From Deltaproteobacteria bacterium (GTDB lineage Bacteria > Myxococcota > Kuafuiibacteriia > Kuafuiibacteriales > Kuafuiibacteriaceae), in the NCBI GenBank assembly GCA_040218735.1, contig JAVJQW010000058.1:82525-146524 (forward strand): 64,000 bases of DNA, given 5' to 3'. Position 1 is the first letter of the stretch; each line of letters begins with the position of its first letter. The position numbers were made by a program, and so were the translations under genes. The notes below the pieces were generated by a model. That model had not been told where the DNA came from, ran no database searches, and saw nothing but the letters and a program-made list of their open reading frames with translations. Of the stretch, positions 1 through 64,000 are shown piece by piece.

Positions 1-409
1 GTCCGTCGCGCGCGCGCGCGGCTGCTTGATCAGCGCTAGCTTGATCGGAACGTGATTTCGAAGACTTGCGAGGCCCGTCGCTGATCAGAGAAGCGTAGCG
101 CTCCCAGTTGTGGACCTTAGTTGATCGGGATTCTGGGCTTGTCTGATCAGCTACGTGATCAAGAAAGCCGGCCTCCACGTACGCCGCGAAGAGCTTCCCG
201 TCCTCGCCGCGCCACCGCATCTCCTCCTCGAGCCCCTCGGGCCCGTAGTCGGTGAGGTCGCCGTCCGAGGGCGCGACGTCGCCGGCGAAGGCGAGCAGGT
301 GAGCAGCCCAACCGATCGCCTCCGCTCGGGACACGCCGAGCGCCTCGCGCAGCTTCCGCGTCTTCGCGTGCCGCGGAAGGCTGGTCTCCAATCGAACCCA
401 CCAACCCAC
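1..409 (-). CDS. Phage replication initiator-like protein, N-terminal part (runs off window)
   Basis: My translation from GTG 409: MGWWVRLETSLPRHAKTRKLREALGVSRAEAIGW...GFLD...KVHNWERY, resembling phage replisome-organiser N-termini; not in the ORF track. Confidence 0.6.
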   Translation of the reverse strand, partial: MGWWVRLETSLPRHAKTRKLREALGVSRAEAIGWAAHLLAFAGDVAPSDGDLTDYGPEGLEEEMRWRGEDGKLFAAYVEAGFLDHVADQTSPESRSTKVHNWERYASLISDGPRKSSKSRSDQASADQAAARARDG

Positions 410-412
410 GGT

Positions 413-625
413 TCAGCCCTCCTGAGGCTCCTGAGGCGCCACCACGACCGCTACGGGGAGCGGTTCGACCGGAACGACGAAGCCCATCGCGCGCGCAACG
501 CCAGAAGCGCGATCGGCGCACGTCTGGCACATCCGCGCGGGGCGCTGCCCGGGCCAAGACACGAGGAACTCGGCCGGCTCGATGCAGTCCCCCGCGCTGC
601 ACGCGATGGGCTTCGGAGGCATCAC
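413..625 (-). CDS. Small Cys-rich (putative Zn-binding) phage protein
   Basis: CSAGDC...CQTC; GTGA overlap with upstream gene stop. Confidence 0.5.
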   Translation of the reverse strand: MMPPKPIACSAGDCIEPAEFLVSWPGQRPARMCQTCADRASGVARAMGFVVPVEPLPVAVVVAPQEPQEG

Positions 626-1698
626 GCCGACTTCCCTTCCGACGCACGACGTTCGAAGCCGCCGAGGGTCCCCTCGAGCTGCTTGATCGTGAAGGTCCAC
701 GGACCTTGCTCCCAGCCCTTCGGGAACGGCGGGGCCTTGACGCCCATCTCGCGCATGTCCGCCGCGCAGCGCGCGATCGCCTGCCCGAGCTCGCACTTCT
801 TCAGGAGCGTCCGCGCCTTCGAGATCGACGCCTCCGCCTGCGACGGGGACATCTTCGACGTGTCGGCGAGGTTGGCGCTCCATGCCTTCTTCGCCATCGC
901 CCGCGCGGCGTCCGTGTCGCCCTCGGTGACGTCGGCGAGTGCCTCGATCATCGCGACCTGGATCTCGACGAGCTCGACATGTGGATCACCGGCGTCCGGC
1001 TGCTCGGGCGTCGTGACGGCGCCCTCCTCGGGCTCCTCCACCGGCGTGGGGGTGTCGTCGGGCGGTGCCTCCTCAAGCGACTCGACGACGGCCTGCGCGA
1101 GCTTCGCGTCGTTGTCCTTCGCCCCGTCGTCGACCACGGTGACCGACACGACGTCGACCTCCCCGTCGAGGATGTCCTCGCCGGTGGCCATGCCGTGGAT
1201 TTGCTCCGACCACTCCTGCCGCGCGAGGCGCGACGCGCAGCGGTTCGAGAGCATGATCTCGGGCTCCGTCTTGTACTTGGCATTGCGCTGGGCGTAGCCG
1301 GCGTCGTGCGCGTCCTGGATCGTGAACGTCTTCGCGATCTCCGGACGGCCCTTCCGCTTCGAGCGCCACACCGCGCGCGTTGGCGTGGACTCCACGCACT
1401 CGAAGAACTCGCACTCGGGATGCTGACGAACGAGCGAGACGAGCAGCCACGTGTACCAGGCGGGGCGGCCGTTCACGGTGTAGAGGCCCTCGAACGCCTG
1501 GACCGCGCTGAGTCCGAGCGAACGCCCCCACATCGCGACGACGACCGCCTGCTCGGGCGTCTTGATGTGGGGGAAGATGCCGGACTGAACGATCTCCCGG
1601 CCGAGCTCCTTCAGCTCGGCGAGCGACCCGGGTTCGAAGGCGTACGGGTCGAGGGCTACGGTGCTCCGACGAGCGATTGCTTGCGGCTGCGCAGTCAT
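622..1698 (-). CDS. RecT/Red-beta-like single-strand annealing protein
   Basis: PEQAVVVAMWGRSLGLSAVQAFEGLYTVNGRP and YKTEPEIMLSNRC...ARQ motifs; acidic C-terminal region; YqaJ partner nearby. Confidence 0.7.
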   Translation of the reverse strand: MTAQPQAIARRSTVALDPYAFEPGSLAELKELGREIVQSGIFPHIKTPEQAVVVAMWGRSLGLSAVQAFEGLYTVNGRPAWYTWLLVSLVRQHPECEFFECVESTPTRAVWRSKRKGRPEIAKTFTIQDAHDAGYAQRNAKYKTEPEIMLSNRCASRLARQEWSEQIHGMATGEDILDGEVDVVSVTVVDDGAKDNDAKLAQAVVESLEEAPPDDTPTPVEEPEEGAVTTPEQPDAGDPHVELVEIQVAMIEALADVTEGDTDAARAMAKKAWSANLADTSKMSPSQAEASISKARTLLKKCELGQAIARCAADMREMGVKAPPFPKGWEQGPWTFTIKQLEGTLGGFERRASEGKSA

Positions 1699-1699
1699 G

Positions 1700-2254
1700 T
1701 CAGCGCACCACTTCCAGCGGCGACGGCGGGGGCACGTTCGCCTTCACGTTCTTCGGGTTGCTCTTGCCGCCGGCGTTGGGGCTCGCCGGCTTCTTCACCT
1801 CACCCGGCTCGGGCGGGCCCGCGTCCTTCTTCGGCGTCTCCTTCTTCGGGGGCGCCGCGCCCTTTTTCTTGGGCGGGGGCGACGCGGCGTTGTCGATCTC
1901 GAGCTGGCGCTCGGCGGCGCGCATCGCGCGCGAGCTGATGACCTCCTTCGTGTCGGTGCGGATGACCTCGACCACGTTCCGGTCGAAGCTCATGCGCTCG
2001 ACGCAGATGACCTCGCGCTCCTCGCGGCGCGCGATGAGCACGCGGTGCGCGGCGGCGATCTGCTCGCGGATCTCCTTGACGAGGCCGTTGTAAGTCGAGA
2101 CGGCTTCGGAGCGCTTCGCGATCGTCGCGTCGCATCGCGACATCAGCTCGAGCAGCTCGTCCGTCTTCTGCTGGATCTCCTTGTCGGTGAGGTCGACCGG
2201 GAGGTTCTTGATCACCTCGCGCTCGCGGACGTCTTCTTTGTTGGGTGCGGTCAT
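1700..2254 (-). CDS. Phage hypothetical protein (coiled coil, Lys/Pro-rich tail)
   Basis: ATGA-coupled ORF with GGAG RBS. Confidence 0.7.
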   Translation of the reverse strand: MTAPNKEDVREREVIKNLPVDLTDKEIQQKTDELLELMSRCDATIAKRSEAVSTYNGLVKEIREQIAAAHRVLIARREEREVICVERMSFDRNVVEVIRTDTKEVISSRAMRAAERQLEIDNAASPPPKKKGAAPPKKETPKKDAGPPEPGEVKKPASPNAGGKSNPKNVKANVPPPSPLEVVR

Positions 2255-2526
2255 TCGGTCTCCAGGTGGGCCAAGGGCCCGGTTGAGGCGGGCGCGGCCC
2301 GCGGGGTTCGAAGGGGATCAGCGGGAGCGAGCTCGGGTATCGCGGCGGCCGTGGCGGCCTTCACCTGCTCGTGCAGCCGGGCCCACGCTTGGAGGGGCCG
2401 CTCGAGGTCGGGCGGAAGGTCGATGCGGCCGGTGACCCACGCGGCGTAGATCTCGACGACGACGCCGAACTGCGCGCCGTGCTCTTGCTCCTCGAGGAGA
2501 GCGACCGAGAACGCGGGGGCGTTCAT
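2251..2526 (-). CDS. Phage hypothetical protein
   Basis: Starts MNAPAFSV; ATGA overlaps at both ends. Confidence 0.6.
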   Translation of the reverse strand: MNAPAFSVALLEEQEHGAQFGVVVEIYAAWVTGRIDLPPDLERPLQAWARLHEQVKAATAAAIPELAPADPLRTPRAAPASTGPLAHLETE

Positions 2527-3131
2527 GACCGAACCTCGGCGACCTTGAACTCGCAGGCCCACACCTCGGGGTTGCGGTTCCACACGAGGAAGCGGTTCTT
2601 GCCGTAGATCTCGTTCCAGGCCTTGAGGAACACCGTGCGCGCGTGTTCGTCGCGCTCTGCTTCCAGCGTCCAGGGGTGGTCTGCGACGGTGTAGTCCACA
2701 TCGGGGACGTCGAATCCCTCGGCGATGATGTCGCTCGTCGTGATATCGCGGAGGCGCTGAAGCCGAACCGCGGTCACCTTGAGCGTGATTCGGGAGGCCG
2801 CGCGCGGCATGTGGATCGACGGTCGCCAGCCGAATCCGTTCTCGCGCCAGCACGCCCAGCACGACGACGTGTTCCCGGGTTTGCAGTCGCGGTTGAGGTG
2901 GATCGGATTCCTCGCGAAGGCGTCCGGGTCCGCGTACAGGTCCGCCGCGTACATGAACTCGGAGTGCGGGTAGAAGAAGTGCCCCGGCGCGAACGTCTCG
3001 CGCACCCAGAGTCGATCGCCTGGCTCGCCGAACAGTGTGCGGGGCTGCACGGGGCGGCGCGTCTGCGTCTTCTTGCCGGCGAGGATGGCGCGCACCATCT
3101 CCCCCGAGAAGAGGATCGGACGCTCCTTCAT
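2523..3131 (-). CDS. ASCH/PUA-like phage protein
   Basis: MKERPILFSGEMVRAILAGKKTQTRR, GDRLWVRET, WRPSIHMPRAASRITL, NPEVW signature. Confidence 0.85.
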   Translation of the reverse strand: MKERPILFSGEMVRAILAGKKTQTRRPVQPRTLFGEPGDRLWVRETFAPGHFFYPHSEFMYAADLYADPDAFARNPIHLNRDCKPGNTSSCWACWRENGFGWRPSIHMPRAASRITLKVTAVRLQRLRDITTSDIIAEGFDVPDVDYTVADHPWTLEAERDEHARTVFLKAWNEIYGKNRFLVWNRNPEVWACEFKVAEVRS

Positions 3132-4126
3132 GACCGCACGTCCAGCTGGCGATACGACTCGCCGCGGTGGAACTCTTCGAGCTCCTTCCGCTCCTTCGGA
3201 CCGATGTCGAGGCGACGGCAGAGGTCGTCGACCATGTCCTTGTACGAGGTGCGGCCGCTCAGGTTGCCCCAGCGCACCGACCCGCCTCCGGGCAGCTTGA
3301 AGCCCACGCCGTCGCCGATCGTCTCCTCGATGAGGTGGGCGACCTGGTCCTTCTTCGCCTCGAGGTCTTTGATCTGCCGGTTGAGCTCGGCGTGCCGCTC
3401 GGCGAGCTCGACCTGGCGATCGGTCGGCGTCTCGCTCAGCTTCCCCTTGCCCTCGGGGTGTCGACGTTCGAGCTCGCGACGCCAGCCGCGGGAGCCGTCG
3501 ATCGGCACGGGGAGGCCGCGCTCGATGTGGTCGCGGTACCACTTCTCGGCGCGCTCGAGCAGCGCGAGGCCGATGTCGAGGTTCCTCGGCACGCGGTAGC
3601 CGCGCAGCTCGTGACCGTTCACCGAGACGGCGACGTCGGCGACGTCGACCTCGGGGATCTCGGTGTTGCGCCAGAAGTCGCGGTCGAGGTGAATCGCGGC
3701 GAGCTGGGCCTGCACCTGCGCGGCGACGTTCGGCGCGACTTTGGAGGTGCCGTCCTCGCCCCACCCCTGCGCCTGCAGCGCGCGCCACTCGCGCGACTTC
3801 ACCTCGATCACGTGCGGCTCGGGGACGATGACGAAGTCGAGGGAGTAGCGAAGCCACGGCCGGCCGGGGACGGCGCCGGCGCGGCTCTCCGGCTTGTCGA
3901 GCAGCGCGGGATCGAGACCGAGGCGTCGCTTCGCGAAGACGGCCGCGGTGCCGTACTCGTGCTCGTTGCCGAGGTCGCCAGCGACCTGGAGCCACTCCGG
4001 CGCGTGCGGGCTGAAGCTGTGGACGATCCGGTTCCGCAGGTCGATCGGCGCCCGGTACTTGTCGAGGCCGATGATCGTCGGGATGTCCGAGCAGCCGACG
4101 AGGCTGAGGTCGAGGCTATGCGACAC
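3128..4126 (-). CDS. YqaJ-like (lambda-exonuclease family) recombination nuclease
   Basis: GCSDIPTIIGLDKY, GNEHE, SLDF, IEVK, QVQAQL motifs; GTG start with GGAGGTG RBS. Confidence 0.85.
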   Translation of the reverse strand: MSHSLDLSLVGCSDIPTIIGLDKYRAPIDLRNRIVHSFSPHAPEWLQVAGDLGNEHEYGTAAVFAKRRLGLDPALLDKPESRAGAVPGRPWLRYSLDFVIVPEPHVIEVKSREWRALQAQGWGEDGTSKVAPNVAAQVQAQLAAIHLDRDFWRNTEIPEVDVADVAVSVNGHELRGYRVPRNLDIGLALLERAEKWYRDHIERGLPVPIDGSRGWRRELERRHPEGKGKLSETPTDRQVELAERHAELNRQIKDLEAKKDQVAHLIEETIGDGVGFKLPGGGSVRWGNLSGRTSYKDMVDDLCRRLDIGPKERKELEEFHRGESYRQLDVRS

Positions 4127-5006
4127 GGCGCACCTCCGGCACTTGGTCCCAGGTGCGGCCGTCGAGCTCGCGGCCCGCGGCCTTCTTGCCCAACAGCATC
4201 GTGATGTCCGAATCGCCGGCCGGCGCCCAAGCACCCCACTGCTTGAACAGGAACGCCGTCCCCGCCTCGACGCACTGATCGCGAAGCGATCGCGCCCAGT
4301 CGGGATGCATGGGCCGCGCGCCGGGGCCGCTTTCGCCGCCGCAGATAACCCAATCGAGCACGGCGCCGTTCCACTCGTCGTCCTCGGGATCGACGTCGCA
4401 GTGCAGCGCGTTGTGGCCGTGCACCCCGACGGCCATCGGGCGCACCAGGTCGGTCAGGTTGATCGCCTCGAGCATCGGCTCGACGCTGACGAAGCGGCAC
4501 ACGGCGGGCGTGGCGAGGAGCAGCGGGATGCGTCGGGCCGCGTCGGCCTGCGTTTCGGCGGTGACGCCGAGCCAGACGTGCGGCCAGGGCTCGTCGAACT
4601 GCCCCATTGCTTCGAACCAAGGAAGCATTCGACGGAAGTTCTCCGGGCGCTTTGTGAGCAGCAGCCAGTCGAGGTGGGGCGTCGCGCTGATGAGCAGCCA
4701 CAGGCGCCGCCGATGCTCGATGAGGTCGTCGCGGTCCTCGAACACGTCCGCCATCGACGCGCAGAACACCCGCTCGCGAACTCCGGTGCGCTCCGCGCGC
4801 GCGTTCCACTTCAGCGGCTCGGCCCAACGCTTGTCGCCGAAGAAACGACGCGGCGCCTCGGGGCCCCAGTGCTCGTTTCCGATGCCGTGGACGCGCTTGT
4901 CGAACGTCTCCGCGTAGCAGTTGCGGCACGCCTCCGAGACGCGCGTGCACCCCCACCACGGGTTGAAGGTGTGATCGGTCCACTCGATCTTCGAGAGAGC
5001 GCCCAT
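4116..5006 (-). CDS. Phage Gp37/Gp68 (DUF5131) family protein
   Basis: SKIEWTDHTFNPWWGCTRVSEACRNCYAE, VFCASMADVF, LLTKRPEN, WVICGGESG, FKQWG. Confidence 0.95.
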   Translation of the reverse strand: MGALSKIEWTDHTFNPWWGCTRVSEACRNCYAETFDKRVHGIGNEHWGPEAPRRFFGDKRWAEPLKWNARAERTGVRERVFCASMADVFEDRDDLIEHRRRLWLLISATPHLDWLLLTKRPENFRRMLPWFEAMGQFDEPWPHVWLGVTAETQADAARRIPLLLATPAVCRFVSVEPMLEAINLTDLVRPMAVGVHGHNALHCDVDPEDDEWNGAVLDWVICGGESGPGARPMHPDWARSLRDQCVEAGTAFLFKQWGAWAPAGDSDITMLLGKKAAGRELDGRTWDQVPEVRRVA

Positions 5007-5230
5007 CAGTAGCCCCTTCCCTGCAGATAGAGCTTCGCGGCATCGAGGCACGAGCCGTACGTCTCCACGACGCGCGCGTCGGTCTCGTACCGCTTCACGA
5101 GCTCGGCGGTCTGCGTCGCCGTGCTGACCATCTGCGTGTTCGCGGTGATCTGCAGGCCGAAGGCCCGGACCAACTTCGCGAGCTCCGTCGTCGTCGTCGC
5201 CGCGTGCAGCTGCTCGAGGTAGTCCGTCAC
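5006..5230 (-). CDS. Phage hypothetical protein
   Basis: Coupled ORF with GGAGGTG RBS. Confidence 0.6.
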   Translation of the reverse strand: MTDYLEQLHAATTTTELAKLVRAFGLQITANTQMVSTATQTAELVKRYETDARVVETYGSCLDAAKLYLQGRGY

Positions 5231-5412
5231 CGGGCACCTCCGTCGAAGCCGCGGCGGGCGAACAGGGCCTTGCGAACGTCGCCGAGCGCGCGGACGTACT
5301 TGGACTGCGTCGGCTCCGCGGCGCGCGCGCGCTTCAGCGACGCTTCAAGCTGGCGAAGCTGCGCTTCGGGCCACCATCGGATGAGGTCGAACGTGATCGC
5401 TTCGAGGTTCAT
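5227..5412 (-). CDS. Phage hypothetical protein
   Basis: MNLEAITFDL...; overlaps at both ends. Confidence 0.55.
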   Translation of the reverse strand: MNLEAITFDLIRWWPEAQLRQLEASLKRARAAEPTQSKYVRALGDVRKALFARRGFDGGAR

Positions 5413-5681
5413 GCGTGCTCCCGCCAGCGGCGAACGCCCTGGCTCACTGCCTGTCGAGAGACGCCGACGACCTCGGCGATCCCGGTAAGGGTCCAGCCGC
5501 CGTCCGCGAGGGAAGCCCACGCAAAGTGACGAAGTCGGCTGGGGTACATCGGTTCGAGCGCAGCCGGGCGCGCCGCCGGCGGCACGACGAGGGCGCTTCG
5601 CTCGGCGCCGGACGCGAGCAGCCGGACGCGTCCGGTCGGACGCAGCTCGAGGACGGGATTCGGGAAGCGGTCAGCGGCCAC
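5409..5681 (-). CDS. Small helix-turn-helix DNA-binding protein
   Basis: C-terminal GWTLTGIAEVVGVSRQAVSQ HTH; GTG start with GGAGGTG RBS. Confidence 0.7.
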   Translation of the reverse strand: MAADRFPNPVLELRPTGRVRLLASGAERSALVVPPAARPAALEPMYPSRLRHFAWASLADGGWTLTGIAEVVGVSRQAVSQGVRRWREHA

Positions 5682-6063
5682 GGCGCACCTCCGCGAACAT
5701 CTCGATCCGCACCGTGTACTGGCGCACTGCGCCACGGCGCTGCGCGAACTCGAATCGTAGGTTGGGGTGCGCGTCGTTCGGGTAGCCGATGCAGCGGCAG
5801 ATCTCGTCCTTCACGAACTTGAAGGCGTCGCGGAGGTTGTCGTCGTCGTCGAACGCACGCGGGGCGATCCGCGTGAACCGAAGGAGCACCGGGCCCGGGG
5901 GCGTCGGTCGACCTGCGTCGCGCCACGCCGCGCGCGTCGCGTCCTTGTCGTGGTCCTTCGCCTTCTTCACCAGGGCCCAGTGCGTCTTGGGCCCGAGGTT
6001 GGCGTAGCCGGTGAGGCGATGGTCCCACTCGACCGTCGCCTCCCATGCGATCGTCGTCGTCAC
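5671..6063 (-). CDS. RusA-like Holliday junction resolvase
   Basis: FDDDDNLRDAFKFVKDEI...ND matches the RusA DxDN..K...D pattern; GTGA overlap. Confidence 0.7.
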   Translation of the reverse strand: MTTTIAWEATVEWDHRLTGYANLGPKTHWALVKKAKDHDKDATRAAWRDAGRPTPPGPVLLRFTRIAPRAFDDDDNLRDAFKFVKDEICRCIGYPNDAHPNLRFEFAQRRGAVRQYTVRIEMFAEVRRGR

Positions 6064-6734
6064 GGGGTGGTCTCCTCGCCGAGCTCGTTCCCCCAGTGCG
6101 CCCAGCCTTCGCGGTCGCGCCGAGCGAACAGCTCGAGGTACGGGCCGGGGTTGAGCTTCTCGACCTTCGCGAGCAGCTCGTCCGGCTTGCGTGAATGCTC
6201 CGCGCGCGGCGCGATGATCACGGACGACTCGCCGCGCGCCTCCTTCGCGGCCGTCATCCCGCCGCGGGTGCAGACGAGACAGAGCTCGTGCGCCACGCGG
6301 ACGTACGAACCCATGCCGATCTGCTGAACGATGCGGACGGCGCGCTCGATGATCTTCGTCGCGTCGCCGACCTTCGTGAGGTTGCCGGCGACCTTCCAGA
6401 GCAGCTCGCGCACGAAGCCCGCGTCGATCGTCGGGCGCGCCTTCACCCAGACGATCTGGGACTTCGGCTCGTAGCCCCACGCACGCGCGACGCGGAAGCC
6501 GTCCTCGAGGAACGACGCCGTCACCCACAAGTAGAGCTGCGATCGGTCCGCGCCGAGGACGCCGACCGGAAGCTCGCAGATCTCCGCGACGCTCATGGTC
6601 GGGTAGGGCGGCTTGATCCGCGTCGCCTTGCCCGCGGTGTAGTCCCACGGCGGGTCGGCGACGATCGCGCCGAAGCCCTCGCGGACGAAGGGGAGGGGCT
6701 GCTCGTCGACGAGCTGCTCGGCGGTCAGGGTCAT
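6060..6734 (-). CDS. MT-A70 family N6-adenine methyltransferase
   Basis: IVADPPW, YPTMS, LYLWVT, GMGSYVRVAHE, EHSRKP, LELFAR, WGNE. Confidence 0.95.
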   Translation of the reverse strand: MTLTAEQLVDEQPLPFVREGFGAIVADPPWDYTAGKATRIKPPYPTMSVAEICELPVGVLGADRSQLYLWVTASFLEDGFRVARAWGYEPKSQIVWVKARPTIDAGFVRELLWKVAGNLTKVGDATKIIERAVRIVQQIGMGSYVRVAHELCLVCTRGGMTAAKEARGESSVIIAPRAEHSRKPDELLAKVEKLNPGPYLELFARRDREGWAHWGNELGEETTP

Positions 6735-6973
6735 GAACGACCTCCCAGCGCACCCGCGACGGCGGCGAGCGCTACGGCGAAGAGACCCCGCGGCGACGTG
6801 AGGCCCACGGCGTCGAGCGCCGCGACGACGGTCGCGACCACGAACACGGAGACGATGACGGCCCCGACGCAGACGTGGAGGAGCCACAGCAGGTCGAGCA
6901 CGCGGCGAACCCAGCGCGGCGCCGGCGGACTCAACGCGGGGCGCGCGAACAGATCGCGAAGAGGCTCACGCAT
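6731..6973 (-). CDS. Small phage membrane protein (2 TM)
   Basis: Two hydrophobic stretches; overlaps integrase stop and MTase start. Confidence 0.6.
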   Translation of the reverse strand: MREPLRDLFARPALSPPAPRWVRRVLDLLWLLHVCVGAVIVSVFVVATVVAALDAVGLTSPRGLFAVALAAVAGALGGRS

Positions 6974-8120
6974 CCGCGATCTCCTCGATCAGCGAGCGCG
7001 GTAGCTCGAGAAGGTCGACGGCCCGGATCCGCGCCGCGAAGTCCTCTCCACTGTGGTCGTACCAGCCGAACGCGGACTGCTTGTCGAAGCGCTCAGCCCC
7101 CGTGCAGGTGTGCGTCATGGCCTGCACGAGGTCCTTCGGAGCGCCGGCGAGGCGGAGCTGCGTCACGCCCGTGTGGCGCGCCGAGTACATGTCGCGCTGC
7201 TTGCCCGTGACAGGCGGGATCCCCAGCGCGTCGAGGTTCTTGCGCCAGCGTTCGATCGCGCACCCCTGCATCCAGCGGTGGCGGCCGTCGCGCATGAAGA
7301 TCAGCTCGTCCGATGGGGGAGCCTCCCCGCGCTCGAGCGTGCGCCGCGCGAACGTCGTGTCGAGGATCGCCTTGAAGAGCGGATGGACGGCGACGTCGCG
7401 AGGCTCGCCAGACTTGGTCGGGCCGACGGTCCGGCCCTTCGAGCGCCATGAACGCGCGACGTTGAGCCTGCGAGCCTGCGCGTCGTAGTCGAACCAACGC
7501 GCCTCGAAGAGCTCGCCCGGGCGCAACATCCCGAGCAGCGCTCCTGTGAACAACGCGCGTTCGTCGAAGTCCGGGGTCAGGTAGATGACCCTGGCCACCG
7601 CCTCAGGCGACAGCACCTCGCGGGGTCGCTTCGTTTTGTCCTGCGGTCCCTTCGGCGGCAGAACGCCCCCGGGGAAGTCGCGCCATGGCGAGCGCTCGAT
7701 GGCGCCGGAGTCCTCGCAGAACTTGAAGAACGTCCGCGAGTACACCGCCTGCGTTCGGACGGTGGACCCGGCGCGGCACGACTTCAGCGCCGCGACCCAC
7801 GCCTCGAGGTGGCGCGTGGTGATCTGGTGAACCTTGAACCGCCCGAACTGCGGGATGAGGTGCTGTCGAAGGAAGGAGCGGAAGGCCTCCATCGTCGAGG
7901 GGCGGATATCGCCACGCTTCAGGCGCTCAGCTTCATGGGCGAGCCAGCGACCGGCGGCTTCGGGCAGCTCCCAGATGACAGGGTCGGGGACGGGCTGCAG
8001 GAAGGCTTCGAACGAAGGCGGCGGGGACGAGACACGCACAGCAGATCGATCGCTGGCGGTCTGACAGATCGGGTCAGACTGTGCCTCCAGGTGGAGCGCG
8101 TTGTTGCCGTCCTGTGTCAT
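6966..8120 (-). CDS. int: Tyrosine recombinase / phage integrase
   Basis: SAM-like domain (LIPQFG...ITT), LRPGEL (R), TKSG (K), YSARHT, MTHT, WYDH (Y); GGAGGGG RBS. Confidence 0.92.
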   Translation of the reverse strand: MTQDGNNALHLEAQSDPICQTASDRSAVRVSSPPPSFEAFLQPVPDPVIWELPEAAGRWLAHEAERLKRGDIRPSTMEAFRSFLRQHLIPQFGRFKVHQITTRHLEAWVAALKSCRAGSTVRTQAVYSRTFFKFCEDSGAIERSPWRDFPGGVLPPKGPQDKTKRPREVLSPEAVARVIYLTPDFDERALFTGALLGMLRPGELFEARWFDYDAQARRLNVARSWRSKGRTVGPTKSGEPRDVAVHPLFKAILDTTFARRTLERGEAPPSDELIFMRDGRHRWMQGCAIERWRKNLDALGIPPVTGKQRDMYSARHTGVTQLRLAGAPKDLVQAMTHTCTGAERFDKQSAFGWYDHSGEDFAARIRAVDLLELPRSLIEEIADA

Positions 8121-8242
8121 CAGGGGGACCCCTCCAAACGAGTTCGAATACCGAGCTGCACTGGGTGCAGCGGAAGTGTTGGGAGGGCCCTACGCGGCCT
8201 TCAGGGACGCGAAATCGAGCTGGGGTGACGATGTCGGCGCGA

Positions 8243-8266
8243 CGGGTTCGAATCCCGCCTTCTCCG
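8243..8266 (+). pseudogene. Displaced 3' end of a tRNA (probably Ser); prophage att core
   Basis: CGGG-TTCGAAT-CCCG T-arm plus CTTCTCC-G acceptor 3' strand and G discriminator; upstream sequence does not form D or anticodon arms. Confidence 0.75.
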
Positions 8267-8270
8267 CTCC

Positions 8271-8305
8271 AACGAAAAGGCCGGCTTACGCCGGCCTTTT
8301 TCGTT
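8271..8305 (+). terminator. Intrinsic (bidirectional) terminator
   Basis: AACGAAAAGGCCGGC-TTAC-GCCGGCCTTTTTCGTT. Confidence 0.85.
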
Positions 8306-8707
8306 GGCGCGGCTTCGGCGGTCTTCGGGCGACGGCCTGCTGGTCTTCGACCAACAGGCCTTGCAGCGAATCCGCGACCGCATTCGCCTGGAGGGTGGGT
8401 CTTTCGCCCTGCGTACCCCGGCTCACGCCGGCCTTTTTCGTTGGCGCGGCTTCGGCGGTCTTCGGGCGACGGCCTGCTGGTCTTCGACCCACAGGCCTTG
8501 CAGCGAATCCGCGACCGCATTCGCCTGGAGGGTCTTTCGCCCTGCGTACCCCGGCCTTTTTCGTTGGCGCGGCTCCGGCGGTCTTCGGGCGACGGCCTGC
8601 TGGTCTTCGACCCACAGGCCTTGCAGCGAATCCGCGAACGCATTCGCCTGGAGGGTGGGTCTTTCGCCCTGCGTACCCCGGCTCACGCCGGCCTTTTTCG
8701 TGGCGCC
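8290..8707. repeat. Tandem repeat: 3 copies (about 137/123/137 bp) plus a partial fourth
   Basis: Units start at about 8290, 8427, 8550, 8687; near-identical; several internal hairpins. Confidence 0.95.
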
Positions 8708-8773
8708 GACCACCGCCTAACCCCTGTCGCTGGTTCGGCCGGAGCTGTAAGAGTATTCCGGTGGAGGGATCGC

Positions 8774-10072
8774 ATGAATCGTAGGCCGAGCACCGGGCTC
8801 CTCGTCGTTTTCGCAGGCTTCACGTTCGCGTGCGGCGACGCCGGCACCACCGTGCGCGTCGTCAGCCCCTACAACACGACGCAGGGCATGAGCGGCGTGC
8901 GCGTGCGCGCGAACGAGGGCGCTTGGGTCACCGCCGACGCGGACGGGAGCGTCACCTTCGAGGACGTCTCCACGCCGTACCTGCTCGACATCGAGCAGAG
9001 CTACGAGACGACGCTGCGCACGAGCGACGATCCCGACGGGCTCGACGCGACGCTGCGGGATCTGTGGCGCCTCACCGTCATCGACGAAGCGTTCACCTTC
9101 GAAGTCGACGACTACGCGCCTCCCTCCGAGGACGCGTGCACCGTGAGCGGCCGCGTGGCGCTCGGCGAGGGCGAGCGTGCGCAGCTCGAAGTCAGCCACC
9201 TCCAGTTCGGGCTCGGCAGCTGGCAGACCGAGACGCCCGAGTTCGAGGCGGACCTCCGCTACGTCGTGCAGAGTCCGAAGCTCGGGGTCTACGCGGTCGC
9301 CGGGGTGCCCGACGCGGACGACGCGTTCTACGCGAGCATCTCGGGCGCGGGGCACATCGATGTCGACCTCCCCTCCGGTCCGTGCGGCACGCTCGCGAAC
9401 GTCGACGTCCCGCTGCAGCCGGTCACGAGCCGCGCCGTCGACGTCGCGTACGACTCGCCGGACGTCGCGGGCCTCGAACAGATCTCCGGCTTCGCCAACC
9501 TGCGCTTCGACGACATGCCCGCCGTGTCGATCCACCTCGGAGGCGTCTACGGCGACCCGCCCGACGGGACGTTCACGCCGCAGCTCTTCAACGGCTTCGG
9601 TCAGCCCTGGGTCGGCTTCTCGTCGTTCGGACAGGGCACCGTGGTCGACGGCGACGCCGCCGACTTCACGAAACGCTGGCGCTACTTCGAAGTGCAGTCG
9701 CCCTACGCGTACGCCGCGGCGCGCGTCGACGCCGGCGTCGACGCCATCACGCTCGCCGCCCCCGCCCCGACCAACCTGCTCGCGCCCGACGACGGCGCCG
9801 ACCTCACGACGTCCACCGCCTTCTCCTGGCACACGGTCTCGGACGTCGACACGTACGTCTTCGAATTCCACTGCCGGTTCGTGGGTAAGAGCGCCGGCAA
9901 CCTCGCGTTCCGGATGCACACCCCCGCGACCGAGGTGACCCTCCCGGCGTTCGTCTACGACCGAGTGCAGCCCGGCATGCGGTGCGCCTGGTCCGTGGGT
10001 TACGTGCTCGAGTCGGACACCGCCGTACGGTCGGCCTACACCGGCGAGCGCTGGGTGAAGGATCCTCGATAG
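8774..10072 (+). CDS. Putative lipoprotein (beta-rich)
   Basis: GGAGGG RBS; lipobox FTFAC. Confidence 0.8.
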   Translation: MNRRPSTGLLVVFAGFTFACGDAGTTVRVVSPYNTTQGMSGVRVRANEGAWVTADADGSVTFEDVSTPYLLDIEQSYETTLRTSDDPDGLDATLRDLWRLTVIDEAFTFEVDDYAPPSEDACTVSGRVALGEGERAQLEVSHLQFGLGSWQTETPEFEADLRYVVQSPKLGVYAVAGVPDADDAFYASISGAGHIDVDLPSGPCGTLANVDVPLQPVTSRAVDVAYDSPDVAGLEQISGFANLRFDDMPAVSIHLGGVYGDPPDGTFTPQLFNGFGQPWVGFSSFGQGTVVDGDAADFTKRWRYFEVQSPYAYAAARVDAGVDAITLAAPAPTNLLAPDDGADLTTSTAFSWHTVSDVDTYVFEFHCRFVGKSAGNLAFRMHTPATEVTLPAFVYDRVQPGMRCAWSVGYVLESDTAVRSAYTGERWVKDPR

Positions 10073-10180
10073 TTCCCTGCCGCCCGCTCGAATTTCGAAG
10101 ATTCTTTGTCAGGTTTCGGCCGCTGCCGGCAACTCAACTATGACGATGTTCGATTCCTGGCCGTGCCGACCCGCCTGAGC

Positions 10181-11806
10181 TCAGACCGTGGGGGCGATCT
10201 GCTCGACGATCCGGTCGAGCGCCGCCGCGACCTCGTGGTTGTCGATCTCCAGGGTCCGCGCCAGGAACAGGTGGAGCCGCGTCGCGTTCAGGTCGCCGAG
10301 GTCGTAGGCCTGCAGCGCCGCCTCGACGAACGGCCGCCCGCTCGTCGTGTTCGCGGAGACCTGTAGTGCCGGCCGCTCCGCGCCGGTCTTCTCGCGCTCC
10401 GGCGCGCGCATGTCTTCGGGGGCGCGTTTGTGTTCGTCGCCGCCGAGCATCTCCAGGTATGCCGCGCGCTTCGGGTCGTTCGACAGGACGCGGTAGGCCT
10501 CCGAGATGCGCCGATAGATCGCGTAGATCTTCTCCTTCAGGTCGCCGGAGCGAAGCAGGAAGAAGCGGTCCGGGTGGAACTCCAGCGACAGGTCGAAGTA
10601 CGCCGTCTGCAGCGCGTGGTCGGTCGCGTCCCGCTCGACGCCGAGGAGCTGGTAGTAGTCGACCTCCTCGAGCAGCCCGTAGACCTTGCGCACGCGCTTC
10701 GCCAGGCGCTTGCCGAGCTGGCTCTCGTCGAGGCCGCGGCGCTCCTTGCCCTCCGCGCGCCGTTTGATCGCGCTGATGCGTTGGTCGTCCGACGAGCTCG
10801 GCGTGCCCTCGCGCGGGATCTCTTGAATGAGGCTCGACTTCGAGATCTCCGGCGCCGAGTGCGACGACTGGATGCGCGGCTCCTCCAACGGATCCACCGC
10901 GCGCGTCGGGCCCGACGGATCGCGCTCGTCGGGGATCGATCGTGGCTGGAGCACCGGTGGCACCGGGGTCTCGGCGCGGTCCTGCGCGGCGAGCGCCTCG
11001 GCCGCCTCGCGCAGATCGTCGACCGGCGTGGCCGCACGCGACGAGGCTTCGAGGACGTGCGTTGCCGGCTGCCCGGCGTGTTCGAGCGTGCGCACCTCGA
11101 TGGGCATGCCGTCCGCGGTCGGCTGATCGTCGATCGCGGTGGGGCGCTCCACGCCGATGCCCGAGGTCATCTCGGCGACGCCGTGCCCGCGCGGGGTCGG
11201 GACGTCGTGGTCGCCGATCTGCGGATCCACGACCGCTGCTCCGCGATCCCCTTCGTAGAAGGGGTTCTGGTAGCTGACGACGGTGTCCATGTCCGGCTCG
11301 TTCGACGACGAGCGGGGCGGCGGACCCGCCGTGGGGATCGGGACGGGCGTGAGCGGTGCGCCGAGCACGTCCGTCGGATCCGAGAGCCCGGGCTCCGACA
11401 GCGCACGCGGGATGACGGGCGGCGGCGCCGGCCGGCCGTTCGCGAGCAGCGGCGCGATCGTCGACAGCACCCGCGCGCGCTCGAAGGGGACCCGCAGCAT
11501 GGCGTCGGCGCCGACGGAGGAGGCCCACTCCGGCGCGCGGTGCGACGACTCGTTCACCATCATCACGATCGGCGTGTCCTCGCCGCGCGTCTGCTGACGG
11601 ATGAGCTGGCAGAGGATCGTCCCGTCGAGGCGCTTCACGTGCGCGTACAACATGACGAGGTCCGGCTTGACCTCGTTGTAGCGGTCGAAGCCGTCCTCGC
11701 CGTCCATGGCGTAGACGAGGTGGTAGTCGGTGGACGAGAAGAAGCGATTCAGGAGCGTCCGGTGCTCCGGATCGTCGATGATGATGAGGACGACGCTGGA
11801 CGGCAC
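10181..11806 (-). CDS. Receiver-like domain + Pro-rich linker + DnaJ domain protein
   Basis: IIDDPEHR...DGEDG...PDLV receiver fold; DYYQLLGV...FHPDR...ISEAYRVLS J-domain. Confidence 0.88.
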   Translation of the reverse strand: MPSSVVLIIIDDPEHRTLLNRFFSSTDYHLVYAMDGEDGFDRYNEVKPDLVMLYAHVKRLDGTILCQLIRQQTRGEDTPIVMMVNESSHRAPEWASSVGADAMLRVPFERARVLSTIAPLLANGRPAPPPVIPRALSEPGLSDPTDVLGAPLTPVPIPTAGPPPRSSSNEPDMDTVVSYQNPFYEGDRGAAVVDPQIGDHDVPTPRGHGVAEMTSGIGVERPTAIDDQPTADGMPIEVRTLEHAGQPATHVLEASSRAATPVDDLREAAEALAAQDRAETPVPPVLQPRSIPDERDPSGPTRAVDPLEEPRIQSSHSAPEISKSSLIQEIPREGTPSSSDDQRISAIKRRAEGKERRGLDESQLGKRLAKRVRKVYGLLEEVDYYQLLGVERDATDHALQTAYFDLSLEFHPDRFFLLRSGDLKEKIYAIYRRISEAYRVLSNDPKRAAYLEMLGGDEHKRAPEDMRAPEREKTGAERPALQVSANTTSGRPFVEAALQAYDLGDLNATRLHLFLARTLEIDNHEVAAALDRIVEQIAPTV

Positions 11807-11833
11807 TCGGACGCTCGAAGGTCAGTGGCCGTG

Positions 11834-12247
11834 TCAGTTGCGGACGGCGACGGGGATGGAGATCTTCTCTTTCTTGCGCTCGCAGATGTTGGCGTCGCAG
11901 ACGAAGAAGGAGGCGTCGACTTCGATCGATGCGCTGCACTCACTCGGCGCGCCGAACTTCACGCCGAACTCGGGCGCCTTCGCCTTGGAGTCCTTCGCGT
12001 CCTTCACGGAGAGCTTGTCCTTGTGGAGCTTGAGGTCCTTCGACGCGAGCTTGATCTTCAGCGGGGCGTCGGTCGAGACCTTGTAACCCTTCGCCGGCTT
12101 GATGTGCATGTGGAACATGCCGTTGTCGCCGGCCTTGACCTGCTTGGTCGTCGCGCTGACGTCGATTTCGTACTTCTTGTCCGCGTCCGCCGTGTTCGGC
12201 TGGGCGGAGGCGAGGAGGCCGGCGACGAGGAATCCCAATGCGCTCAT
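11834..12247 (-). CDS. Secreted protein, DsbD N-terminal/Ig-like
   Basis: Signal peptide; GYKV..DAP; FFVCDANIC near the C-terminus. Confidence 0.65.
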   Translation of the reverse strand: MSALGFLVAGLLASAQPNTADADKKYEIDVSATTKQVKAGDNGMFHMHIKPAKGYKVSTDAPLKIKLASKDLKLHKDKLSVKDAKDSKAKAPEFGVKFGAPSECSASIEVDASFFVCDANICERKKEKISIPVAVRN

Positions 12248-12281
12248 GACGAGCGTGAACTTACCAAGATCGCGTCGAGCC

Positions 12282-13595
12282 CTACAAGAGATTGGCGGCC
12301 AGCTCGGCCAGCTCGGAGCGCTCGCCCTTGAACATCGTCACGTGCCCCGCGATGCGCTCGGCGCGGAATCGGTTCACGACGTGAACAAGACCGTTGTTGG
12401 TCGCGTCCATATAGGGATTGTCGATTTGGTAGGGGTCGCCGGTGAGCACGATCTTCGTGCCCTCGCCGGCGCGTGACACGATGGTCTTGACCTCGTGCGG
12501 CGTGAGGTTCTGCGCCTCGTCGACCACCATGAACTGCGCCGGGATCGACCGGCCGCGAATGTAGGTGAGCGGCTCGATCTGCAGGATGCCGAGGTCGATG
12601 AGCTCGCGGTACGAGCGCCCGCCCTTCTTTTCGTCGTTCGACAGCCCCATGAGGAACTCGACGTTGTCGAAGATCGGCTGCATCCACGGGGACAGCTTCT
12701 CCTCCACCGTCCCGGGCAGGTAGCCGAGGTCACGACCGAGCGGGAAGATCGGACGCGACACGAGGACGCGCTGGTAGATGCCTTCCTCGGTCGCCTTGTG
12801 CATGCCGGCCGCGATCGCGAGGAGCGTCTTGCCGGTGCCCGCCTTGCCGACGAGCGTGACGAGCTTGATGGAGTCGTCCATCAGCAGGTCCACCGCGAAC
12901 GACTGCTCCTTGTTGCGCGGACGCACGCCCCACACGCCGTCCTTGAGGCGCGTGATCGGCACGACGCGCTCCAGCTCGAGCGACACCTTCCCGAGCGCGG
13001 AGTGGCTCGGGTTCGCGGCGTCCTTCAGGTGCACGAACTCGTTGGGCGCGTGGTACGGGTCGGGCAGGTCGAGGTAGCCCTGGCTGTAGAACTGGTCGAC
13101 GTCCTCGCCCGAGACCTCCATCTCCGCGACCCCGGTGTACAGCTCGGTGATCTCGACGCGGTCGTGGTCGTAGTCCTCGGCCTCGAGGCCCAGGGCGTCC
13201 GCGCGGATGCGCAGGTTGACGTCCTTCGTGACCAGGATGCACGGCGCCTCCGGGTCCTTCTCTTTGACGTCGAGCGCGGTCGCGAGGATGCGGTTGTCGA
13301 CGGCGTGCTCGGCCTGCGCGATCTCCGCGGGGAGCTGACGCGCCGAGAACGCGACGTAGAGCTTGCCTCCGCTCGGGAGCTCGACACCGCCGGAGAGGCC
13401 GTCCGTACCGCGCAGATCGTCGAGGCTCCGGCTGACCTCACGGGCGGATCGGCCGAGCTCGTTGAGGTCGCGCTTGAACCGGTCGATCTCCTCGATCACA
13501 TAGATCGGGATGACGACGGTGTTGTCCTCGAAGGCGAAGATCGCGCTCGGATCGTGAAGCAGGACGTTGGTGTCGAGGATGAAGTTCTTCTTCAA
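12282..13595 (-). CDS. phoH: PhoH2-type PIN-PhoH ATPase
   Basis: ILDTNVLLHD PIN motif; GKAGTGKT; LGYLPG; YIRGRS; DEAQN; GDPYQID. Confidence 0.95.
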   Translation of the reverse strand: MKKNFILDTNVLLHDPSAIFAFEDNTVVIPIYVIEEIDRFKRDLNELGRSAREVSRSLDDLRGTDGLSGGVELPSGGKLYVAFSARQLPAEIAQAEHAVDNRILATALDVKEKDPEAPCILVTKDVNLRIRADALGLEAEDYDHDRVEITELYTGVAEMEVSGEDVDQFYSQGYLDLPDPYHAPNEFVHLKDAANPSHSALGKVSLELERVVPITRLKDGVWGVRPRNKEQSFAVDLLMDDSIKLVTLVGKAGTGKTLLAIAAGMHKATEEGIYQRVLVSRPIFPLGRDLGYLPGTVEEKLSPWMQPIFDNVEFLMGLSNDEKKGGRSYRELIDLGILQIEPLTYIRGRSIPAQFMVVDEAQNLTPHEVKTIVSRAGEGTKIVLTGDPYQIDNPYMDATNNGLVHVVNRFRAERIAGHVTMFKGERSELAELAANLL

Positions 13596-13680
13596 CGAGA
13601 AACCCGGGGTCCTCGGTGGGGACCCGGGCCCGTATAGCCGCGCCTAGGGTCTTTGACAACGGGCCCTGGGGCCGCGGGCG

Positions 13681-14013
13681 TCAGTCGAAGATGAAGACGA
13701 CTTCGTCGGCGCGGACCCAGCCGAGCTCGTCGCGCACGACGGACTCGACGAAAGCGCGGTCGGTCCTCAGCGCGTGCGCCTGGCGGGCGAGCACCGTGTT
13801 CTCGGCTTCGAGCCGCGCGTTCAGCGCACGCACCTTCGTGAGCTCGGCCTTCAGCAGCTCGTGGCGCGCGATGCCGTCGTCGCCGACGATCGCCGCGCCG
13901 ACGAAGAACACGACGAGCCCCGCGCCGAGGAACGACGACAGACGCATCATGAAGCTGGGGCGCGGGCTCTCCACGGGTTCGAGGAGCCTAAGGCCGCCGG
14001 GATCGGCCGGCAA
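13681..14013 (-). CDS. ftsB: Septum formation initiator FtsB/DivIC (start uncertain)
   Basis: TM, GDDG, coiled coil, VRDELGWV...E. Confidence 0.8.
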   Translation of the reverse strand: MPADPGGLRLLEPVESPRPSFMMRLSSFLGAGLVVFFVGAAIVGDDGIARHELLKAELTKVRALNARLEAENTVLARQAHALRTDRAFVESVVRDELGWVRADEVVFIFD

Positions 14014-14075
14014 CTTTTTGGGATCGGGTCGAAGGGGCTGCTCGGGCTTTCAGTCTGGGCTTTCAGTCCCGGCGC

Positions 14076-14579
14076 TCAGTCGGGGCGGGCCACGAGCGTC
14101 TCGAGCGCTTCGGTGAGCACTTCGGGCGGCCACATCCCGTCCATGCGCGCGGCGATGTGGCCGCGTTTGTCGAGGAGGACGGAGGTCGGGCTGACGGAGA
14201 TCGGCCCGAACGGTCCGAACTGGGAGGTGAACGCGCGCGGGTCTTCGACGCGGCCGACGTGGAACGGGAACTCGAACGTGTCTTCGAAGATGCGGACCAT
14301 CTGCTGGTCCTCTTCGACGATCGCACAGACGACCTCGACGTCTTCCTGCCACCGCTCGCGCATCGTCTCGAACAGCCGTAGCTCGACGAGCGCCGGGTCG
14401 GACCAGGTCCCGAAGATCGACACGATGACGACCTTGCCGCGGAGCCCCGCGACGTTGAGCGGCGCACCGTCCGCGCCGATGAGGCGGAGCGCGACGGGCC
14501 CTTCCGGGAGCGCGGGTCCCGCGTTGGAGCTCGTGGCGCAGGCGGACGCCAGCGTGAGGAGGAGAGCGGCGCGACGCAC
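14076..14579 (-). CDS. TlpA/ResA-like redoxin-fold lipoprotein lacking CxxC
   Basis: Lipobox ASAC; LRGKVVIVSIFGTWSDPA; PTSVLLDKRG. Confidence 0.75.
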   Translation of the reverse strand: MRRAALLLTLASACATSSNAGPALPEGPVALRLIGADGAPLNVAGLRGKVVIVSIFGTWSDPALVELRLFETMRERWQEDVEVVCAIVEEDQQMVRIFEDTFEFPFHVGRVEDPRAFTSQFGPFGPISVSPTSVLLDKRGHIAARMDGMWPPEVLTEALETLVARPD

Positions 14580-15220
14580 TAATCGTCGGCGTACCGCCAG
14601 GACTTGGTCCGGAGCAACCATGCATCGTGGCCGAAGTAGACGCCGGAGAACGGGCGCCCGGTGTCGCGCTCGTAGAACGTGAGGTGCGGGTAGCCGGCGG
14701 CGGTCAGCGTGAGCGGGAGTGCGAAGGTGCCTTCGCCGGCTTCGACGTCGACGCTCGCGGGGTTGGCCGCCGCGTCGGGCTCGGTGGTCGTGACCGAGAG
14801 CAGGAGCTTCGCCCGCGCGCGGGAGGTGAGGCGGTAGCGGCCGTGCACCACGTAGTGGCCGCCGACCTTCAGGGCCGAGTGGTCGCCGACGATCCGGTCG
14901 ACGGTGATGGAGTCGCCGGGCGCGAGCTCATTCGCCCCGCGCTCGAACTCCACCTCGCCGTCGAGGTCACGGGACGAGACAGGATCCTCGTCGAGCTCGG
15001 CGCCAACGACGAGGTCGAGGTCTGCGTCCCCGACGGCGGCACCGACCTCCGCCGCGGGCGTTGGACGCGTCTGCTCGCCGCACTTCGGCTCGCCCTGCAG
15101 GCGCGCGATCTCGGCGCGTAGCACTCGGATCTCGTCTTTCGTCTGCGCGTGCTCGTACACGATCACGCCGGTCTGCAGCGCGACCAGTGCGACGAGGGCG
15201 CCGGTGAGGGGGAGCTTCAT
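14579..15220 (-). CDS. Membrane-anchored hypothetical protein
   Basis: MKLPLTGALVALV N-terminal TM; coupled to the next gene. Confidence 0.65.
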   Translation of the reverse strand: MKLPLTGALVALVALQTGVIVYEHAQTKDEIRVLRAEIARLQGEPKCGEQTRPTPAAEVGAAVGDADLDLVVGAELDEDPVSSRDLDGEVEFERGANELAPGDSITVDRIVGDHSALKVGGHYVVHGRYRLTSRARAKLLLSVTTTEPDAAANPASVDVEAGEGTFALPLTLTAAGYPHLTFYERDTGRPFSGVYFGHDAWLLRTKSWRYADD

Positions 15221-15263
15221 CGCCGCCGATCGTACCGTCGCGGCGTCGCGTTCGTCAGCTGGG

Positions 15264-17171
15264 TCAGGGCCCGCGGAGGAGTCGCCGGAGATCGTCCGGC
15301 CAGGGCGCTTCGAACACGCGGCCGTCGGGGAGCACGAGGCGCCGCGCGTGAAGCGCGAGGCGCCCGGCCTCCGCCCCCCCGTAGGTCGTGTCCCCGAGGA
15401 TCGGGAGTCCGAGGTGCGCGAGGTGCACGCGCACTTGGTGCCGCCGCCCGAAGCGCGTGGTGACCCAGACCTGGCCGATCGCTCGCCGCACGGAACGCCG
15501 GGACGCACCGACGGTCGTCACGTCTCCGAGGGCGCCGGTCGCCGGGGATTCGTTCGTCGTGGCGTCGACGCTGCTCGGCGGTGCTGCGCCCGTGCTTTTG
15601 TCGTTCGTCGTGTCGCGGTTGCTCGTCGTCGCGTCGCGGTTGCTCGCCGTCGCGTCGCGGTCGCTCGGCGGTGCTGCGCCGGCGCTGTTGTCGTTCGTGG
15701 TCGCGTCGCGGTCACTCGCCGTCGCGTCGCGAGCGCTTGGCGGTGCTGCGCGCGTGCTGTTGTCGTTCGTCGTCGCGTCGCGGTTGCTCGCCGTCGCGTC
15801 GCGGTCGCTCGGCGGTGCTGCGCCGGCGCTGTTGTCGTTCGTGGTCGCGTCGCGGTTGCTCGCCGTCGCCTCGCGAGCGCTCGGCGATGCTGCGGGCGTG
15901 CTGTTGTCGTTCGTCGTCGCGTCGCGGTCGCTCGCAGTCGCGTCGCGAGCGCTTGGCGGTGCTGCGCCCGTGCTGCTGTCGTTCGTCGTCGGGTCGCGGT
16001 CGCTCGCCGTCGCGTCGAGGCCGGTTCGCGATGCTGCGCCCGTGCTGTTGTCGTTCGTCGTCGCGTCGCGGTCGCTCGCCGTCGCGTCGAGGCCGGTTCG
16101 CGATGCTGCGCCCGTGCTGTTGTCGTTCGTCGTCGCGTCGCGGTCGCTCGCGGTCGCGTCGCGAGCGCTCGGCGGTGTTGCGCGCGTGCTGTTGTCGTTC
16201 GTCGTCGCGTCGCGGTCGCTCGCCGTCGCCTCGCGAGCGCTCGGCGATGCTGCGCGCGTGCTGTTGTCGTTCGTCGTCGCGTCGCGGTCGCTCGCGAGGC
16301 CGCTGGCCGGTGCTCTGCTCGCGCTCTTGTCAGGCGTCGTCGCGTCGTCGGTGGCCGCCGGAGCGCCGTACGCCGGCTTAGCGTCTCCGTGGGCCACTCC
16401 GCGTGGGCCGGCTGCCGTTTCGTAGCCGCTCGGCGGTGTTATCCTCGCGCGCGTCCCCTCGTCGTCGGGCGCGCTTCGCGTGGCGCCCTCGGCGGCGCGC
16501 TCCACGTAGGAGCGCGCGGGCAGGGCGTCGGGGCCGTCGCCGACGCGCACCCGGGGGCCGGCGTTGACGATGCCTGCTTCGACGGTCACCGCGCCGTTCG
16601 CGAAGACGGCGTCCAGGTCGCCGTCGACGATCGCGTCGTAGACCTTCTCGACGCGGTGCGCCCGGAACGCTTCGCGCAGCTCGGCGCGCGCGCGCTTGGT
16701 CTTGGCGAACAGGACGACGCCGGACGTCGCCGTGTCGAGGCGGTGCACCGCGCCGCCCTCGAGCGGGGGCCCGGCGTCGGCGATCGCGGGGCACAGCGCG
16801 ACGGCCGCGTTCAGGAGCGTGCCGATCTCGTCCGGGTGCACGGGCGTCGTCGGGAGGCCGCTCGGCTTGGCGAGGACGAGCAGCGCGTCGTCTTCGTGGA
16901 GCCGGACGACCCGACCCAGCAGGGACGGATCGGGACGCACCCTCGCCTGGGCTCGGAGCGTCCGCCGGACCACCACCACGGCGCCCGCCTCCGCGCGATC
17001 CCCCGCGGCGACGCGCCGCCCGCCGACCTGGATCTCGTTGGCCTTGAGGCCCGCGCGGATCTCACGCACGGACGCGTCATGCCCGCGCGCGACGAGCGCT
17101 GCGCGGATCGCGCGGTCCCAGCGGTCGTCGGCGTGTTCGGCGTCGAGGGTGAATTCGATCGCGTCGGCCAT
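15264..17171 (-). CDS. RluA/RluD-family pseudouridine synthase with a large internal repeat insertion
   Basis: S4-like N-terminus, KPSGL, VHRLDTATSG, GRRHQVRVHL, PILGDTTYG, LALHA. Confidence 0.92.
   Translation of the reverse strand: MADAIEFTLDAEHADDRWDRAIRAALVARGHDASVREIRAGLKANEIQVGGRRVAAGDRAEAGAVVVVRRTLRAQARVRPDPSLLGRVVRLHEDDALLVLAKPSGLPTTPVHPDEIGTLLNAAVALCPAIADAGPPLEGGAVHRLDTATSGVVLFAKTKRARAELREAFRAHRVEKVYDAIVDGDLDAVFANGAVTVEAGIVNAGPRVRVGDGPDALPARSYVERAAEGATRSAPDDEGTRARITPPSGYETAAGPRGVAHGDAKPAYGAPAATDDATTPDKSASRAPASGLASDRDATTNDNSTRAASPSAREATASDRDATTNDNSTRATPPSARDATASDRDATTNDNSTGAASRTGLDATASDRDATTNDNSTGAASRTGLDATASDRDPTTNDSSTGAAPPSARDATASDRDATTNDNSTPAASPSAREATASNRDATTNDNSAGAAPPSDRDATASNRDATTNDNSTRAAPPSARDATASDRDATTNDNSAGAAPPSDRDATASNRDATTSNRDTTNDKSTGAAPPSSVDATTNESPATGALGDVTTVGASRRSVRRAIGQVWVTTRFGRRHQVRVHLAHLGLPILGDTTYGGAEAGRLALHARRLVLPDGRVFEAPWPDDLRRLLRGP
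15545..16296. repeat. 72-bp coding tandem repeat (9 full copies plus degenerate ones)
   Basis: CTGTTGTCGTTCGT-like anchor every 72 bp from 15685 to 16261; unit ASDRDATTNDNSTxAxxxSARDAT. Confidence 0.95.
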
Positions 17172-17183
17172 GGGGCCCGCGGG

Positions 17184-17762
17184 TCAGCGACGCGGCTTCG
17201 GGCCGGGTCGCCGGGGAGCCGAGCGTGAGGGCCTCGGCGCGCCGCGTGACGGGCGACGCGGCCCGGGGCCGCGCGAGCCGGGTTGGGGGCGCGGGCTGTT
17301 CCGCGGCGGCGTCTGCTGCGCACGGGGCGGCGCACCTCCGCCGGTCGTCTTGCGGGGCGCGGCCGTCAGCGGACCGCCACCGTGCGGGACCGGCTTGCCG
17401 TCGATGTCCATCTTCGGCTCGATGCCCCGCACCGCCTCCGGGGTGAGCACGTACCGCTTCGACGGCCGCCCGGCGCGCGCCATGCTGAACGCGATGATCC
17501 GGCCGATGGTCTGGACGTCGATCGAGTCGACCTCCGTACCCCACCGGTCCTGCGCGATCTCCCAGAGCGTCTTGCCCAGAACCTGACAGAACCAGGGGCC
17601 ACCGACCCGCCGTTTGATGAGGAAAGTGGTGAGCTCTTCCTGGGTGAGGGCGCCGTCCCTGTCGGCGTCGAATGGCCTGAGCATCTCGGTGATCTCTTCC
17701 GCCGAGAGCACCTGTCCGTTCGCCAGGCGGCGAAGTTTGATGGGTAGGTCTAGGCCGGGCAC
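17184..17762 (-). CDS. EF-hand protein with Arg/Pro/Gly-rich C-terminal tail
   Basis: FDADRDGALTQEE canonical EF-hand loop; tail PGSRGPGPRRPSRGAPRPSRS. Confidence 0.75.
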   Translation of the reverse strand: MPGLDLPIKLRRLANGQVLSAEEITEMLRPFDADRDGALTQEELTTFLIKRRVGGPWFCQVLGKTLWEIAQDRWGTEVDSIDVQTIGRIIAFSMARAGRPSKRYVLTPEAVRGIEPKMDIDGKPVPHGGGPLTAAPRKTTGGGAPPRAQQTPPRNSPRPQPGSRGPGPRRPSRGAPRPSRSAPRRPGPKPRR

Positions 17763-17826
17763 CGCTTCCTACACGGGTACACCACGGCCCAAGGGTGCGT
17801 CCAGTCGAGGGCGCCTCGATCCCCGG

Positions 17827-18774
17827 TCATTCTGCGACATAAGCCAGCGTCCGGTCGCCCACGGTCAGGTCCACACGAAGGTGTCGCGGCTCGTCCTCGT
17901 CGCGGGCGAGGCGGAAGTGCAGGACGAGCTCTTCACCTTCCCGAACGGGCCGCGGCGCGAACGCGAAGTAGCTCTGGGACCAATGGGTCTCCGCGAAGTC
18001 GCTGGACGTGTCGAGCACCACACCCTCGGCGAGGGTCGCGACGAACGATCCGACGAAGCCGGAGAGCACACCGTCGCGCATCACCGTGTAGCGCACCGTA
18101 TCCTCGACGAAGGGATCGTCGGCGCTGGCGGTCGCCAGGTCGAGCGCGACGAGCGTCGCGGGGTCGGCGAGACGTGCCGCCGGCTCCACGCGGAGCTGCT
18201 GGACGCGGCCCTGCTCCAGCTCCTTGTCCTCGAGTGACGACATGTCGAGGCCGTGCACCGGTGTGCGCCAGAACCCGGGGCCGTCGTGGCCGTAGAGGAC
18301 GGGGTCGTCGACCGGCGCGAGCTGAAGCGCGACGCGGCTGGGGAGCATCTGCCCGCCCTCCGCGAGGTTGTTGTCGCGCGCGACGAGGACATCGTCGAGC
18401 ATCCCTTCGACGAAGGCGAGGTGCCCGAGCCACTCGCTGACGAGGACGTTGGCCTTCTCGGGCAGCTCGAGCTCGGCGGCCGGGCCCTGGAGCACCTTCA
18501 CGCGATCGGTCAGCCCGTTGGCCTTCACCAGGTTCGCGGCGGTCTTGGCGATGTCCGCCTGGTCGATGGCGTACACCTGCCGCGCGCCGGCCCGCGCGGC
18601 GAGCATGGCGAGGATGCCGGTGCCCGTGCCGACGTCGAGGACCACGTCTTCGGGCTTCACGACGGCGCGGATGGCCTTGGCGAACGCATCCGTCCGCCTC
18701 CGGTCCGCCACCATGCGACGCTGCAGCTCGAGATCGCCGTAGCGCGAGAAGTAGTACTCCACGTCCGCCGGCAT
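17827..18774 (-). CDS. Protein arginine N-methyltransferase-like (PRMT1/type I-like)
   Basis: YYFSRY, MVADRRRT, VLDVGTGTGIL, SEWLG...EGML double-E loop, VHGLDMS, THWSQ loop. Confidence 0.9.
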   Translation of the reverse strand: MPADVEYYFSRYGDLELQRRMVADRRRTDAFAKAIRAVVKPEDVVLDVGTGTGILAMLAARAGARQVYAIDQADIAKTAANLVKANGLTDRVKVLQGPAAELELPEKANVLVSEWLGHLAFVEGMLDDVLVARDNNLAEGGQMLPSRVALQLAPVDDPVLYGHDGPGFWRTPVHGLDMSSLEDKELEQGRVQQLRVEPAARLADPATLVALDLATASADDPFVEDTVRYTVMRDGVLSGFVGSFVATLAEGVVLDTSSDFAETHWSQSYFAFAPRPVREGEELVLHFRLARDEDEPRHLRVDLTVGDRTLAYVAE

Positions 18775-18817
18775 ACGTGTTGATCTCGCGGCGAGCAAAG
18801 ACTATTCGCGGACACGC

Positions 18818-20419
18818 ATGAAGCGCCTGGTGTTGGTCGGTGGACTGTCTTGCCTGATCGCGTGTGGAGCGTCGCCGTCGAGCAGCGATCCCGCGGCGCC
18901 GCCGGTGGCGACCAGCTCGGTGAGCGCGGCGCCCCCGCCCTCCCCCGAAGTGAACGCGGAGCCGGCGGCCGATCCGAAGACCGCGCACGTCCCGGTGATC
19001 GCGCTGTCCGACTTCCACGGTTGGCTGCTCCCGCTCGAGCCGAAGGGGTACCCGCGGTACTTCGGCGGCGTCGCGAACCTCGCCGGGATGCTCCAGCACA
19101 AGGAGAAGCTCGCGAAGGGTGACGCGATCATCCTCGACAACGGCGACATGTGGACGGGCCCGACGGAGTCCACGCTCCTCCGCGGCGAGTCGGTCATCCA
19201 GGCGTACAACGAGATCGGCTTCACCGCGGCGAACGTCGCGAACCACGAGTTCGACTTCGGACTGGAGATCCTCCGGGCGCGCGTGAGCGAGGCGAAGTTC
19301 CCGTTCCTCGGCGCGAACATTGTCAAGGCCGGCACCACCGAGTCGCCTGACTTCGTGAAGCCGTTCACGATCGTCGAACGCGACGGCGTGAAGGTGGGGG
19401 TGCTCGGGTTGAGCTACGTCGGGACCCCGAAGACGACGCTCGCGAAACACGTCAAGGACCTCGAGTTCAAGGGCTACAAGGAGACGCTGGAGGCGTTCGT
19501 GCCCAAGGTGCGCGCCGCCGGCGCGAACGCCGTCGTGGTGCTCTTCCACGACGACGCGTCGATCGCGAAGGGCGTCCTCGAGTCGATGCCCGACCTGAAG
19601 GTCGCCGCTGTCGTCGCCGGCCAGAACCACCGCAAGGAGCAGTACACCGTGCGCGGGATCCCGATCGTGAACCCGGGGCCGTTCGGTCGCAGCTACGTGC
19701 GTTTCGACCTCGCGATCGACCGCGGCTCCAAGCAGCTCACGGGCGTGAAGCACGAGATCGTCGACATCACCGGTGACGTCGGCGCGCCGCCCTATCCGCC
19801 GTCGCCGGCGCTCTTGGCGATCGCCGAGGCCGCGCGCCAGAAGGCGACGCGCGGGATCTCCGAGCGTGACCTCGGGCGCCTGTCGCAGCCGCTCCCGGTG
19901 GGGACGTTCGCGAGCTCGCCGCTCGGCAACTTCGTCGTCGACAGCTGGCTCACCGCCATCCCGGACGCCGACTTCGCGATGCTCAACCACGGCGCGCTCC
20001 GCCAGCCGCTCGGCAAGGGTGCCGTCACGGTGGGCGATCTGCTGAGCGTCATGCCCTTCGAGAACAACCTCTACGTCGTGACGCTGACCGGCGAGCAGCT
20101 CGCGTCGCAGCTCGCGATCGACGGCCCGATCGTCGGCGGCATGACGTGGAGCTACCGCGAGCGGAACGACCGACGCACCGTCGTCTCGATGATCGACCAG
20201 CGCGGCAAGAAGATCCGCCGCAACAAGAAGTACCGGATCGTCATCCTCGACTTCATGTACACGGGCGGCGATGGCTTTCAGTTCAAAGAGCTCGACACCG
20301 CGCCGATCGACAGCGGGCTGTCGTGGCGCGAGCCGGTGATGCGCACGCTCCGCACGGCCGAGGCCACGCGCCGCGAGGTGAAGGTTCGCACCGGCGCTCG
20401 CGCGCGACGCGTGCGCTGA
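18818..20419 (+). CDS. 5'-nucleotidase / metallophosphoesterase lipoprotein
   Basis: Lipobox LIAC; SDFHG, DNGD, ANHEFDFG, NHGALR, MPFEN, GGDGF. Confidence 0.92.
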   Translation: MKRLVLVGGLSCLIACGASPSSSDPAAPPVATSSVSAAPPPSPEVNAEPAADPKTAHVPVIALSDFHGWLLPLEPKGYPRYFGGVANLAGMLQHKEKLAKGDAIILDNGDMWTGPTESTLLRGESVIQAYNEIGFTAANVANHEFDFGLEILRARVSEAKFPFLGANIVKAGTTESPDFVKPFTIVERDGVKVGVLGLSYVGTPKTTLAKHVKDLEFKGYKETLEAFVPKVRAAGANAVVVLFHDDASIAKGVLESMPDLKVAAVVAGQNHRKEQYTVRGIPIVNPGPFGRSYVRFDLAIDRGSKQLTGVKHEIVDITGDVGAPPYPPSPALLAIAEAARQKATRGISERDLGRLSQPLPVGTFASSPLGNFVVDSWLTAIPDADFAMLNHGALRQPLGKGAVTVGDLLSVMPFENNLYVVTLTGEQLASQLAIDGPIVGGMTWSYRERNDRRTVVSMIDQRGKKIRRNKKYRIVILDFMYTGGDGFQFKELDTAPIDSGLSWREPVMRTLRTAEATRREVKVRTGARARRVR

Positions 20420-20583
20420 GCTCGCGTCGGCGGCTGCGCCTCTCCCCCGCCGCGCCCGCGCGCGCATCACGCCGCGCTGTCATCCCCTCCGGCCGGATGG
20501 CACCACCGGTGAAGAGACAACTCGACGGATGCGTCGCGACGGACGCGGGCGCACACGCGCGGTTCGGTTGTCGAGGCGGGCGC

Positions 20584-21246
20584 TCAGCAGCGCCGGTAGA
20601 CGCCGCAGACGATCCCGAGGATCGAGGTCGATCGGAAGTCCTTCTTGTGGACCACGATCGGCTCCATCGACGCGTTCTCGGGGACGAAGTGAATCGAGTC
20701 GCCCTTGGGGACGTACCGCTTCACCGTCGCTTCGCCGTCGATCATCGCGACGACGATGTCGTTCGTGCGCGCCTCGATCTGCTTGCGCACGAATATGTAG
20801 TCCCCATCGAGGATGCCGGCTTCGATCATCGAGTCGCCGGTCACGCGGAGCGCGAAGACCTTCGCGCCGCGTTGGTCGCCGAGGAAGAAGCTGTCGACCC
20901 GGACGGTCTGCTCGGCTTGCTCGTCCGCGAGGATCGGCGAGCCGGCGGCGACGCGGCCGAGCAGGGGAATCTCGATGGTGTCACTGTTCGCGGGGATCAG
21001 GGTCGACACCACATCGCTCTTGACTGGGCTCGGCATGTGGACCGGACGGAGGGCGCGCGACTTCAGGCCCTCCCGGACCAGGTAACCCTTGCGCTCGAGC
21101 GCCTTGAGGTGATCGTTCACCCCGTTCGTGGACTTGATCCCCATCTCCTCGCCGATCTCCCGGATCGTGGGCGGGTACCCCTGCTCCTGGATACGCTTCG
21201 TAATGAAGTCGAGGATTTGGCGCTGTCGCTCCGTCAGGCCCTGCAT
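20584..21246 (-). CDS. lexA: SOS repressor LexA
   Basis: [22 protein letters not shown] cleavage site, GDSM, EATVK. Confidence 0.97.
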
Positions 21247-21262
21247 CGCGCTCCGGACTCTA

Positions 21263-21279
21263 GCTGAACACCTGTGTAC
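21263..21279 (-). promoter_or_regulatory. Myxobacterial-type LexA box upstream of lexA
   Basis: Minus strand GTACACAGGTGTTCAGC matches the recalled M. xanthus consensus CTRHAMRYBYGTTCAGS at 15/17. Confidence 0.7.
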
Positions 21280-21370
21280 ACGCAACATTTGGACACCGAT
21301 TTTCGTTGCGCGCGCTGGGGCCGCCTTTTCCCGTTCTCATGACGCAGGTGGTCGTGCGTAAGATGGTGGC

Positions 21371-21778
21371 TTGGCCAGGCCTCCGAGAGACGAAGACGCA
21401 CCGCCCGAGGTGAAGAAGGTTCGCACGCCCCACGGCACGCGCGTCGCGCGCGCGATCGTGTGCTCGGCGTGCGGTGCGAAGGACACCGTTCACTTCACCC
21501 CGCGCGAAGTCGAGCGGGCGCTCTGTCGTCGGTGCGCCGCCGAGCTGTTGGGCGTCGTGGATCGCGACGCGAACATCCGTCCCGAAAAAGCAATGACGTG
21601 CACCGACTGCGGTCGCGTCGAGATGGCGTTCTGGCGCGGTGACGATCCGTTCCTTTGTCGAGACTGTCGGCAAGGCATCTACTCGAACCAGCAAACACGA
21701 ACGAAGAAGGCCGACCGCGTCGCGGGTGGCAAGGTGCTCCGCGTTCGTCGGCGCGCACCCGAAGAAGACGAAGACTGA
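21371..21778 (+). CDS. Double zinc-ribbon (CxxC-x17-CxxC-like) protein
   Basis: CSAC...CRRC and CTDC...CRDC. Confidence 0.75.
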   Translation: MARPPRDEDAPPEVKKVRTPHGTRVARAIVCSACGAKDTVHFTPREVERALCRRCAAELLGVVDRDANIRPEKAMTCTDCGRVEMAFWRGDDPFLCRDCRQGIYSNQQTRTKKADRVAGGKVLRVRRRAPEEDED

Positions 21779-21913
21779 GCCGCTTCGAAAAGTTCGAATT
21801 TCGGACGAACGCGTTCGGATTTCGAACTTCGTCCGAATTCCATTCGAACGAATGAGCGTTCGCGTTGGCGTGCGCGGTTGGATCGGATCTTGTTCTGCGA
21901 ACCGGCGCGTCGA

Positions 21914-23287
21914 TCAGCCGCGATAGTCGGACGGGTCGACCTGCAGTTGCTTGAGCCAGCGATGAACCTGCATCCGCGAGTAACCCATCGAGCGCGCGAC
22001 GGCGCTGACGTTCCCGCCGTGCGCGGTGAGCAGTCGCACCAGCTCGCGATGGCGGGACGCATCACTCGAACCCTGGCGCGGCGTCTCCTTCGCGCGGGGT
22101 GGCTCGTAGTTGCGCACCTCTTCGGGGAGGTGCTTGAGCTCGATCCGGTCGCCGTCGCACAGCGCGATGGCGGTTTCGACCGCCTTCTCGAGCTCGCGAA
22201 TGTTGAGCGGCCACGCGTACACGAGCAGCGCGCGGTAGGCGGCGGGGGAGAACGTGAGATCGTCCGCGTCGAAGCGCGCGAGGAACCGCCCGATCAGCAG
22301 TCCGATGTCCTCGACACGTTCGACGAGCGTCGGGATCTCGAGGCTCGTCCCTTTGAGGCGCGCGTAGAGATCGGACCGGAATCGGCCGCTCTGGACCATC
22401 TCGTCGAGGTCTTGATGGGTGGCGCAGATGAACCGCACGTCCACCTTGACCGGTGCGTCGCCGCCGACCGGGACGACCTCGGACTCTTGCAACACCCGCA
22501 GCAAGCTGACTTGCACCTCGAGCGGCATGTCGCCGATTTCGTCGAGGAGCAGCGTGCCTTGATCGGCGGCGCGGATCTGTCCGATGCGCGAGCGATCGGC
22601 CATCGAGTGCGCGCCCTTTTCGACGCCGAACAACTCGGAGGCGACGAGGTTCTGTTGCACGGCGGCCGTGTTGATCGCGAGGAATGGGCCGGTGCGCTTC
22701 GAGCCGTCGTGCAGCTCGCGCGCGAGGACTTCCTTACCGGTGCCGGTGGCGCCGAGCAGCATCACCGGAACGCGCGTGCGTGCGACGCGACGAAGGCGCT
22801 TCGCGACGCTGACGAACGGCGGGTACATCGAACCGAGCACACCCTCCTGCGGTGGCTCGAGCGCGAAGGAGTCCGACACGACCATCGACCGGAACAGCCA
22901 GAACGTGCTGCCGGTCTCGAAGATGTCGCCGTCGGCGAGCGGCGCGGACGATCGGCGCACGCCCCACATGAGTGTGCCGTTGCTCGATCCGATGTCCGCG
23001 AGCTGCCAACCTTCGTCGGTCTTCTCGAGGACGGCGTGCTCGCCCGACATCCATCGGTCGCGAACTTCGATGCGGTCCGTCGCGTCGACGGGTTCTTCGT
23101 CGCGACGTCCGAGCAACACACGTCGTCGTTCATCGAGCGCGAAGACTTCGGGGAGTGCGAGCGGATCGGCGGCCGTGCCGATCCGGACGAGCCAAGTTCG
23201 CGGTTTCTTCGCCTCTTCTTGGGCGCTCTGTTCTTCCTCGATGCGCTCGGTGCGCGATCGGCGTCCGTCGTCGGCCAACGCCTGCAC
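21914..23287 (-). CDS. FHA-domain sigma54-dependent Fis-family activator
   Basis: FHA (GR..MSGEHA..DIGSSNGT); GATGTGKE, ELFG, LLDEIG, FRSDLYARL, WPLNIRE; C-terminal HTH. Confidence 0.93.
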   Translation of the reverse strand: MQALADDGRRSRTERIEEEQSAQEEAKKPRTWLVRIGTAADPLALPEVFALDERRRVLLGRRDEEPVDATDRIEVRDRWMSGEHAVLEKTDEGWQLADIGSSNGTLMWGVRRSSAPLADGDIFETGSTFWLFRSMVVSDSFALEPPQEGVLGSMYPPFVSVAKRLRRVARTRVPVMLLGATGTGKEVLARELHDGSKRTGPFLAINTAAVQQNLVASELFGVEKGAHSMADRSRIGQIRAADQGTLLLDEIGDMPLEVQVSLLRVLQESEVVPVGGDAPVKVDVRFICATHQDLDEMVQSGRFRSDLYARLKGTSLEIPTLVERVEDIGLLIGRFLARFDADDLTFSPAAYRALLVYAWPLNIRELEKAVETAIALCDGDRIELKHLPEEVRNYEPPRAKETPRQGSSDASRHRELVRLLTAHGGNVSAVARSMGYSRMQVHRWLKQLQVDPSDYRG

Positions 23288-23409
23288 TGTTCTTCGAATT
23301 CAGACTGCGTTTCAAGTGTGATGTTGTCGGCGTCACGTGATGATGAGCCGCGGCGCCGGCTCGTCGAACATGTGACGCTCTGTGTGTTGCGTATGCTTGG
23401 CCGAAGAGT

Positions 23410-23425
23410 TGGTATGCGGATGGCA
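23410..23425 (+). promoter_or_regulatory. Putative sigma54 -24/-12 promoter
   Basis: TGGTATGCGGATGGCA (GG-N10-GC), divergent from the activator gene. Confidence 0.55.
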
Positions 23426-23502
23426 ATCATTAGAGCTCCCGGGCTGGGCGTTTGGTGGTTTGCACGACCGAACGCGGTTAAGGTCCGAACAGGAGTCATG
23501 GC

Positions 23503-24771
23503 ATGTTGATTCAGACCCTCCTCGTCACCGCTGCGATGGCCACGAGCGCCGCGCCCTCGACGCGCGTTGCGGTGCTCCTCGACGACGCTGCGGCCGGTCA
23601 GCCCGCGACCGCCGCGATCGAAGCCAAGCTCCAGAAGCTGGGCTACGAGGTCGTCGCCGCGAGTGTATCCGAGCGTATGCGTAAGGTCGTCGCGCCCCAG
23701 GACCTCCTGAAGAACCGCCTCCCGGAGGGACTATCAGTGTTCGAGGCGGACGCGGTCATCGCGGGCGCCGCCACGTACGGCAAGCCGGAGGCGGTGGACG
23801 TCGTGAAGAGCGTGCAGGTCTCGTTGACGGTCCGTCTCATCGATCTCGGCACGGGGCAGTCCGAGGCGACGCTCCGCGCGGGCGGTGTCGGGCTCGGCGC
23901 CGGTGGGCCGAACTTGCTCGCGTCGGGTGCGGAGCAGGCGGTCGAGATCCTCTTCGGTAAGAACGGACTGGAGAAGGCGCTTCAGAAGGTCGGGCAGACG
24001 GCAGGGGCGGTGACCCTCGTCGTGCAGAACATCCCCAACCGCAACGTGCTCGTCGAGCTCAAGACGGGCCTGGAAGAAGCGCTCGCCGGCGCGCCGGTCA
24101 AAGAGATCTACTTCGCGAAGGGCCTCGGGAAGCTCGTGCTCGGCGGGAGCAAGTCGGACTCGTCGATGGTCGGTCCGGACATCGCGGACCTGATCGCGCA
24201 GAAGAAGGGCCTCGCGCTCGCCGTCGACGAGGTTGCGAACACACGCATCGTCGCGCGCTACGATCGCTCGCGCACGGTTCACGTGCACGCGCTGGTGATG
24301 GAGCCGAAGCTCACGCGCAGCAACAAGAAGCGCGCGACGGAGCTCGGGCGCTACCTCGCGACGCAGATGGCGACGTTCGAATTTGCGCGCGCCTCGTACA
24401 TGCCGGGGCGGATGTCTCGGAAGCGCGCCGTGCGCGAAGCCAAGAAGATCGGCGCGGGCGTCGTCGTGGAGGCGGATCTGCTCGGCAAGGGCAAGAAGGC
24501 CGCGATGTCGATTCGTATCATCGACGTCGCGACTGGTCGCCCGATCCACCGCGGTCAGCAGATCGTCGGGCAGGACGGTGACTTCGCCGCCGCGGACACG
24601 TTGGTCTCGGCGCTGAAGACGGACCTCCCCGAGAAGCTCGCGGTCCTGCAGCCGAAGAAGAGCGCGAAGTCGCGGCCGTCCGAGGCGACCGCGGCGAAGA
24701 CGCCGCCTGTCGAACCCATCAAGAAGGCCCCCGCGCCGTCGAAGCCGGACGGGGCCGAGGATCTCAAGTGA
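23503..24771 (+). CDS. Secreted protein with CsgG/FlgT-like alpha/beta domains
   Basis: Signal peptide; VRLIDLGTG and IRIIDVATG motifs. Confidence 0.7.
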   Translation: MLIQTLLVTAAMATSAAPSTRVAVLLDDAAAGQPATAAIEAKLQKLGYEVVAASVSERMRKVVAPQDLLKNRLPEGLSVFEADAVIAGAATYGKPEAVDVVKSVQVSLTVRLIDLGTGQSEATLRAGGVGLGAGGPNLLASGAEQAVEILFGKNGLEKALQKVGQTAGAVTLVVQNIPNRNVLVELKTGLEEALAGAPVKEIYFAKGLGKLVLGGSKSDSSMVGPDIADLIAQKKGLALAVDEVANTRIVARYDRSRTVHVHALVMEPKLTRSNKKRATELGRYLATQMATFEFARASYMPGRMSRKRAVREAKKIGAGVVVEADLLGKGKKAAMSIRIIDVATGRPIHRGQQIVGQDGDFAAADTLVSALKTDLPEKLAVLQPKKSAKSRPSEATAAKTPPVEPIKKAPAPSKPDGAEDLK

Positions 24772-25823
24772 GCACGACGTTGATCATCGCGGCCGCGCTG
24801 GCCGCTCAGTCGGGGGAGCCGGTTCCGCTGACGCCGCCCGAGCTGACGACCAAGACGCGGATCGCCATCATGTCGATCCAAGCCAGCGGCGTCCCCGCGG
24901 AGTACGCGGAGGGGCTGACGGAGACCGTCGCGACCACGGTGCAGGAGACCGGGGTGTTCGAGACGCTCTCGCCGCGTCAGCTCTCGTCGCTGCTCGCGTA
25001 CGAGAAGCGCAAGGAGCTCCTCGGCGGGTGCGTCCAGGAGGCTTGTTACGTTCAGATCGCGAAGACCGTGAAGGCGGACCACTTGCTCGCAGGGAGCGTG
25101 GCGCGTGTCGGCAACAAGCTGACGCTGAACCTCGTGTTGATCGACGCCGCGCAGGGCAAGGCGCTCAAGCGGACCAATCGGGAGTCGGACGGTGCGTCGA
25201 CGTTGCTCGACGACTCGCGCTCGGCCGCGATCGTCCTGCTCCAGCCGATCCTCAACGCGCGGCGCGGATACTTGAAGGTCGCGGTCAACGTGCCGGACGC
25301 TTCGATCGTCGTGGACGACGAGCAGCGGCACGAAGGGGTCGGCCAAGTCATCGCGTTGGCGGCCGGCCCGCACGTCCTCAAGGTGAAGCGCGATGGCTTC
25401 TACGCGACGAGCGCGGACGTCTTCGTTCGGCCGGGTCGCGTGTCCTCCGAGGACGTGAAGTTGATTCCGGCACGCGAGACGATCGAGGACTACGAGTCCG
25501 GCGCGGACCTGATGCGCTGGGGGGCCTACGGCACGGCGGTCATCGGTGTCGGCGCCGCGGTCGCGAGCGGCATCTTCTTCTCGCGAGCGTCGGACGACAA
25601 AGCGTTCGTGGATCGTTACACCACGGCCCTCGCGGCGGACCGTCAGTTCATCGCCACGCCCGAGGAGGCGCAGGTGCGGTCCGACAGCTTCCACACCAAC
25701 CAGGCGCTCTACCTCTCCCTGCTCGGCGCCGCGGTTGTCTCCGGCGGGGTCTCACTCGTGCTCTGGATCGTCGGCGACGACCCGGATCGCTACGAGGAGT
25801 TCCACAGCCTCACCGGCATGTGA
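24768..25823 (+). CDS. PEGA domain protein
   Basis: GC...AC..QI N-domain; VNVPDASIVVD..LAAGPHVLKVKRDGF PEGA; C-terminal hydrophobic segments. Confidence 0.85.
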   Translation: MSTTLIIAAALAAQSGEPVPLTPPELTTKTRIAIMSIQASGVPAEYAEGLTETVATTVQETGVFETLSPRQLSSLLAYEKRKELLGGCVQEACYVQIAKTVKADHLLAGSVARVGNKLTLNLVLIDAAQGKALKRTNRESDGASTLLDDSRSAAIVLLQPILNARRGYLKVAVNVPDASIVVDDEQRHEGVGQVIALAAGPHVLKVKRDGFYATSADVFVRPGRVSSEDVKLIPARETIEDYESGADLMRWGAYGTAVIGVGAAVASGIFFSRASDDKAFVDRYTTALAADRQFIATPEEAQVRSDSFHTNQALYLSLLGAAVVSGGVSLVLWIVGDDPDRYEEFHSLTGM

Positions 25824-25856
25824 TCACCCGCCCGTCCTTCCGACCCCGCCAGGTTT

Positions 25857-28109
25857 GTGACCGATGCCCACAGTTGGGCTAACCTCCCGCCGATGGTCGC
25901 AGCTGGGGATCGTCTAGGGGGGCATCTGCTCGTCGAGTCGATCGGTGCCCGCGGACCGACGACGGTCTGGCTCGCGCGCTCGCCGGCGGGCGAGCAGGTC
26001 CTCATCGACGTCACACCCGTCGCGCCCGACCAGGTCGCGGCGCTCGGCGCGCGCCTCGAGCAGGACCTCGATCGCGCCCGCGCCGTTCAGCACGAAAACG
26101 TCATGTCCGTCCTCGGCGCGGGGGTGGAGAAGGGGTGCCGTTACCTCGTCAGCGCCTATCGCGCCGGGCTCCTCCTCTCGGAGCTGATGGCTTCGGGGCG
26201 GGCGCTCGGCGTCGCGTTCTCACCGGGTGTCGCGGGGAGCATCGCGCGCCAGGTCGCCGGGGCCGTCGCCGCCGTGCACGCCGCGCTCGGTTCCGACGGT
26301 CTCCCGCGCGGGGCCCGGCACCACGAGCTCACGCCGGCGCACGTCTTCGTCGGGGAGTCGGGCGTCGTTCAGATCGCAGAGTTGATGTGGGCGGGCGACT
26401 CGCAGGACCTCGTCACGACGGCGGGGATCCAGAGCACCGGCACCATCGCGTACCTCAGCCCTGAGGTCGCCTCCACCGGACGCGGCGACGGGCGGAGCGA
26501 CCAGTTCGCGATCGGCGTGATGCTCTACGAGATGCTGTCGGGGCGTCCGCTGTTCCACCGAACCTCGGATGTCGACACCCTCGACGCGCTCCGGACGAGC
26601 GAGATCCCCGCGCTCCCCGAGAGCGTCCCGTCGCGTCTCGCCGCGCTGACGATGCGGTGCCTTGCGCGCGACCCGAGTCAGCGCTTCGAGTCGGTCGATC
26701 TGTTGGAGGCCGCGTTGGAGTCCGCGACCGTCGATCAGCCCGACGCGGATCCGCTCGGCGTGGCGGGGCACGTCGCCGACGTCCTCGTCGCGCAGCCCCG
26801 CAAACAGAAGGGCCGCACCTTCCAGCTCTCGGAGGCGTCGCAGAGCGGTAAACCGGCGGCGGCTTCGGACGACCTGCCGACGCGTGTCACCCCGCCGAAG
26901 GACGGCGGCACCGATCCGTTCTTCGACGTCGAGCGCGACGGTGACGGCATCGACAACCCGCGCTTCGAGGTGCTCGGTCGGCTCGGGAGCGGCGGGATGG
27001 GTGAGGTCTACCGGGTGCGGGACCACGAGCTCAACGAGGTCGTCGCGCTCAAGCTGATCCCCGCGCACAACGCGAGTGAGCTGCACTCGATCGAGCGCCT
27101 CAAACGCGAGGTGCGTCTCGCGCGACGCATCGCGAGCGAACACGTCTGCCGCATCTTCGACCTCGTCGATCTCGGGCGCGGCTCGCGCGGTCTCACGATG
27201 GCGCTCGTCAACGGCACGACGCTCTCCGAGATGATGAAGCTCGGCGTCAAAGTCGACTACCAGCGGTTCGCGAAGTGGGGCGCGCACATCGCGCACGGGC
27301 TCGGCGCGGCGCACGCCGTCGACATCATCCACCGCGATCTCAAACCCGAGAACGTGATGATCGACGCCGAGGACCGCGCGATCATCCTCGACTTCGGGAT
27401 CGCACGTTCGCAGGCGGAGGCGACCGAGGTCGACGGCAAGCTCACGCAAGCGGGCATCATCATGGGGACGCCGCTGTACATGTCCCCCGAGCAGCTCGCG
27501 AACCGGGAGCTCGACGGGCGCTCGGACCTGTACGCGCTCGGGCTGCTGCTCGCGGAGCTCATCACCGGGGAGGTGCCGGTCCCCGGCGACGGGTACGCGG
27601 ACATCCTCGACAAACGCGTCATCAACGCGAGCGCGCACGACTATCGCTTGGGCGACGTCGACCCCGGCGTGCCGAACACCCTCGCGCAGATCATCGACAG
27701 CCTCCTGCGCCCCGCCGCGGACGATCGCCCGGCGGACGCGAACGTTGTGCGGCGTGCGCTGGAGTCGTTCGTGGCCGGCGTGCCCGCGACGTCCGAGATC
27801 AGCGCGCCCCCCGCGCCCGTCGTCGCGAGCGAGCCGCCGGCCCCTTCGCCGCCGTCGCCACCACCGCCGAAGACGAACCCCAACGCGCCCTGGTTCGGGG
27901 TGATGGCGGTGCTCGGCGTGCTCGTCGTGGTGCTCGGCGTGTGGTTGCTCCGACCGGACGCCCAGGCGATCGATCCGCCGCTCGTCACGCCGCCCCCCGT
28001 CGCGCGGGACGCGGGTGTGCTCGTGCGCGACGCCGGTGTCGAGCCGCCGCGCGACGCCGGGCCGAAGCGCACGTCGCCGCCGCCTCCGCCTTCTCCCGAA
28101 GAGATGTAG
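25857..28109 (+). CDS. Tandem-domain Ser/Thr protein kinase (pseudokinase + kinase + TM)
   Basis: Domain 1 degenerate (HHELTPAHV, AEL); domain 2 GSGGMG, ALK, HRDLKPEN, DFG, GTPLYMSPE. Confidence 0.92.
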   Translation: MTDAHSWANLPPMVAAGDRLGGHLLVESIGARGPTTVWLARSPAGEQVLIDVTPVAPDQVAALGARLEQDLDRARAVQHENVMSVLGAGVEKGCRYLVSAYRAGLLLSELMASGRALGVAFSPGVAGSIARQVAGAVAAVHAALGSDGLPRGARHHELTPAHVFVGESGVVQIAELMWAGDSQDLVTTAGIQSTGTIAYLSPEVASTGRGDGRSDQFAIGVMLYEMLSGRPLFHRTSDVDTLDALRTSEIPALPESVPSRLAALTMRCLARDPSQRFESVDLLEAALESATVDQPDADPLGVAGHVADVLVAQPRKQKGRTFQLSEASQSGKPAAASDDLPTRVTPPKDGGTDPFFDVERDGDGIDNPRFEVLGRLGSGGMGEVYRVRDHELNEVVALKLIPAHNASELHSIERLKREVRLARRIASEHVCRIFDLVDLGRGSRGLTMALVNGTTLSEMMKLGVKVDYQRFAKWGAHIAHGLGAAHAVDIIHRDLKPENVMIDAEDRAIILDFGIARSQAEATEVDGKLTQAGIIMGTPLYMSPEQLANRELDGRSDLYALGLLLAELITGEVPVPGDGYADILDKRVINASAHDYRLGDVDPGVPNTLAQIIDSLLRPAADDRPADANVVRRALESFVAGVPATSEISAPPAPVVASEPPAPSPPSPPPPKTNPNAPWFGVMAVLGVLVVVLGVWLLRPDAQAIDPPLVTPPPVARDAGVLVRDAGVEPPRDAGPKRTSPPPPPSPEEM

Positions 28110-28110
28110 C

Positions 28111-28737
28111 TCAGCCGGTCGCGCGCGGGATGTCGTCGGTGCCCGCGGGCGCCATCTCGCCGGTGTGGCTGATCAGCTGGTTGATCATCAGCGCCATCTC
28201 GATCCCCTCGGCGCTGGGTTGGAAGTCGATGCCGCCGATGAAGTTCATCGCGACGGCTTCGCCGAGCGCGTGGTCGAGGAACGTCGCGACGACGGCGAAG
28301 CGCGCGTCTTCGTCGAGCTTCAGTAGGCCATCGTGCAGGAAGCGCAGGTGGTAGATGCCTTCGTGCGAGCGGACCTGGAAGTGGGCGTCGGCGATGTCGA
28401 GGCCGTGGACCGCCTTCACGAACGCGAGCGCCGACTGGAGCGACTTGCGCTGCCGGCGGCTGTAGATCACCCAGGTGTCGAACGTCGGCGCTTCGGCGAC
28501 GAAGCGATCGATGAACGACGCCGCGACCGGATCGCCGCACGGCGTGAACGTGATCTCGCCGCCGAACCTGCCCTCGGTGACTTCGTAGGTGATCGAGAGG
28601 CCATGTTTCGAGAGCGCGTCGTCGATCATCTCCGTGACCTTGCCGTCACGCCGCCCACCCATGATCTCCAGGATCTCGAGGTGATGGTCCGCGAACCACT
28701 GCCAAAAGCCCCGGATGTCGACCTGCGCCTCGCTCAT
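28111..28737 (-). CDS. Conserved hypothetical protein
   Basis: FWQWF N-terminus, FLDHALGE; good codon usage. Confidence 0.75.
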   Translation of the reverse strand: MSEAQVDIRGFWQWFADHHLEILEIMGGRRDGKVTEMIDDALSKHGLSITYEVTEGRFGGEITFTPCGDPVAASFIDRFVAEAPTFDTWVIYSRRQRKSLQSALAFVKAVHGLDIADAHFQVRSHEGIYHLRFLHDGLLKLDEDARFAVVATFLDHALGEAVAMNFIGGIDFQPSAEGIEMALMINQLISHTGEMAPAGTDDIPRATG

Positions 28738-28794
28738 GCCCAGGGGGATCGATACCGGGCCCCCGGAGTCGAAAGCAAGTTCGTGACCGCGGCG

Positions 28795-29703
28795 TCAGTC
28801 GTCTCGGTGGGTTGCGACCGCGATCGCCAGCCGCGCGGCGAGCGCGGCGTTGTGCTCGACCAGCCGAATGTTCGTCGTGAGCACGTCTTTGGAGGCGGCG
28901 TCGAGCTTGGCCAGCAGGAAAGGCGTCAGCTGCGCACCTTTCACGCCCGCCGCTTCCGCCTGCGCCAGGGCCGCCGAAACCAGCCGCTCGGCCTCGTCCG
29001 ACGGCATCGCCACCGGCGGCGGCTGCACCACGAGCATCCCGCCCGATGCGAGCCGCTCGGTCTGCATGATCACGAGCGCCGCGAGCTTCGCGACGTCGTC
29101 CACGCGCGATCGCAGCGGCAGACCGCTCGACGCCGAGTAGAACGCCGGGAAGTCGTCCGTCCCGACGCCGACGACCGGCACCCCGAGCATCTCGAGCCGC
29201 TCCAAGGTGCGCGGCAGATCGAGCACGGCCTTCGCACCCGCCGACACCACCGCGAGCGGGTACCGCGCGAGCGCGATGAGATCCGCCGACTCGTCGAACG
29301 TCGTCTCCGCGCCGCGGTGCACACCACCGATGCCACCCGTCGCGAACACCCGCAGACCGGCGCGCGCCGCGACGGCCATCGTCGACGCGACGGTGGTCGC
29401 CCACACGCCGCCCTCGATCATCGCGACGGCGAGGTCTCGGACCGACGCCTTCTTCGCGCTCCCGTCGATCACGCGCGCACGTTGCTCGGCGGTCAGGCCG
29501 ACGTGCTGCTTGCCGTCGATGATCGCGATCGTTGCGGGGGTCGCGCCGGCGTCGCGCACGATCGTCTCCAGGCGCGTCGCGACCTCTTCGCGACGATCGG
29601 GCGGGAGCCCGTGCGCGAGGAGCGTCGACTCGAGCGCGACGACGCCGCGTTGTTCGGCGATCGCGTCTTCGACTTCTTCGGTGAAGGAGAGGAGGGGCAG
29701 CAT
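28795..29703 (-). CDS. psuG: Pseudouridine-5'-phosphate glycosidase
   Basis: VALESTLLAHG, ATTVAST, ATGGIGGVHRG, SADL, GAKAVLD, LTPFLL. Confidence 0.96.
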   Translation of the reverse strand: MLPLLSFTEEVEDAIAEQRGVVALESTLLAHGLPPDRREEVATRLETIVRDAGATPATIAIIDGKQHVGLTAEQRARVIDGSAKKASVRDLAVAMIEGGVWATTVASTMAVAARAGLRVFATGGIGGVHRGAETTFDESADLIALARYPLAVVSAGAKAVLDLPRTLERLEMLGVPVVGVGTDDFPAFYSASSGLPLRSRVDDVAKLAALVIMQTERLASGGMLVVQPPPVAMPSDEAERLVSAALAQAEAAGVKGAQLTPFLLAKLDAASKDVLTTNIRLVEHNAALAARLAIAVATHRDD

Positions 29704-30227
29704 CAGTCGAGCGCCGAGCGGATCATCTGCGCGAGCTCGATCGTCTCGGGGGCGTCGGCCCAGTTCTTCAGCGCTTCGAGGCGTTGAATGAGGAGCATCC
29801 GGTTCGGCTTCTTGCCCTCCTCGACGATGTCGAGGAGCTTCTCGAGCACGGGTTTCAGGAGCGCTTCGTCGCGGACGTCCAGCAGGCTCATCAACAGCCG
29901 CGCGTCGTCCGGGAGCGGGAGCTCTTTCTTCAGGTAGGCCGCGAGCGTCTTCTTCGACGGATCCTTCTTGAGGGCCTCCGTCAGCTCGCGCTTCTCCTTC
30001 GACTCCTCGCTCGCGGGGCCGAGCGTCGCGCGCATCGACTCCGGCAGCTCGGCGCCGCCGGGTTTGAACAGCGCGTCGAGGTTCGACTTGTACTTGGAGT
30101 ACGCGGCCGTCTTGCTGATGCGCTCCCGGTTCCAGGCCTCCGGGTCTTTGCGTCGACCGCCCCCGCCGCTCTTGTCGCGTTGCTTGTCCAGCTCGCGCCA
30201 GCTCTTCTTGGGGCGGTCGTCGCTCAT
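29703..30227 (-). CDS. Hypothetical protein
   Basis: KKSWRELDK N-terminus; coupled to psuG. Confidence 0.75.
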   Translation of the reverse strand: MSDDRPKKSWRELDKQRDKSGGGGRRKDPEAWNRERISKTAAYSKYKSNLDALFKPGGAELPESMRATLGPASEESKEKRELTEALKKDPSKKTLAAYLKKELPLPDDARLLMSLLDVRDEALLKPVLEKLLDIVEEGKKPNRMLLIQRLEALKNWADAPETIELAQMIRSALD

Positions 30228-30236
30228 GCGGGCAGT

Positions 30237-30596
30237 CTACTTCTTCTTGCCGGTGCGCGCCCCGACGTCGCCGAAGAGGGCGGACAGCTCGACGTTGTCC
30301 TTCTTCTTCGTGGTCAGGATCGCGTTCACGGCGCGGTGGATCTTCTTGCGGGCGACGCGCGAGACGGGCGACCCGGCGAGGGCGATGTCCATGGTGCGCT
30401 TGGTGACGCCGCGGCCGTACTTGTCGACCTTCGGGGTCTCGGCGTCCGCGTAGGACTTCTTCGCACGGCGGGCGGCGGCGCGAGCGGTGTTCTTCGCGCG
30501 GTCGGCGTCCGAGTAGGCTTCCATCCCCTGGGACTGGACGATGACGGCCTCGGCCGTGATGTCGTTCGAGCTGAGGAAATCGGTCAGGTTCGACAT
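30237..30596 (-). CDS. Small basic protein, possibly DNA-binding
   Basis: Lys/Arg-rich; RGVTKRT..ALAG.PV...IHRAVNAIL...LSALF. Confidence 0.7.
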   Translation of the reverse strand: MSNLTDFLSSNDITAEAVIVQSQGMEAYSDADRAKNTARAAARRAKKSYADAETPKVDKYGRGVTKRTMDIALAGSPVSRVARKKIHRAVNAILTTKKKDNVELSALFGDVGARTGKKK

Positions 30597-30645
30597 GGGA
30601 GGCGCGACTTTACCGGCGGGGTCCGCGCTGTCAACCTCCACTCGC

Positions 30646-31707
30646 GTGTACGCCGAGCTGGCCCGCGATCTGTTCACCGGCGCCGCGAGCCCGGCGTGGG
30701 CGACCCGCAGCGCCCGGACACGTGAGCTGCTGGAGACCGTCTACGGGCCCCGCCCCGAGCTGCGCGAGGACATCCCGCTCGCGCGCCCGAGGCCGATCGT
30801 CGCGCCCGCCGCCGCGCGCAAGCGGCTCGGCGAGCTCGTCTTCGAGATCGCGCGCCACCTGGTCGCCGGGCGGTTCTCGCGGGTGTCGCGTTTCTTCGAC
30901 GACACGATGTGGGTCCTGTGGCCGGACAACCAGCTCGTCTGCCACGCGGGGGACGAGGTTCGCTTCAAGCTCACCGACCGACCCAACCGACTCGGCATCG
31001 TGCCTGCCAAGCTCAAGTCCTACGCCGGCGCCGAGGCGAAGGCCGCGTTCGCCCGCGGCGTCCCGGAGGCGCTCGACGCGCTGTTCCCGCTGTCGAGCCA
31101 CCTGATCTACACGTTCGAGGCCCGGCGCTTCGGGCGCGTGCTGTTCGCGGTCCGACCGATCGAACAGACCTGCCGGATCGCATCGCTGTTCCTCCCCTCC
31201 GTCGACGACGCTTGGGCGTTCTCGGTGCGAACGTCGCTCGACGAGGAGGCGCCGCTGCGCATCACCCAGAACCTCGTGCGGCGGACCGTGCTCGGGCACT
31301 TCGCCGGCCTGCAGGCGATGGCGCTCGACGTCATGCCCACGCTGTGGGTGCAGGACCAGGCCATCCCTCGCGACCACTTCATCGCGGCCGCCGGCGCCGG
31401 GCCGCATCGGCTGGAGGGGGGCGAGCAGATCTTCGGCGCGTCGGCGCCGCTCGATGGTGAGCCCGCCGAGACGCTCGGGCCGCTGCTGAAGACGATCGAG
31501 CGCGCGGCGCAGACGCACTGGCACACGTCGCTCGAAGCGTTGCGCCCGCGGTGGGTGCAGACGCCGGTGGCGCAGATCGATCCCGAGAGCCTCGGGGTCA
31601 TGAGCGAGCGCCACGTCGTGACGCTCGTGCTGCGCACGCTCGAGGACGACGGCACCGGCGACGAGCGGGAGCGCTGGCGCGTCGGCGGTTGGTTCGAGCT
31701 CGGCTGA
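30646..31707 (+). CDS. Hypothetical protein (start uncertain)
   Basis: Long ORF with genome-typical codon usage. Confidence 0.65.
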   Translation: MYAELARDLFTGAASPAWATRSARTRELLETVYGPRPELREDIPLARPRPIVAPAAARKRLGELVFEIARHLVAGRFSRVSRFFDDTMWVLWPDNQLVCHAGDEVRFKLTDRPNRLGIVPAKLKSYAGAEAKAAFARGVPEALDALFPLSSHLIYTFEARRFGRVLFAVRPIEQTCRIASLFLPSVDDAWAFSVRTSLDEEAPLRITQNLVRRTVLGHFAGLQAMALDVMPTLWVQDQAIPRDHFIAAAGAGPHRLEGGEQIFGASAPLDGEPAETLGPLLKTIERAAQTHWHTSLEALRPRWVQTPVAQIDPESLGVMSERHVVTLVLRTLEDDGTGDERERWRVGGWFELG

Positions 31708-31821
31708 CCGCGTTTTCAGCTCGCAGCTCGCAGCGCGCAGTCGGCAGCCGGATCTCGGCGCCTCCGCCGAGATGGTGTCGCGCGAGCTCTTGCTCCCGTC
31801 GGCGGGCTCCGTCGAAACGAA

Positions 31822-31857
31822 GAAAGGCGACCCGAGCGCGTGCCCGAGTCGCCTTTC
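31822..31857. terminator. Bidirectional terminator between convergent genes
   Basis: GAAAGGCGAC...GTCGCCTTTC. Confidence 0.7.
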
Positions 31858-31880
31858 AAGAGACGAACTATCGACCGAGG

Positions 31881-32279
31881 TCAGGCCATCGCGAGGCCGG
31901 CACCGCCGCCGGAGAGGCCGCCGCCCAGCGCGCCGCCCAGCATCTGCGTGAGCTGCGGGTTGCCCTGGAGCGCCGCCATCACGGCCTGCGGGTTCTGCTG
32001 CGCGAGCTCACGGAGCTTCCGCATGATGTCCTCGACGGACAGACCCGCTTCGCCCGCGCCGCCGTTGCTACTGGCCTGTTGCGCACCCTGCGCGCCGCCT
32101 TGCCCGCCGCCGCAGCTCTGGCAGCCTTGGCCCTCGCCGTTCGCTCCGAGGAGCTGGGCGAGCTGCTCGACCAGCTGCTTGGCCATCTGACCCATCGGGC
32201 CGTTCGGTCCGAGCGCGTCCTGGAAGTTGTTCCCTCCGATCCGCAGCCCGTTCGAGCCATTCATTCCTGGAATTGCCAT
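31881..32279 (-). CDS. Gly/Gln-rich small protein
   Basis: MAIPGMNGSNG...; AAGGA RBS; followed by terminator. Confidence 0.7.
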   Translation of the reverse strand: MAIPGMNGSNGLRIGGNNFQDALGPNGPMGQMAKQLVEQLAQLLGANGEGQGCQSCGGGQGGAQGAQQASSNGGAGEAGLSVEDIMRKLRELAQQNPQAVMAALQGNPQLTQMLGGALGGGLSGGGAGLAMA

Positions 32280-32407
32280 TCGTTTCGTCCTTACTCGGCG
32301 TCCATCCTTGGACACCGCGTCCGGTGGTTGTGGTGGTCTTCGAGTTATCGGAGCGGGCGCCGAGGCGTTGCGCGAATCTCTGAGAAAAACTCAATGATAC
32401 TAGTGGG

Positions 32408-33154
32408 TTATGATGCGACATGTGGGACGAGGTCGCAGATCTCGGCGACGGCGCCCTCCAGCCCGAGTCCGGACGTGTCCACGTGGTGCTCCGCCTCCGC
32501 GTACAGCGCGGACCGCCCCGCGAGGAGGGCCTCGAGCTCGGCCATCGCCGACGGACGGTTCTCCATCGGCCGCAGGTCACCCTGCGCCATCACCCGCGCG
32601 TAGTGCTCTTCGGGATCCGCGCGCAGCCAGATCGTACGTGCGCGGGCGCGGAGCATCCCCCACGACGCCGCGTCGGTGACCAACCCGCCCCCGGTCGCGA
32701 TGACGATCCCCTCCGGGCCCGCCTCGGCGAGCACCTGCGTGAGGACCTCGCGCTCGAGGCGGCGGTAGTAGGAGTCACCGTGGATCTCGAAGATCTGCGA
32801 AAGCGGCAGCCCGGCCGCTGCGGCGATCCGGTCGTCGAGCTCCAAGAACGGGCGCCCGAGGCGCTCGGCGACGCGCTGGCCGATCGTCGTCTTGCCCGCG
32901 CCGCGCAGCCCGACCAAGGCCAAGATCGGCCCGTGGCGCGCCCGGTCGAGCGGCGCGACGAGCTCCGCCATCGACACCGACAGCGCCTCGCTCACCTGCA
33001 GCAGACGCCCGATCGAGATGTTCCCGCGCCCTCGTTCCAGATCCGACAGGAACCGCTCCGACACCCCCGAGCGCTCCGCGAGCCCGCGCAGGGTCTCGTT
33101 CTTCGCCATCCGCGCCGCGCGGACCGCCGCGCCGAGGGGAGCCAGCTCCGACAT
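32408..33154 (-). CDS. boxR: Benzoyl-CoA-responsive regulator (XRE HTH + shikimate kinase-like)
   Basis: SGVSERFLSDLERGRGNISI; LVGLRGAGKTT; RVMAQGDLRPM; divergent from boxC. Confidence 0.92.
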   Translation of the reverse strand: MSELAPLGAAVRAARMAKNETLRGLAERSGVSERFLSDLERGRGNISIGRLLQVSEALSVSMAELVAPLDRARHGPILALVGLRGAGKTTIGQRVAERLGRPFLELDDRIAAAAGLPLSQIFEIHGDSYYRRLEREVLTQVLAEAGPEGIVIATGGGLVTDAASWGMLRARARTIWLRADPEEHYARVMAQGDLRPMENRPSAMAELEALLAGRSALYAEAEHHVDTSGLGLEGAVAEICDLVPHVAS

Positions 33155-33207
33155 CGCACGAACTATAGTGCATGAGAATCGAGCACAGCAAGCGATATAT
33201 TGCTTGC
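33155..33207. promoter_or_regulatory. Putative BoxR operator/promoter region
   Basis: ACTATAGTGCA plus near-perfect palindrome GCAAGCGATATATTGCTTGC (33188-33207). Confidence 0.55.
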
Positions 33208-33240
33208 GTTACCCCCAGGAAACGATCTACGAAGGAGGCC

Positions 33241-34899
33241 ATGGCCGACTACGGTTCCGTCCCGGAGAAGCTCCCGCTCGACACTCACCCCGACCAGTAC
33301 ACGCACTGGAACCTCGCGTTCGACGGCCCCGTGGCCCGCCTCGAGATGGACGTGAAGCAGGACCAGGCCGCGCGCGAGGGTGAGTACATCCTCAAGCTCA
33401 ACTCCTACGACCTGGGCGTCGACATCGAGCTGTACGACGCCGTCCAGCGCATCCGCTTCGAGCACCCGGAGGTGAAGGTGTTGCTCGTGACGTCTGCGCA
33501 GGACCGAGTCTTCTGCTCGGGCGCGAACATCTACATGCTCGGGAGCTCGACCCACTCGTTCAAGGTCAACTTCTGCAAGTACACGAACGAGACGCGCCTC
33601 GGACTCGAGGACCTCGCCGAGAACAGCGGCGTGCGCACCGTCGCCGCGTGCAACGGCACGGCGTCCGGCGGCGGCTACGAGCTCGCGCTCGCGTGCGAGA
33701 AGATCCTCCTCGTCGACGACGGCAACTCCGCGGTCAGCTTCCCCGAAGCGCCGCTCCTCGCCGTCCTCCCCGGCACCGGCGGCCTCACGCGCCTCGTCGA
33801 CAAACGCAAGGTCCGCCGCGACCTCGCCGACGTCTTCTCGACGATCGCCGAGGGCGTCCGCGGCAAGCGCGCCGTGCAGTGGGGCCTCGTCGACGACGTC
33901 ATCCCGCGCAGCAAGTGGGGCGACAAGATCGCCGAGCACGCGAAGACTCTCGCGGACGACACCGCCGAGCGCGCTGGCGCCGGCATCACGCTGAACCCGG
34001 TCAACGCGCGCTACGGCGAAAACGAGATCGCGTACGACTACGTCTCCGTCACGTGGGACGAGAGCACCAAGACCGGCAAGCTCCTGGTGAAGGGCCCCGA
34101 GGGCGACCAGCCGCAGGACGCCGCCGCCTTCCGCGCCGCGGGCGACCAGTCGTGGGCCGTGAAGATGTTCCGCGAGCTCGACGACGCGCTGATCCGCATC
34201 CGCTTCGAGCTGCCGCAGATCGGCTTCCTCGCGCTGCACACCGAGGGTGACATCGACGCGGTCTTGAAGGCGGAGCAGGGCGTGCTCGCGTCGCAGGACG
34301 ACTGGCTCGGCCGCGAGATCCTCCACCTGATGAAGCGCACGCTGAAGCGCCTCGACCTCACGGCGCGCTCGATGTTTGCGTTCATCGAGCCGGGCTCGTG
34401 TTTCGCGGGCTCGATGCTCGAGATCGCGCTCGCCGCCGACCGCACGTACATGCTCGACGATCCGGATCAGCCGGTGCACGTCGCGGTGTCGCCGATGAAC
34501 GGCGGGCCGCTCGTGATGAGCAACGGGCTGACGCGCCTCGAGACGCGCTTCCTCGGGAATCCGGAGCAGGTCGAGGTTGTACTGAAGGCCGAGGGTCAGC
34601 TGGACACCGAGACCGCGAACGACCTCGGTCTCGTCACCTACGCGCCGGACGATCTCGACTGGGAAGACGAGGTCCGCATCGCGGTCGAGGAGCGCGCGAA
34701 CTTCTCACCGGACGCGATGACCGGGATGGAGGCGAACCTCCGCTTCGCCGGCCCCGAGACGATGGAGACGAAGATCTTCGGTCGTCTGTCGGCCTGGCAG
34801 AACTGGATCTTCCAGCGGCCCAACGCGGTCGGCGAGAAGGGCGCGCTCACCTTGTACGGCAAGCAGATCAACCCCGTCTTCGACATGACTCGGACTTGA
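33241..34899 (+). CDS. boxC: 2,3-epoxybenzoyl-CoA dihydrolase
   Basis: LKLNSYDLGVDIEL, FCSGANI, LPGTGG, GRLSAWQNWIFQRPNAVGE. Confidence 0.97.
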   Translation: MADYGSVPEKLPLDTHPDQYTHWNLAFDGPVARLEMDVKQDQAAREGEYILKLNSYDLGVDIELYDAVQRIRFEHPEVKVLLVTSAQDRVFCSGANIYMLGSSTHSFKVNFCKYTNETRLGLEDLAENSGVRTVAACNGTASGGGYELALACEKILLVDDGNSAVSFPEAPLLAVLPGTGGLTRLVDKRKVRRDLADVFSTIAEGVRGKRAVQWGLVDDVIPRSKWGDKIAEHAKTLADDTAERAGAGITLNPVNARYGENEIAYDYVSVTWDESTKTGKLLVKGPEGDQPQDAAAFRAAGDQSWAVKMFRELDDALIRIRFELPQIGFLALHTEGDIDAVLKAEQGVLASQDDWLGREILHLMKRTLKRLDLTARSMFAFIEPGSCFAGSMLEIALAADRTYMLDDPDQPVHVAVSPMNGGPLVMSNGLTRLETRFLGNPEQVEVVLKAEGQLDTETANDLGLVTYAPDDLDWEDEVRIAVEERANFSPDAMTGMEANLRFAGPETMETKIFGRLSAWQNWIFQRPNAVGEKGALTLYGKQINPVFDMTRT

Positions 34900-34917
34900 G
34901 AAAGAGGAGCTGAAGAA

Positions 34918-36330
<1,413 letters not shown>

Positions 36331-36448
36331 CCGGCCCGAACGATCCGGACGCGCCGGACCCACCGAACGAATCTCGAACGAATCGCGAACGCGCGCGCTA
36401 CGGCGCACGGGTTCGCCGCTGGCGTGCTCTTTGCGAGGGCACGTCGGC

Positions 36449-36988
36449 ATGGATCGACTCTCGTTCGTCGCCCTCCTCACGCTCGTCGCTTGCGGCGGCA
36501 CCAGCCCCTTCGACGGTCTCGACGGGACGCAGCCCACGACGGGCGCGCGCGCCGCAGACTGCTCCATCGACGGGACACACGCGTACGTGTTCGCGCTCGG
36601 GCCGTTCATCGCCCAATGCGAAGAGGGCACGGTCGAGTCGATGTTCGAGCGCGCCTCGGACGGGACCCTCGACATCACGTACGACGCCGCCCTCGACGAG
36701 GTCCACGTCGTCGGCCCGTTCGGTGCGAAGCTCGAACGGGCGGAGGTCGTGCTGAAGGTGACGCCGGACGCTGCGGATCGCTACGTCGGCGAGCGCTCCG
36801 TCCACACCCAGAACCCGTACGACGCGCGCTTCGATCCGATGCGGTACACGTTCCGCGTCGAGCTCCCGCGGGACCTCGTGAGCGCGGACACGTGTCAGCG
36901 GCAAATGACCGTACTGCCTACGGTCGGGTTCCCCGGAGGGTTCTGGTGCGACGCGCCCGTCGCCGTGTACCTCGACGCAGTGCCATAG
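36449..36988 (+). CDS. Putative lipoprotein
   Basis: Lipobox LVAC. Confidence 0.7.
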   Translation: MDRLSFVALLTLVACGGTSPFDGLDGTQPTTGARAADCSIDGTHAYVFALGPFIAQCEEGTVESMFERASDGTLDITYDAALDEVHVVGPFGAKLERAEVVLKVTPDAADRYVGERSVHTQNPYDARFDPMRYTFRVELPRDLVSADTCQRQMTVLPTVGFPGGFWCDAPVAVYLDAVP

Positions 36989-37001
36989 TGATGCCGACGC
37001 G

Positions 37002-37820
37002 ATGACGCATCGAATCCGGAGCCGTTCTCTTCGCCGTCGAGCGTGGCCGGTCGTCCTGATTGCGTTCGGACTCTTCGGCCCCGGCGGTGGCGAGCGCGCC
37101 GACGCGCGGCCGCGCAAACGTGTGTCCGTCTGCATCACGAACGGGACGCCGTCGACGGTACGTGAGCTCGCGGTCGTCGGCCGGGAGCTCACGCGGCTGT
37201 CCGCGCTCCAGCTGCATGTCCTCGACACGTGTGATTCGAAGGCGTCGACGAAGCGCCTCACGTCGAGCGGCGAATCGACCGCGGACGGCCTGACGGCCGC
37301 GCTGGGGGGCTGCGACGAAGACGACTTTCGGTGCCGGCGACATCGCTTCGCGGTTGCGCTCCAGGCGGCGGCGGGTGTCCCGGCCGAGCTCTCGTTTCTC
37401 ACCCACGCCGAAGCGCGCGTTCGCGTGGCGATGGCGCTCGAGCGCCGCTACGGTGCGCACCCCACCCGGGGCGCCGCGTTCGTGCGGGGCACCGGGAACG
37501 TCGGCGCGTCGCACGACCTGTGTCCGTCGGGTGCCTTCTACGATCGTGATTGGCGCGGTTGTTTCACGTGCCCACCCCAGACGAAGCGCGGCTTCAGGTC
37601 CGCGTACTCGGACAACGCGTGCCTCGGCGAGGCCGGGATCGAGAGCAACCGTCGAGCCGATCCGGTGCGCGCGCGGTGCGGCTCGGACGAAGCGCTCGAC
37701 GTGGCCTCCGGGCGGTGTGTCTTTCAGGGGGGTCGTTGCCCCGACGGCTACGCCGTGGCGACGCCGACCTGGCCGCTCACCGGCTGCATTCGCCGGGACC
37801 TTCTGATCTCGAATCGGTGA
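37002..37820 (+). CDS. Secreted Cys-rich protein
   Basis: Signal-like N-terminus; CPSGAFYD...CFTCP and CPDGY motifs. Confidence 0.65.
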   Translation: MTHRIRSRSLRRRAWPVVLIAFGLFGPGGGERADARPRKRVSVCITNGTPSTVRELAVVGRELTRLSALQLHVLDTCDSKASTKRLTSSGESTADGLTAALGGCDEDDFRCRRHRFAVALQAAAGVPAELSFLTHAEARVRVAMALERRYGAHPTRGAAFVRGTGNVGASHDLCPSGAFYDRDWRGCFTCPPQTKRGFRSAYSDNACLGEAGIESNRRADPVRARCGSDEALDVASGRCVFQGGRCPDGYAVATPTWPLTGCIRRDLLISNR

Positions 37821-37821
37821 G

Positions 37822-38070
37822 TCAGCGCCGGTCGAGCGCGTTCATGATCAGCGCGACCTGGGCTTCGAGCTTCCACTCGCGGATCGCGAGCACCGCGGAC
37901 GCCAGGCAACCGAGGCCGATGCCCAGCATCAGGAAGGGCATGATGACCGGGAGCTGCTGGCCGACGAGGACCTCGAAGAAGAAGAACAGGACGAGCGCCC
38001 ACCCGAGGCGCAGCCGCTGTACCGGCCAACCCTCGTCCCAACTCCAATTCGAATAATCCCGCGTGCGCAT
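37822..38070 (-). CDS. Small 2-TM membrane protein
   Basis: GGAGGAGG RBS; hydrophobic segments. Confidence 0.65.
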   Translation of the reverse strand: MRTRDYSNWSWDEGWPVQRLRLGWALVLFFFFEVLVGQQLPVIMPFLMLGIGLGCLASAVLAIREWKLEAQVALIMNALDRR

Positions 38071-38184
38071 CGGCGCCCTCCTCCCTGGTCTGATCCTCTA
38101 TTCGGTCAACGAATGCCTCACTTCACATCTTCCCCCTTTGCGGTGTTCGAGAAAAGCGCGGGCGTATGTGATAGACCGACATCC

Positions 38185-39258
38185 ATGGTTTCCGTGGGAT
38201 GGGCGCGCCTCGCGGCCCTCGCTGCGATCCTCGTCACGAGCGCCATCTCGACCGGGTGCGCCACGATGTTCTCCGGCAGCGAGCAGGACATCAGCCTCAA
38301 GGTCTACCCGGAGGACGCGACGACGAAGGTCGACAACGAGCCGGTGGATCCCGGCGCGCTGAAGATGACGCGGGAGAAGCAGCACATCGTCACGATCGAG
38401 AAGCCTGGCTTCGAGACGCGGCGCATCCAGATGAAGCAGGACCTCAACGGGTGGTTCTTCGCGAACATCCTGTGGGGGCCGTTCTTCTGGGTGGGCATGA
38501 TCGTCGACGCCATGACCGGCAGCCTCTACGAGCTGTCGCCGTCGAACGTCACCGTGACGCTGGATCCGGAGGGCAGCCGCCCGGCGGTGGCCTCGTCGCC
38601 CCCGCCGCCGCCGCCTTCGAGCGGGATCTCGTTCGTGACGCCGGGGTCCGGGCCGTCCCTCGACCCGACGGTCAATCAACGCGGGACGGGGATGAACAAG
38701 AAGTCGCCGCCGCCTCCGCCGCCGCCCAAGGCCGATGCGCCGCCCCCCCCGAGCTCGCCGCCGCCCCCCGCGGCGCCGGAGCGCAAGCGCCCGCCGCGAA
38801 CGATGGCCAACGCGACGCAGCAGTCGTGGGTGCTGGCGGTGATGGACTCGCAGATGTCGAGCTCGCAGCGCACGTTCACGAAGGAGACGCTGGTCGCGCT
38901 GACGGATCAGATCCGCGTGTTCCTGGCGTCGCGCGGGATGCGCGTCGTGGACCGCAGCTCGCAGGAGCGGGCGCTCCAGTCGATCGTCGCCGAGGAGAAG
39001 AAGAACAGCTACAAGACCTGCGTCGACTCCAGCTGCCAGATCCCCCTCGGCAAGGCCCTCGCCGCGACCCACATCATGCGCTCCTCGGTCGCCAAGTTCG
39101 GGAACGCCTGCGCGACCAACGGCGAGATGATCGACCTGCGCTCCGAGGTCACCGTCGCCGCCGGCTCCGCGCGCTCCGGCTGCACCGAGGAAGACCTCCT
39201 CTACGCCGCCGAGAGCCTCGCCGAGCAGCTCGTCACCGGCTCCTCCGCCGCCAAGTAG
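38185..39258 (+). CDS. PEGA-like lipoprotein with Pro-rich linker
   Basis: TGCATMFSG lipobox; LNGWFFANI; C-domain CVDSSCQIPLG. Confidence 0.8.
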   Translation: MVSVGWARLAALAAILVTSAISTGCATMFSGSEQDISLKVYPEDATTKVDNEPVDPGALKMTREKQHIVTIEKPGFETRRIQMKQDLNGWFFANILWGPFFWVGMIVDAMTGSLYELSPSNVTVTLDPEGSRPAVASSPPPPPPSSGISFVTPGSGPSLDPTVNQRGTGMNKKSPPPPPPPKADAPPPPSSPPPPAAPERKRPPRTMANATQQSWVLAVMDSQMSSSQRTFTKETLVALTDQIRVFLASRGMRVVDRSSQERALQSIVAEEKKNSYKTCVDSSCQIPLGKALAATHIMRSSVAKFGNACATNGEMIDLRSEVTVAAGSARSGCTEEDLLYAAESLAEQLVTGSSAAK

Positions 39259-39268
39259 TCCAGGCCTG

Positions 39269-39434
39269 GGCCGGCAGGCGAGCTTGCCTCGCCGATAACC
39301 GGCAGTCCGCCCGATAACCGGCAGTCCGGGCAAGGAGCGCAGCGACGCGCAGCGGCGCGCAGCGCCGCGGAGGCCGGCAGGCGAGCTTGCCTCGCCGATA
39401 ACCGGCAAGTCCGGCCGATAACCGGCAGACCGGG
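39269..39434. repeat. Intergenic REP-like direct repeat (2 x about 60 bp; 4 x CCGATAACCGGCA)
   Basis: GGCCGGCAGGCGAGCTTGCCTCGCCGATAACCGGCA at about 39269 and 39372. Confidence 0.85.
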
Positions 39435-39483
39435 GGCAAAGATTGGACCCAATCCCAGGTCGGGGGTAGCGTGGTCGCCGACC

Positions 39484-40821
39484 TTGTTGCGGCGAGCTCG
39501 CTCAGCAGTGCGCCTCGCGTTGGTGGTGGCGTTCTTCGCGCTGCCCTCGTCGGCGCGCGCGGACCTCTTCCTCCCGGTGGGGGATGGAACCGTGCAACCT
39601 GAGTTGCACCGCGGGATCATCCTCGACAGCGGCCGCGTCGAGACGTTGCTCTTCGAGCTGCGTGTGCGCTCGTCCTCGTCGCGCTTCGTCTGGCTGCGTC
39701 CGTTCGAGAACGAGCCGAAGGAGGTCGAGGTGCCCGAGGCCCCCTTCGCCTTCCTCGACCGCGCCACGACCATCCACGCCCCCTACAACGAGCTGATCCG
39801 CGACGACCTCTTCGGCCCCTCCGTCGTCTCCGTCCTGATCGACCGCCTCTTCCGCGGCCCGCCGCCGCCGCCGCCCCCGCCGGACGTCGACGCCCGCAGC
39901 CTCCAGATCGAGAGCACGCGGCTCCTCACCGGGCAGGTCACGAGCTCCACGATCACCTACGAGCTCATCCTCCCGGAGTCCGTCGACACGTACCTTCGCA
40001 CCCAAGGCGTCGAGCTCGACCAGGAGCAGATCCGCGCGATCGCGGTGACGCTCAACTCCGGCGGCGTCCTGATGGCGAGCGTCGTCGAGGACGCCGCGCC
40101 CAACGAGGACCGCCCCGCGCGCCTCGGGCCGCTCGCCTTCGCGTACGCGCCGGGCCACCCCGCGTACCCGCTCGTCCAGCGCTCCGGTCGCAACGTCAAC
40201 GCGCAGCGCTTCGACCTCTACCTGATCTCCTCCGTCGCGCGCGTCTCGAGCGCCCACGAGACGGTCTGGGACGTGCGCCCCTGGGAGCACCTCGAGGCGC
40301 CCGCCGACCAGTTCATCGTCCGCTACAACGCCCCGATCGAGCACAGCAGCCCGATCGGCGTCGAGCTGCTGGAGCGCCAGTCCCTCAACGTCCCATCGGG
40401 CGGGCGCCTGATGAGGATGCAGTACGACAGCCCCGACACCCGCATCGCGACGATGACGTTCGTCGAGGCGCGCAACCCCGTCGAAATCCCGTCCGGCACG
40501 CAGCGCGGCACCGGGTTCGACCTCTTCCTCTGCATCCTCCTCGGCCTCGCGCCGCTCCTGTACACGCCCGAGTCGTGGTTCCTGCTCTGGTTCGCGAGCC
40601 GGGCCCGCGCGCGCGCGCGGGAGCGAGGGAAGGCCTTCGGCGTCCGCCTGTGGTCCTTCTACGCCATCGCCGTGGGTGTGTACTGGCTGGTCGTGCTGCC
40701 GGACGCCGCGCGCGTCGCGGGCGTCGTCCCGCTGTTGATCGGGATCGTTCAGATCGCCCTGCCCTACACCGAGCGGGATCCCAACCCCGTCCGCGCGCAG
40801 TTCAAGAAGAAGAAGAAGTAG
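39484..40821 (+). CDS. Secreted/membrane protein, DUF2330-like
   Basis: Signal peptide; FVWLRP...F.FLDRAT; YLR..G; C-terminal TMs. Confidence 0.65.
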   Translation: MLRRARSAVRLALVVAFFALPSSARADLFLPVGDGTVQPELHRGIILDSGRVETLLFELRVRSSSSRFVWLRPFENEPKEVEVPEAPFAFLDRATTIHAPYNELIRDDLFGPSVVSVLIDRLFRGPPPPPPPPDVDARSLQIESTRLLTGQVTSSTITYELILPESVDTYLRTQGVELDQEQIRAIAVTLNSGGVLMASVVEDAAPNEDRPARLGPLAFAYAPGHPAYPLVQRSGRNVNAQRFDLYLISSVARVSSAHETVWDVRPWEHLEAPADQFIVRYNAPIEHSSPIGVELLERQSLNVPSGGRLMRMQYDSPDTRIATMTFVEARNPVEIPSGTQRGTGFDLFLCILLGLAPLLYTPESWFLLWFASRARARARERGKAFGVRLWSFYAIAVGVYWLVVLPDAARVAGVVPLLIGIVQIALPYTERDPNPVRAQFKKKKK

Positions 40822-40866
40822 CGCCCGGCTCCTCGGTCGTTTGTCCGGTCTTACGATCATCGGCCC

Positions 40867-42105
40867 TTGGCCGATCCCGGCATTCGGGGACAACTGGCGA
40901 CGTTGGTTTCGAACGTCTCCATCCGTGGCTTCGAACCGGCCCACCTCCCCGTCGAACCTCGCTTTCGCCCGCGCTCCGACGCGACGGGCCTGCGCGCGTT
41001 CGTCCGCCGCGTCGTCGACGAGCGGAACCTCTACGGCAACCTCGCCTTCGCCGAGACCTGCGAGAGCCTCGCGCTGATCCACCGCGCGCTCCCGGTCGGT
41101 CCCAAGGATCGCGTCGCCGGGGTGACGTCGAGCGGCGACGTCCTCCTGTCGATGGTCGCGCGCGGCGCGAAGGTCATCGGCTTCGACGCCAACCCCGCGC
41201 AGACCGCGCTCGCCCACCTGAAGCTCGCGGCGATCCAGCAGCTCGACGTCGATGCCTACCTCGGCCTCATGGGCATCACCGACGCGCCCGATCGAACGCA
41301 GGTGTTCGACCGCGTCAGCCGCGCGATGGCGACCGCGCAGCGCGCCGCGATGTTGTCCCGCCGCGACTGGGTCGCCGACGGCGTCCTCAACCGCGGCATG
41401 ACGCACAAGATCATCCGCGCGATGGTGAAGAGCTTCGCGCGCGTCGCTCCGGCGGAGAGCCTCGACCTCTTCCTCGGTCATCGCGGCACCCCCGAGGAGC
41501 GTAGCCGCGTCTTCGACGAAGTGCTCGCGCGCCCCGTCGTTCGCCTCGCGCTCGCGCCGCTGTTGCGTCGCTTCAACTCGCAGCTGAAGTGGCTCTTCTT
41601 CCCGCACCGCATCTGCCGCGTGTCGACGGTGCCCGACGACATGATCGCCGAGTTCTTCGAGACGTTCCGCCCGTTGTTCGTGCGCGGCGCGAAGGACAAC
41701 CCGGTGCTGTGCCGCTCCGCGACGGGGCTCGTGCACCGCGAGTGGCGCACGTTCCTCTACGACGACGAGATCTTCCAGCGCGTCCGCGACGCGAAGGAGC
41801 AGATCTCGATGACCACCCGCGAGATCACCGAAGGCCTCGAGCTCCTCCCCGAGGGGTGGGCGACGGCGATCTACCTGTCGAACGTCCCGGACTACCTCAC
41901 ACCCGAGGGCCTCGACGCGCTGACCGCCGCGCTGAAACACGCCGGCGCGCCCGGCGCGCGTGTGTTGTACTTCTCGCTGTGTGACGAGGACCGGCTCGGC
42001 GAACGCGTCGGCCCGCGCCTCCCGCGCGAGGAGCACGCCGCCCTCTACGCGCAGGACAACGTGCACATCTACCCGTCGATCGAAGTGCGTAGGATCGATC
42101 GGTGA
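40867..42105 (+). CDS. BtaA/DUF3419-like SAM-dependent transferase (start uncertain)
   Basis: DRVAGVTSSGD, FDANPAQTALAHLKLAAI, YLSNVPDY. Confidence 0.85.
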   Translation: MADPGIRGQLATLVSNVSIRGFEPAHLPVEPRFRPRSDATGLRAFVRRVVDERNLYGNLAFAETCESLALIHRALPVGPKDRVAGVTSSGDVLLSMVARGAKVIGFDANPAQTALAHLKLAAIQQLDVDAYLGLMGITDAPDRTQVFDRVSRAMATAQRAAMLSRRDWVADGVLNRGMTHKIIRAMVKSFARVAPAESLDLFLGHRGTPEERSRVFDEVLARPVVRLALAPLLRRFNSQLKWLFFPHRICRVSTVPDDMIAEFFETFRPLFVRGAKDNPVLCRSATGLVHREWRTFLYDDEIFQRVRDAKEQISMTTREITEGLELLPEGWATAIYLSNVPDYLTPEGLDALTAALKHAGAPGARVLYFSLCDEDRLGERVGPRLPREEHAALYAQDNVHIYPSIEVRRIDR

Positions 42106-43442
42106 CCACGAAGCAGGTCGCGCTCGTCTCTCCGGCCCCGCGGTACTTCGGGCCACTTCGCCAGCGTCGGGATCCGTTCTCGCGCCTCCGCCGTCTGCCG
42201 CGCCTCGCGCTGCTCGCGCTGGAGTCGGTGACGCCGCCCGAGTGGGACGTCACGATCGTCGACGAGCGTGTCCAAGCGTTCGACCCCGACGCGATCGAGG
42301 CACCGATCGTCGGCATCACCACGATGACGTACATGGCGCCCCGCGCGTTCGAGATGGCGCGGCTCCTCAAGATGCGCGGCAAGACCGTGGTGCTCGGCGG
42401 TTACTTCCCGACGCTGTCGCCGAACCTCGCGCTCGCCGAGGACGCCGTCGACGCAATCGTCGTCGGTCGCGGCGAAGACGCCTGGCCGCGCCTCCTCGCC
42501 GACTTCGAAGCGGGCCGGCTCCAGTCCGTCTACGACGTCCCGTTCGGACAGGACGGCTTCAAGCTCCGCTCCTACAACCACCACCTCACCGCGCCGCGCG
42601 ACGGCTACAACGGTTGGCTCACGCAGGTGCAGGCCGGGCTCGGCTGCAAGTTCCGTTGCAGCTTCTGTGTCATCCCCGGCTTCCACCGCGACCAGGTCGC
42701 GCTGCGGGACCTCGACGATCTCGTCGACGAGGTCGCCCGCGCACCGACGCGCCGGGTGCTCTTCATCGACGACAACCTCCTCAATCGCCCCGCGTACCTT
42801 CACGCGCTGTGTGATCGTCTGCGGCCGCTCGGCAAGGAGTGGATCGCGCAGGTGTCGATGGACATCGGCACCCAACCGAAGCTCATCGAGAAGATGGCGA
42901 AGGCCGGCTGCGGCTGGCTCAACGTCGGCGTCGAGAGCATCCACAGCGCGACGCTCGACGCGCAGTCGAAGTGGCAGAACGACACGCGCCGCTACCTGAA
43001 GACCCTCGACCGCTTCCGCGACCACGGCATCAGCGTGAGCGCCGGGATGGTGCTCGGCTTCCCGACGGAGCCCCGCGACGTCTTCGACCTGACCGGTGAG
43101 TTCCTCGACAAGGCGGCGATCGACATCACCGTCTTCCACCTCTACACGCCCTACCCGGGCACCCGCGCACACGCGGAGTACGAGGCGGCGGGGCGCCTGC
43201 TGACGAACGACCTGGAGCTGTACGACACGTATCACCCGATCGTCCGCCCCGAGAACTACGACCCCGCGGAGCTCGTCGAGAAGATGGAGTGGCTCGAGGA
43301 GCGCTTCTATCGCCCGCGTCGTGTGCTCGGGCGCGCCGCGCGCGGCTTCGGGCGAGGCGGTGCGTACGGCCTCGTGCGTACGCTCGCGACGGGCGTCGAG
43401 GGTTACGTGAACCTGCGGCAGGGCCTGCCGCTGCATCCGTGA
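42102..43442 (+). CDS. B12-binding radical SAM protein
   Basis: VGIT..VVLGG cobalamin domain; GCKFRCSFC; FIDDN; GVES; TPYPGT. Confidence 0.93.
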   Translation: MTTKQVALVSPAPRYFGPLRQRRDPFSRLRRLPRLALLALESVTPPEWDVTIVDERVQAFDPDAIEAPIVGITTMTYMAPRAFEMARLLKMRGKTVVLGGYFPTLSPNLALAEDAVDAIVVGRGEDAWPRLLADFEAGRLQSVYDVPFGQDGFKLRSYNHHLTAPRDGYNGWLTQVQAGLGCKFRCSFCVIPGFHRDQVALRDLDDLVDEVARAPTRRVLFIDDNLLNRPAYLHALCDRLRPLGKEWIAQVSMDIGTQPKLIEKMAKAGCGWLNVGVESIHSATLDAQSKWQNDTRRYLKTLDRFRDHGISVSAGMVLGFPTEPRDVFDLTGEFLDKAAIDITVFHLYTPYPGTRAHAEYEAAGRLLTNDLELYDTYHPIVRPENYDPAELVEKMEWLEERFYRPRRVLGRAARGFGRGGAYGLVRTLATGVEGYVNLRQGLPLHP

Positions 43443-43470
43443 GCGCGCGCGACCGCCGGAGATCTGTCTG

Positions 43471-44634
43471 ATGCGGATCCGAAGTGGGTTGTCGACCGTC
43501 GCGAGCCTCCGCCTCGCGCCGGTGCACGCGGGCGTCTCCGACGACCTCGAAGTGCTCATGTCGGCGGTGGGCTCGATCCCCGGTCGACGTTACCTGTGCC
43601 TCTCCGCCCACGGCGCCGGTGAAGCCGCGCTCTGCCTCGCCGCGGCTGGCGCCGATCAGGTCCTCGCATTCGACGTCGGCGATACGAGCGCGCTCGAACA
43701 CCTCGTCACCTTGAAGCTCACGGCGGCGCACCTCTTCGGCCGTGAGGACTACCTCGCGTTGATGGGTTTGCGCGCGGCGTCGCGGTTGAGGCGCGTCGCG
43801 CTCGTCGACCAGCTCCTGCGCGGGCTCCCCGGGCACGAGCAACCGTACTGGCGCGCGCGTCGTCGGCTGCTGCTGAACGGCCTCTTCCGCGCGGACCGCG
43901 TCGGGCTGTTCTTCGAAGGATTCCTCGCTGCGTTGCGGGTGCTCGGTTCGCGGGCGACCGTCGACGCGATCCTCTTCGGCGCCACCGAGGTGGATCGGCT
44001 CGACGCCTTCCGTTCGATCGCGGATCGCTCCTGGCTGCGCGGCGCGCTGGCCCGGGTCGGGGAACGCGTGAACCTGTTCTTCCCGGACGCGGAGTGGTCG
44101 GCGTCCGAGTATCCGAAGGCCTTCAACCGCGATCCGCTCGCGTACCTCGAGCGCCTCGTCGCGGCCGGCCTCGGCGACAACCCGCTGTTCGCGCACCACG
44201 TCCGCGGCGGCGCCACGCTCACGGAGGCGCTGCTCCCGCCGCACCTCCGTCCGGTCGTCTACGACGGCCTGCGCGGCGCGGCGCCGCGGGTTCGTGTGGT
44301 GCGTACGGCGTTCGAGCGCTACGAGGTCCCGGCGCCGGCGTCCGGCGCGTACCTGTCGAACACGATCGACTTCCTCCACGCGGCGGAGCGCGTGGCCCTA
44401 TTCGCGGCCCTCCACGAACGCCTCGAACCGGGCGCGCCGGTGCTGGTCTATTCGAACGAAGACTTCGACAAGGTACCTGACGACGGGCGATTCACGCAGG
44501 ACGTCGACGCTTCGGAGCGTCTGGCTCGAAAGGACCGCGCAAAGATCTACCGCCGCGTCGCGCTCTATCGTAGGTCGGGCACGCCCGCGGAGGACGACGA
44601 CGCGCGGGCGACGCGACTGAGGATCGTGGAGTGA
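43471..44634 (+). CDS. Second, divergent BtaA/DUF3419-like protein
   Basis: GAGEAAL..VLAFD..LVTLKL..YLALMG; DNP; YLSNTIDF. Confidence 0.75.
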   Translation: MRIRSGLSTVASLRLAPVHAGVSDDLEVLMSAVGSIPGRRYLCLSAHGAGEAALCLAAAGADQVLAFDVGDTSALEHLVTLKLTAAHLFGREDYLALMGLRAASRLRRVALVDQLLRGLPGHEQPYWRARRRLLLNGLFRADRVGLFFEGFLAALRVLGSRATVDAILFGATEVDRLDAFRSIADRSWLRGALARVGERVNLFFPDAEWSASEYPKAFNRDPLAYLERLVAAGLGDNPLFAHHVRGGATLTEALLPPHLRPVVYDGLRGAAPRVRVVRTAFERYEVPAPASGAYLSNTIDFLHAAERVALFAALHERLEPGAPVLVYSNEDFDKVPDDGRFTQDVDASERLARKDRAKIYRRVALYRRSGTPAEDDDARATRLRIVE

Positions 44635-46934
44635 CCGTGTTTCGGGGGCAGGACTACTCGCGCTTCGTCGCGAGGATCGCGGAGCGTTGCATCGAGCGCC
44701 CGTTTCGCACGCTCGCGATCGCGTTCGTCATCCTCGCCCTCGCGGTGCTGAGCGCGCTCCGGCTGCAGATCGATCCGAGCCCCGAGGCCTACCTCGAAGG
44801 CACCGAGGCCTGGGACTTCTACCGGACGATCGACGAGCGCTACGAGATCGGCGAGACGGTCGTGGTCGCGCTGCGCGAGCGGGGCGGCACGGTGTTCGAC
44901 GTCGAGACCGTCACCGCCGTCGCCGAGCTCGACCGCGTGCTCACGCAGATGTCGGAGGTCGAGCGGGTCCTGTCGCTCGCCACCGCGACGACGCTGGAGC
45001 GCAAGGGCGACGTCATCGACCTCAGCCCGATCCTCGACTCCGACCACGTCACGCAGGGCAGCGCGCTCGACCTCGGCGATCGCATCGCCAAACACGCCGT
45101 CTACAGCCAGGTGCTCGTCGACCGGCGCCACGAGACCACCTTCCTGTTCGTCCAGCTCGTCACCGCCGACCGCGACCCGGTGAAGCGGCTCGAGACCGTG
45201 CGCAAGATCCGCGAGGAGGTCGAACGTTTCCGCTCCAAACATCGCACCGTTCACCTCGCCGGATCCGCGGTCACGAAGGAGGCGATCGCCGCCGGCGTCC
45301 AGCACGACACACTCCTCTTCTTCCCCGCCGCCATCGCGCTGCTCACGGTGTTGATGTGGTTCATGTTCGGCGACGTCGTGTTCAGCCTCGTCCCGCTCGG
45401 GATCGTGGGTTACGCGTCGGTGCTCGTGGTCGGCGTGCTCGCCGCGCTGGACGTGCCGATCAACATGGCGACCGCGACGGTGCCGACGATCATCCTCGTC
45501 ATCGGCCTCGCCGACAGCGTGCACTTCCTCGCCGAGCTCAAACGCCAGTACGCGCGCACCGGTGACGCCCACGCGTCGCTGCTCGCGACGGTCGAAGCGA
45601 TCGCGTTGCCGTGCCTGCTCACCACCGCGACTTCGGCGGTCGGGTTCTTTGCGCTGGTCACGAGCCGGGTCGGACCGCTGCGGCAGTTCGGGTACGCGAC
45701 GGCGATCGGTCTGCTCGTCGCGTACCTCACCTCGATGTGGCTGACGCCGGTGGTGCTGCACCTCGTGAACCGACCGAAGGGGCGTCGCACTTCCTTCCCC
45801 GCCGCGCCGCTGCTCGGGGATCGGATCGGACGCTTCGCAATGGCGGCGCGCGCGCGGCTGCCCGCCACACTCGCGGTGACCGGGTTGCTCTTCGGCGCGA
45901 GCGTCGCGGCGATGTCCGGCTTGCCGATCGACTCGGACTTCGTCGGGTACCTCGACGAGGACCACCGCCTCCGCGAGGACATCGCGATCATCGAGAAGAC
46001 ACTCGGCGGCGCCGACGTCATCGAGGTGATCCTCGACGCCGACGACACCGGCCTCTTCCGCACACCGGAAGGGCTGCAGCTCCTCGACACCCTCGGTGAC
46101 GACCTCGCGAACTTCGAGGGGGTCTCGCGGGTGTTCAGCCTCGCCGACTACCTCCGCCTCGCCAACGCGGTGATCAACGAGGTCCCCGCGGACGAGGAGG
46201 CGCCGCTCCCCGACACCACCGAGGCCATCGCGCAGCTCGAGCTGCTCGACCCCGTCGCCTTCGCGACGCTCAGTAACGACGACCAGTCGCAGGCCCGCCT
46301 GTCGATGCAGATCCGCACGCTATCGAGCGAGCAGGTGCTGCACCTCGCGGAGCTCCTGCGGCAGACCGCCGAGATCGACCTGAAGGACGCCCCGGTGCGG
46401 GCCACCTTCACCGGCCTGCCGCCGCTGTTCGCGCAGATCGTGAAGAACCTCGTGGAGGACGCCGCGGGGAGCTTCGGGATCGCGGCGCTCCTGATCTTCT
46501 TCGCGATGCTCGTGGGGCTGAAGAGCCCCACCCTTGCAGCGATCTCGATGGTACCCAACATCCTGACCGTCGGTCTGACGTTCGGGACGATGGCGCTCCT
46601 CGGCCTGTCCTTCGACACGAACAGCGCGTTCGTGGCCTGCCTGGGGATCGGGATCGCCGTCGACGACACGATCCACATCGCCGCCCGCTACCAGCGCGCC
46701 GTGGACGAGGGCGCTCCGACGCCGCAGAAGGCCCTCGCGTACGCGATTACGCACGCGGGGCACCCCGTCGTGCTCACCTCGCTGCTGCTCGCGGTGGGGT
46801 TCTCGGTGCTGTGCCTGTCGTCGTTCTCGCCGACGTTCCGAGTGGGTCTGTTGTCCGCGATTCTCGTTGGATACGCCGTCGCGCTCGACCTGCTCCTGCT
46901 GCCGGTCCTGCTGTTGGTCGTGGATCGCCGTTGA
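44631..46934 (+). CDS. MMPL/RND-family transporter
   Basis: Two TM repeats; IGLADSVH, LTTATSAVGF, GIAVDDTIH. Confidence 0.92.
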   Translation: MTVFRGQDYSRFVARIAERCIERPFRTLAIAFVILALAVLSALRLQIDPSPEAYLEGTEAWDFYRTIDERYEIGETVVVALRERGGTVFDVETVTAVAELDRVLTQMSEVERVLSLATATTLERKGDVIDLSPILDSDHVTQGSALDLGDRIAKHAVYSQVLVDRRHETTFLFVQLVTADRDPVKRLETVRKIREEVERFRSKHRTVHLAGSAVTKEAIAAGVQHDTLLFFPAAIALLTVLMWFMFGDVVFSLVPLGIVGYASVLVVGVLAALDVPINMATATVPTIILVIGLADSVHFLAELKRQYARTGDAHASLLATVEAIALPCLLTTATSAVGFFALVTSRVGPLRQFGYATAIGLLVAYLTSMWLTPVVLHLVNRPKGRRTSFPAAPLLGDRIGRFAMAARARLPATLAVTGLLFGASVAAMSGLPIDSDFVGYLDEDHRLREDIAIIEKTLGGADVIEVILDADDTGLFRTPEGLQLLDTLGDDLANFEGVSRVFSLADYLRLANAVINEVPADEEAPLPDTTEAIAQLELLDPVAFATLSNDDQSQARLSMQIRTLSSEQVLHLAELLRQTAEIDLKDAPVRATFTGLPPLFAQIVKNLVEDAAGSFGIAALLIFFAMLVGLKSPTLAAISMVPNILTVGLTFGTMALLGLSFDTNSAFVACLGIGIAVDDTIHIAARYQRAVDEGAPTPQKALAYAITHAGHPVVLTSLLLAVGFSVLCLSSFSPTFRVGLLSAILVGYAVALDLLLLPVLLLVVDRR

Positions 46935-46978
46935 TCGCTTGCACTCGGGCCCGCTCGGCGCGACTGTAGGGCCCGACG

Positions 46979-47584
46979 ATGTCGAAGCGATTCGTCATCT
47001 CGATCGCCCTCGCGCTCGGTGCGTGCTCGGGCGTCGAGCCCGGCACCGAAGGCGCCGACTGCCCGAACGACAACAACTGCCGCCCGGGTCTGTTCTGCGA
47101 CGACGGCACGTGTGCGTTGCGCCCGCGCGACGCCGGCATGGTCGCGCCGCGCGACGGCGGCTTCCGCGACGCCGGTCGTGACGCGGGCCCTCGTGACGCC
47201 GGTCCTCGCGACGCCGGTCCGCGCGACGCGGGGTGCCCGGTGCCGCCGCAGCTCTCCGCGATCCAGACCGCGATCTTCGGTCGGCAACAGCAGCCCGCAT
47301 GTAACCAGCCCACGTGTCATGGCGCATCCGCCCAGGCGGGCATTCGTTTGGACACGCCCCTCGCCGAGCTGCACACCACGCTCCTCGGTCCGACCGTCGC
47401 GGGGCAGGCGCCGGAGCCGAACATCGTGGTTCCGGGAGAGCCGCAGAACTCGCGGCTGATGACGATCATCTCGAACGAGGTGCCGGGCGGCGGTGGCGGA
47501 AGGATGCCCCCCGCCAACCCGCCGCTCGACGCGTGTTCGATCGAGACGATCCGCGTGTGGATCGAAAACGGCGCCCCGCAGTGA
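46979..47584 (+). CDS. Lipoprotein with RDAG repeats and an atypical cytochrome c-like domain
   Basis: LGAC lipobox; CNQPTCH; VVPGEPQNS; RMPP; WIENGA. Confidence 0.75.
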   Translation: MSKRFVISIALALGACSGVEPGTEGADCPNDNNCRPGLFCDDGTCALRPRDAGMVAPRDGGFRDAGRDAGPRDAGPRDAGPRDAGCPVPPQLSAIQTAIFGRQQQPACNQPTCHGASAQAGIRLDTPLAELHTTLLGPTVAGQAPEPNIVVPGEPQNSRLMTIISNEVPGGGGGRMPPANPPLDACSIETIRVWIENGAPQ

Positions 47585-47587
47585 TCC

Positions 47588-48076
47588 TCACAGCGCCGCT
47601 TCGAGGCGCTTGGCCGCGATCCGGAACGTCCGTCCGAAGTACGGCCGAATGATCGGGTGCAGCGGCCGGAAGATCGGCCGCGGCGTGTACGCGATGCGCC
47701 AGTCGATTCGCGTGCCCGCGTCGGTGGCGGCGAAGCGGTAGTCTTCACCGAACGAAGTCACGAACGGGACGCTGATCGCGCTCGCGACGAAGGTCAGCCG
47801 TCGACCGCGTTCCCACCGGACGAAGTGCTCGCGCAGCCACACGTCGGCGGTTCGGTACCAGCGCACGCTCCCGGGACCGTGCGGCGCCTCCGTCTCCCAT
47901 TCGGCGTCGACGAAGTCCGGGAACCACTCGGACTCCAGCGCGAGGTCGGTGATCGCGTCGAACGCAGCGTAGGGATCGGCGGTGGTGTGGATGGTGTGCA
48001 CGAACGCGGCAGGGGCGTCGTCGACGATGCGCGGGTGGTCGTGCGGGAGGGCGTAGACACGGCGTGGTGCGTTCAC
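47588..48076 (-). CDS. SRPBCC family protein
   Basis: EWFP...GPGSVR...EHFVRWERGRRLTF. Confidence 0.85.
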   Translation of the reverse strand: MNAPRRVYALPHDHPRIVDDAPAAFVHTIHTTADPYAAFDAITDLALESEWFPDFVDAEWETEAPHGPGSVRWYRTADVWLREHFVRWERGRRLTFVASAISVPFVTSFGEDYRFAATDAGTRIDWRIAYTPRPIFRPLHPIIRPYFGRTFRIAAKRLEAAL

Positions 48077-48113
48077 ACCGAGGTAGAGACGGGTCGCCGC
48101 GGATGTGACGGAT

Positions 48114-48686
48114 TCAGCGCAGATCGGCCTCGGCGGCGAGCCGGGCGAGCTGGAGCTTCACACGTTCGAAGCGCTTCCTCAGCGCCGCCGCGCGGCGTTT
48201 TTCATCGTCCTCGCCGGCGCCGAGGATCCGCGCGACCTCCAGCCACGACAGCGCGCGGTCGACGCGGAGGATCAGCATCTCCTGGTCCTCCGGATCGAGC
48301 TGCTCGCGGAGCCGGCGGTACGCGTCCTTCACCGTCGTCTTGCGGAACGGCGCGGTGGTGCTCCGCGCCCGCTCCACGAGCTGCGACGCAAACCGGGAGA
48401 TCGGGACGTGCTGCGGCGCCTTCTTGCGGTGGTGCCGCGCCCGCGCGTTGCGGAGCACGAGGTACAGCCAGGTCCTCAGCGACGCCCGCCCCTCGAACCC
48501 CGCGAGGCCCCGGACGACGTCCTCGCAGAACGCCGAGAAGATCTCGTGCGCGTCGTGTTCACGCTCGAGCGCGACGACGTAGCCGAGGAGCTCCGGGCCG
48601 TAGGTCTCGATGGCGAGTGACACCGCTTCGCGGACGCGGTCGTTCGCGAGGTGCGCGTGCACCGTGGTGTCGACCGACGCCTTCAT
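48114..48686 (-). CDS. ECF-type RNA polymerase sigma factor
   Basis: YGPELLG, FEGRASLRTWLY, LILRVDRALSWLEVA, LRKRFER. Confidence 0.88.
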   Translation of the reverse strand: MKASVDTTVHAHLANDRVREAVSLAIETYGPELLGYVVALEREHDAHEIFSAFCEDVVRGLAGFEGRASLRTWLYLVLRNARARHHRKKAPQHVPISRFASQLVERARSTTAPFRKTTVKDAYRRLREQLDPEDQEMLILRVDRALSWLEVARILGAGEDDEKRRAAALRKRFERVKLQLARLAAEADLR

Positions 48687-50005
48687 TCCTCGACGCGATA
48701 CAGCGCGTACGGCCCCGTCGCCTTCACGATGCGCCCGTGCGGATTCCACCAGCGCGATGTGCGGATGTACAGCGTGTCCTCGTCGTACATCTCGAGCTCG
48801 ATCTCCCCGCGGTTGCGGCAGCACCAGCCCTCTTCGTCCGTGACCCGCGCGTGGAAGACGTACCCGTACTCCCGCGCCTCGACCGTCACGGCGCCGGAGT
48901 TCCTGAAGAACGCGTGCGACGGCACTCGGACGCGTTCGTCCTGCACCTCGAGCCAGCGGTATCCACCGGCCGGGTCCTTCGTGATCTGCAATGAGCCGAC
49001 GTGTCCGCCCTGGCTCCGCCAGCGTCCGACGATGGCGTCGAGGTCGTCGTCGTTCGGGCCGCGCGACTGCCACCACACGAAGCTCCACGTCATCGCGACG
49101 ATCGCCGTCACCGCGGCGAGGCTCTGCACCAAGGAGCGCCGACGTCGCCGTCGTCGGAGCGCGTTGAGCGAACGGCGAACCTCCTCGATCGCTTCACCGA
49201 GCGCGCCGCCATCTTCGAACCGATCCTCGGACCGCGCCGCGAGCGCGGCGTCGAAGAGCGTCTGGAGCCGAGGCGACTGCCGCACGAGATCGAACGGGAG
49301 GTTCGGCGCCGCTAGCTCGGGGGACGGCGCGCGGAACGGGAGGGTGCCGACGAGGCAGAGGTAGAGCAGCGTGCCCGCCGCGAAGACGTCGGTCGCGGGT
49401 CCGGTGGTGTCGCCGGCGAGCTGCTCCGGCGCCATGAACCCCGGCGTGCCGCCGGTGTGTACGGAGTCGGCGACGCCCGATGCGAGGCCGAAGTCGAGGA
49501 GCTTTGTCGGGCCGTCTTCGGTGAGGAAGACGTTGCGCGGGTTGAGGTCGTGGTGGGTCACGCCGAGTGCGTGGGCGTGGGCGAGCGCGGCGGCGATGTC
49601 GGCGCCGATCGCCAGCGCGTCGTCGAGCGCCAGGGATCCACGTTCGAGGCGGTCCGCGAGGGTCTCGCCGCGGAGCAGCTCGAGCACGAGCACGGTGCGG
49701 TCCTCGTGCCGGCACACTTGGTAGAGCGTGACGACGTTCGGGTGGTTGAGGCGCGCGGTGTGCTGGGCTTCGGACTCGGGGAGCTCGTCGACGGCGCGGC
49801 GGACGACCTTGAGCGCGACGTCGCGTCCGAGCACGAGGTCGCGCGCGCGGTAGACGGTGCCCATCCCGCCGGTACCGACCTTGGCGTCGACGCGGAACTG
49901 CTCGGCGACGACGGTGCCGGCTTCGAGGCCGAGGTCGACGGCGTCGAGCGCCACGGACGGGGCGGCGGCGACGAGCTCGAGGAGTTTGTCGAGGTCGTGG
50001 GCCAC
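48683..50005 (-). CDS. Ser/Thr protein kinase with TM and extracellular domain
   Basis: GTGGMG, ALK, HHDLNPRN, DFG, GTPGFMAPE; ATGA-coupled to the sigma factor. Confidence 0.9.
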   Translation of the reverse strand: MAHDLDKLLELVAAAPSVALDAVDLGLEAGTVVAEQFRVDAKVGTGGMGTVYRARDLVLGRDVALKVVRRAVDELPESEAQHTARLNHPNVVTLYQVCRHEDRTVLVLELLRGETLADRLERGSLALDDALAIGADIAAALAHAHALGVTHHDLNPRNVFLTEDGPTKLLDFGLASGVADSVHTGGTPGFMAPEQLAGDTTGPATDVFAAGTLLYLCLVGTLPFRAPSPELAAPNLPFDLVRQSPRLQTLFDAALAARSEDRFEDGGALGEAIEEVRRSLNALRRRRRRRSLVQSLAAVTAIVAMTWSFVWWQSRGPNDDDLDAIVGRWRSQGGHVGSLQITKDPAGGYRWLEVQDERVRVPSHAFFRNSGAVTVEAREYGYVFHARVTDEEGWCCRNRGEIELEMYDEDTLYIRTSRWWNPHGRIVKATGPYALYRVEE

Positions 50006-50060
50006 GGGGTCGACCTCGAGCCTAGCGGGGCTCGGGGGGGAGTCAATCGGACCGGAGGGA

Positions 50061-50954
50061 ATGCGCGCGGTGCGTGCGATGCTTCTCGATGTCGTGCCCA
50101 CCGCGCTGCTCCTGCTCGTCGCGCTGACGCCGGCGCCGACGTTCGACGCGTACGTGTCGACCGAGATCCGGCCGGCGGATGGGTTCGATCCGCCGCGCCG
50201 GGCGCGTGCGGTCGCGAACGGTCGCGTGGAGTCGGTGGAAGGCGACGTCGTGGAGATCGCGCACGTCTTCTACGAGAACCACCAGCGGCGCGCGGCGCGG
50301 TCGCGCTACGAGGGCGTGAAGGACGCCGTCGTGGAGGTCGGGGTCGAGGTGGAGCGCGGCGCAAGGCTCGGCGGTGGCACGCCGCGGGTGACGGTGGACG
50401 GCGTCGCCGCGAAGCGCTTCGCGCGGGGGCGCCGACGTCTGTTCGTCCCTCGTGACGAGCCGGTGTTGGTGCTCGTCGATCACGAGCACCACCAGGCGGC
50501 GCGTTACGAGAACGGGCGCCGCGTGTCGGTCGTCGAGGTAGAGTTCGGCCAGGCCGAGGGCACCAAGGAGGTGCAGGGCGATCTAAAGACGCCGAAGGGC
50601 ATGTACTTCGTCGTGCACAAGTACCGCGGTGAGTTCACCGGCAAGTACGGCGACTACTACGGCGGGCACTGGATCAAGCTGAGCTATCCGAACCGCTACG
50701 ACGCCGAGCGCGGCGTGGCGCAGGGGGTCGTGGACCGCGAGACGGCGAGGGGGATCTCGCGTGCGTGGCGACGCCGAAGGCTGCCGACCCAGAAGACCCG
50801 CCTCGGCGGGGGGATCGGCTTTCACGGCTGGGCGGGCGCGTGGACGAAGCGCGAAGAAGGTGGCCTGTCGTGGGGGTGCGTGGTGATGCACAACGAGGAC
50901 ATCGCGAAGTGGTTCGACGCGATCCCGAAGGGCGCGATGGTGGTGATCTTCTGA
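50061..50954 (+). CDS. L,D-transpeptidase (YkuD) family protein with M23-like N-terminus
   Basis: GDLKTPKG, LSYPN, GIGFHG, SWGCV. Confidence 0.85.
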   Translation: MRAVRAMLLDVVPTALLLLVALTPAPTFDAYVSTEIRPADGFDPPRRARAVANGRVESVEGDVVEIAHVFYENHQRRAARSRYEGVKDAVVEVGVEVERGARLGGGTPRVTVDGVAAKRFARGRRRLFVPRDEPVLVLVDHEHHQAARYENGRRVSVVEVEFGQAEGTKEVQGDLKTPKGMYFVVHKYRGEFTGKYGDYYGGHWIKLSYPNRYDAERGVAQGVVDRETARGISRAWRRRRLPTQKTRLGGGIGFHGWAGAWTKREEGGLSWGCVVMHNEDIAKWFDAIPKGAMVVIF

Positions 50955-50960
50955 TCGCCG

Positions 50961-51464
50961 TCAGTTGTTCGACACCGTGAAGTCGAACGACGTGGGCGGC
51001 GCGAGCGGCGTCCCGTCGGCGGCCTGGAACGCTTGGAGCACCACGGTCAGCTCGGCGCCCGGCGTGGTGCGCACGGCGACGGAGCCGGAGGACGGCGGAT
51101 CGTCGAACGTCATCGTCGAGAGTTGGCCGTTGCCCATCATGCCGGGTGAGGATTGGCGGAGCGTAAGGATGTTCTGCGCCGGGTTCATCGCGGTGCTGAA
51201 CGTGAAGACGATCGTGACGTCGCCGACGTCGAGCGTGGACCCGGCGGGGGGGAGGGTGCGGACGACGGTCGGGCCGGTCGCCGCGCCGGCGTCGCGAGGC
51301 CCGGCGTCGCGAGGCCCTGCGTCACGCGGGGGGCCTGCGTCCTCGGCGTTGCCGCCGTCGGTGGCAACGGCGCCGGCGTCACGCGTCGTCACCGGATCGC
51401 CGGGTTCGCGCGTGTCGTCGCCACAGGCCGTGAGCAGCAGGAGCGCGAGGAGGAGGAGGCGCAT
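50961..51464 (-). CDS. Lipoprotein with RDAG repeats and Ig-like domain
   Basis: LTAC lipobox; PTVVRT.P..IVFTFSTAMN. Confidence 0.75.
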   Translation of the reverse strand: MRLLLLALLLLTACGDDTREPGDPVTTRDAGAVATDGGNAEDAGPPRDAGPRDAGPRDAGAATGPTVVRTLPPAGSTLDVGDVTIVFTFSTAMNPAQNILTLRQSSPGMMGNGQLSTMTFDDPPSSGSVAVRTTPGAELTVVLQAFQAADGTPLAPPTSFDFTVSNN

Positions 51465-51546
51465 GGGGAGAGCCTGTGCCGTCTCCTGGGTGCGGCGCAA
51501 ATATCCGAAGTGGATATCTTCACGCTTCCTCGGTCCTGAAAAATCA

Positions 51547-51685
51547 ACAGGGAGGCAGTGAGGACGGGGAGGCGCAGAAACGACGCGGGCCACGTCGCAG
51601 GAGCCCAAACCCAAAAGGACAGGGTGGGCCTGCGCGAATGCGATCGCCGAGAGCACGGCATCTCCCGTCCTCCCCGTCTCCCTGT
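51547..51685. repeat. REP/MITE-like element with about 28-bp imperfect terminal inverted repeats
   Basis: ACAGGGAGGCAGTGAGGACGGGGAG ... CTCCCGTCCTCCCCGTCTCCCTGT. Confidence 0.75.
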
Positions 51686-51716
51686 GACCCCTTCCGAAAC
51701 GGAGAAGGTCAGCGAG

Positions 51717-53186
51717 TTAGAGCGCGCCCATCAGCGGGTCGAGGGCGAAGGAGAGGGCGGTCGAGACCATGAAGTAGCCGCCCGAGTAGTCGCCGTTGCC
51801 GACGTTGGTCAAAAAGTCCTGGCGCTCGCCTTCGAAGGCGCCGGCGATGGGTTTGGCGGAGTCGCGGATCTGGGTTCCGCTCAGGACGATGTAGGCGCCG
51901 GAGACGTCGAGCGTGAAGCCGAAGAACGTGGTGCGCGCGCCGAGGGAGAAGCCGTGTTTGTCGAAGTCCGTGCGCGACGGATCGACGAACGCCGACGGGA
52001 TGGCGGTCGGCTCGTAGAAGTAGCCGCCGACGACGTTCACGAGCGGGTCGAACAGGTTGAGCTCGCCGCCGAGGCGGAGGGAGTACGTGTTCCGCCAGTT
52101 GCGGGGCGAGCGGATGACGCCGAGGGGCGACGGGTTGCCGAGGACCTCGAGCTCGATGTCGATCGGCGTGATGACGACCTCGTCCTGCACGCCCCAGCCC
52201 TCCCAGACCACGGCGGCCTCGGCGGCGAAGACGTGCGGCAGGCGGTACTGCACGCCGGCGCGGAAGATGGGCGCGTTCTCGAGCTGGACGCGGACCTTGC
52301 TGCCGTTGACGACGAGGAGCGGCGGGTCGGCGTCGATGACGGCGCTCGGGACCTGCACGTCGATCGTGCCTTCGGTGTCGATCGGGCGCGAGCCGCGGAA
52401 CGACGAGCCGATCGTCAGCCCCGGGAGCAGCTCGTAGCTCGCGCCGACGGACCAGTTGATCGCGTAGTCGTTGAAGGCGAGGAGGACGGGGGCGTCGTAG
52501 TTGGCGTCTTCCGGGCCCTGAATGCCGAGCAGATCCGAGTTCGCCCACAGGTGCAGCGTCTGGTCGTTGCCGGCCTGCGACAGCATGACCGACGCGCCGA
52601 TGCGCAGACCGTCGATCGGCTGCGCGGCGACGGCGGCGGCGAAGTTCGCTTCGATGTTCGCCATGCGCATCCCGCTGTAGCGGCCGGGCTGGCCGGCGGC
52701 GCTCGTCGCGAAGTCGGGGCGGCGTGTGCTGACGACTTCACCCCAGTCGTGCCGACCGCTGTTCGGGCCCCACGCGGCGACGCCGAAGGTGAGGTCGTAG
52801 AACGGCAGCCCGTAGGAGGCGCCGACGAACGGGATGACGAGCGTCGTGTTGCTCGACACGACGTTGTCGTCGAAGGAGCTCTGCAGCTCGGCGTCCCACT
52901 CCGCCGCGGTGCGGCCGTCCGCGCTGTCGGCGATCAGGCAGGGGCACTTGCGGTTGAAGTCGAGCCCCATGTTCACGAACGTGACCGACGCTTCCGCGTT
53001 GAGGCCCTGCAGCTGCGAGAGGCCGGCGGGGTTGTAGTGGATCGACAGCAGGCTGTCGGGCGAGGCGACGAACGCACCGCCGCGCGCCATGCCGCGCGTG
53101 CCGATGTCTCCGAGGTAGAAGCCGCCCGCGTGGGCGGTCGAGGCGAGGAGCGCCGAGGCGGCGACGAACGCGGGAACGAATCGCAT
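51717..53186 (-). CDS. FadL/OmpP1-family outer membrane transporter
   Basis: AHAGGFY...MARGGAFVA...YNPAGL; WRNTYSLRLG. Confidence 0.9.
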   Translation of the reverse strand: MRFVPAFVAASALLASTAHAGGFYLGDIGTRGMARGGAFVASPDSLLSIHYNPAGLSQLQGLNAEASVTFVNMGLDFNRKCPCLIADSADGRTAAEWDAELQSSFDDNVVSSNTTLVIPFVGASYGLPFYDLTFGVAAWGPNSGRHDWGEVVSTRRPDFATSAAGQPGRYSGMRMANIEANFAAAVAAQPIDGLRIGASVMLSQAGNDQTLHLWANSDLLGIQGPEDANYDAPVLLAFNDYAINWSVGASYELLPGLTIGSSFRGSRPIDTEGTIDVQVPSAVIDADPPLLVVNGSKVRVQLENAPIFRAGVQYRLPHVFAAEAAVVWEGWGVQDEVVITPIDIELEVLGNPSPLGVIRSPRNWRNTYSLRLGGELNLFDPLVNVVGGYFYEPTAIPSAFVDPSRTDFDKHGFSLGARTTFFGFTLDVSGAYIVLSGTQIRDSAKPIAGAFEGERQDFLTNVGNGDYSGGYFMVSTALSFALDPLMGAL

Positions 53187-53269
53187 CTCTCGCACGTCGT
53201 CCCACATCGGATCGGCGGAGAAAAGGGCCGGTTGACCGGCGTGCGCGCGGCGACGTTCTTTGCTTCGCC

Positions 53270-54508
53270 TTGGTCGACCGAAGCCACGTACCGCCGGTGG
53301 AGATCTTGCGCGCGCGCAAGCGCATGAACGACGCAGTGCGTTCTTGGTTCGACGCGCGTGGGTTCTTGGAGGTCGAGACGCCGATCGCCGTGGTGTCGCC
53401 CGGGCTCGAGCCGCACTTGTTTGCGTTCGAGACGACGGAGGTCGGACCCGACGACGCGACGCAGCAACTCTTCCTGCACACGTCGCCCGAGTACGCGATG
53501 AAGCGGATGCTCGGGCGCGGCGTTGGCAGCATCTATCAGCTCGCCCGGGTGTTCCGGAACGGGGAGCGCTCCGCGACGCACGCGCCGGAGTTCACGATGC
53601 TGGAGTGGTACCGGGAGGGCGAGGCCTTCGCGGCGCTGATGGACGACGTGGAGGGGCTGTTCGGCGCCGTGGCCGAGGCCGTCGGGGCGTGGCGGCCTCG
53701 GCGGGTGGAGCGGGTCTCGGTTTCGGAGGCGTTCGTGCGGGCGGGGTTGGTGGATCCTGTGGGCCTCCTCGAGGCGTCAGCCGAGAGGCCCGGTCCCGGT
53801 CCCGGTCCGGGTCCCGGTCCGGGTCCGGGTCCCGACTCGGCGGGGGACGAGATCGAGGGCAAGGGCAAGTTCAAGTTCAAGGGCAAGGGGGAGGCTTCGC
53901 GGGGGGCTCGCGGTGGTGCTGCGTCCTTGCCCTCTTCGGATTCGGGACCGGGCCCGGGACCCGCACCGGGACCGGGCCTGGGACCCGTACCGGGACCGGG
54001 TGACTCGCCGGCTTCGGCTGCTCTGCGGATCCCTGATGCTGATGACACCGCGGCGCTTCGGGAGGCGCTCGGGGTTCGGCTCGTCTTGGGCGACGATTGG
54101 GACGACGTCTTCTTCCGCGCGTTCCTCGACCACGTCGAGCCCACGTTCGCCGACGACACCGTCACGATCCTCTACGGCTACCCCGCGCACATGGCGGCGC
54201 TCGCGCGGGTGGATCCGAAGGACCCGCGGGTGGCGGAGCGGTTCGAGGTATTCGTCGGGCGGACCGAGCTCGGGAACGCGTTCGGGGAGCTCACGGATCC
54301 CGTCGAGCAGCGGGCGCGCTTCGAGCTCGACCTCGCGCACCGTCGTCGCCTCGGGCGCCCCGCCTATCCGATCGACGAGGGGCTCCTCGAAGACCTCGGG
54401 AACATCGAAGCTGCGGCGGGGATCGCCGTGGGGCTCGACCGGTTGCTGATGTGTTGCCTGCAGCTCGAGACGATCCAACAGACGCTTGTGCTCTCACCCT
54501 TGCCCTGA
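53270..54508 (+). CDS. epmA: EF-P lysine aminoacylase with internal insertion
   Basis: FLEVETP, LHTSPEYAMKR, VFRNGE..HAPEFTMLEWY, ERFE, ELGNAFGEL, GLDRL. Confidence 0.95.
   Translation: MVDRSHVPPVEILRARKRMNDAVRSWFDARGFLEVETPIAVVSPGLEPHLFAFETTEVGPDDATQQLFLHTSPEYAMKRMLGRGVGSIYQLARVFRNGERSATHAPEFTMLEWYREGEAFAALMDDVEGLFGAVAEAVGAWRPRRVERVSVSEAFVRAGLVDPVGLLEASAERPGPGPGPGPGPGPGPDSAGDEIEGKGKFKFKGKGEASRGARGGAASLPSSDSGPGPGPAPGPGLGPVPGPGDSPASAALRIPDADDTAALREALGVRLVLGDDWDDVFFRAFLDHVEPTFADDTVTILYGYPAHMAALARVDPKDPRVAERFEVFVGRTELGNAFGELTDPVEQRARFELDLAHRRRLGRPAYPIDEGLLEDLGNIEAAAGIAVGLDRLLMCCLQLETIQQTLVLSPLP
53789..54000. repeat. Nested palindromic hexamer-repeat insertion within epmA
   Basis: (CCCGGT/CCGGGT)n tract inverted against a (GGGACC)n tract; inner GAGGGCAAGG...CCTTGCCCTC. 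Confidence 0.8.
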
Positions 54509-54542
54509 GCCGGCGCGCGATGATGAATTCCGCGCCTCAGCG

Positions 54543-55238
54543 ATGTCGCGCAGGATTCGAAAGCACGCCAATCCATTCAATGTACAGACGGTCGTCGGGC
54601 AGCTCGATCGCATGGCGACGTTCGGGCGCGAGGCGCCGATCGAAGTCGACATCGGCTGCGGCGAAGGGGGCTTCCTCTTCGAGCGCGCGGCGAATCATCC
54701 GGACGTCGACTTCGTCGGGTTCGAGGTGCGCAAGCCGCTCGTGGAGATGGCAAACGCGAAGGTCCAAGAGGCCGGCGTGACGAACCTCGTGTACCTGTAC
54801 GCCAACGCGAACGTGAACCTGCACTTCGTGGCGCCGGGGGTCGTGCGGCGCTTCTTCGTGCAGTTCCCGGATCCGTGTTTCAAGAAGCGCCACCAGAAGC
54901 GCCGCATCCTCCAGCCGCAGCTCGTGCGCGACATGGCCGAGCTGCTGCCGATCGGCGGCGAGGTCTACGCCCAGTCCGACGTGAAGCCGCTCGCCGAGGA
55001 GATGTACGTGTTCCTCGCGCAGGACGACGCGTTCGACTCCAAGCTCGGCGAGGACCTGCTCGTGCCGCGACCGATCCCCGAGCTCACGGAGTGGGAGCGG
55101 CACCACGACCGTGAGGCCGAGCCGGTGTACCGGATGCTCTTCACGAAGGTGCGCGAGCCGAGCGGCGACGTCCAAAAGCCCGAGTTCCGCGACACGGATC
55201 CGAAGCGCCTCGCGGAGCTGGAGGCGAGCGGTGGGTAA
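54543..55238 (+). CDS. trmB: tRNA (guanine-N7)-methyltransferase
   Basis: RIRKHANP, DIGCGEG, QFPDPCFKKRHQKRR, SD, TEWE. Confidence 0.95.
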   Translation: MSRRIRKHANPFNVQTVVGQLDRMATFGREAPIEVDIGCGEGGFLFERAANHPDVDFVGFEVRKPLVEMANAKVQEAGVTNLVYLYANANVNLHFVAPGVVRRFFVQFPDPCFKKRHQKRRILQPQLVRDMAELLPIGGEVYAQSDVKPLAEEMYVFLAQDDAFDSKLGEDLLVPRPIPELTEWERHHDREAEPVYRMLFTKVREPSGDVQKPEFRDTDPKRLAELEASGG

Positions 55239-55785
55239 GGTCTACGACGCGATCGACGACGCGACGGCGAGGTTCGTCGAGCGGCAGCGGATGTTCTTCG
55301 TCGCGACGGCGCCGCGGGCCGACGACGGCCACGTGAACGTATCGCCGAAGGGCATCGACGGGACGTTCGCGATCCTCGCGCCGAAGCGGGTCGCGTATCT
55401 CGACTTCGTCGGGAGCGGGGTCGAGACGATCGCCCACCTCCGGGAGAACGGGCGCATCACGCTGATGTTCACCGCGTTCGAGGGGTCGCCGAAGACGGTC
55501 CGTCTGTATGGGACCGGGCGGGCGATCCTCACCGGTGATCCCACGTTCGACGAAGCCGCGGCGCCGTTCGCGCCGTTGGCGCGGGTGGGCCCGAACGCAC
55601 GCGCGGTGATCGTCGTCGACGTGGAGCGCGTGGCGCACTCGTGCGGGTACGGGGTGCCGCTGTACACCTTCGACGGTGAGCGGACGCAGCTGGATGCGTG
55701 GGCGGAGCGGAAGGGGCCCGACGGGATTCGGGCCTACGCGCGTGAGAAGAACGCGCGGAGCATCGACGGGTTGAAGGGGCTCTAG
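55231..55785 (+). CDS. Pyridoxamine 5'-phosphate oxidase family protein
   Basis: MFFVATAP, NVSPKG, GSGVETIAHLRENGR, SCGYGVP. Confidence 0.92.
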   Translation: MGKVYDAIDDATARFVERQRMFFVATAPRADDGHVNVSPKGIDGTFAILAPKRVAYLDFVGSGVETIAHLRENGRITLMFTAFEGSPKTVRLYGTGRAILTGDPTFDEAAAPFAPLARVGPNARAVIVVDVERVAHSCGYGVPLYTFDGERTQLDAWAERKGPDGIRAYAREKNARSIDGLKGL

Positions 55786-55970
55786 TCCTGCATCTGGCGC
55801 AGGATTTCGTCGCGGCGGCCTTCCTTGATGAGCTTGTCGTTCTTGAAGCCCTCCTTCAGGGAGAGCCACGTGAAGAACCCGACCGAGAACACCATCAAGA
55901 GGATCGGAATGTTGTCCGGCTTGGTCAGGATCAACATGAAGTTGTCCCAAGCACTGGTCGACAGGAACAT
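55782..55970 (-). CDS. Small membrane protein, probable Rieske/cytochrome b complex accessory
   Basis: KPDNIPILLM...FFTWLSL...ND; divergent from the Rieske gene. Confidence 0.7.
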   Translation of the reverse strand: MFLSTSAWDNFMLILTKPDNIPILLMVFSVGFFTWLSLKEGFKNDKLIKEGRRDEILRQMQD

Positions 55971-56163
55971 CGAGGAGGCGTTTAGGCCGCTGCGCCGACG
56001 GCGTCAAGGACCGAAGCGTATCGGGGCTCGCCGAACCCGTGAAAACCACAGCGCTGTCGGGGCTTTGGATCCAGCTTGACAGGGTACCGCCCCCGACCTA
56101 AACGGCCCACCGAACCCGGGTGCGGACGCGCAAATCCGCCGGGGCTTCGATCGAAGAGGGCGC

Positions 56164-56727
56164 ATGGCAGGCCAAGTACGAGACGATACCGACAAGACGA
56201 AGGACTGGACGTGGTCGCGACGCGACTTCCTCTCCCTCGGTGGGTGGGCAGCGACGCTCGGGGTGCTGAGCATCCTCACGATGGCGTTCGTTCGCTTCAT
56301 GTTCCCGCGCGTTCTGTTCGAGCCGTCGACCCTCTTCAAGGCCGGCAAGGCGAACGACTACAGCCCGAACACGGTGAGCGAGAAGTACATCGCCAGCCAG
56401 CGGGTCTGGATCATCAAGCAGCAGGACACGACCGGGGCGAACTTCCTCATCGCGCTGTCGGCGATCTGCACGCACCTCGGCTGCACGCCGCGGTGGCTGG
56501 TGACCGAGAACAAGTTCAAGTGCCCGTGTCACGGCTCCGGGTTCCGCGGTTTCGATCTCGAGCGCGGTCGCGACATCACCGCGATCCACTTCGAGGGTCC
56601 CGCGCCGCGCCCGCTCGAGCGGCTCAAGGTCTGGGTGGATGCCGCCGGCGACATCAACGTCGACAAGGGCATCAAGATCCTGTGGAAGGACGGCGTCTGG
56701 CCGTCGGACTCCCGCGTGAAGGTCTGA
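56164..56727 (+). CDS. qcrA: Rieske iron-sulfur subunit
   Basis: Tat SRRDFL; CTHLGC; CPCHGS; GPAPRPL. Confidence 0.95.
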   Translation: MAGQVRDDTDKTKDWTWSRRDFLSLGGWAATLGVLSILTMAFVRFMFPRVLFEPSTLFKAGKANDYSPNTVSEKYIASQRVWIIKQQDTTGANFLIALSAICTHLGCTPRWLVTENKFKCPCHGSGFRGFDLERGRDITAIHFEGPAPRPLERLKVWVDAAGDINVDKGIKILWKDGVWPSDSRVKV

Positions 56728-56731
56728 ACCG

Positions 56732-57514
56732 ATGGCTTCGAATCAAGAGAAAGAAAAGACCAACATCCTGAAGCTCATCACCGAGTCGCAGGTCTGGACG
56801 TCGACGTTCCGCCACGGATACGCCGACACGCCGCGCAACCGCGCGCTCCAGATCTCGGCGAACGTCTGGCTGCACCTGCACCCGACGAAGGTGCGCCGCC
56901 ACGGCATCCGCTACCGCTACACGTGGTGCGCGGGTGGGCTCACGTTCCTGCTCTACCTGGTCACGGTCGTGACCGGGGTGGTGCTGATGTTCTACTACCG
57001 CCCCACCGGCGAGTACGCGTACCACGACATCAAGTACCTCGACTTCGACGTCCCGTTCGGCATGTTCACGCGAAACATGCACAGATGGGCGGCCCACGGC
57101 ATGGTGATCATGGTGTGGCTGCACATGTTCCGCGTCTTCATGACCGGTTCGTACAAGCCGCCGCGTGAGTTCAACTGGGTCGTCGGCGTGCTGCTGCTGA
57201 CGCTGACGCTGCTGCTGTCCTTCACCGGTTACCTGCTCCCCTGGGACCAGCTGGCCATCTGGGCGGTGACCGTCGGTACGAACATGGCCCGCGCGACGCC
57301 GCTCCTCGGTATGGAGGGGCCGTTCGGCGAGAGCCTGGTGACGCCGCGTTACAACGCGCGAACGATCCTGACGGCCGCCGTCAACGTCGGTCCACCGACG
57401 TTGCTGCGGTTCTACGTCCTGCACTGCATCTTCATTCCGATCGCCGCGTCGGTCCTGATGATTCTCCACTTCTGGCGAATCCGTAAGGACGGCGGGATCT
57501 CGGGTCCGCTCTAA
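56732..57514 (+). CDS. qcrB: Cytochrome b (b6-like N-terminal subunit)
   Basis: CAGGLT, LMFYYRP, HRWAAH, PREFNW, TGYLLPWDQ, RFYVLH, GISGPL. Confidence 0.95.
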   Translation: MASNQEKEKTNILKLITESQVWTSTFRHGYADTPRNRALQISANVWLHLHPTKVRRHGIRYRYTWCAGGLTFLLYLVTVVTGVVLMFYYRPTGEYAYHDIKYLDFDVPFGMFTRNMHRWAAHGMVIMVWLHMFRVFMTGSYKPPREFNWVVGVLLLTLTLLLSFTGYLLPWDQLAIWAVTVGTNMARATPLLGMEGPFGESLVTPRYNARTILTAAVNVGPPTLLRFYVLHCIFIPIAASVLMILHFWRIRKDGGISGPL

Positions 57515-57529
57515 GGAAGGACGAAGCGA

Positions 57530-58354
57530 ATGAGTGAAGTCGTCCACACCGATCATCCGCTGGATCGCCCCGCCGACTTGAAGGTGGGTTCCGCGAAGCT
57601 CCGCATCCGCGCCAAGAAGGGCGAGGACACGCTCCCGGACAAGATCCACAGCTGGCCCTACTTCGTCCGCGTCGAGTTCATCGCGGGGCTGATCATGTTC
57701 CTCTTCCTGTGCGTCTGGTCGCTCGCGATCGACGCGCCGATGGAGGAGCCCGCCAACCCGTCGATGACGCCGAACCCGTCGAAGGCGCCCTGGTACTTCC
57801 TCGGTCTGCAGGAGATGCTGGTCTACTTCGACCCGTGGCTCGCCGGCGTCGTGTTCCCGTCGTTGATCATCGTCGGCCTGATGGTGATTCCGTACATCGA
57901 CGTGAACCCGCGCGGGAACGGCTACTACACGTTCAAGGAGCGCTGGTTCGCGATCCTGACGTTCTTCTTCGGCTTCCACATCATGTGGGTCGTCCAGATC
58001 TTCATCGGCGTCTTCCTGCGCGGTCCCGGCTGGAACTTCTTCATGCCGTGGGAGTACTGGGATCCTCACAAGGTCGTCGCGCTGAACAACATCGACTGGC
58101 CGTACCTGCTGGGTGCGCGTAGCTACGAGATGAGCTTCCTGATCGGCGCGGCCACGATCGGCGCGTTCTTCAGCGTCATCCCGGCGGTGTGGTTCAAGTT
58201 CAAGAACGCGTCGGTGATGCGTCAGCTCGGGTTCATCCGCTACATGGTCGTCGCGGGGCTCTTCATGACGATGATGTTGCTGCCGCTGAAGATGGGCCTG
58301 CGCTGGGTGCTCAACATCAAGTACATCTGGATCACCCCCTGGTTCAACGTCTAG
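57530..58354 (+). CDS. Cytochrome b subunit IV-like membrane subunit
   Basis: WPYF, APMEEPANP..TPNPSKAPWYFLGLQE, PYID, RGPGW. Confidence 0.9.
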   Translation: MSEVVHTDHPLDRPADLKVGSAKLRIRAKKGEDTLPDKIHSWPYFVRVEFIAGLIMFLFLCVWSLAIDAPMEEPANPSMTPNPSKAPWYFLGLQEMLVYFDPWLAGVVFPSLIIVGLMVIPYIDVNPRGNGYYTFKERWFAILTFFFGFHIMWVVQIFIGVFLRGPGWNFFMPWEYWDPHKVVALNNIDWPYLLGARSYEMSFLIGAATIGAFFSVIPAVWFKFKNASVMRQLGFIRYMVVAGLFMTMMLLPLKMGLRWVLNIKYIWITPWFNV

Positions 58355-58399
58355 TCGGGGGCTCCGCAGCGCGGAGCCAGGCCTGATATCCTGCGCCTG

Positions 58400-59983
58400 A
58401 TGCGCGTCCGCCACGTCGCTTTCTTCGTCACCCTGGGCGCCGGGGCGTGCGGAGGTTCGTGCGCGGGGACCACGAACGGCGTCGACGAGCGCCCTCCGCC
58501 CGTCGAGACCCAGACCAAGTCCTACGTCTCCACCGAAGGCGACGACAACGCCGACGGGAGCGAGGCGACCCCCTTCCGCACGATCATGCGCGCGCTGGCG
58601 GGCGACGCCGACGTCGTCGTCGTTCGGCCCGGGGTGTACGTCGAGCCGGAGGTCGCGGTGGCGCGCAAGGTGTCGGTGGAGGGGGAGCGCGGGTCGGTGC
58701 TCGCGGGGCACGTCCTGGTGGCGAACGACGACGTGCGTTGGAGCCGCGTCGACGTGATGGGCGGAATCTCGATCACGCTCGCGTCGAACGTCGAGGTGAC
58801 GACGGCGACGATCGGCGCCGGCACCCGCGAGGACACGATCAGCGTGGCCTCGTCGCGCGCTTCGTTGTCCGAGCTCGTGCTGAAGTGCGGCGCGGAGACC
58901 TGCGTGCAGGCGACGACCTCCACGGCGTCGCTCACGTCGGTGGTGATGGCCCCCGAGAATGCGTCGAAGCGCGGCGTCCGCGCGGAGACCTCGAGTGTCT
59001 CGGTGGCGGACGTCGAGATCCGGGGCACGAGTATCTCGCAGCTCCAGGCGAGCGGCGGATCGTGGATGCGCGTGCGCGGCGCGAAGCTGAACGCGGCGGG
59101 CGGCAACGCGCTGGTGGCGTTGCGGTCGACGATGCTCGCGGACGACGTGACGACATCGGGATCGACGCAGCTCGGTTTCCTCACGCAGTCGTCGACCGTG
59201 ACGCTGCGCGGGTCGACGATCGGCGCATCGACGACGTTGACCGCTGGCGTGCAGGCCGGTCGCGTCACGATCTTCGACTCGACGTTGGAGGGCGCCCCCG
59301 AGGGGACCCTCAACCTCGCGGCGTGGCGCGACGACAAACCGACGGTGCGCCTCGTGCGAACGACCCTCGCGCACGGCGCTCGCATCGGGGTGCTGCAGTC
59401 GACCGGGACGTTGATCGTCGAGGGAGGTCGCTTCGTCGGAGACCCGAACGCGCCCGCGGCGATCGAGAGCGCAGACGCGATCGTGGCCAGCGGGATGGAC
59501 TCACGCCTGATGATCCGCGGGGCGACGTTCGAGGACACCGCCGGCACGGCGATCCTCGGGACGCGCCACCTCGCCGCGACGATCACCGCCACGATCAGCC
59601 GGCCGCGCCTGACGGGGATCTTCATCGAGGAGGCGCGTGTCTTCCCGGTACGGATCCTCGGGGGGAGGATCGAAGGGTGCCAGCGCGAGAGCGGGCTGGT
59701 ACTGCTCGACGTCGAAGGCGCACGGGTCGAGGGCCTCACGGTCACCGGCTGCCCCGAGGCTGGTGTGTTGACGGGCGAGGAGGCCGAGGTCGAGGTCGTC
59801 GGGGTACGCGCCATCGACAACGCAGGGTTCGGTTACGGCGCGTTCGGCGGCTCGACGATCCGCCTGCGGAGCTCCGTCGCGCGCGGCTCCGCGTGGGCGA
59901 CGTTTTCGACGTGCGGCGACGGCGCCCAGGTCATCGACGCGGGTGGCAACCAGCTGTCCGGGCCGACGACCGAGTGCCCCTGA
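58400..59983 (+). CDS. Right-handed beta-helix lipoprotein (DUF1565-like N-terminus)
   Basis: GAC lipobox; YVS..GDD..DGS..PFRTI..AL; PGVY. Confidence 0.8.
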   Translation: MRVRHVAFFVTLGAGACGGSCAGTTNGVDERPPPVETQTKSYVSTEGDDNADGSEATPFRTIMRALAGDADVVVVRPGVYVEPEVAVARKVSVEGERGSVLAGHVLVANDDVRWSRVDVMGGISITLASNVEVTTATIGAGTREDTISVASSRASLSELVLKCGAETCVQATTSTASLTSVVMAPENASKRGVRAETSSVSVADVEIRGTSISQLQASGGSWMRVRGAKLNAAGGNALVALRSTMLADDVTTSGSTQLGFLTQSSTVTLRGSTIGASTTLTAGVQAGRVTIFDSTLEGAPEGTLNLAAWRDDKPTVRLVRTTLAHGARIGVLQSTGTLIVEGGRFVGDPNAPAAIESADAIVASGMDSRLMIRGATFEDTAGTAILGTRHLAATITATISRPRLTGIFIEEARVFPVRILGGRIEGCQRESGLVLLDVEGARVEGLTVTGCPEAGVLTGEEAEVEVVGVRAIDNAGFGYGAFGGSTIRLRSSVARGSAWATFSTCGDGAQVIDAGGNQLSGPTTECP

Positions 59984-59993
59984 GCGCTGCGGA

Positions 59994-60638
59994 TCAGGCG
60001 GCCTTCGCGATGTGGTCGAGCTTCGCGGTGAGCGGCATGCGGTACAGGCGCCGTGCGTCGGCGAGGGCGTGCTCCGTGCGTCCGCCGCGAGCGGCGCGGC
60101 TGAACCAGCGCGCGTAGCGGCGACCGAGTCGGTGGGCGAGCTGGTAGCGCTCGCGCTCGGCATCGTCGAGATCGGCCGAGAGGGTCGCGTTGTCGAAGAG
60201 CGCGGTGACGAGCGCCTCGCCGTCCATCGCGAGCAGCACGTTGAGCAGGATGAACTTGTCGACCTCGGCCTGCAGCTCCAGCTCCATCTGCGACACGGGG
60301 CGCTCCTGACGCTCGCCGCAGTACGTGAAGTACACGAAGTGCGAGACGCCCTCGGCGGCGACGCAGAAGGCGTCGAGCGTACGAACGTCGGGTGACGCGT
60401 GGAGCTGGCGCGCCTTGGCCATCACCTCGTCGCAGATGAACAGCGCGAGGTGGGTCTCGTCGCCGGCGTGGTGCACGACGAGCGCTTCACGTTGGCGCGC
60501 GGCGGCGCGACCGAGCACCTGGACGAACGCGTCGCGGTCGATGCGGAAGTGTTCGACCGGGGGGCTCTCGTCGAGGCGGTAGAGTTGCTCGAGCGACTGC
60601 TGCAGCGAGACGTCGAGGTTGGGCGCGCGTGGGCTCAA
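59994..60638 (-). CDS. Conserved hypothetical protein (zincin-like EGVSH)
   Basis: AEGVSHF, ELELQAEVDKF; TTGA-coupled to the upstream gene. Confidence 0.8.
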   Translation of the reverse strand: MSPRAPNLDVSLQQSLEQLYRLDESPPVEHFRIDRDAFVQVLGRAAARQREALVVHHAGDETHLALFICDEVMAKARQLHASPDVRTLDAFCVAAEGVSHFVYFTYCGERQERPVSQMELELQAEVDKFILLNVLLAMDGEALVTALFDNATLSADLDDAERERYQLAHRLGRRYARWFSRAARGGRTEHALADARRLYRMPLTAKLDHIAKAA

Positions 60639-61237
60639 GCGACCGCCTTCTTGAAGACGGGCGCGCAGCCTTGCTCGAGGAGGCGACCAGAGGCGACGTG
60701 GCTCCCCGGGTTCAACATGAAGCGTTCGTAGATGGCACCGAGGTCGCGCGCGACGGGGAGGGTGGTGCGTTCGGCGACGTAGCCGAGGACTTCGACGAGG
60801 CGTTTGAAGTGTTGCGCGAGCTCACCGAGGAGCTGCGCGAAGACGGAGTGTCGCGCGAGGCCCGCGGCGCTGTCGTACGCGGCGGCACCCATCTGGACGT
60901 AGTAGTCGAGCCCGACCAGCGAGCGTTCGCGTTCGATGTGCGGCGTGAAGAAGCCGCTGACGATCAGCGAGACGTCGCCGAGGTGTCGGAACGCTTCGAA
61001 CCGCTGTCCCGGATCCCCCTGCTGCGCCCGCTCGTACAGCCACACCAGCGCGGGCGTGCCGCGCTCGTCCTTGCCACCCGCGTGGAGGATGCTGCTCTCG
61101 CCGAACTCGGCGACGACCCGGAGGAGGTAGGCCACCGTGGACTCGTCCAGGGTCAGCCGCTCGGCTGCGAGCCCATCCTCGAGGAGCTCTCGGAAGAAGG
61201 ACTCCAGGGTGTGATGCGTCGCGATGGGTCGGTTCAT
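60635..61237 (-). CDS. Conserved hypothetical protein
   Basis: RHLGDVSLIVSGFF, DYYVQMG..AY. Confidence 0.85.
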   Translation of the reverse strand: MNRPIATHHTLESFFRELLEDGLAAERLTLDESTVAYLLRVVAEFGESSILHAGGKDERGTPALVWLYERAQQGDPGQRFEAFRHLGDVSLIVSGFFTPHIERERSLVGLDYYVQMGAAAYDSAAGLARHSVFAQLLGELAQHFKRLVEVLGYVAERTTLPVARDLGAIYERFMLNPGSHVASGRLLEQGCAPVFKKAVA

Positions 61238-61290
61238 GTCTGTGATCCTACGAGAACCATCGGACGGCCCGCAAACCGTATGACTAATAA

Positions 61291-61303
61291 AATCAAATAC
61301 TTA
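61291..61303 (+). promoter_or_regulatory. IHF-binding site
   Basis: AATCAAATACTTA is an exact WATCAANNNNTTR match with an A-rich 5' flank, inside an AT island. Confidence 0.65.
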
Positions 61304-61447
61304 TGGTTAGATGGATCTCCGATCCGGATCGGACCGGGTCGACCCCCGAAAAAAACGCTTGATCTTCCTGGGGTTATTGGAGTCTTCTGCCCGGTTTTTA
61401 GCACCCGGACCCCCGAGGTGGCTAACACGGCCAGCTCCGAATCTGAC

Positions 61448-62242
61448 TCAGGGCGAGGCGCCCGGCGCCCAAAAGACCTTCCTCCCGGTTCGTCGTGAGC
61501 ACTTCTGGTAGGCGCAGTAGGCATCCGATCCCGCGACGTAGACCGCTTGGGCGTCGCCGCCGGAGAACCAGGTCTTCAGCGCGGCGTCGAGGGTGTACGC
61601 CTCCGGCGCCATGAGCGTTCGCGTGAGTAGGATAGGCTCGGCACCGGCTCGCTCGAGGAGCGGGAGGAAGTCGTGGCTCGTGATACACGCGAGCGCGATC
61701 GCTGCGATCGCGTGGCCTTCGCGGCGGCCGACGTCGGGCGCGTCGAAGTCCATCAGCCCGTTGTGCCCGACGAACACGGCGACGTGGGCGCCCGCTCCCA
61801 CGTTGACGCGTTCCTCGCCGATCGACACGAGCTCGACGTCGCGTCCCTGCACGTGTCCGAAGTAACGATCGATCGCGTCCTCGATGTTCGGTCCGGCCCA
61901 GGCGTCGGCCACCACGATCGCGCGGATCGATCTTCCGTCGCGGCGGATCCGTCGTTCGAACACCACGCGAGAGAGCACGCGCCGGTCGGGGATCGTGGTT
62001 CGCTTCACGACCCGCCACCCCTGTCGGGGGAGGAACTTCGCGACCCCGTAGAGCGCCCCCCAGTACAGGTTCACGTCGGGGCGCATCCCATCACCGAGGT
62101 CGCCCTTCACGGGGCCGATGTTCTGGTGCTTCGAGTCCGCGAGCGCGACGGTGACGTGGGCGACGAGGGGCCGCCCGGCGTCGATGTCCGCGCTCATGCG
62201 CGCCTGGGCGGGGGTAGCGGCGAGGAGGACGAGCCAGAACAT
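61448..62242 (-). CDS. Secreted hypothetical protein
   Basis: Signal AQA; NLYWGALYG, GHNGLMDF, MAPEAY. Confidence 0.8.
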   Translation of the reverse strand: MFWLVLLAATPAQARMSADIDAGRPLVAHVTVALADSKHQNIGPVKGDLGDGMRPDVNLYWGALYGVAKFLPRQGWRVVKRTTIPDRRVLSRVVFERRIRRDGRSIRAIVVADAWAGPNIEDAIDRYFGHVQGRDVELVSIGEERVNVGAGAHVAVFVGHNGLMDFDAPDVGRREGHAIAAIALACITSHDFLPLLERAGAEPILLTRTLMAPEAYTLDAALKTWFSGGDAQAVYVAGSDAYCAYQKCSRRTGRKVFWAPGASP

Positions 62243-62303
62243 GACCCGATCAACGGTCGGCGCGCCTTGGCGCCTTCCCTCCGGTCGTGCGAAAGACGCC
62301 GCG

Positions 62304-63284
62304 ATGGCCAAGACCACCGGTCGTTACTCCCCGGCCCGGCGCTTCGAGGAGGTCCGCAGCCTCCTGAACTCGACGGGCGGTGCGACGGTCTACGAGATCG
62401 CGGAGCGTCTGCACGTCAGCGTGCGCACCGCGATCCGCTACCTGCGCGCGATGGAGGAAGCGGGTGAGCGCATCTACGACGAACGCGAAGGCTACCGAAA
62501 GATCTGGCGGCTGATGCCGAGCGCCCGCGAGGGGCTGCTCCGCATGACCAGCACCCAGATGATCTCGCTGTTCCTCTCGCGGCGGGTCTTCGACTTCCTG
62601 GAGGGCACCGGCTTCAAGGAGGACCTCGACGAGATCTTCCAGCAGCTCGAGACCACCCTGAAGCGCAAGGACTTCATCGCCGCGCGGAACCTCGAGAAGA
62701 AGCTCTACAGCGTCAACGAAGCGCCGTACCGCTACGAGGGCAAGATAGAGGACGTGAACGACATCGTCACCGCGCTCCTGCGGGAGGAGCGGTTGGTGGT
62801 GCGTCACGGGAGCGTGGGGAACGGGCGGAAGAAGTTCGAGATCGATCCCTACACGCTGCTCGTCTACAAGAAGGGGCTCTACCTCGCCGGTTACAGCCAC
62901 CACCACGACGCGGTGCGGACGTTCGCGTTCGACGGCTTCCGCGCGATCGAGTGGCAGCGCAAGAAGGGCTTCGAGTACCCCGAGGACTGGGAGCCGAGCT
63001 CCCTCGTCGCCGGCTCCTTCGGCATCTTCTCGGGTGAGCCGACGAAGGTCCGCATTCGCTTCGACCCGAAGGTCGAGCGTTTCATCCGCCGACGTCAGTG
63101 GCACCCGACGATGAAGCTGAAGAAGACCAAGCAGGGCCTGGAGATGACCATGAAGATCCACGGCACCGTGGAGCTCATGAGCTGGGTGCTGTCCTTCGGC
63201 GACAAGGCCGAGCTCCTCGAGCCCGAAGATCTGCGGAACGAGATCGCAAAGGAGCTCCAGGGCGCCGCCGCGATATACGGCTAA
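62304..63284 (+). CDS. HTH-WYL-WCX transcriptional regulator
   Basis: EIAERLHVSVRTAIRY; IDPYTL..LYL..VRTF; WHP; SWVLSFG..LLEPEDLR. Confidence 0.93.
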   Translation: MAKTTGRYSPARRFEEVRSLLNSTGGATVYEIAERLHVSVRTAIRYLRAMEEAGERIYDEREGYRKIWRLMPSAREGLLRMTSTQMISLFLSRRVFDFLEGTGFKEDLDEIFQQLETTLKRKDFIAARNLEKKLYSVNEAPYRYEGKIEDVNDIVTALLREERLVVRHGSVGNGRKKFEIDPYTLLVYKKGLYLAGYSHHHDAVRTFAFDGFRAIEWQRKKGFEYPEDWEPSSLVAGSFGIFSGEPTKVRIRFDPKVERFIRRRQWHPTMKLKKTKQGLEMTMKIHGTVELMSWVLSFGDKAELLEPEDLRNEIAKELQGAAAIYG

Positions 63285-63484
63285 TCCCAAGGCCGTTCAC
63301 TTAGCAGACGGGCCTGCCTCGGGCCCCCATCAGGCGGCGACTGGCGCCCCGACGTAGCGCAGCGCGCCGGCGCCGCGAAGCGGCTCGTCCCTCGGCCGCC
63401 GTTTCGCCGGGCTGGTGAGGGGGGGCCGCGGAGCGCAGTACTCCCAAGGAGGGCCGCACTCTCGAACACCGGCTGGTATCGCTC

Positions 63485-64000
63485 TCACGAAGTGCCCTCC
63501 GCGCGTGCCGGTGGCGTCGGATGCGCTTCACGCCGAGGACGACCGGGACACGCGTCTTGCCTGGGCTGGGTAGAGCGGCGCTCGTGAATCCTCCGAGCGA
63601 TGAAGGCGCGACCCTGCACCTCCCGCGCCGCGTGAAGGTTGTGCGCGCGACACAGTAATCGCAGTTCGCCGACCACGCTCTTGGCGCCCAGCGCCCGCCC
63701 GCCCACGTGATCGAATTCGAGGTTCGACCGTTCGCTGCATCGGCGACCGTCGGGGCTCACGTACGTGCACTGCGCGCCGTCGCGCTCGACCACCGCGCGC
63801 CGCGTCGCGGCCGAGACGTACGCTGCGCCTGCTGGCGCATCCTCGGCGGGTTTCGATCGCGGACGACTCGTCTTTCCGTTCTTCCGCTTCTCCAGCCTCT
63901 CGACATACAGCGCGAGCGCAGCTTCGAAGATCTCCCCGATGTCCGTCCCAGGCGGGGTGAGCTCCTTGGCTCGATCCAAGAGCGCCTTCGCTTCGGCGCT
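63485..64000 (-). CDS. HNH endonuclease-domain protein (5' end outside the window)
   Basis: RRAVVERDGAQC..RC..LEFDH..LLCRAHN; frame open to the window edge. Confidence 0.85.
   Translation of the reverse strand, partial: SAEAKALLDRAKELTPPGTDIGEIFEAALALYVERLEKRKNGKTSRPRSKPAEDAPAGAAYVSAATRRAVVERDGAQCTYVSPDGRRCSERSNLEFDHVGGRALGAKSVVGELRLLCRAHNLHAAREVQGRAFIARRIHERRSTQPRQDACPGRPRREAHPTPPARAEGTS

Follow-up and report, generated by a model that had tools for sequence, protein, structure and literature searches.

A protein arginine methyltransferase gene beside genes of an EF-hand protein and a pseudouridine synthase in an uncultured myxobacterium

The genome of an uncultured myxobacterium contains three co-directional genes on the minus strand, encoding, in this order, a protein arginine methyltransferase (PRMT), a small EF-hand protein (EF) and a pseudouridine synthase of the RluA/RluD family. 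The arrangement raises the question of whether a methylating enzyme is encoded here together with its own substrate. This was proposed in the initial annotation, where EF, with its RG tail and its place in the same operon, was considered a possible cognate substrate of PRMT or a Ca2+-sensing partner linking Arg methylation to RNA modification. The window analysed is the whole stretch of 64,000 nucleotides in which the locus lies; positions of the features are given in Table 1.

Table 1. Features of the locus (positions in the window, unless residues are indicated)
Feature	Position	Strand	Remarks
PRMT	17827..18774	-	315 aa
PRMT/EF spacer	17763..17826	-	64 bp; 6-bp GC hairpin, without T run
EF-hand protein (EF)	17184..17762	-	192 aa, GTG start
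EF-hand-pair domain of EF	residues about 1-120	-	N-terminal to basic disordered tail
Canonical 12-residue Ca2+-binding loop DADRDGALTQEE (predicted)	17634..17669	-	EF residues 32-43
Pro/Arg/Gly-rich disordered tail of EF	17187..17399	-	71 aa, net charge +17
Tail-end motif PRRPGPKPRR of EF	17187-17216	-	C-terminal motif across 35 rows
EF/synthase spacer	17172..17183	-	12 bp; ribosome-binding site not evident
Pseudouridine synthase	15264..17171	-	635 aa
Catalytic HRLD of synthase	16734-16745	-	residues 143-146; invariant in 18 sequences
In-frame 335-aa insertion in synthase catalytic domain	15480..16484	-	A/T/D/S-rich, net charge -15
Insertion core, 72-bp tandem repeat	15623-16295	-	9.3 copies; TRF, 90% matches

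The locus and its three proteins

The common orientation of the genes and the gaps of 64 and 12 bp, reported earlier, were confirmed by ORF listing and direct reading, and the identities assigned to the three products proved right by profile and homology matches. Since all three have homologues in relatives, they are genuine genes rather than chance ORFs. The PRMT ORF is listed as 17827..18798; a start at the ATG at 18774 gives 315 aa and fits relatives beginning with MP..VEYYF. The sequence AGGAAG, read directly, lies in the PRMT/EF spacer 2 bases ahead of the GTG start of EF. A consensus scan of positions 15000-19100 detected no promoter-like and no terminator-like sites, which says little at such a high G+C content, and an Rfam scan of positions 14000-20500, with E-values up to 0.1, gave no matches. 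An RNA-library contig of 496 nt (run X22), about 91% identical and originating from a relative, spans the PRMT/EF junction at 17569-18057; it weakly hints at co-transcription in that relative and does not show a single transcript. The run covers parts of the stretch only, at about 85-91% identity, and the uncovered parts are uninformative. A small ORF is present between the synthase and redoxin genes.

PRMT is predicted from its motifs to be an intact eukaryote-type, type-I-like arginine methyltransferase. Its C-terminal beta-barrel/oligomerisation subdomain is represented by Pfam PRMT_C at residues 161-303 (7.6e-15, 55.7 bits against a cut-off of 27). In the PDB search PRMT3 is the best solved relative, with an alignment that covers residues 7-312 (5.1e-45), and PRMT6 is matched at about 1e-42. 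SAM-binding motif I, VLDVGTGTG, begins at residue 45, and its residues D47, G49, G51, T52 and G53 do not vary among 14 sequences. The double-E loop SEWLGHLAFVEGM (SEWLG..VEGM, residues 113-125) aligns to SEWMG..ESM of PRMT3; both E114 and E123 are invariant in the 14 class sequences, as are H264 and W265 of the THW loop at residue 263, while T263 is nearly so. Methylation of protein arginines by PRMTs of the canonical kind is regarded as a eukaryotic trait.

The canonical EF-hand loop previously noticed in the middle protein was borne out. The loop DADRDGALTQEE fits the EF-hand pattern, in which positions 1, 3, 5 and 12 provide ligands and position 6 is Gly, and it is conserved in the family: among 29 sequences aligned in register (6 more were missed by the anchor used), positions 1, 3 and 5 are D, with one N, in 29/29, position 6 is G in 27/29, and position 8 is L, V or I in all 29. 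The EF-hand_8 score (3.4e-6, 27.1 bits) is just below the 28-bit Pfam cut-off, and EF-hand_5, _7 and _1 score further below, so that no Pfam EF-hand model reaches its cut-off. Membership of EF among EF-hand proteins is based on the loop, on the match to calmodulin EF-hand 4 (1.4e-6) and on the structure model. The latter, with pLDDT above 90 at residues 11-100, contains five main helices, among them 21-31/41-50 and 56-74/83-95, and the paired-loop bridge of an EF-hand pair (strands 38-39 and 81-82); of its two helix-loop-helix units, one alone has a canonical loop. A Foldseek search of the model against the PDB gave no match at E <=0.001, and the top matches listed were mostly EF-hand proteins with weak E-values of 0.06-0.4.

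A search of 5.8 billion proteins yielded 26 cluster representatives of the EF family, none of them informatively named, and the protein atlas returned only generic EF-hand clusters with scores below 0.9. Fusions of EF with the synthase or PRMT were not found among longer proteins, which by the nature of the search is weak evidence; the longer forms comprised only versions of 211-213 aa and one unrelated eukaryotic EF-hand protein.

The synthase matches PseudoU_synth_2 (PF00849, 1.3e-17, 64.9 bits against a cut-off of 26.8) and is one of 9 PF00849 matches in the genome. The RluA subfamily model TIGR00005 (1.8e-35) and the RluD model (5.7e-22) are also matched, both below equivalog cut-offs; scores and cut-offs are 78.5 and 351 bits for RluD, 62.1 and 286 for RluA, and 58.4 and 378 for RluC, with TruC below as well. 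The insertion in the catalytic domain reduces these scores. This tandem-repeat insertion, unmentioned in the initial annotation, has an AT skew of about -0.8 and is missing from 17/17 relatives, including those of the same genus.

Gene order in related genomes

Gene order was compared in a class sample of 20 genomes, the same 20 at family, order and class scope, and in a phylum sample of 301 Myxococcota genomes, 281 of them outside the class. All 20 belong to one family-level group and therefore are kin rather than independent cases. PRMT and the synthase orthologue were found in 20/20 class genomes and EF in 14/20; five class genomes keep PRMT and the synthase with no EF found.

The junction between EF and the synthase is tight and conserved. 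In 14/14 loci with room downstream, own locus included, the gene next after EF is that of the synthase, in the same orientation. Two loci were read closely. In locus L002, EF (1498..2058) overlaps the synthase GTG ORF from position 2055 in a stop/start overlap, and in L003 the synthase GTG at 2004 likewise overlaps the EF stop. Insertions occur at the PRMT/EF junction, and none were seen at the EF/synthase junction.

The region around PRMT and EF is variable. PRMT directly precedes EF in 5/20 genomes (G000, G001, G003, G009 and G010); in 6/20 (G006, G007, G008, G011, G012 and G015) a Peptidase_M20 gene of the opposite strand lies between them; and in 4/20 (G005, G014, G017 and G019) a gene of the Aldedh family (aldehyde dehydrogenase) is located between PRMT and the synthase in the place of EF, which was not found. 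EF was also not found in G013, where PRMT and the synthase are 32 kb apart, and in 4/20 genomes PRMT and EF are on different contigs. The conserved neighbourhood expected from the initial annotation was present in a loose form: PRMT and the synthase are on one strand and no more than about 3 kb apart in 14/20 genomes, with two more broken by contig ends, and this closeness is kept in three different architectures, but direct precedence of PRMT over EF is limited to the five genomes listed. The latter arrangement is scattered across a poorly resolved PRMT tree and may be ancestral; in that case the two genes could at one time have formed a single operon.

The string conserved in the class consists of genes for 5'-nucleotidase, PRMT, a variable slot, the synthase, redoxin, DivIC and PhoH. 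As the synthase, redoxin, DivIC and PhoH genes also remain together, the synteny is regional. Beyond the class, PRMT has homologues in 82/281 genomes (102/301 in the whole phylum sample), but for EF one weak match, confined to the EF loop, was obtained among the 281 genomes. The profile scan for PRMT relatives was swamped by the generic VLDVGTGTG pattern, and among the matches listed there are only about 7 true PRMT relatives outside the class; EF, the synthase and 5'-nucleotidase are not next to them.

These data tentatively favour, at somewhat less than even confidence, a reading in which EF and the synthase form a coupled module and PRMT is a separate neighbour in a conserved syntenic block. 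EF would be a small cytoplasmic protein built on an EF-hand pair, with a single canonical Ca2+ loop and a strongly basic disordered Pro/Arg tail, probably translated together with the synthase. It may act in trans as an accessory, possibly Ca2+-sensitive, anchoring the synthase on its RNA or on ribosome-assembly particles. Any such role is dispensable, since EF was not found in five class genomes keeping the synthase. PRMT, located upstream at a junction tolerant of gene insertions and more widespread than EF, would most likely be a unit of its own that acts on other substrates or on additional ones, and its closeness to EF and the synthase would be best explained by the class-wide syntenic block. 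Prediction of a complex of EF and the synthase (the pair from G007) gave a score of 0.00 and no answer, and counts neither for nor against binding.

It is also conceivable, but unlikely, that the three genes are kept together by descent only and have no shared function, EF being an unrelated small Ca2+- or nucleic-acid-binding protein merely carried on the synthase transcript. Conservation of the whole string from 5'-nucleotidase to PhoH, the kinship of the 20 genomes and the dispensability of EF are consistent with this. The stop/start overlap and the unbroken EF/synthase adjacency, retained despite only 36-63% identity of the EF N-domain among relatives, argue against it, as do the insertions, which were seen at the PRMT/EF junction and never at the EF/synthase junction.

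The tail of EF and candidate substrates of PRMT

The initial annotation described the tail of EF as disordered and containing SRG, PRR and RGA. All three are present, and disorder is predicted by pLDDT below 50 at residues 128-174. The RG character ascribed to the tail, however, is not what is conserved. In 35 family rows the tail consists of 25% P, 19% R and 12% G, with 4.5% acidic residues; the conserved feature is the C-terminal Pro-Arg motif PRRPGP(K/R)PR(R/K), and the linker is variable. RGG occurs once in 35 tails, RG averages 1.5 per tail, and 11/35 tails have no RG. RGG/RG is the known recognition motif of most type I PRMTs, and the EF tails do not show it as a family feature. By RG density EF ranks only about 3600th of 19306 crude ORFs in the genome. 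The motif PRRPGPKPRR is unique within the crude six-frame ORF set of the same genome. Two other readings of it were discarded: as an SH3 ligand, because by eye the consensus fits neither RxxPxxP nor PxxPxR, and as an AT-hook, because the GRP core is present in few members only.

RGG/GAR tails are found elsewhere in the genome, namely in an RluB-like synthase, an FtsJ-like methyltransferase, a RIO1 kinase, DnaX and a PHP protein. The RluB-like synthase (S4 and PseudoU_synth_2 domains; contig C43, 48888-51110) has a basic R/G-rich C-terminal tail with 36 RGG/GGR, and such a tail is present to a varying degree in 18 relatives. Judged by sequence, these proteins would be far better RGG-type candidates for PRMT than EF.

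It is accordingly worth considering that PRMT serves ribosome biogenesis at large and that its substrates are Gly/Arg-rich tails on enzymes of RNA modification and ribosome biogenesis, perhaps including EF; proximity to the synthase module would then reflect a shared theme and not a one-to-one pair. The RGG/GAR tails just listed point in this direction, together with the PRMT-synthase proximity that survives three architectures and the position of PRMT3, the methylase of ribosomal protein S2, as the closest solved relative. However, the RluB-like tails of the 18 relatives, all of which bear PRMT, contain only 0 to 8 RGG/GGR compared with 36 here, and the closeness may be plain synteny; this role is regarded as doubtful.

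The proposal from which the analysis started, that PRMT methylates arginines of the EF tail in Pro-Arg or RxR contexts, altering its binding and linking methylation, Ca2+ and pseudouridylation, is improbable. It is consistent with the common strand and 64-bp gap, with direct adjacency in five genomes spread over the PRMT tree, with the position of PRMT near the synthase, with the intact catalytic motifs, with an Arg-rich, disordered tail bearing a conserved end motif and, weakly, with the RNA-library contig bridging the junction. The acceptance of Pro-rich or RxR sites by certain eukaryotic PRMTs (CARM1, PRMT7) also speaks for it. The claim of a cognate substrate was nevertheless unsupported: an opposite-strand gene separates PRMT and EF in six genomes, PRMT is kept where EF was not found, in five genomes of the class and in the 82 other Myxococcota genomes, neither EF nor the synthase adjoins PRMT homologues outside the class among the matches listed, the tail is of the Pro-Arg type and poor in RG, and better RGG candidates are encoded in the genome. 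Methylation of the EF tail by PRMT is possible, though the evidence does not point to it. A bacterial counterpart of the control of ribosome biogenesis by arginine methylation, in which PRMT would methylate the Pro/Arg motif of a Ca2+-sensing EF adaptor, switching recruitment of the synthase to rRNA or assembling ribosomes, and would act as well on the RGG tails that other rRNA-modifying enzymes of the genome carry, is highly improbable.

Significance and comparison with known systems

A PRMT predicted to be intact is retained throughout the 20 genomes of one Myxococcota class, with homologues in a third of the sampled Myxococcota, and its presence in one genome with RGG-tailed RNA-modifying enzymes gives concrete candidates for a first substrate screen. 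The protein with an EF-hand and a Pro-Arg tail belongs to an unnamed family whose coupling to a pseudouridine synthase is tight; if the preferred reading of a coupled module is true, EF would be a rare bacterial Ca2+-binding partner of an RNA-modification enzyme. The one-to-one pairing of PRMT as writer with EF as substrate is at most one hypothesis among several.

With the eukaryotic type I enzymes PRMT3 (1f3l/2fyt), PRMT6 (4c03) and PRMT1 (1or8), PRMT shares near full-length alignment, motif I, the double-E loop, the THW loop and the PRMT_C barrel. In contrast to them, it is bacterial and consists of the 315-aa core only, without an N-terminal targeting domain, and the HEEM stretch of PRMT3 is replaced by QRRM. 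For bacterial PRMT relatives, the setting described in PMC3417536 is a peptide secondary-metabolite operon, whereas PRMT here is located outside any such operon. In the literature searched, these bacterial relatives are mentioned in one review passage only, and no study of a bacterial PRMT with this architecture was found.

The nearest known analogue of the proposed methylation of the EF tail by PRMT is the pair of PRMT3 and ribosomal protein S2, in which a PRMT is tied to the basic disordered tail of a ribosome-associated protein. The tail of S2 is an RG repeat, whereas that of EF is of the Pro-Arg type and almost without RGG. With calmodulin-type EF-hand proteins, of which calmodulin EF-hand 4 is the closest, EF shares the canonical DxDxDG...E loop with flanking helices and the predicted paired helix-loop-helix fold. 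Unlike these proteins, it has one canonical loop only, Pfam scores just below the cut-off, a conserved segment, GLDLPVKLRR, in its N-terminal part and a long basic tail of the Pro/Arg type, and its family is limited to one Myxococcota class in the genomes sampled.

The synthase shares with E. coli RluD, RluA and RluC the PF00849 match above the cut-off, the HRLD motif and a match to the RluA-subfamily model from near the N-terminus. It differs from them in its sub-equivalog scores, the 335-aa repeat insertion and the coupled EF-hand gene upstream, and is one of 9 paralogues. Although the tail of RluB-type synthases is part of the same polypeptide, is Gly/Arg-rich (RGG) rather than Pro/Arg-rich and is without an EF-hand, this disordered Arg-rich extension of an rRNA pseudouridine synthase in cis provides a model for the tail that EF may supply in trans.

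Gene layout, domain composition and coding features

Three neighboring genes of the window encode an arginine methyltransferase (PRMT), an EF-hand protein (EF) and a pseudouridine synthase (synthase). The ORF list, the spacers and the Pfam and NCBIfam assignments agree, and therefore the description in the initial annotation of three co-oriented genes, their identities and the two short gaps between them is correct.

Coordinates of the three-gene locus in the window and of RGG-tailed proteins on other contigs (C numbers) of the same genome, GCA_040218735.1
Feature	Coordinates	Strand	Description
PRMT	17827..18774	-	315 aa from ATG at 18774, within ORF 17827..18798
PRMT/EF spacer	17763-17826	-	64 bp
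EF	17184..17762	-	192 aa, start GTG
EF/synthase spacer	17172-17183	-	12 bp
Synthase	15264..17171	-	635 aa
In-frame synthase insertion	15480-16484	-	335 aa, residues 230-564; A/T/D/S-rich, acidic, net charge -15
RluB-like synthase (S4 + PseudoU_synth_2)	C43:48888-51110		741 aa, 36 RGG/GGR
FtsJ-like methyltransferase	C55:3738-5027		RGG/GAR tail
RIO1 kinase	C18:230409-232379		RGG/GAR tail
DnaX, PHP-domain protein, small unnamed protein	C18:84759-87113, C66:268803-270176, C35:48181-48738		RGG/GAR tails

The PRMT contains PRMT_C (7.6e-15, over the Pfam cut-off) and SAM-methyltransferase domains; its best matches among solved structures are PRMT3 (5.1e-45, residues 7-312 aligned), PRMT6, PRMT2, PRMT8, PRMT1 and CARM1. 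Motif I, the double-E residues E114/E123 and residues H264/W265 of the THW-loop are all invariant in the alignment of 14 class sequences, and by sequence the protein possesses a complete PRMT core, beyond a generic methyltransferase. Residues M21 and M125, also invariant in the 14 sequences, align to two methionines that in PRMT1 are linked to asymmetric dimethylation. The library of papers searched yielded one relevant item, PMC3417536, and no study of such bacterial PRMTs.

The synthase is represented by PseudoU_synth_2 (1.3e-17, over the Pfam cut-off), and the NCBIfam RluA subfamily model matches at 1.8e-35, under its cut-off. The motifs HRLD (residues 143-146) and GRRHQ(V/I)R are conserved in 18 sequences. 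The protein is one of nine PF00849 matches in its genome and lies below every equivalog cut-off. Its insertion, absent from all 17 relatives, including those of the same genus, has a core in which a 72-bp unit is repeated 9.3 times in tandem with 90% matches, and it gives the plus strand an AT skew of about -0.8. A DNA contig from sequencing run X2, 99.3% identical, stops 162 nt into the insertion side, and a contig from run X7, 96.6% identical, diverges from the window at 16513, near the insertion boundary.

An ORF at about 14622-15263 (minus strand; listed ORF 14579..15508), with the hydrophobic N-terminus MKLPLTGALVALVALQTG and no Pfam matches, separates the synthase from the redoxin gene; in relatives, e.g., at locus L002, the redoxin gene directly follows the synthase without an intervening ORF. 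The synthase gene of genome G006 (L002, 2043-2946) is split between two frames with a break near 2257-2264, which is a genuine lesion or else an artefact of assembly.

The PRMT/EF junction is bridged (17569-18057) by a 496-nt contig of one metatranscriptome run, with 42 differences in 489 positions; such libraries can hold DNA, and a two-gene contig, being no proof of a single transcript, is a weak hint of PRMT-EF co-transcription. A consensus scan of 15000-19100, uninformative at such high G+C (66-78% in the region), returned no promoter-like or terminator-like sites, and no Rfam family was matched in 14000-20500 (E up to 0.1).

Conservation of the locus in Kuafuiibacteriia and Myxococcota

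The family, order and class scopes returned the identical 20 genomes; therefore, this is a small set of mutually related genomes. The PRMT and the synthase orthologue were found in all 20 genomes, and EF in 14 by profile; G001 adds a 23-residue EF fragment where a contig ends. Synteny, one of the checks named in the initial annotation, holds for EF and the synthase, which follow one another in all 14 loci with room downstream, the EF stop and the synthase start overlapping in L002 and L003; direct PRMT-EF adjacency on the same strand is limited to five of the 20 genomes (G000, G001, G003, G009 and G010). A Peptidase_M20 gene on the opposite strand separates PRMT and EF in six genomes (G006, G007, G008, G011, G012 and G015), while an Aldedh-family gene stands between PRMT and synthase, with EF absent, in four (G005, G014, G017 and G019). 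In G018, PRMT-Aldedh are located on one contig and EF-synthase open another. PRMT and EF are on separate contigs in G002, G004 and G016, the PRMT contigs of which, where continuing downstream, carry unrelated genes, e.g., for a CREG/DUF2470 protein in G004; in G013, PRMT and synthase are 32 kb apart and EF was not found. Genes for redoxin, DivIC and PIN-PhoH follow the synthase both in the window and in relatives. In the PRMT tree, with 9 of 20 inner branches unresolved, the direct PRMT-EF arrangement is scattered among the others. Together these arrangements describe a single long syntenic block, in which the slot between PRMT and EF tolerates insertions and the EF/synthase junction is tight.

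Within the class, the most constant neighbor of the PRMT is the 5'-nucleotidase gene, from which it is usually divergent. In the window, the starts of the PRMT and of the lipoprotein-like 5'-nucleotidase (18818-20419, PF02872 2.3e-24) are divergent and just 43 bp apart (18775-18817).

The PRMT is much more widespread than EF, because its profile matched 102 of 301 sampled phylum genomes (E up to 1e-20), 82 of them outside the class, against 15 of 301 for the EF profile, and the non-class PRMT loci examined lack EF: neither EF nor the synthase nor the 5'-nucleotidase was found near the PRMT at loci L042-L047, L148 and L151-L159. Fourteen of the 15 EF matches belong to the class, and the sole one outside is weak (3.9e-5) and covers positions 2-48 only. 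The PRMT of L148 (G092:C37:5004-8930), from a genome assigned to another Myxococcota family, matches at 6.8e-134, like class orthologues, and falls inside their clade without the class's usual neighbors, possibly through transfer or mis-binning.

The EF-hand protein and its tail

The canonical EF-hand loop noted in the initial annotation was borne out. EF matches calmodulin EF-hand 4 (1.4e-6) via the loop DADRDGALTQEE (residues 32-43), and EF-hand_8 of Pfam scores 27.1 bits, just under the cut-off of 28. All 29 members aligned in register have Asp (in one case Asn) at loop positions 1, 3 and 5, and 27 of them have Gly at position 6; six members were not caught by the anchor, including P0024, the loop of which is degenerate by eye. 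In the structural model, for which 14 sequences were used, pLDDT exceeds 90 at residues 11-100 and is below 50 at residues 128-174. Its helices (6-14, 21-31, 41-50, 56-74 and 83-95) and short strand bridges (38-39 and 81-82) have the predicted geometry of an EF-hand pair, and the top Foldseek matches, among those listed, are mostly EF-hand proteins with E-values of only 0.06-0.4.

EF belongs to a rare family. Searching 5.8 billion proteins with its profile gave 32 matches at E up to 0.001, of which 26 are true members (E up to 2e-23), unnamed or 'hypothetical', with named sources among Myxococcota or Deltaproteobacteria MAGs; the other six are weak matches to generic EF-hand proteins. In G012 (L009, 1498-1842), the EF gene ends at TAA after 114 residues, ahead of the tail, owing to a true lesion or to an error in the assembly.

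Over 35 rows, in which some loci and family proteins (P ids) are the same protein, Pro makes up 25% of the tail on average, Arg 19%, Gly 12%, Lys 5% and the acidic residues together 4.5%. The conserved element is a Pro-Arg motif, and not one of the RG/RGG type: the 35 tails contain a single RGG in total, RG averages 1.5 per tail and is absent from 11, and each tail has about 10 occurrences of PR or RP. Most members keep the terminus PRRPGP(K/R)PR(R/K) behind a freely variable linker; therefore, the tail is under selection. High G+C, the caveat of the initial annotation, is not the whole explanation of its composition. This C-terminal motif was not found in other ORFs of the same genome (crude six-frame set, 19306 ORFs). 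In one lineage, represented by L010 (G010), P0010 and P0011, a Lys/Ala/Pro-rich PAAKPGA repeat replaces Pro/Arg in the linker and the terminal PRPRPRPGPR is retained.

Candidate methylation substrates and a proposed role of the EF-hand protein

Among the six-frame ORFs, EF ranks about 3600th by RG density. The top of the ranking is occupied by proteins with true RGG/GAR tails. Pfam confirmed the identities of the three enzymes in the table, of DnaX and of the PHP-domain protein; the small protein with such a tail is unnamed. All of these are putative PRMT substrates of the classical type. Type I PRMTs prefer RGG-type substrates, and for this reason the RGG-tailed enzymes are, by sequence, stronger candidates than EF. 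The tail of the RluB-like synthase is basic, R/G-rich and highly variable in 18 relatives, with 0-8 RGG/GGR. For the EF tail, a weaker candidate substrate of the PRMT, the one argument is gene position.

The data are best fitted by a module in which EF and the synthase are coupled, with the PRMT upstream as an independent gene. In such a module, EF would lend the synthase, in trans, a basic tail for contact with RNA or the ribosome, and perhaps would add a Ca2+ switch.

Bacterial PRMT relatives are placed by PMC3417536 in peptide secondary-metabolite operons, whereas the PRMT described here is not located in an operon of that kind. The RluB-type paralogue carries its basic tail in cis, and the EF tail may be its in-trans counterpart.

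Follow-up and report, generated by a model that had tools for sequence, protein, structure and literature searches.

The 64,000-nucleotide stretch of Myxococcota DNA analyzed here (the window) encodes a 315-aa protein arginine methyltransferase (PRMT)-type enzyme on its minus strand. The gene is native, occurs in a single copy and is vertically inherited within one Myxococcota family. Its product is probably a homodimeric, stand-alone, SAM-dependent methyltransferase that acts on the guanidino nitrogen of protein arginine with type I chemistry. Since homologues are numerous and already in print, we regard the protein as a good candidate rather than as a new kind of system.

Motifs, fold and predicted dimer

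The open reading frame can be read from a TTG codon (17827..18798, minus strand, 323 aa) or from an ATG at 18774 (315 aa). The starts of the relatives lie a few residues at most from this ATG, and record P0002 holds the 315-aa form with an identical sequence. All seven motifs listed by the sequence-only reading are present in the stated order, at verified coordinates. The features of the gene are as follows:

17827..18774, (-): coding sequence of the PRMT-type methyltransferase, 315 aa plus stop
18739..18756, (-): YYFSRY, N-terminal helix motif of the YFxxY type (sequence and clade alignment)
18691..18714, (-): MVADRRRT; M21 corresponds in the alignment to the Met of eukaryotic 'EM'
18610..18642, (-): VLDVGTGTGIL, SAM-binding motif I of the Rossmann fold (alignment)
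18397..18438, (-): SEWLGHLAFVEGML, double-E loop with E114 and E123 (alignment)
within the reading frame, (-): ARDNNLAEGGQMLP, the ARD/MLP-type motif of the seven
18199..18288, (-): predicted dimerization arm, residues 163-192, HDGPGFWRTPVHGLDMSSLEDKELEQGRVQ (homodimer prediction; 'oligomerization subdomain' of Pfam PRMT_C)
inside 18199-18288, (-): FWRTPVHGLDMS, another of the seven motifs
17980..17988, (-): THW loop with T263, H264 and W265 (alignment)

The alignment of 15 clade members revealed complete conservation of M21, of D47/G49/G51/G53 in motif I, of E114 and E123, and of T263, H264 and W265. The two glutamates align with SEWMG...E of named eukaryotic sequences and the THW loop falls in the same columns as its eukaryotic namesake; the catalytic residues as a set find their equivalents in named eukaryotic PRMT3-like and PRMT6-like proteins. 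Y12 is also invariant, while the first two positions of its motif vary, reading YL in the Planctomycetota members. Across a broader set of 144 representatives, G51 is conserved in 144/144 and D47 in 142/144; the E114 position carries E in 133 sequences and D in 11, E123 is E in 125/144, and the THW loop retains H in 120/144 and W in 135/144. The clade has a peculiarity of its own just upstream of M21, where R19 and R20 are invariant and the eukaryotic sequences have EE, RE, AT or RV.

A phmmer search of the PDB returned the PRMT3 core (1f3l) as the top match (E 5.1e-45, query 15-320 vs chain 9-318), and 60/60 of the matches listed were PRMTs, with PRMT6, 2, 8, 1 and CARM1 following PRMT3. Pfam PRMT_C was detected at residues 169-311 (E 8.1e-15). 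AlphaFold modeling of the query gave a pLDDT of 85.1, and Foldseek aligned this model over its full length with PRMT3 (2fyt, E 5.9e-35, TM 0.88/0.89); the best 50 rows contained PRMTs only. In the predicted model the PRMT fold spans the entire protein. These matches exceed by far what chance would give. Thus phmmer, Foldseek and Pfam bear out the earlier claim that the enzyme is of PRMT type from end to end and possesses the double-E loop, the THW loop and the β-barrel.

Homodimer prediction scored 0.75 against 0.00 for the best control; the pass mark was reached by 20/30 proteins solved as pairs and by 1/23 solved as single chains; the analyst's own alignment served as input, and the pass may stem from the model's memory of solved PRMT dimers. 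Contact agreement between the runs was at least 89% and the partner pLDDT at least 91. In the interface, the arm (163-192) packs onto the second copy at residues 14-32, 52-61 and 78-86, i.e., a predicted head-to-tail, arm-to-Rossmann PRMT dimer.

Native status, distribution and phylogeny

The coding sequence has a GC content of 0.698 (window, 0.688) and a GC3 of 0.90, like the adjoining genes. Its own genome (11.6 Mb, 96.5% complete) holds one full-length copy, and the gene was detected, free of internal stops, in 19/19 other sampled genomes of the same family (f1), where it is part of a conserved gene block beside lexA. Composition, copy number and synteny therefore agree with the earlier view that the gene is native.

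Many homologues occur in Myxococcota, Planctomycetota and Verrucomicrobiota, as well as in other phyla; family f14, by comparison, has the gene in 0/40 genomes. Among the 120 relatives listed, five are named 'type I protein arginine methyltransferase' by JGI and six '50S ribosomal protein L11 methyltransferase' by NCBI. The latter automatic name, a mislabeling that the sequence-only reading had anticipated, is wrong and spreads through the databases. A search for longer proteins with the domain listed 37, all at ≤43% identity, and those with names were all eukaryotic, which is weak evidence against fusion to a synthetase.

A careful IQ-TREE analysis was performed on 78 rows and 317 columns, with 200 bootstrap trees. 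The query was grouped in a clade of 18 rows (100/99) with sequences from Myxococcota, Planctomycetota and Verrucomicrobiota and with unnamed ones, and the six eukaryotes with names all fell into another clade, of 21 rows (100/99); the branch parting the query from all six was recovered in 100% of the 200 bootstrap trees, the eukaryotes in the tree being PRMT3-like and PRMT6-like only, with no named PRMT1, PRMT2, PRMT8 or CARM1 sequence. No placement of the query inside a eukaryotic PRMT subfamily was found among the PRMT3-like and PRMT6-like sequences sampled. Many clades hold named bacteria and only one holds named eukaryotes; within the latter, the sole named bacterium is a filamentous cyanobacterium (L012). 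Of 20 representatives looked up, two could be assigned to an organism, Kaistia algarum and the spider Uloborus diversus. The earlier description 'eukaryote-like' consequently stands as a statement of resemblance over the full length, and is not supported as a statement of eukaryotic descent, as the query sits in a bacterial clade.

Aravind et al. (2012, PMC3417536) state that bacterial PRMT homologues exist and that eukaryotic PRMTs arose from within a bacterial radiation; our tree fits such an origin. The same paper terms the bacterial relatives 'peptide methylases', describes PRMT-type domains in antibiotic-like biosynthesis operons and giant synthetases, with the closest relatives in secondary-metabolite operons, and assigns the sister groups nearest to eukaryotic PRMTs to that biosynthetic kind. 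Bacterial PRMT homologues as such are not a discovery, having been in print since 2011/2012 and being reflected in the JGI annotations, and the rarity implied by the sequence-only reading must be given up for a family that is large in bacteria.

Genomic context and candidate substrates

The genes around the PRMT gene are, in order of position:

15264..17171, (-): RluA-type pseudouridine synthase with a tandem-repeat insert (PseudoU_synth_2, 1.3e-17)
17184..17762, (-): 192-aa protein encoded downstream, with a single EF-hand-like loop (DADRDGALTQEE) and, as its tail, a basic Pro/Arg/Gly stretch that ends in RRPGPKPRR
18818..20419, (+): 5'-nucleotidase-like lipoprotein, divergent, between lexA and the PRMT gene (5_nucleotid_C, 2.3e-24)
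20584..21288, (-): upstream lexA, same strand as the PRMT gene (LexA_DNA_bind, 4e-27; Peptidase_S24, 1.7e-32)

Further neighbors in the window encode PhoH-PIN, FtsB/DivIC and a sigma-54 activator, and the context is a housekeeping block. The RluA-type gene was found at 12/16 family loci, the 5'-nucleotidase-like gene at the same position at 11/16, and the EF-hand-like gene at 9/16; lexA lies ≤6 kb from the PRMT gene at 14/16 and directly adjoins it at 5, an arrangement seen in L087, L089, L091, L093 and L097. In some relatives the two genes may be co-transcribed. Within ~10 kb on either side of the gene in the window, no NRPS, PKS, dioxygenase or amine-oxidase genes were found, nor were biosynthetic neighbors found beside the clade members L003, L005, L006 and L008. 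Outside the family there was no conserved partner, the neighbors at Planctomycetota, Verrucomicrobiota and other Myxococcota loci being unrelated.

The EF-hand-like gene begins 64 nt past the PRMT stop, and its product matches EF-hand_8 at 27.1 bits, slightly below the 28-bit cut-off. The tail endings in L001, L002 and L004 are PRRAGPRPRR, PRRPGPRPRR and RRPKKPKSS, respectively. As an obligate partner this protein was rejected: searched for with the present sequence, it was found in only 1/5 other PRMT-bearing genomes, and in L001 and L002 an opposite-strand gene separates the pair.

A scan of the window with a LexA-box consensus (≤2 mismatches) gave 5 matches vs 1.49 expected, a count reached by 3/100 shuffles. 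One match (21263-21279) sits before lexA, as does a box in 5/14 relatives. Another (18853-18869) lies upstream of the PRMT gene; it has no counterpart there in 16/16 relatives and is therefore taken as chance, and SOS control of the PRMT gene was rejected. A role in anti-phage defense was likewise rejected, as the PADLOC models gave only mad2, a generic match to the Rossmann part (residues 28-126, 8.3e-13) rather than to the full length, and the three neighbors had no match that would make up a system.

Several proteins of the own genome have RG/RGG-rich tails, among them an RluB-like synthase, an FtsJ/RlmM-like methyltransferase, DnaX and a RIO-type kinase. DNA patterns coding for (RG)4 were counted, by a crude and frame-blind procedure, in 301 Myxococcota genomes, a sample that includes one genome (G195) flagged as unpublished; no association with PRMT presence was observed in this set. 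The own genome has 22 matches vs 11 in its control, and most f1 genomes are near control. The highest excess over control was seen in families f14 and f17, mostly lacking the PRMT gene, with some f14 genomes exceeding 1000 matches (controls, about 15-50). RG-tailed proteins are plausible targets only by analogy, to which the (RG)4 count gives no support. No match to the histone fold (PF00808), Tudor (PF00567) or DDAH (PF19420) was found in the own genome. The earlier proposal of a bacterial arginine-methylation system goes too far in this respect, as neither a substrate nor a conserved partner, reader or eraser was found.

Proposed activity, alternatives and relation to known enzymes

In PRMT structures, the double-E glutamates, THW and the Met hold the arginine guanidinium, and in PRMT1 biochemistry the Met and His positions mark type I enzymes, with Met (not Phe) at the product-specificity position. 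We hypothesize that the stand-alone homodimer would use SAM as methyl donor and would most likely methylate the guanidino nitrogen of arginine in cellular proteins, passing in the type I course through monomethyl- to asymmetric dimethyl-arginine (ADMA). Arginine is the probable acceptor because the double-E and THW residues are conserved, ADMA the probable product because the type I Met and His are in place, and proteins rather than peptides the probable targets because the gene context is housekeeping. Candidate substrates are RNA-associated proteins of the own genome, at their basic or RG-rich tails, and the EF-hand-like protein encoded next to the PRMT gene, whose tail reads RRPGPxPRR. Substrate preference may differ from that for RGG-type targets, because the clade-invariant Arg-Arg replaces mostly acidic residues before the Met.

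Two alternatives concern the acceptor. That the enzyme is a peptide or natural-product methylase, tailoring arginine or some other residue in peptides of ribosomal or non-ribosomal origin, would follow the proposal made for the bacterial radiation that gave rise to PRMTs and for its biosynthetic operons and synthetases (PMC3417536), and L012 is the one named bacterium in the eukaryote-holding clade. The query clade, however, stands apart from L012 and the eukaryotes, the flanks of the query and of L003, L005, L006 and L008 lack the biosynthetic genes looked for, and a gene that is core to its family and lies in a housekeeping block is unlike typical accessory biosynthetic genes, so that we consider this explanation unlikely. 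Drift of the PRMT fold to another acceptor (a small guanidino compound, free arginine, a lysine or N-terminal amine, or RNA) would be in line with the invariant R19/R20 in place of the residues of the aligned eukaryotic sequences, the absent RG-repeat association in the 301 Myxococcota genomes, the failure to find Tudor and DDAH in the own genome, and the RNA-modifying RluA among the neighbors. Yet the clade has kept the guanidinium-holding residues invariant, together with the whole β-barrel and dimer arm that frame the peptide groove, and such a drift appears less likely still.

The other two alternatives concern the identity of the gene. The best solved matches are all eukaryotic, with no bacterial PRMT among the phmmer and Foldseek matches listed, and one could suspect from this that the gene came recently from a eukaryote or that the assembly is contaminated with eukaryotic DNA. 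Against this stand the native base composition, the contig itself (C45), of which the window alone extends to base 146,524, the shared synteny in the family and the bootstrap separation from the named eukaryotes, and we consider a eukaryotic source very improbable. The ribosomal protein L11 lysine methyltransferase PrmA is suggested by the NCBI name on six relatives and by a Pfam PrmA match (5.4e-12), which is confined to the Rossmann part (residues 41-125 vs profile 153-236 of 296). On TIGR00406 the query scored 36.4 and 35.1 bits vs a cut-off of 183.15, and a separate gene on another contig (G000:C21:403323-404012) scored 183.5 bits and is the true PrmA. The HMM comparison thus upholds the distinction from PrmA drawn earlier, and the chance that the query is a PrmA is practically negligible.

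Arginine methylation on protein remains the preferred reading. In two sources (bioRxiv 10.1101/2023.06.29.546327; PMC8466066), bacterial arginine methylation is described as common and widely reported but understudied in bacterial proteomes, its writers being largely without assignment, and no biochemical work on any bacterial PRMT came up in our literature searches. A compact, single-copy, family-wide homologue with all catalytic residues intact lends itself readily to expression and assay, and could reveal a bacterial arginine methylome and the roles of PRMTs before their eukaryotic recruitment to chromatin and RNA-binding proteins. More tentatively, we suggest that the clade could be a housekeeping ADMA writer on bacterial proteins, core to one family of Myxococcota and also present, through lateral sharing, in marine Planctomycetota and Verrucomicrobiota. 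If true, a bacterial PRMT would for the first time have a cellular role assigned to it, and the clade would be a living representative of the radiation behind eukaryotic PRMTs.

Among known enzymes, the PRMT3 core (rat 1f3l, human 2fyt) offers the closest likeness. The two align end to end, Foldseek giving 31% identity, and have in common motif I, the double-E and THW loops, the β-barrel, the arm and the head-to-tail dimer (predicted for the query). The query differs in its invariant Arg-Arg before the conserved Met and in its separate clade, and lacks the N-terminal zinc-finger domain; the named PRMT3-like eukaryotic matches have 560-636 aa with PF21137 and/or PF12756. PRMT3 itself targets the ribosomal protein uS5/RPS2. 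PRMT6, PRMT2, PRMT1 and PRMT8 are matched over nearly the full length by phmmer (E 2.5e-43 to about 1e-37) and by Foldseek (E about 1e-33 to 7e-32), the query being a minimal 315-aa core devoid of N-terminal extensions and not nested in the clade holding the named PRMT6-like sequence. With PrmA it shares the class I Rossmann SAM-binding fold and, in its relatives, the NCBI name, but has no match to the PrmA N-terminal domain and a score far under the family cut-off. The bacterial PRMT-type 'peptide methylases' (Aravind, Abhiman and Iyer 2011, cited by PMC3417536) belong to the same superfamily and are likewise bacterial; they are described there in secondary-metabolite operons and synthetase fusions, whereas the query clade is stand-alone, family-core and set in a housekeeping block.

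Identity of the PRMT-type protein

The gene encodes a protein of 315 aa that matches public protein record P0002 at 100%, and in the alignment the start codons of relatives lie within a few residues of its ATG at 18774. Every motif quoted in the sequence-only reading was found in the ORF, with coordinates checked by translation.

PRMT-type gene and translated motifs (window coordinates)
17827-18774, minus strand, PRMT-type CDS, ATG start, 315 aa
17827-18798, minus strand, alternative form of the ORF, TTG start, 323 aa
18739-18756, minus strand, YYFSRY
18691-18714, minus strand, MVADRRRT
18610-18642, minus strand, VLDVGTGTGIL (motif I)
18397-18438, minus strand, SEWLGHLAFVEGML (double-E loop)
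within 18199-18288, minus strand, FWRTPVHGLDMS
17980-17988, minus strand, THW

There is strong support for a PRMT-type enzyme. In the profile and structure comparison proposed by the same reading, PRMTs matched end to end, whereas the Pfam PrmA model covered the Rossmann part only (residues 41-125, profile positions 153-236 of 296). The C-terminal, PRMT-specific "oligomerization subdomain" was recognized by Pfam PRMT_C (E 8.1e-15, residues 169-311). Defence models gave only a generic match to the Rossmann part, and no NCBIfam model reached its cut-off. PrmA was rejected as an identity, since the protein scored 36.4 bits on TIGR00406 (35.1 in the genome scan) against a cut-off of 183.15, and the genome encodes a separate true PrmA above it (G000:C21:403323-404012, 183.5 bits). 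The expected automatic naming as PrmA did occur: six of the 120 relatives listed, from Myxococcota, "Deltaproteobacteria" and Pirellulaceae, are called "50S ribosomal protein L11 methyltransferase" by NCBI, and five carry the JGI name "type I protein arginine methyltransferase".

The best 60 matches in a PDB sequence comparison were all protein arginine methyltransferases, led by the PRMT3 core 1f3l (E 5.1e-45, query 15-320, chain 9-318) and followed by PRMT6 (2.5e-43), PRMT2 (~4e-40), PRMT8 and PRMT1 (~1e-37) and CARM1 (~1e-34). The AlphaFold2 model, for which 15 sequences were aligned (mean pLDDT 85.1, pTM 0.81), retrieved only PRMTs at Foldseek ranks 1-50 of the PDB, including PRMT3 2fyt (E 5.9e-35, TM 0.88/0.89). 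In a residue alignment including named PRMT3-like proteins (Iris, Tulasnella, Chlamydomonas) and a spider PRMT6-like protein, motif I, the double-E loop, the THW loop and the conserved Met occupied the same columns as in these eukaryotic sequences. Among 144 wider-family representatives, G51 was invariant (144/144), position 114 was E in 133 and D in 11, and E123, H264 and W265 were kept in 125, 120 and 135, respectively. Directly N-terminal of the conserved Met, R19 and R20 are invariant in the query clade, the aligned eukaryotic sequences having EE, RE, AT or RV; judged by conservation, this clade-specific pair may bear on substrate choice.

A two-copy prediction scored 0.75 against 0.00 for the best control, with controls passed, contact agreement of at least 89% and pLDDT of at least 91; among proteins with solved structures, 20 of 30 pairs and 1 of 23 single chains attain the dimer-score mark. 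The predicted interface packs arm residues 163-192 of one copy against 14-32, 52-61 and 78-86 of its partner. Dimers of type I PRMTs have this arrangement, so likeness to solved structures may by itself account for the pass.

Phylogenetic position and native status

A word-indexed search returned at least 120 relatives (54-100% identity, mostly 311-315 aa), and an exhaustive HMMER search, which covered eukaryotes too, counted 12,356 cluster representatives at E <= 1e-3, of which 1,007 pass E <= 1e-30. Near-full-length homologues occur in named genomes of Myxococcota, Mariniblastus and other Planctomycetota, Pelagicoccus mobilis (Verrucomicrobiota), a TA06 bin, Desulfobacteraceae, a Rickettsiales bin, Anaerolineae, Terriglobia, Gemmatimonadales and the cyanobacterium Dapis, and a cluster representative comes from Kaistia algarum. 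Matches at E <= 1e-30 were present in 15 of 201 sampled Planctomycetota genomes and 33 of 301 Myxococcota genomes.

Three trees were built: FastTree (178 rows, with rows <270 aa dropped from 150 representatives), a quick IQ-TREE, and a careful IQ-TREE (LG+C20+F+G4, 317 columns) of 78 rows hand-picked from the sequences in hand. All agreed on the placement of the query and the named eukaryotes, which are PRMT3-like and PRMT6-like only, most tips being metagenomic proteins. The query fell in an 18-row clade (100/99) of Myxococcota, Planctomycetota and Verrucomicrobiota, and all six named eukaryotes in a separate 21-row clade (100/99) with the cyanobacterial locus L012 as basal member. In 100% of 200 bootstrap trees, a branch had the named eukaryotes all on the same side; the tree is unrooted and its backbone between major clades unsupported. 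With the query in a bacterial clade and the named eukaryotes elsewhere, the idea of a surprising eukaryote-like import is not supported. At L012 (Dapis sp.), the 367-aa homologue (3093-4196) has a class I/II aminotransferase upstream and, ~600 bp downstream, a shorter ORF (4772-5524) that weakly resembles PRMTs (21% identity over 234 aa).

The impression of a native gene held up. The 11.6-Mb genome (70 contigs, 96.5% complete) carries one full-length copy, on C45, the contig whose bases 82,525-146,524 form the window, and 19 of 19 other genomes of the source family have a match with no internal stops. Other Myxococcota families are patchy (f9 5/115, f14 0/40, f8 0/21, f3 2/18, f21 3/4, f17 1/11). 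GC is 0.698 in the CDS against 0.688 in the window, GC3 (0.90) is within the range of adjoining genes, and the regional GC profile shows nothing unusual. Sixteen loci of the source family have a common block: sigma-54 activator, zinc-ribbon protein, lexA, (5'-nucleotidase), PRMT, (insert), EF-hand-like protein, RluA and TlpA-like protein. Single copy, family-wide presence and common block therefore exclude contamination or recent acquisition, even without coverage data.

Gene neighbourhood

Within the block, 14 of 16 loci carry lexA; it directly adjoins the PRMT gene in 5 loci, a 5'-nucleotidase gene intervenes in 11, and RluA and the EF-hand-like gene occur in 12 and 9. None of these neighbours was seen at four loci outside the family, and in other phyla the genes beside clade members resemble neither this block nor one another. 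The window surroundings comprise lexA, a lipoprotein 5'-nucleotidase, the EF-hand-like protein, RluA, PhoH-PIN, FtsB/DivIC, a response regulator with a DnaJ domain, a sigma-54 activator and a Ser/Thr kinase.

Individual neighbours (window coordinates)
10181-11821, minus strand, receiver-DnaJ fusion (response regulator), downstream of the block
12282-13643, minus strand, PIN-PhoH fusion, downstream of the block
15264-17171, minus strand, ORF of the RluA-type pseudouridine synthase
15623-16295, in-frame 72-bp tandem repeat within it (9.3 copies, 90% matches, no indels)
17184-17762, minus strand, EF-hand-like protein with one loop (DADRDGALTQEE) and a basic Pro/Arg/Gly tail; EF-hand_8 27.1 bits, just below cut-off
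18818-20419, plus strand, 5'-nucleotidase-like gene with a lipoprotein-type signal (…LIAC) at its start
21263-21279, minus strand, LexA-box-like GTACACAGGTGTTCAGC

The RluA repeat encodes ~24-aa Asp/Thr/Ser/Asn-rich units that separate the enzyme's N-terminal part from its C-terminal part, and relatives align only to the parts flanking the repeat. The 5'-nucleotidase-like gene diverges from the PRMT gene; since only ~43 nt separate the start codons, the PRMT promoter must overlap its coding region. The LexA-box-like sequence lies just upstream of lexA and agrees with a Myxococcus LexA-box consensus at 15 of 17 positions; of 14 relatives in the family, 5 have a similar site ahead of lexA. No conserved LexA box was found upstream of the PRMT gene itself in the window and relatives, and co-transcription with lexA is possible in relatives where the two adjoin.

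Candidate targets and known bacterial homologues

The conserved residues and gene context make arginine methylation of proteins the most likely activity, which we propose with moderate confidence. The housekeeping and regulatory surroundings, with no biosynthetic genes around the PRMT gene in the window, point to proteins of the cell as targets and away from a natural product. Searches for a target or partner all gave negative results. The last 10 residues of the EF-hand-like protein are kept in family relatives (RRPGPKPRR, PRRAGPRPRR, PRRPGPRPRR), and with the query used this neighbour was not found in 4 of 5 other PRMT-bearing genomes. Several proteins encoded in the source genome (G000), RNA-modifying enzymes among them, also carry RG/RGG-rich tails; from their translations we presume them to be an RluB-like pseudouridine synthase, an FtsJ/RlmM-like methyltransferase, DnaX, a RIO-type kinase and two smaller proteins.

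Long low-complexity tails rich in RG/RGG/DRGG (G000 contigs)
C43:48888-51113
C55:3738-5030
C66:268803-270179
C35:48181-48741
C18:84756-87113
C18:230409-232382

A frame-blind count of (RG)4-coding DNA over 301 genomes showed no association with PRMT. Some Myxococcota genomes of families f14 and f17 (e.g., G133, G229, G085, G206, G074) have hundreds to >1500 (RG)4 matches against 10-50 in the reversed control, and these families mostly lack PRMT. Histone fold, Tudor and DDAH families were not found in the source genome.

A full-text literature search turned up no work that examined a bacterial PRMT experimentally. Arginine methylation in bacteria is described as widespread and understudied in excerpts of a 2023 preprint (bioRxiv 10.1101/2023.06.29.546327) and of PMC8466066. 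Excerpts of Aravind et al. (2012, PMC3417536) have eukaryotic PRMTs emerging within a radiation of bacterial ones, and place the closest bacterial sister groups in antibiotic-like secondary-metabolite operons and PRMT domains also in giant synthetases; on these statements, comparative genomics has recorded PRMT homologues in bacteria. The gene belongs to a known, large and apparently uncharacterised bacterial branch of the PRMT superfamily.

Follow-up and report, generated by a model that had tools for sequence, protein, structure and literature searches.

Betaine and amino lipids allow microbial membranes to be built without phosphorus, and the BtaA/BtaB pathway is, to our knowledge, the only bacterial route to betaine lipids. 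BtaA, a member of the DUF3419 family, is described in PMC10685587 as forming diacylglyceryl-homoserine from diacylglycerol and S-adenosylmethionine (SAM). The window analysed here, a 64,000-nucleotide stretch of a marine-type myxobacterial genome, carries two divergent DUF3419 genes (DufA and DufB) separated by the gene of a radical SAM enzyme and followed by that of an RND transporter. What does such a combination make? A literature search found no description of a cassette of this kind. We propose, with slightly less than even confidence, that it adds a SAM-derived head group to a lipid-like acceptor, tailors it by radical chemistry and exports it, and that the product is undescribed, either a modified lipid or a lipid-like compound.

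The four genes are co-directional and occupy 40867-46934 (Table 1). When the sequence is read directly, the DufA/radical SAM junction is cgGTGAcc, with the start of the second gene overlapping the stop of the first at 42102-42105. The radical SAM gene ends in TGA at 43440-43442, 28 bp before the ATG of DufB at 43471, and the RND start overlaps the DufB stop in gaGTGAcc at 44631-44634. The tight coupling in the original prediction, with two GTGA overlaps and a 28-bp gap, is thus borne out to the nucleotide, as are its gene identities (two DUF3419 proteins, a B12 radical SAM enzyme and an MMPL protein), which pass the Pfam cut-offs. The GC3 of the cassette genes (0.87-0.93) matches that of the adjoining genes, and DufA and DufB are the sole DUF3419 genes of the 11.6-Mb genome.

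Table 1 Genes of the cassette and its flanks, with positions counted from the first nucleotide of the window
Feature	Coordinates	Strand	Description
U1	38113-39258	+	Lipoprotein-like, proline-rich linker; weak NCBIfam LEPBI_I2678 match
U2	39484-40821	+	Secreted or membrane-anchored protein; no Pfam match
DufA (DUF3419)	40867-42105	+	412 aa ORF
B12-domain radical SAM enzyme	42102-43442	+	446 aa ORF
DufB (second DUF3419)	43471-44634	+	387 aa ORF
RND transporter, HAE3/MMPL type	44631-46934	+	767 aa ORF
Cyt	46979-47584	+	Small lipoprotein-like; PSCyt1 (planctomycete cytochrome c) PF07635, 23.9 bits, cut-off 22

The 45-bp and 28-bp gaps of the cassette leave no room for a small precursor-peptide gene. 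A riboswitch search of the window found none; a cobalamin riboswitch is present elsewhere in the genome, so B12 belongs to the physiology of the organism. As had been noted from the sequence, no BtaB-type class I methylase gene is found in the cassette by Pfam or NCBIfam, and within the window the cassette and its flanks have no gene of a methyltransferase family. At one related locus, L002, a Methyltransf_24 gene lies upstream on the opposite strand.

Both DUF3419 proteins belong to PF11899. DufA aligns to profile positions 10-380 of 385 with 97.4 bits and DufB to positions 39-384 with 52.2 bits (cut-off 28.2), whereas DUF3419 proteins of other Myxococcota reach 193-242 bits, far above either. 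Eight columns are invariant in an alignment of 18 proteins (eight DUF3419 proteins from other Myxococcota loci, five DufA and five DufB), and DufA and DufB retain all eight; they include the motif-I Gly, the motif-II Asp, the LK-motif Lys, the LSN/LSD Ser and the C-terminal Asp and Tyr. The NPAQT motif is missing from DufB. The two paralogues are homologous over their full length (hhalign 99.9%, 24% identity), and their hhalign scores to other DUF3419 proteins (275.6 for DufA, 212.5 for DufB) make DufB the more distant. The AF2 model of DufA (pLDDT 86.8) has a class I SAM-enzyme fold with a large helical insertion of roughly 175 residues. In the Atlas it matches DUF3419 clusters at TM 0.78-0.82, eukaryotic DUF3419+methyltransferase fusions included, and with VIA-align, many class I methyltransferases as well as MccD match it at Z 14-17. 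We propose DufA to be a putative SAM-dependent alkyl (3-amino-3-carboxypropyl) transferase and DufB a putative second SAM-dependent transferase, acting by N-methylation or by a second alkyl transfer.

How far the comparison with BtaA reaches can be judged from gene context. DUF3419 genes are found in at least three other contexts, none with btaB. One combines UbiA with a PPDK-like protein and an AMP-binding enzyme, and another KAS III with an MBL hydrolase and a ‘CoF synthetase’. Of 10 other Myxococcota loci, 4 have HAE3/MMPL transporters next to DUF3419 genes of a further clade, so the link between DUF3419 and RND proteins recurs. Because these unrelated contexts lack btaB, the family is not uniformly BtaA, and with contexts this varied “BtaA-like” speaks for the family rather than for an enzyme. 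The original label therefore stands for both proteins as PF11899 membership; beyond that, the low scores and varied contexts qualify it. More than one function and several conserved contexts within DUF3419 also mean that automatic ‘BtaA’ annotations need caution.

The radical SAM enzyme matches PF02310 (B12-binding) with 38.8 bits, above the cut-off of 32.1, and PF04055 (Radical_SAM) with 64.7 bits. Its CxxxCxxC motif (C182, C186 and C189) is invariant in 25 orthologues, which have just two more invariant cysteines. All 22 NCBIfam models that it matches score far under their cut-offs, the best being BchE (67.7 vs 481.35), and it falls outside the curated B12 radical SAM subfamilies BchE, Mmp10/QCMT, ApyD, PhpK, HpnJ, HpnR, ladderane-type, AprD4, BzaD and others. 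Its orthologue clade comprises 37 clusters at 52% identity or more, and beyond the clade identity is at most 39%. Judged by sequence, the enzyme belongs to an undescribed subfamily with a predicted B12-binding domain, and none of the cassette enzymes falls in a curated functional subfamily.

AprD4 is a diol dehydratase that acts on a sugar-like substrate rather than a methylase, and we know of no use of cobalamin by it. It is also the closest solved fold (6fd2; TM 0.72, Foldseek E 1.5e-17) to the AF2 model of the radical SAM enzyme (pLDDT 86.2), followed by MgmA, CysS, TokK, OxsB, TsrM and MiaB. The methylases MgmA, CysS, TokK and TsrM align at Foldseek TM 0.58-0.68, and the N-terminal Rossmann-like domain of the model aligns with those of MgmA, TokK, CysS, OxsB and TsrM. 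Since the top match is a dehydratase, the structure gives no verdict on methylation; B12 use and C-methylation are predicted for this enzyme.

The RND protein matches PF03176 (MMPL) with 89.5 bits in two stretches and has further matches to PF12349 and PF02460 (sterol-sensing and Patched domains). It stays under the NCBIfam cut-offs of TIGR00921 HAE3 (208.1 vs 351.9 bits), TIGR03480 HpnN (67.3 vs 751.85) and the MmpL3 model (22.6 vs 1400), and a crude scan counts 11 hydrophobic segments. These matches classify it as a predicted exporter of the HAE3/HpnN/MMPL lipid type. Its gene lies 3' of DufB in five of seven loci (the window, L001, L004, L101 and L103), and the orthologues at the cassette share 50-90% identity. 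Three of the eight loci that reach that far have no exporter: in L002 and L102 an alpha/beta-hydrolase of the esterase/lactonase type follows DufB in place of the RND gene, and in L003, where DufB is missing, an alpha/beta-hydrolase stands directly 3' of the radical SAM gene. The predicted MMPL exporter is present here and at most of these loci but lies outside the universal core, which leaves DufA and the radical SAM gene, in most cases with DufB, as the conserved part.

Does this core hold together elsewhere? Wherever a DufA orthologue has DNA downstream of it, at 13 distinct loci, the radical SAM gene is directly 3' of DufA. The stop and start of the two genes overlap in 11 of 12 loci checked (by 4 bp in ten and by 1 bp in one), and in 8 of 9 loci DufB comes next after the radical SAM gene. 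The identities of the cassette proteins drop together across loci, from 82/90/77/90% for DufA, radical SAM enzyme, DufB and RND protein in L001 to 53/71/52/63% in L101 and 51/57/46% for the first three in L002, which fits inheritance as a unit. The adjacency of DufA and the radical SAM gene is more than chance, and the core is kept across divergent lineages, which rules out a lack of co-conservation. Locus labels span phyla: Myxococcota-type, a ‘Thermodesulfobacteriota’ MAG and a Steroidobacter MAG. The cassette is rare all the same. Orthologues turned up in 2 of the 400 other genomes sampled across the phylum; within the family the figure is 2 of 19. A DufA search of 1.84 billion entries returned six representatives at E ≤ 1e-30, and the DufA orthologues form about 50 clusters. 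Such a rare and patchy spread is equally typical of specialised metabolism and of membrane-lipid synthesis. In L004, DufA and the radical SAM gene are each split by frameshifts, which reflect either assembly errors or decay.

From the gene identities, folds, conserved order and coupling, rarity and absence of a btaB-type gene from the cassette, we infer a four-step model. DufA, the radical SAM enzyme and DufB would be co-translated, and together would build a polar group from SAM on a hydrophobic acceptor and tailor it there; a glycerolipid is the likeliest acceptor. DufA, acting in a BtaA-like manner, would move the 3-amino-3-carboxypropyl group of SAM onto a lipid hydroxyl to give a homoserine-ether lipid. 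The radical SAM enzyme would then alter an unactivated carbon of this product, most probably by cobalamin-mediated C-methylation, with radical rearrangement or dehydration as alternatives. DufB, a derived paralogue in which the SAM-site residues are kept, would carry out a second SAM-dependent transfer, which may be an N-methylation that replaces the missing BtaB or a second alkylation. Finally, the RND pump would export or flip the product, which in the Myxococcota version would be delivered to the outer envelope. A lipid product of the cassette is plausible.

A more specific version is quite improbable in our judgement: that the radical SAM enzyme performs a carbon-skeleton rearrangement or C-alkylation of the lipid homoserine made by DufA, and that DufB N-methylates the result to a DGTA-type (beta-alanine-type) lipid or to a new betaine or amino lipid. 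If true, it would define a new lipid-modifying branch of B12 radical SAM enzymes. PMC10685587 gives the enzyme that converts DGTS to DGTA as still unknown, so a characterised DUF3419/radical SAM pair would offer candidate chemistry for that step.

Instead of a membrane glycerolipid, the cassette might tailor a lipophilic specialised metabolite with SAM-derived aminocarboxypropyl units, such as an amphiphilic signalling molecule, an antibiotic or a metallophore-like compound, which the RND protein would secrete and the esterases of the variant loci would release or activate. Its rare and patchy occurrence (2 of 400 other genomes of the phylum, 2 of 19 of the family, labels of three phyla) is in keeping with such a role, as are an integrase 4 kb downstream in L003, the alpha/beta-hydrolase that stands in for the RND gene in L002, L102 and L003, the diverse contexts of the DUF3419 family and the fold match of DufA to MccD, one of several tied for the top place (Z 16.4). 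However, dozens of ordinary methyltransferases share that tie, and no PKS, NRPS, adenylation or other scaffold-forming gene adjoins the cassette in the loci examined; the TubC_N-domain protein of L003 is without any other NRPS domain and has a weak transposase match. A set of three tailoring enzymes that lacks a scaffold enzyme is easier to reconcile with a substrate drawn from primary (lipid) metabolism, and we consider a specialised metabolite rather unlikely.

The other two explanations each take up one part of the cassette. With AprD4 as the best solved fold, ahead of MgmA, CysS, TokK and TsrM, and also among the few PDB sequence matches, the radical SAM enzyme could be a cobalamin-independent dehydratase or another non-methylating radical enzyme that acts on a diol or sugar (a glycan, a glycolipid head group or a free glycerol diol), with the DUF3419 proteins decorating the same moiety. 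The TM gap between AprD4 and the methylases is small, though, and the NCBIfam AprD4 model gives 30 bits against a cut-off of 500, below BchE, the Mmp10-type methylase, ApyD, PhpK and HpnJ. The PF02310 (B12-binding) match passes its cut-off, the cassette has neither an AprD3-like reductase nor a glycosyltransferase, and none of 76 more distant radical SAM loci, among them loci of Omnitrophota, has a DUF3419 gene; we take this reading of the enzyme to be a long shot. Ordinary DGTS synthesis would have DufA or DufB as a plain BtaA, a BtaB gene somewhere else in the genome, and radical SAM and RND genes that are neighbours with no functional tie. It would agree with the automatic JGI name of several orthologues, ‘S-adenosylmethionine:diacylglycerol 3-amino-3-carboxypropyl transferase’. 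We find it very hard to credit, because a radical SAM gene behind DufA in 13 of 13 loci, overlapping it in 11 of 12, is unexpected for unrelated neighbours; moreover, 8 of 9 loci maintain both paralogues, and each of the two is distant from the DUF3419 proteins found at other loci.

The reading we prefer, a cassette for a lipid-like product, can be set beside known systems. With bacterial BtaA/BtaB, algal and fungal BTA1 and the DGTS pathway, DufA and DufB have in common the PF11899 family, its invariant residues and the full-length fold, and by analogy the SAM donor and a lipid-hydroxyl acceptor are likely shared. The cassette differs from BtaA/BtaB in having two divergent paralogues rather than one enzyme and no BtaB-type class I N-methyltransferase, and in coupling a radical SAM enzyme to DufA, followed by a dedicated RND transporter or an esterase. 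HpnP, HpnR and HpnJ are B12 radical SAM enzymes of hopanoid tailoring, and HpnN is an HAE3 RND transporter. The hopanoid genes follow the logic proposed here, placing a B12-domain radical SAM enzyme for the modification of a membrane lipid next to an RND lipid transporter of the HAE3 type. In contrast, the window proteins match these models weakly (HpnJ 56 vs 578, HpnR 49 vs 650, HpnN 67 vs 752), and the locus has DUF3419 partners and no squalene-hopene cyclase or other hopanoid gene.

The N-terminal Rossmann-like B12 domain, the radical SAM barrel and CxxxCxxC recur in MgmA/QCMT, CysS, TokK, TsrM, OxsB and AprD4. Against these solved structures, of class B (cobalamin-dependent) methylases and of their non-methylating relatives OxsB and AprD4, our enzyme aligns at TM 0.58-0.72 and 13-18% identity (Foldseek); it lacks auxiliary-cluster cysteines and is shorter than TokK, CysS and OxsB. 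MccD of microcin C biosynthesis and enzymes of the spermidine synthase type transfer aminocarboxypropyl or aminopropyl groups, not methyl groups. Like DufA, they have a class I SAM-enzyme fold. The match of DufA to MccD (rmsd 2.5 over 152 residues) is confined to the Rossmann core, some 150 of the 412 DufA residues; the DUF3419 helical insertion has no counterpart, and ordinary methyltransferases match DufA equally well.

The cassette represents a second conserved gene architecture built on the DUF3419 family, in which a radical SAM enzyme and a second paralogue replace the methylase and a lipid-type exporter is often attached. For radical SAM enzymology it adds an uncharacterised subfamily whose substrate is predicted to be lipid-like, and for lipid biochemistry a compact cassette of three or four genes suited to expression and lipidomics.

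The flanking genes are conserved over shorter ranges. U2 has a signal-like N-terminal segment, three C-terminal hydrophobic segments and a proline run. A Pfam search found no match at E ≤ 1; the Atlas relates it to DUF2330 (feature score 0.94, TM 0.54), and the L101 orthologue has a sub-threshold match (E 0.0037), so U2 may be a remote DUF2330 relative. No U2 orthologue was seen in L002, L003 or L102, and orthologues of 30-71% identity lie upstream of DufA in L001, L004, L101, L103 and L105; U2 is accessory to the cassette of the Myxococcota type (‘type I’). Cyt starts 44 bp past the RND gene. In L101 and L103 no Cyt follows the RND gene, and by tblastn it is kept only in L001 (74%) and in L004 (44%, 1.4 kb further downstream). 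The synteny of U1 is limited to close relatives, and the gene is probably outside the functional core. Its orthologues are 82% identical in L001 and 60% over 135 aa in L105, where the protein has a PEGA domain.

The cassette consists of DufA and DufB, two divergent DUF3419 (BtaA-family) paralogues, a radical SAM enzyme with a B12-binding domain encoded between them, and an RND transporter at the 3' end. The original prediction of four tightly coupled genes is confirmed in full for coordinates, gene identities and junctions, since the ORFs, their GC3 (0.87-0.93, high as in real genes), the Pfam assignments and the junctions read from the sequence (GTGA overlaps at the first and third, and 28 bp between the genes at the second) all agree. 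The window is part of contig C45 of an 11.6-Mb genome with ~70% GC, whose nearest database relatives are labelled as Myxococcota or 'Deltaproteobacteria' MAGs. DufA and DufB are the only DUF3419 genes in the whole genome.

Features of the cassette and its surroundings (window coordinates)
Feature	Position	Strand	Length	Domains and remarks
Ser/Thr protein kinase	25857-28109	+
Enoyl-CoA hydratase-family protein, then PaaA_PaaC-type di-iron protein	33172-36330	+	575 aa; 470 aa
U1 (upstream ORF)	38113-39258			Synteny in close relatives only
U2 (upstream ORF)	39484-40821			Signal-like N-terminus, three C-terminal hydrophobic segments
DufA	40867-42105	+	412 aa	PF11899 (DUF3419), 97.4 bits (Pfam)
Radical SAM enzyme	42102-43442	+	446 aa	PF02310 B12-binding and PF04055 Radical_SAM (Pfam)
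DufB	43471-44634	+	387 aa	PF11899 (DUF3419), 52.2 bits (Pfam)
RND transporter	44631-46934	+	767 aa	MMPL, sterol-sensing and Patched domains (Pfam)
PSCyt1-domain lipoprotein	46979-47584			Synteny in close relatives only
SRPBCC/polyketide-cyclase-type lipid-binding gene	47588-48157	-		Syntenic in L001 (closest relative) only
Ser/Thr protein kinase	48683-50101	-
FadL/TodX-type porin (outer-membrane channel)	51717-53207	-		Syntenic in none of the loci

To analyze the conservation of this gene order, relatives were collected from a genome-collection scan with the radical SAM orthologue alignment (80 loci), a metagenome scan with the DufA alignment (16 loci) and a DufA search of 400 other genomes in the phylum. 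After merging of duplicates (L082 with L001; L083 and L099 with L004; L081 with the window), 14 distinct loci carried a DufA orthologue of at least 43% identity, one of which, L108, ends within DufA. Every carrier recovered is a MAG or a metagenome contig. Their phylum labels differ: besides Myxococcota-type loci there are a MAG labelled 'Thermodesulfobacteriota' and a Steroidobacter MAG, which has an integrase close by. With L108 left out, the radical SAM gene lies directly 3' of DufA in 13 of 13 loci. DufB comes next in all but one of the nine loci with DNA past the radical SAM gene; the exception is L003, where an alpha/beta-hydrolase of the esterase/lactonase type directly follows the radical SAM gene. 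The RND gene follows DufB in five of the seven loci with DNA beyond it (the window, L001, L004, L101 and L103), and a hydrolase of the same type takes this position in L002 and L102. Of 12 loci checked, 10 have a 4-bp overlap (ATGA or GTGA) between the stop codon of DufA and the start codon of the radical SAM gene, one has a 1-bp overlap, and L109 has an 18-bp gap; L004 is excluded from this count because of frameshifts. Identities to the window's DufA, radical SAM enzyme, DufB and RND transporter are 82/90/77/90% for L001 and 53/71/52/63% for L101, and those of the first three are 51/57/46% for L002. This parallel fall fits inheritance of the cassette as one unit.

These counts define the conserved core as DufA and the radical SAM enzyme, nearly always with DufB. 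Co-conservation of the cluster thus held for these three genes and only in part for the exporter, which is replaced by an esterase elsewhere; the exporter and U2, found in all six Myxococcota-type loci with upstream DNA, are parts of a Myxococcota-type variant. An apparent 864-aa fusion of DufA and the radical SAM enzyme in L103 was rejected as a GC-rich frame artefact, as the two tblastn matches lie in different frames. At positions 6869-9335 of L004 (G068:C99), tblastn segments spread DufA over two frames and the radical SAM enzyme over three, and the phylum-genome search likewise found DufA in two open frames; these frameshifts are either assembly indel errors or signs of a decaying cassette copy.

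The cassette is rare. Orthologue-level DufA (E ≤ 1e-90) was found in 2 of the 400 other genomes of the phylum, one from the same genus and one from the same family, and in 2 of 19 genomes of the family. Among 5.8 billion collected proteins, 37 near-full-length clusters are orthologous to the radical SAM enzyme with identities of at least 52%, and the next reach at most 39%; DufA clusters at 45% identity or more number about 50, and DufB clusters 26. An exhaustive HMMER search of 1.84 billion representatives returned 677 DufA relatives at E ≤ 1e-3 and six at E ≤ 1e-30; the intermediate relatives P0201 and P0202 have 37% identity. The 76 other loci with members of the broader radical SAM family all lack a DUF3419 gene (HMM from alignment A4). 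By these counts, the pairing of DUF3419 with a radical SAM gene is specific to this small clade. Full-text literature searches, subscription journals not covered, returned no paper that connects a radical SAM enzyme with DUF3419 or BtaA.

According to a passage of PMC10685587, BtaA, the one characterised DUF3419 member, moves the 3-amino-3-carboxypropyl group from SAM onto diacylglycerol, after which BtaB performs three N-methylations. Unlike the BtaA/BtaB system, the cassette contains no BtaB-type gene by Pfam and NCBIfam, as had been noted. By hhalign, the homology of the two paralogues spans their entire length (probability 99.9%, 24% identity). The hhalign score is 275.6 for DufA against other Myxococcota DUF3419 proteins, 239.6 for DufA against DufB and 212.5 for DufB against the other Myxococcota proteins, DufB being the most derived. 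A joint alignment of DufA, DufB and other DUF3419 proteins has eight invariant columns, among them the motif-I Gly, the motif-II Asp, a Lys, the LSN/LSD Ser and, C-terminally, an Asp and a Tyr. In DufA, strand 2 is followed by the retained NPAQT motif, which is lost from DufB. Because the invariant residues are retained, both proteins look like competent SAM enzymes.

The predicted DufA model (pLDDT 86.8) has a Rossmann core split by a ~175-residue helical insertion and matches ESM Atlas DUF3419 clusters with TM 0.78-0.82, eukaryotic DUF3419-methyltransferase fusions among them. Foldseek found no PDB match to the model at E ≤ 0.001, and a search of PDB sequences with DufA gave none at E ≤ 1. 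The VIA-align matches to solved structures (Z 14-17) are limited to the generic class I methyltransferase core, and the aminocarboxypropyl transferase MccD is there among many tied methyltransferases. Neither comparison of the predicted model narrows the DufA substrate. Complex prediction for DufA and DufB from alignments A2 and A3 gave run scores of 0.71, 0.00 and 0.00, which carry no weight for a heterodimer either way.

The 25 radical SAM orthologues all keep C182, C186 and C189 of the CxxxCxxC motif. Only two further cysteines are invariant, and thus an auxiliary cluster is unlikely. The B12-binding domain exceeds its Pfam cut-off, and all curated NCBIfam subfamilies were missed widely (best 67.7 bits, cut-off 481), including BchE, the Mmp10-type glutamine methylase, ApyD, PhpK, HpnJ, HpnR, the ladderane-type lipid enzyme and AprD4. 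The closest solved fold to the predicted model (pLDDT 86.2) is the radical SAM 1,2-diol dehydratase AprD4 (TM 0.72), followed by MgmA, CysS, TokK, OxsB, TsrM and MiaB (TM 0.58-0.68); the profile gave four distant matches among PDB sequences. The model indicates a class B architecture and is silent on methylation. AprD4 is not known to use cobalamin, so the use of B12 by the enzyme with this nearest fold is a prediction. A cobalamin riboswitch is present in the genome outside the window; within the window, an Rfam scan of the full length gave neither a riboswitch nor a match to any other RNA family. A promoter scan, uninformative for such a GC-rich genome, gave no sigma-70-like site and terminator-like hairpins within genes only.

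The most likely mechanism is that DufA would add the aminocarboxypropyl group of SAM to a lipid hydroxyl, and that the translationally coupled radical SAM enzyme would alter an unactivated carbon of the DufA product, most likely by C-methylation. DufB would then carry out a second SAM-dependent transfer, and the RND pump would carry the product outward. In this proposal the cassette would perform lipid head-group chemistry of the BtaA family, with BtaB replaced by a radical SAM enzyme. Tailoring of a hydrophobic molecule by SAM chemistry is quite likely; the lipid head-group reading itself is tentative, with a chance somewhat short of even. It is improbable, though tempting to speculate, that the radical SAM enzyme rearranges or C-alkylates a lipid-bound homoserine, which would let bacteria make betaine lipids that are new or of the DGTA type; according to a passage of PMC10685587, the enzyme converting DGTS to DGTA is still unknown.

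The main rival is that the cassette acts on a lipophilic specialised metabolite. Points in favour of this reading are the rarity of the cassette, its patchy spread across phyla, the loci with an esterase and the integrase near the L003 copy; however, a scaffold-forming gene is absent from every locus examined, and we consider the reading unlikely on balance, though with a real chance of being right. The AprD4 fold match brings to mind a further reading, in which the radical SAM enzyme acts like AprD4 on a diol or a sugar moiety and does not methylate; we give this little probability, and the AprD4 subfamily is among those missed. Plain DGTS synthesis, with the radical SAM gene as an unrelated neighbour, is very improbable, set beside the unbroken adjacency of the two genes. 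A RiPP reading was also tried and rejected: the tight junctions in the window are too small for a precursor-peptide ORF, and with only two invariant cysteines outside the radical SAM motif, a SPASM/twitch-type cluster is unlikely.

DUF3419 proteins scoring 193-242 bits occur in other conserved contexts, without btaB. One context (L118-L122, from genomes G066, G050, G096, G061 and G062, and L129, on the Roseinatronobacter plasmid NZ_CP121116.1) places a DUF3419 protein (PF11899, 206-242 bits) beside a UbiA-family prenyltransferase, a PPDK-like protein (PPDK_N/PEP-utilizer), an AMP-binding enzyme, an HMG-CoA reductase-APH-type kinase fusion and, in L120, a P450. No btaB-type gene was seen in these six loci, the same core recurs on the plasmid, and the context looks like an isoprenoid-linked DUF3419 lipid cluster. 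An HAE3/MMPL RND transporter lies beside DUF3419 in 4 of 10 other Myxococcota loci (L118, L119, L120 and L122); the window's transporter is of the HAE3/MMPL/HpnN type, below curated cut-offs (TIGR00921, 208 bits against 351.9). This recurrent pairing supports a hydrophobic product. In a further context (L127, Rhizobium plasmid CP041205.1; L128, Shinella oryzae NZ_CP081988.1), DUF3419 accompanies KAS III, an NAD(P) oxidoreductase, an MBL-fold hydrolase, a 'CoF synthetase' and a ~369-aa hypothetical protein. btaB is absent beside the plasmid-collection matches examined (Rhizobium, Shinella and Roseinatronobacter). DUF3419 has more than one function, and the diversity of its contexts calls for caution against a literal 'BtaA' reading.

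Among the flanking genes, U2 may be a remote DUF2330 relative, which is a lead only. The SRPBCC gene and the FadL-type porin were rejected as cassette members on synteny, and neither the kinases, which show no synteny, nor the enoyl-CoA hydratase/PaaA_PaaC pair belongs to the unit. This pair, also syntenic upstream in L004, resembles BoxC/BoxB of aerobic benzoyl-CoA degradation in size and order. Two divergent loci have large rhomboid-domain membrane proteins (515-670 aa) on the flanks of the Myxococcota-type cassette (L101, 66-2030 (-) and 9983-11530 (+); L004, 2892-4904 (-)), and none was identified beside the window cassette. No RNA runs were among the sequencing runs matched to this DNA; DNA runs with at least 0.58 of the sampled words carry sponge, aquaculture and biofloc metagenome labels, which are not habitat evidence.

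The genome encodes one more radical SAM paralogue (G000:C39:353335-354486 (-), 31.6% identity over 396 aa). Elsewhere, paralogues with 28-35% identity to the window's enzyme occur in tandem arrays of 2-5 genes, with pairs in L009-L011, L014-L019, L021, L024, L026, L028, L039 and L041. In L022 and L042, from Woeseiaceae/Gammaproteobacteria MAGs, four paralogues and two uncharacterised ORFs are joined by a GH3-family amido synthetase and an HAE3/MMPL RND transporter, and these arrays are another uncharacterised pairing of B12 radical SAM enzymes with a lipid-type exporter.
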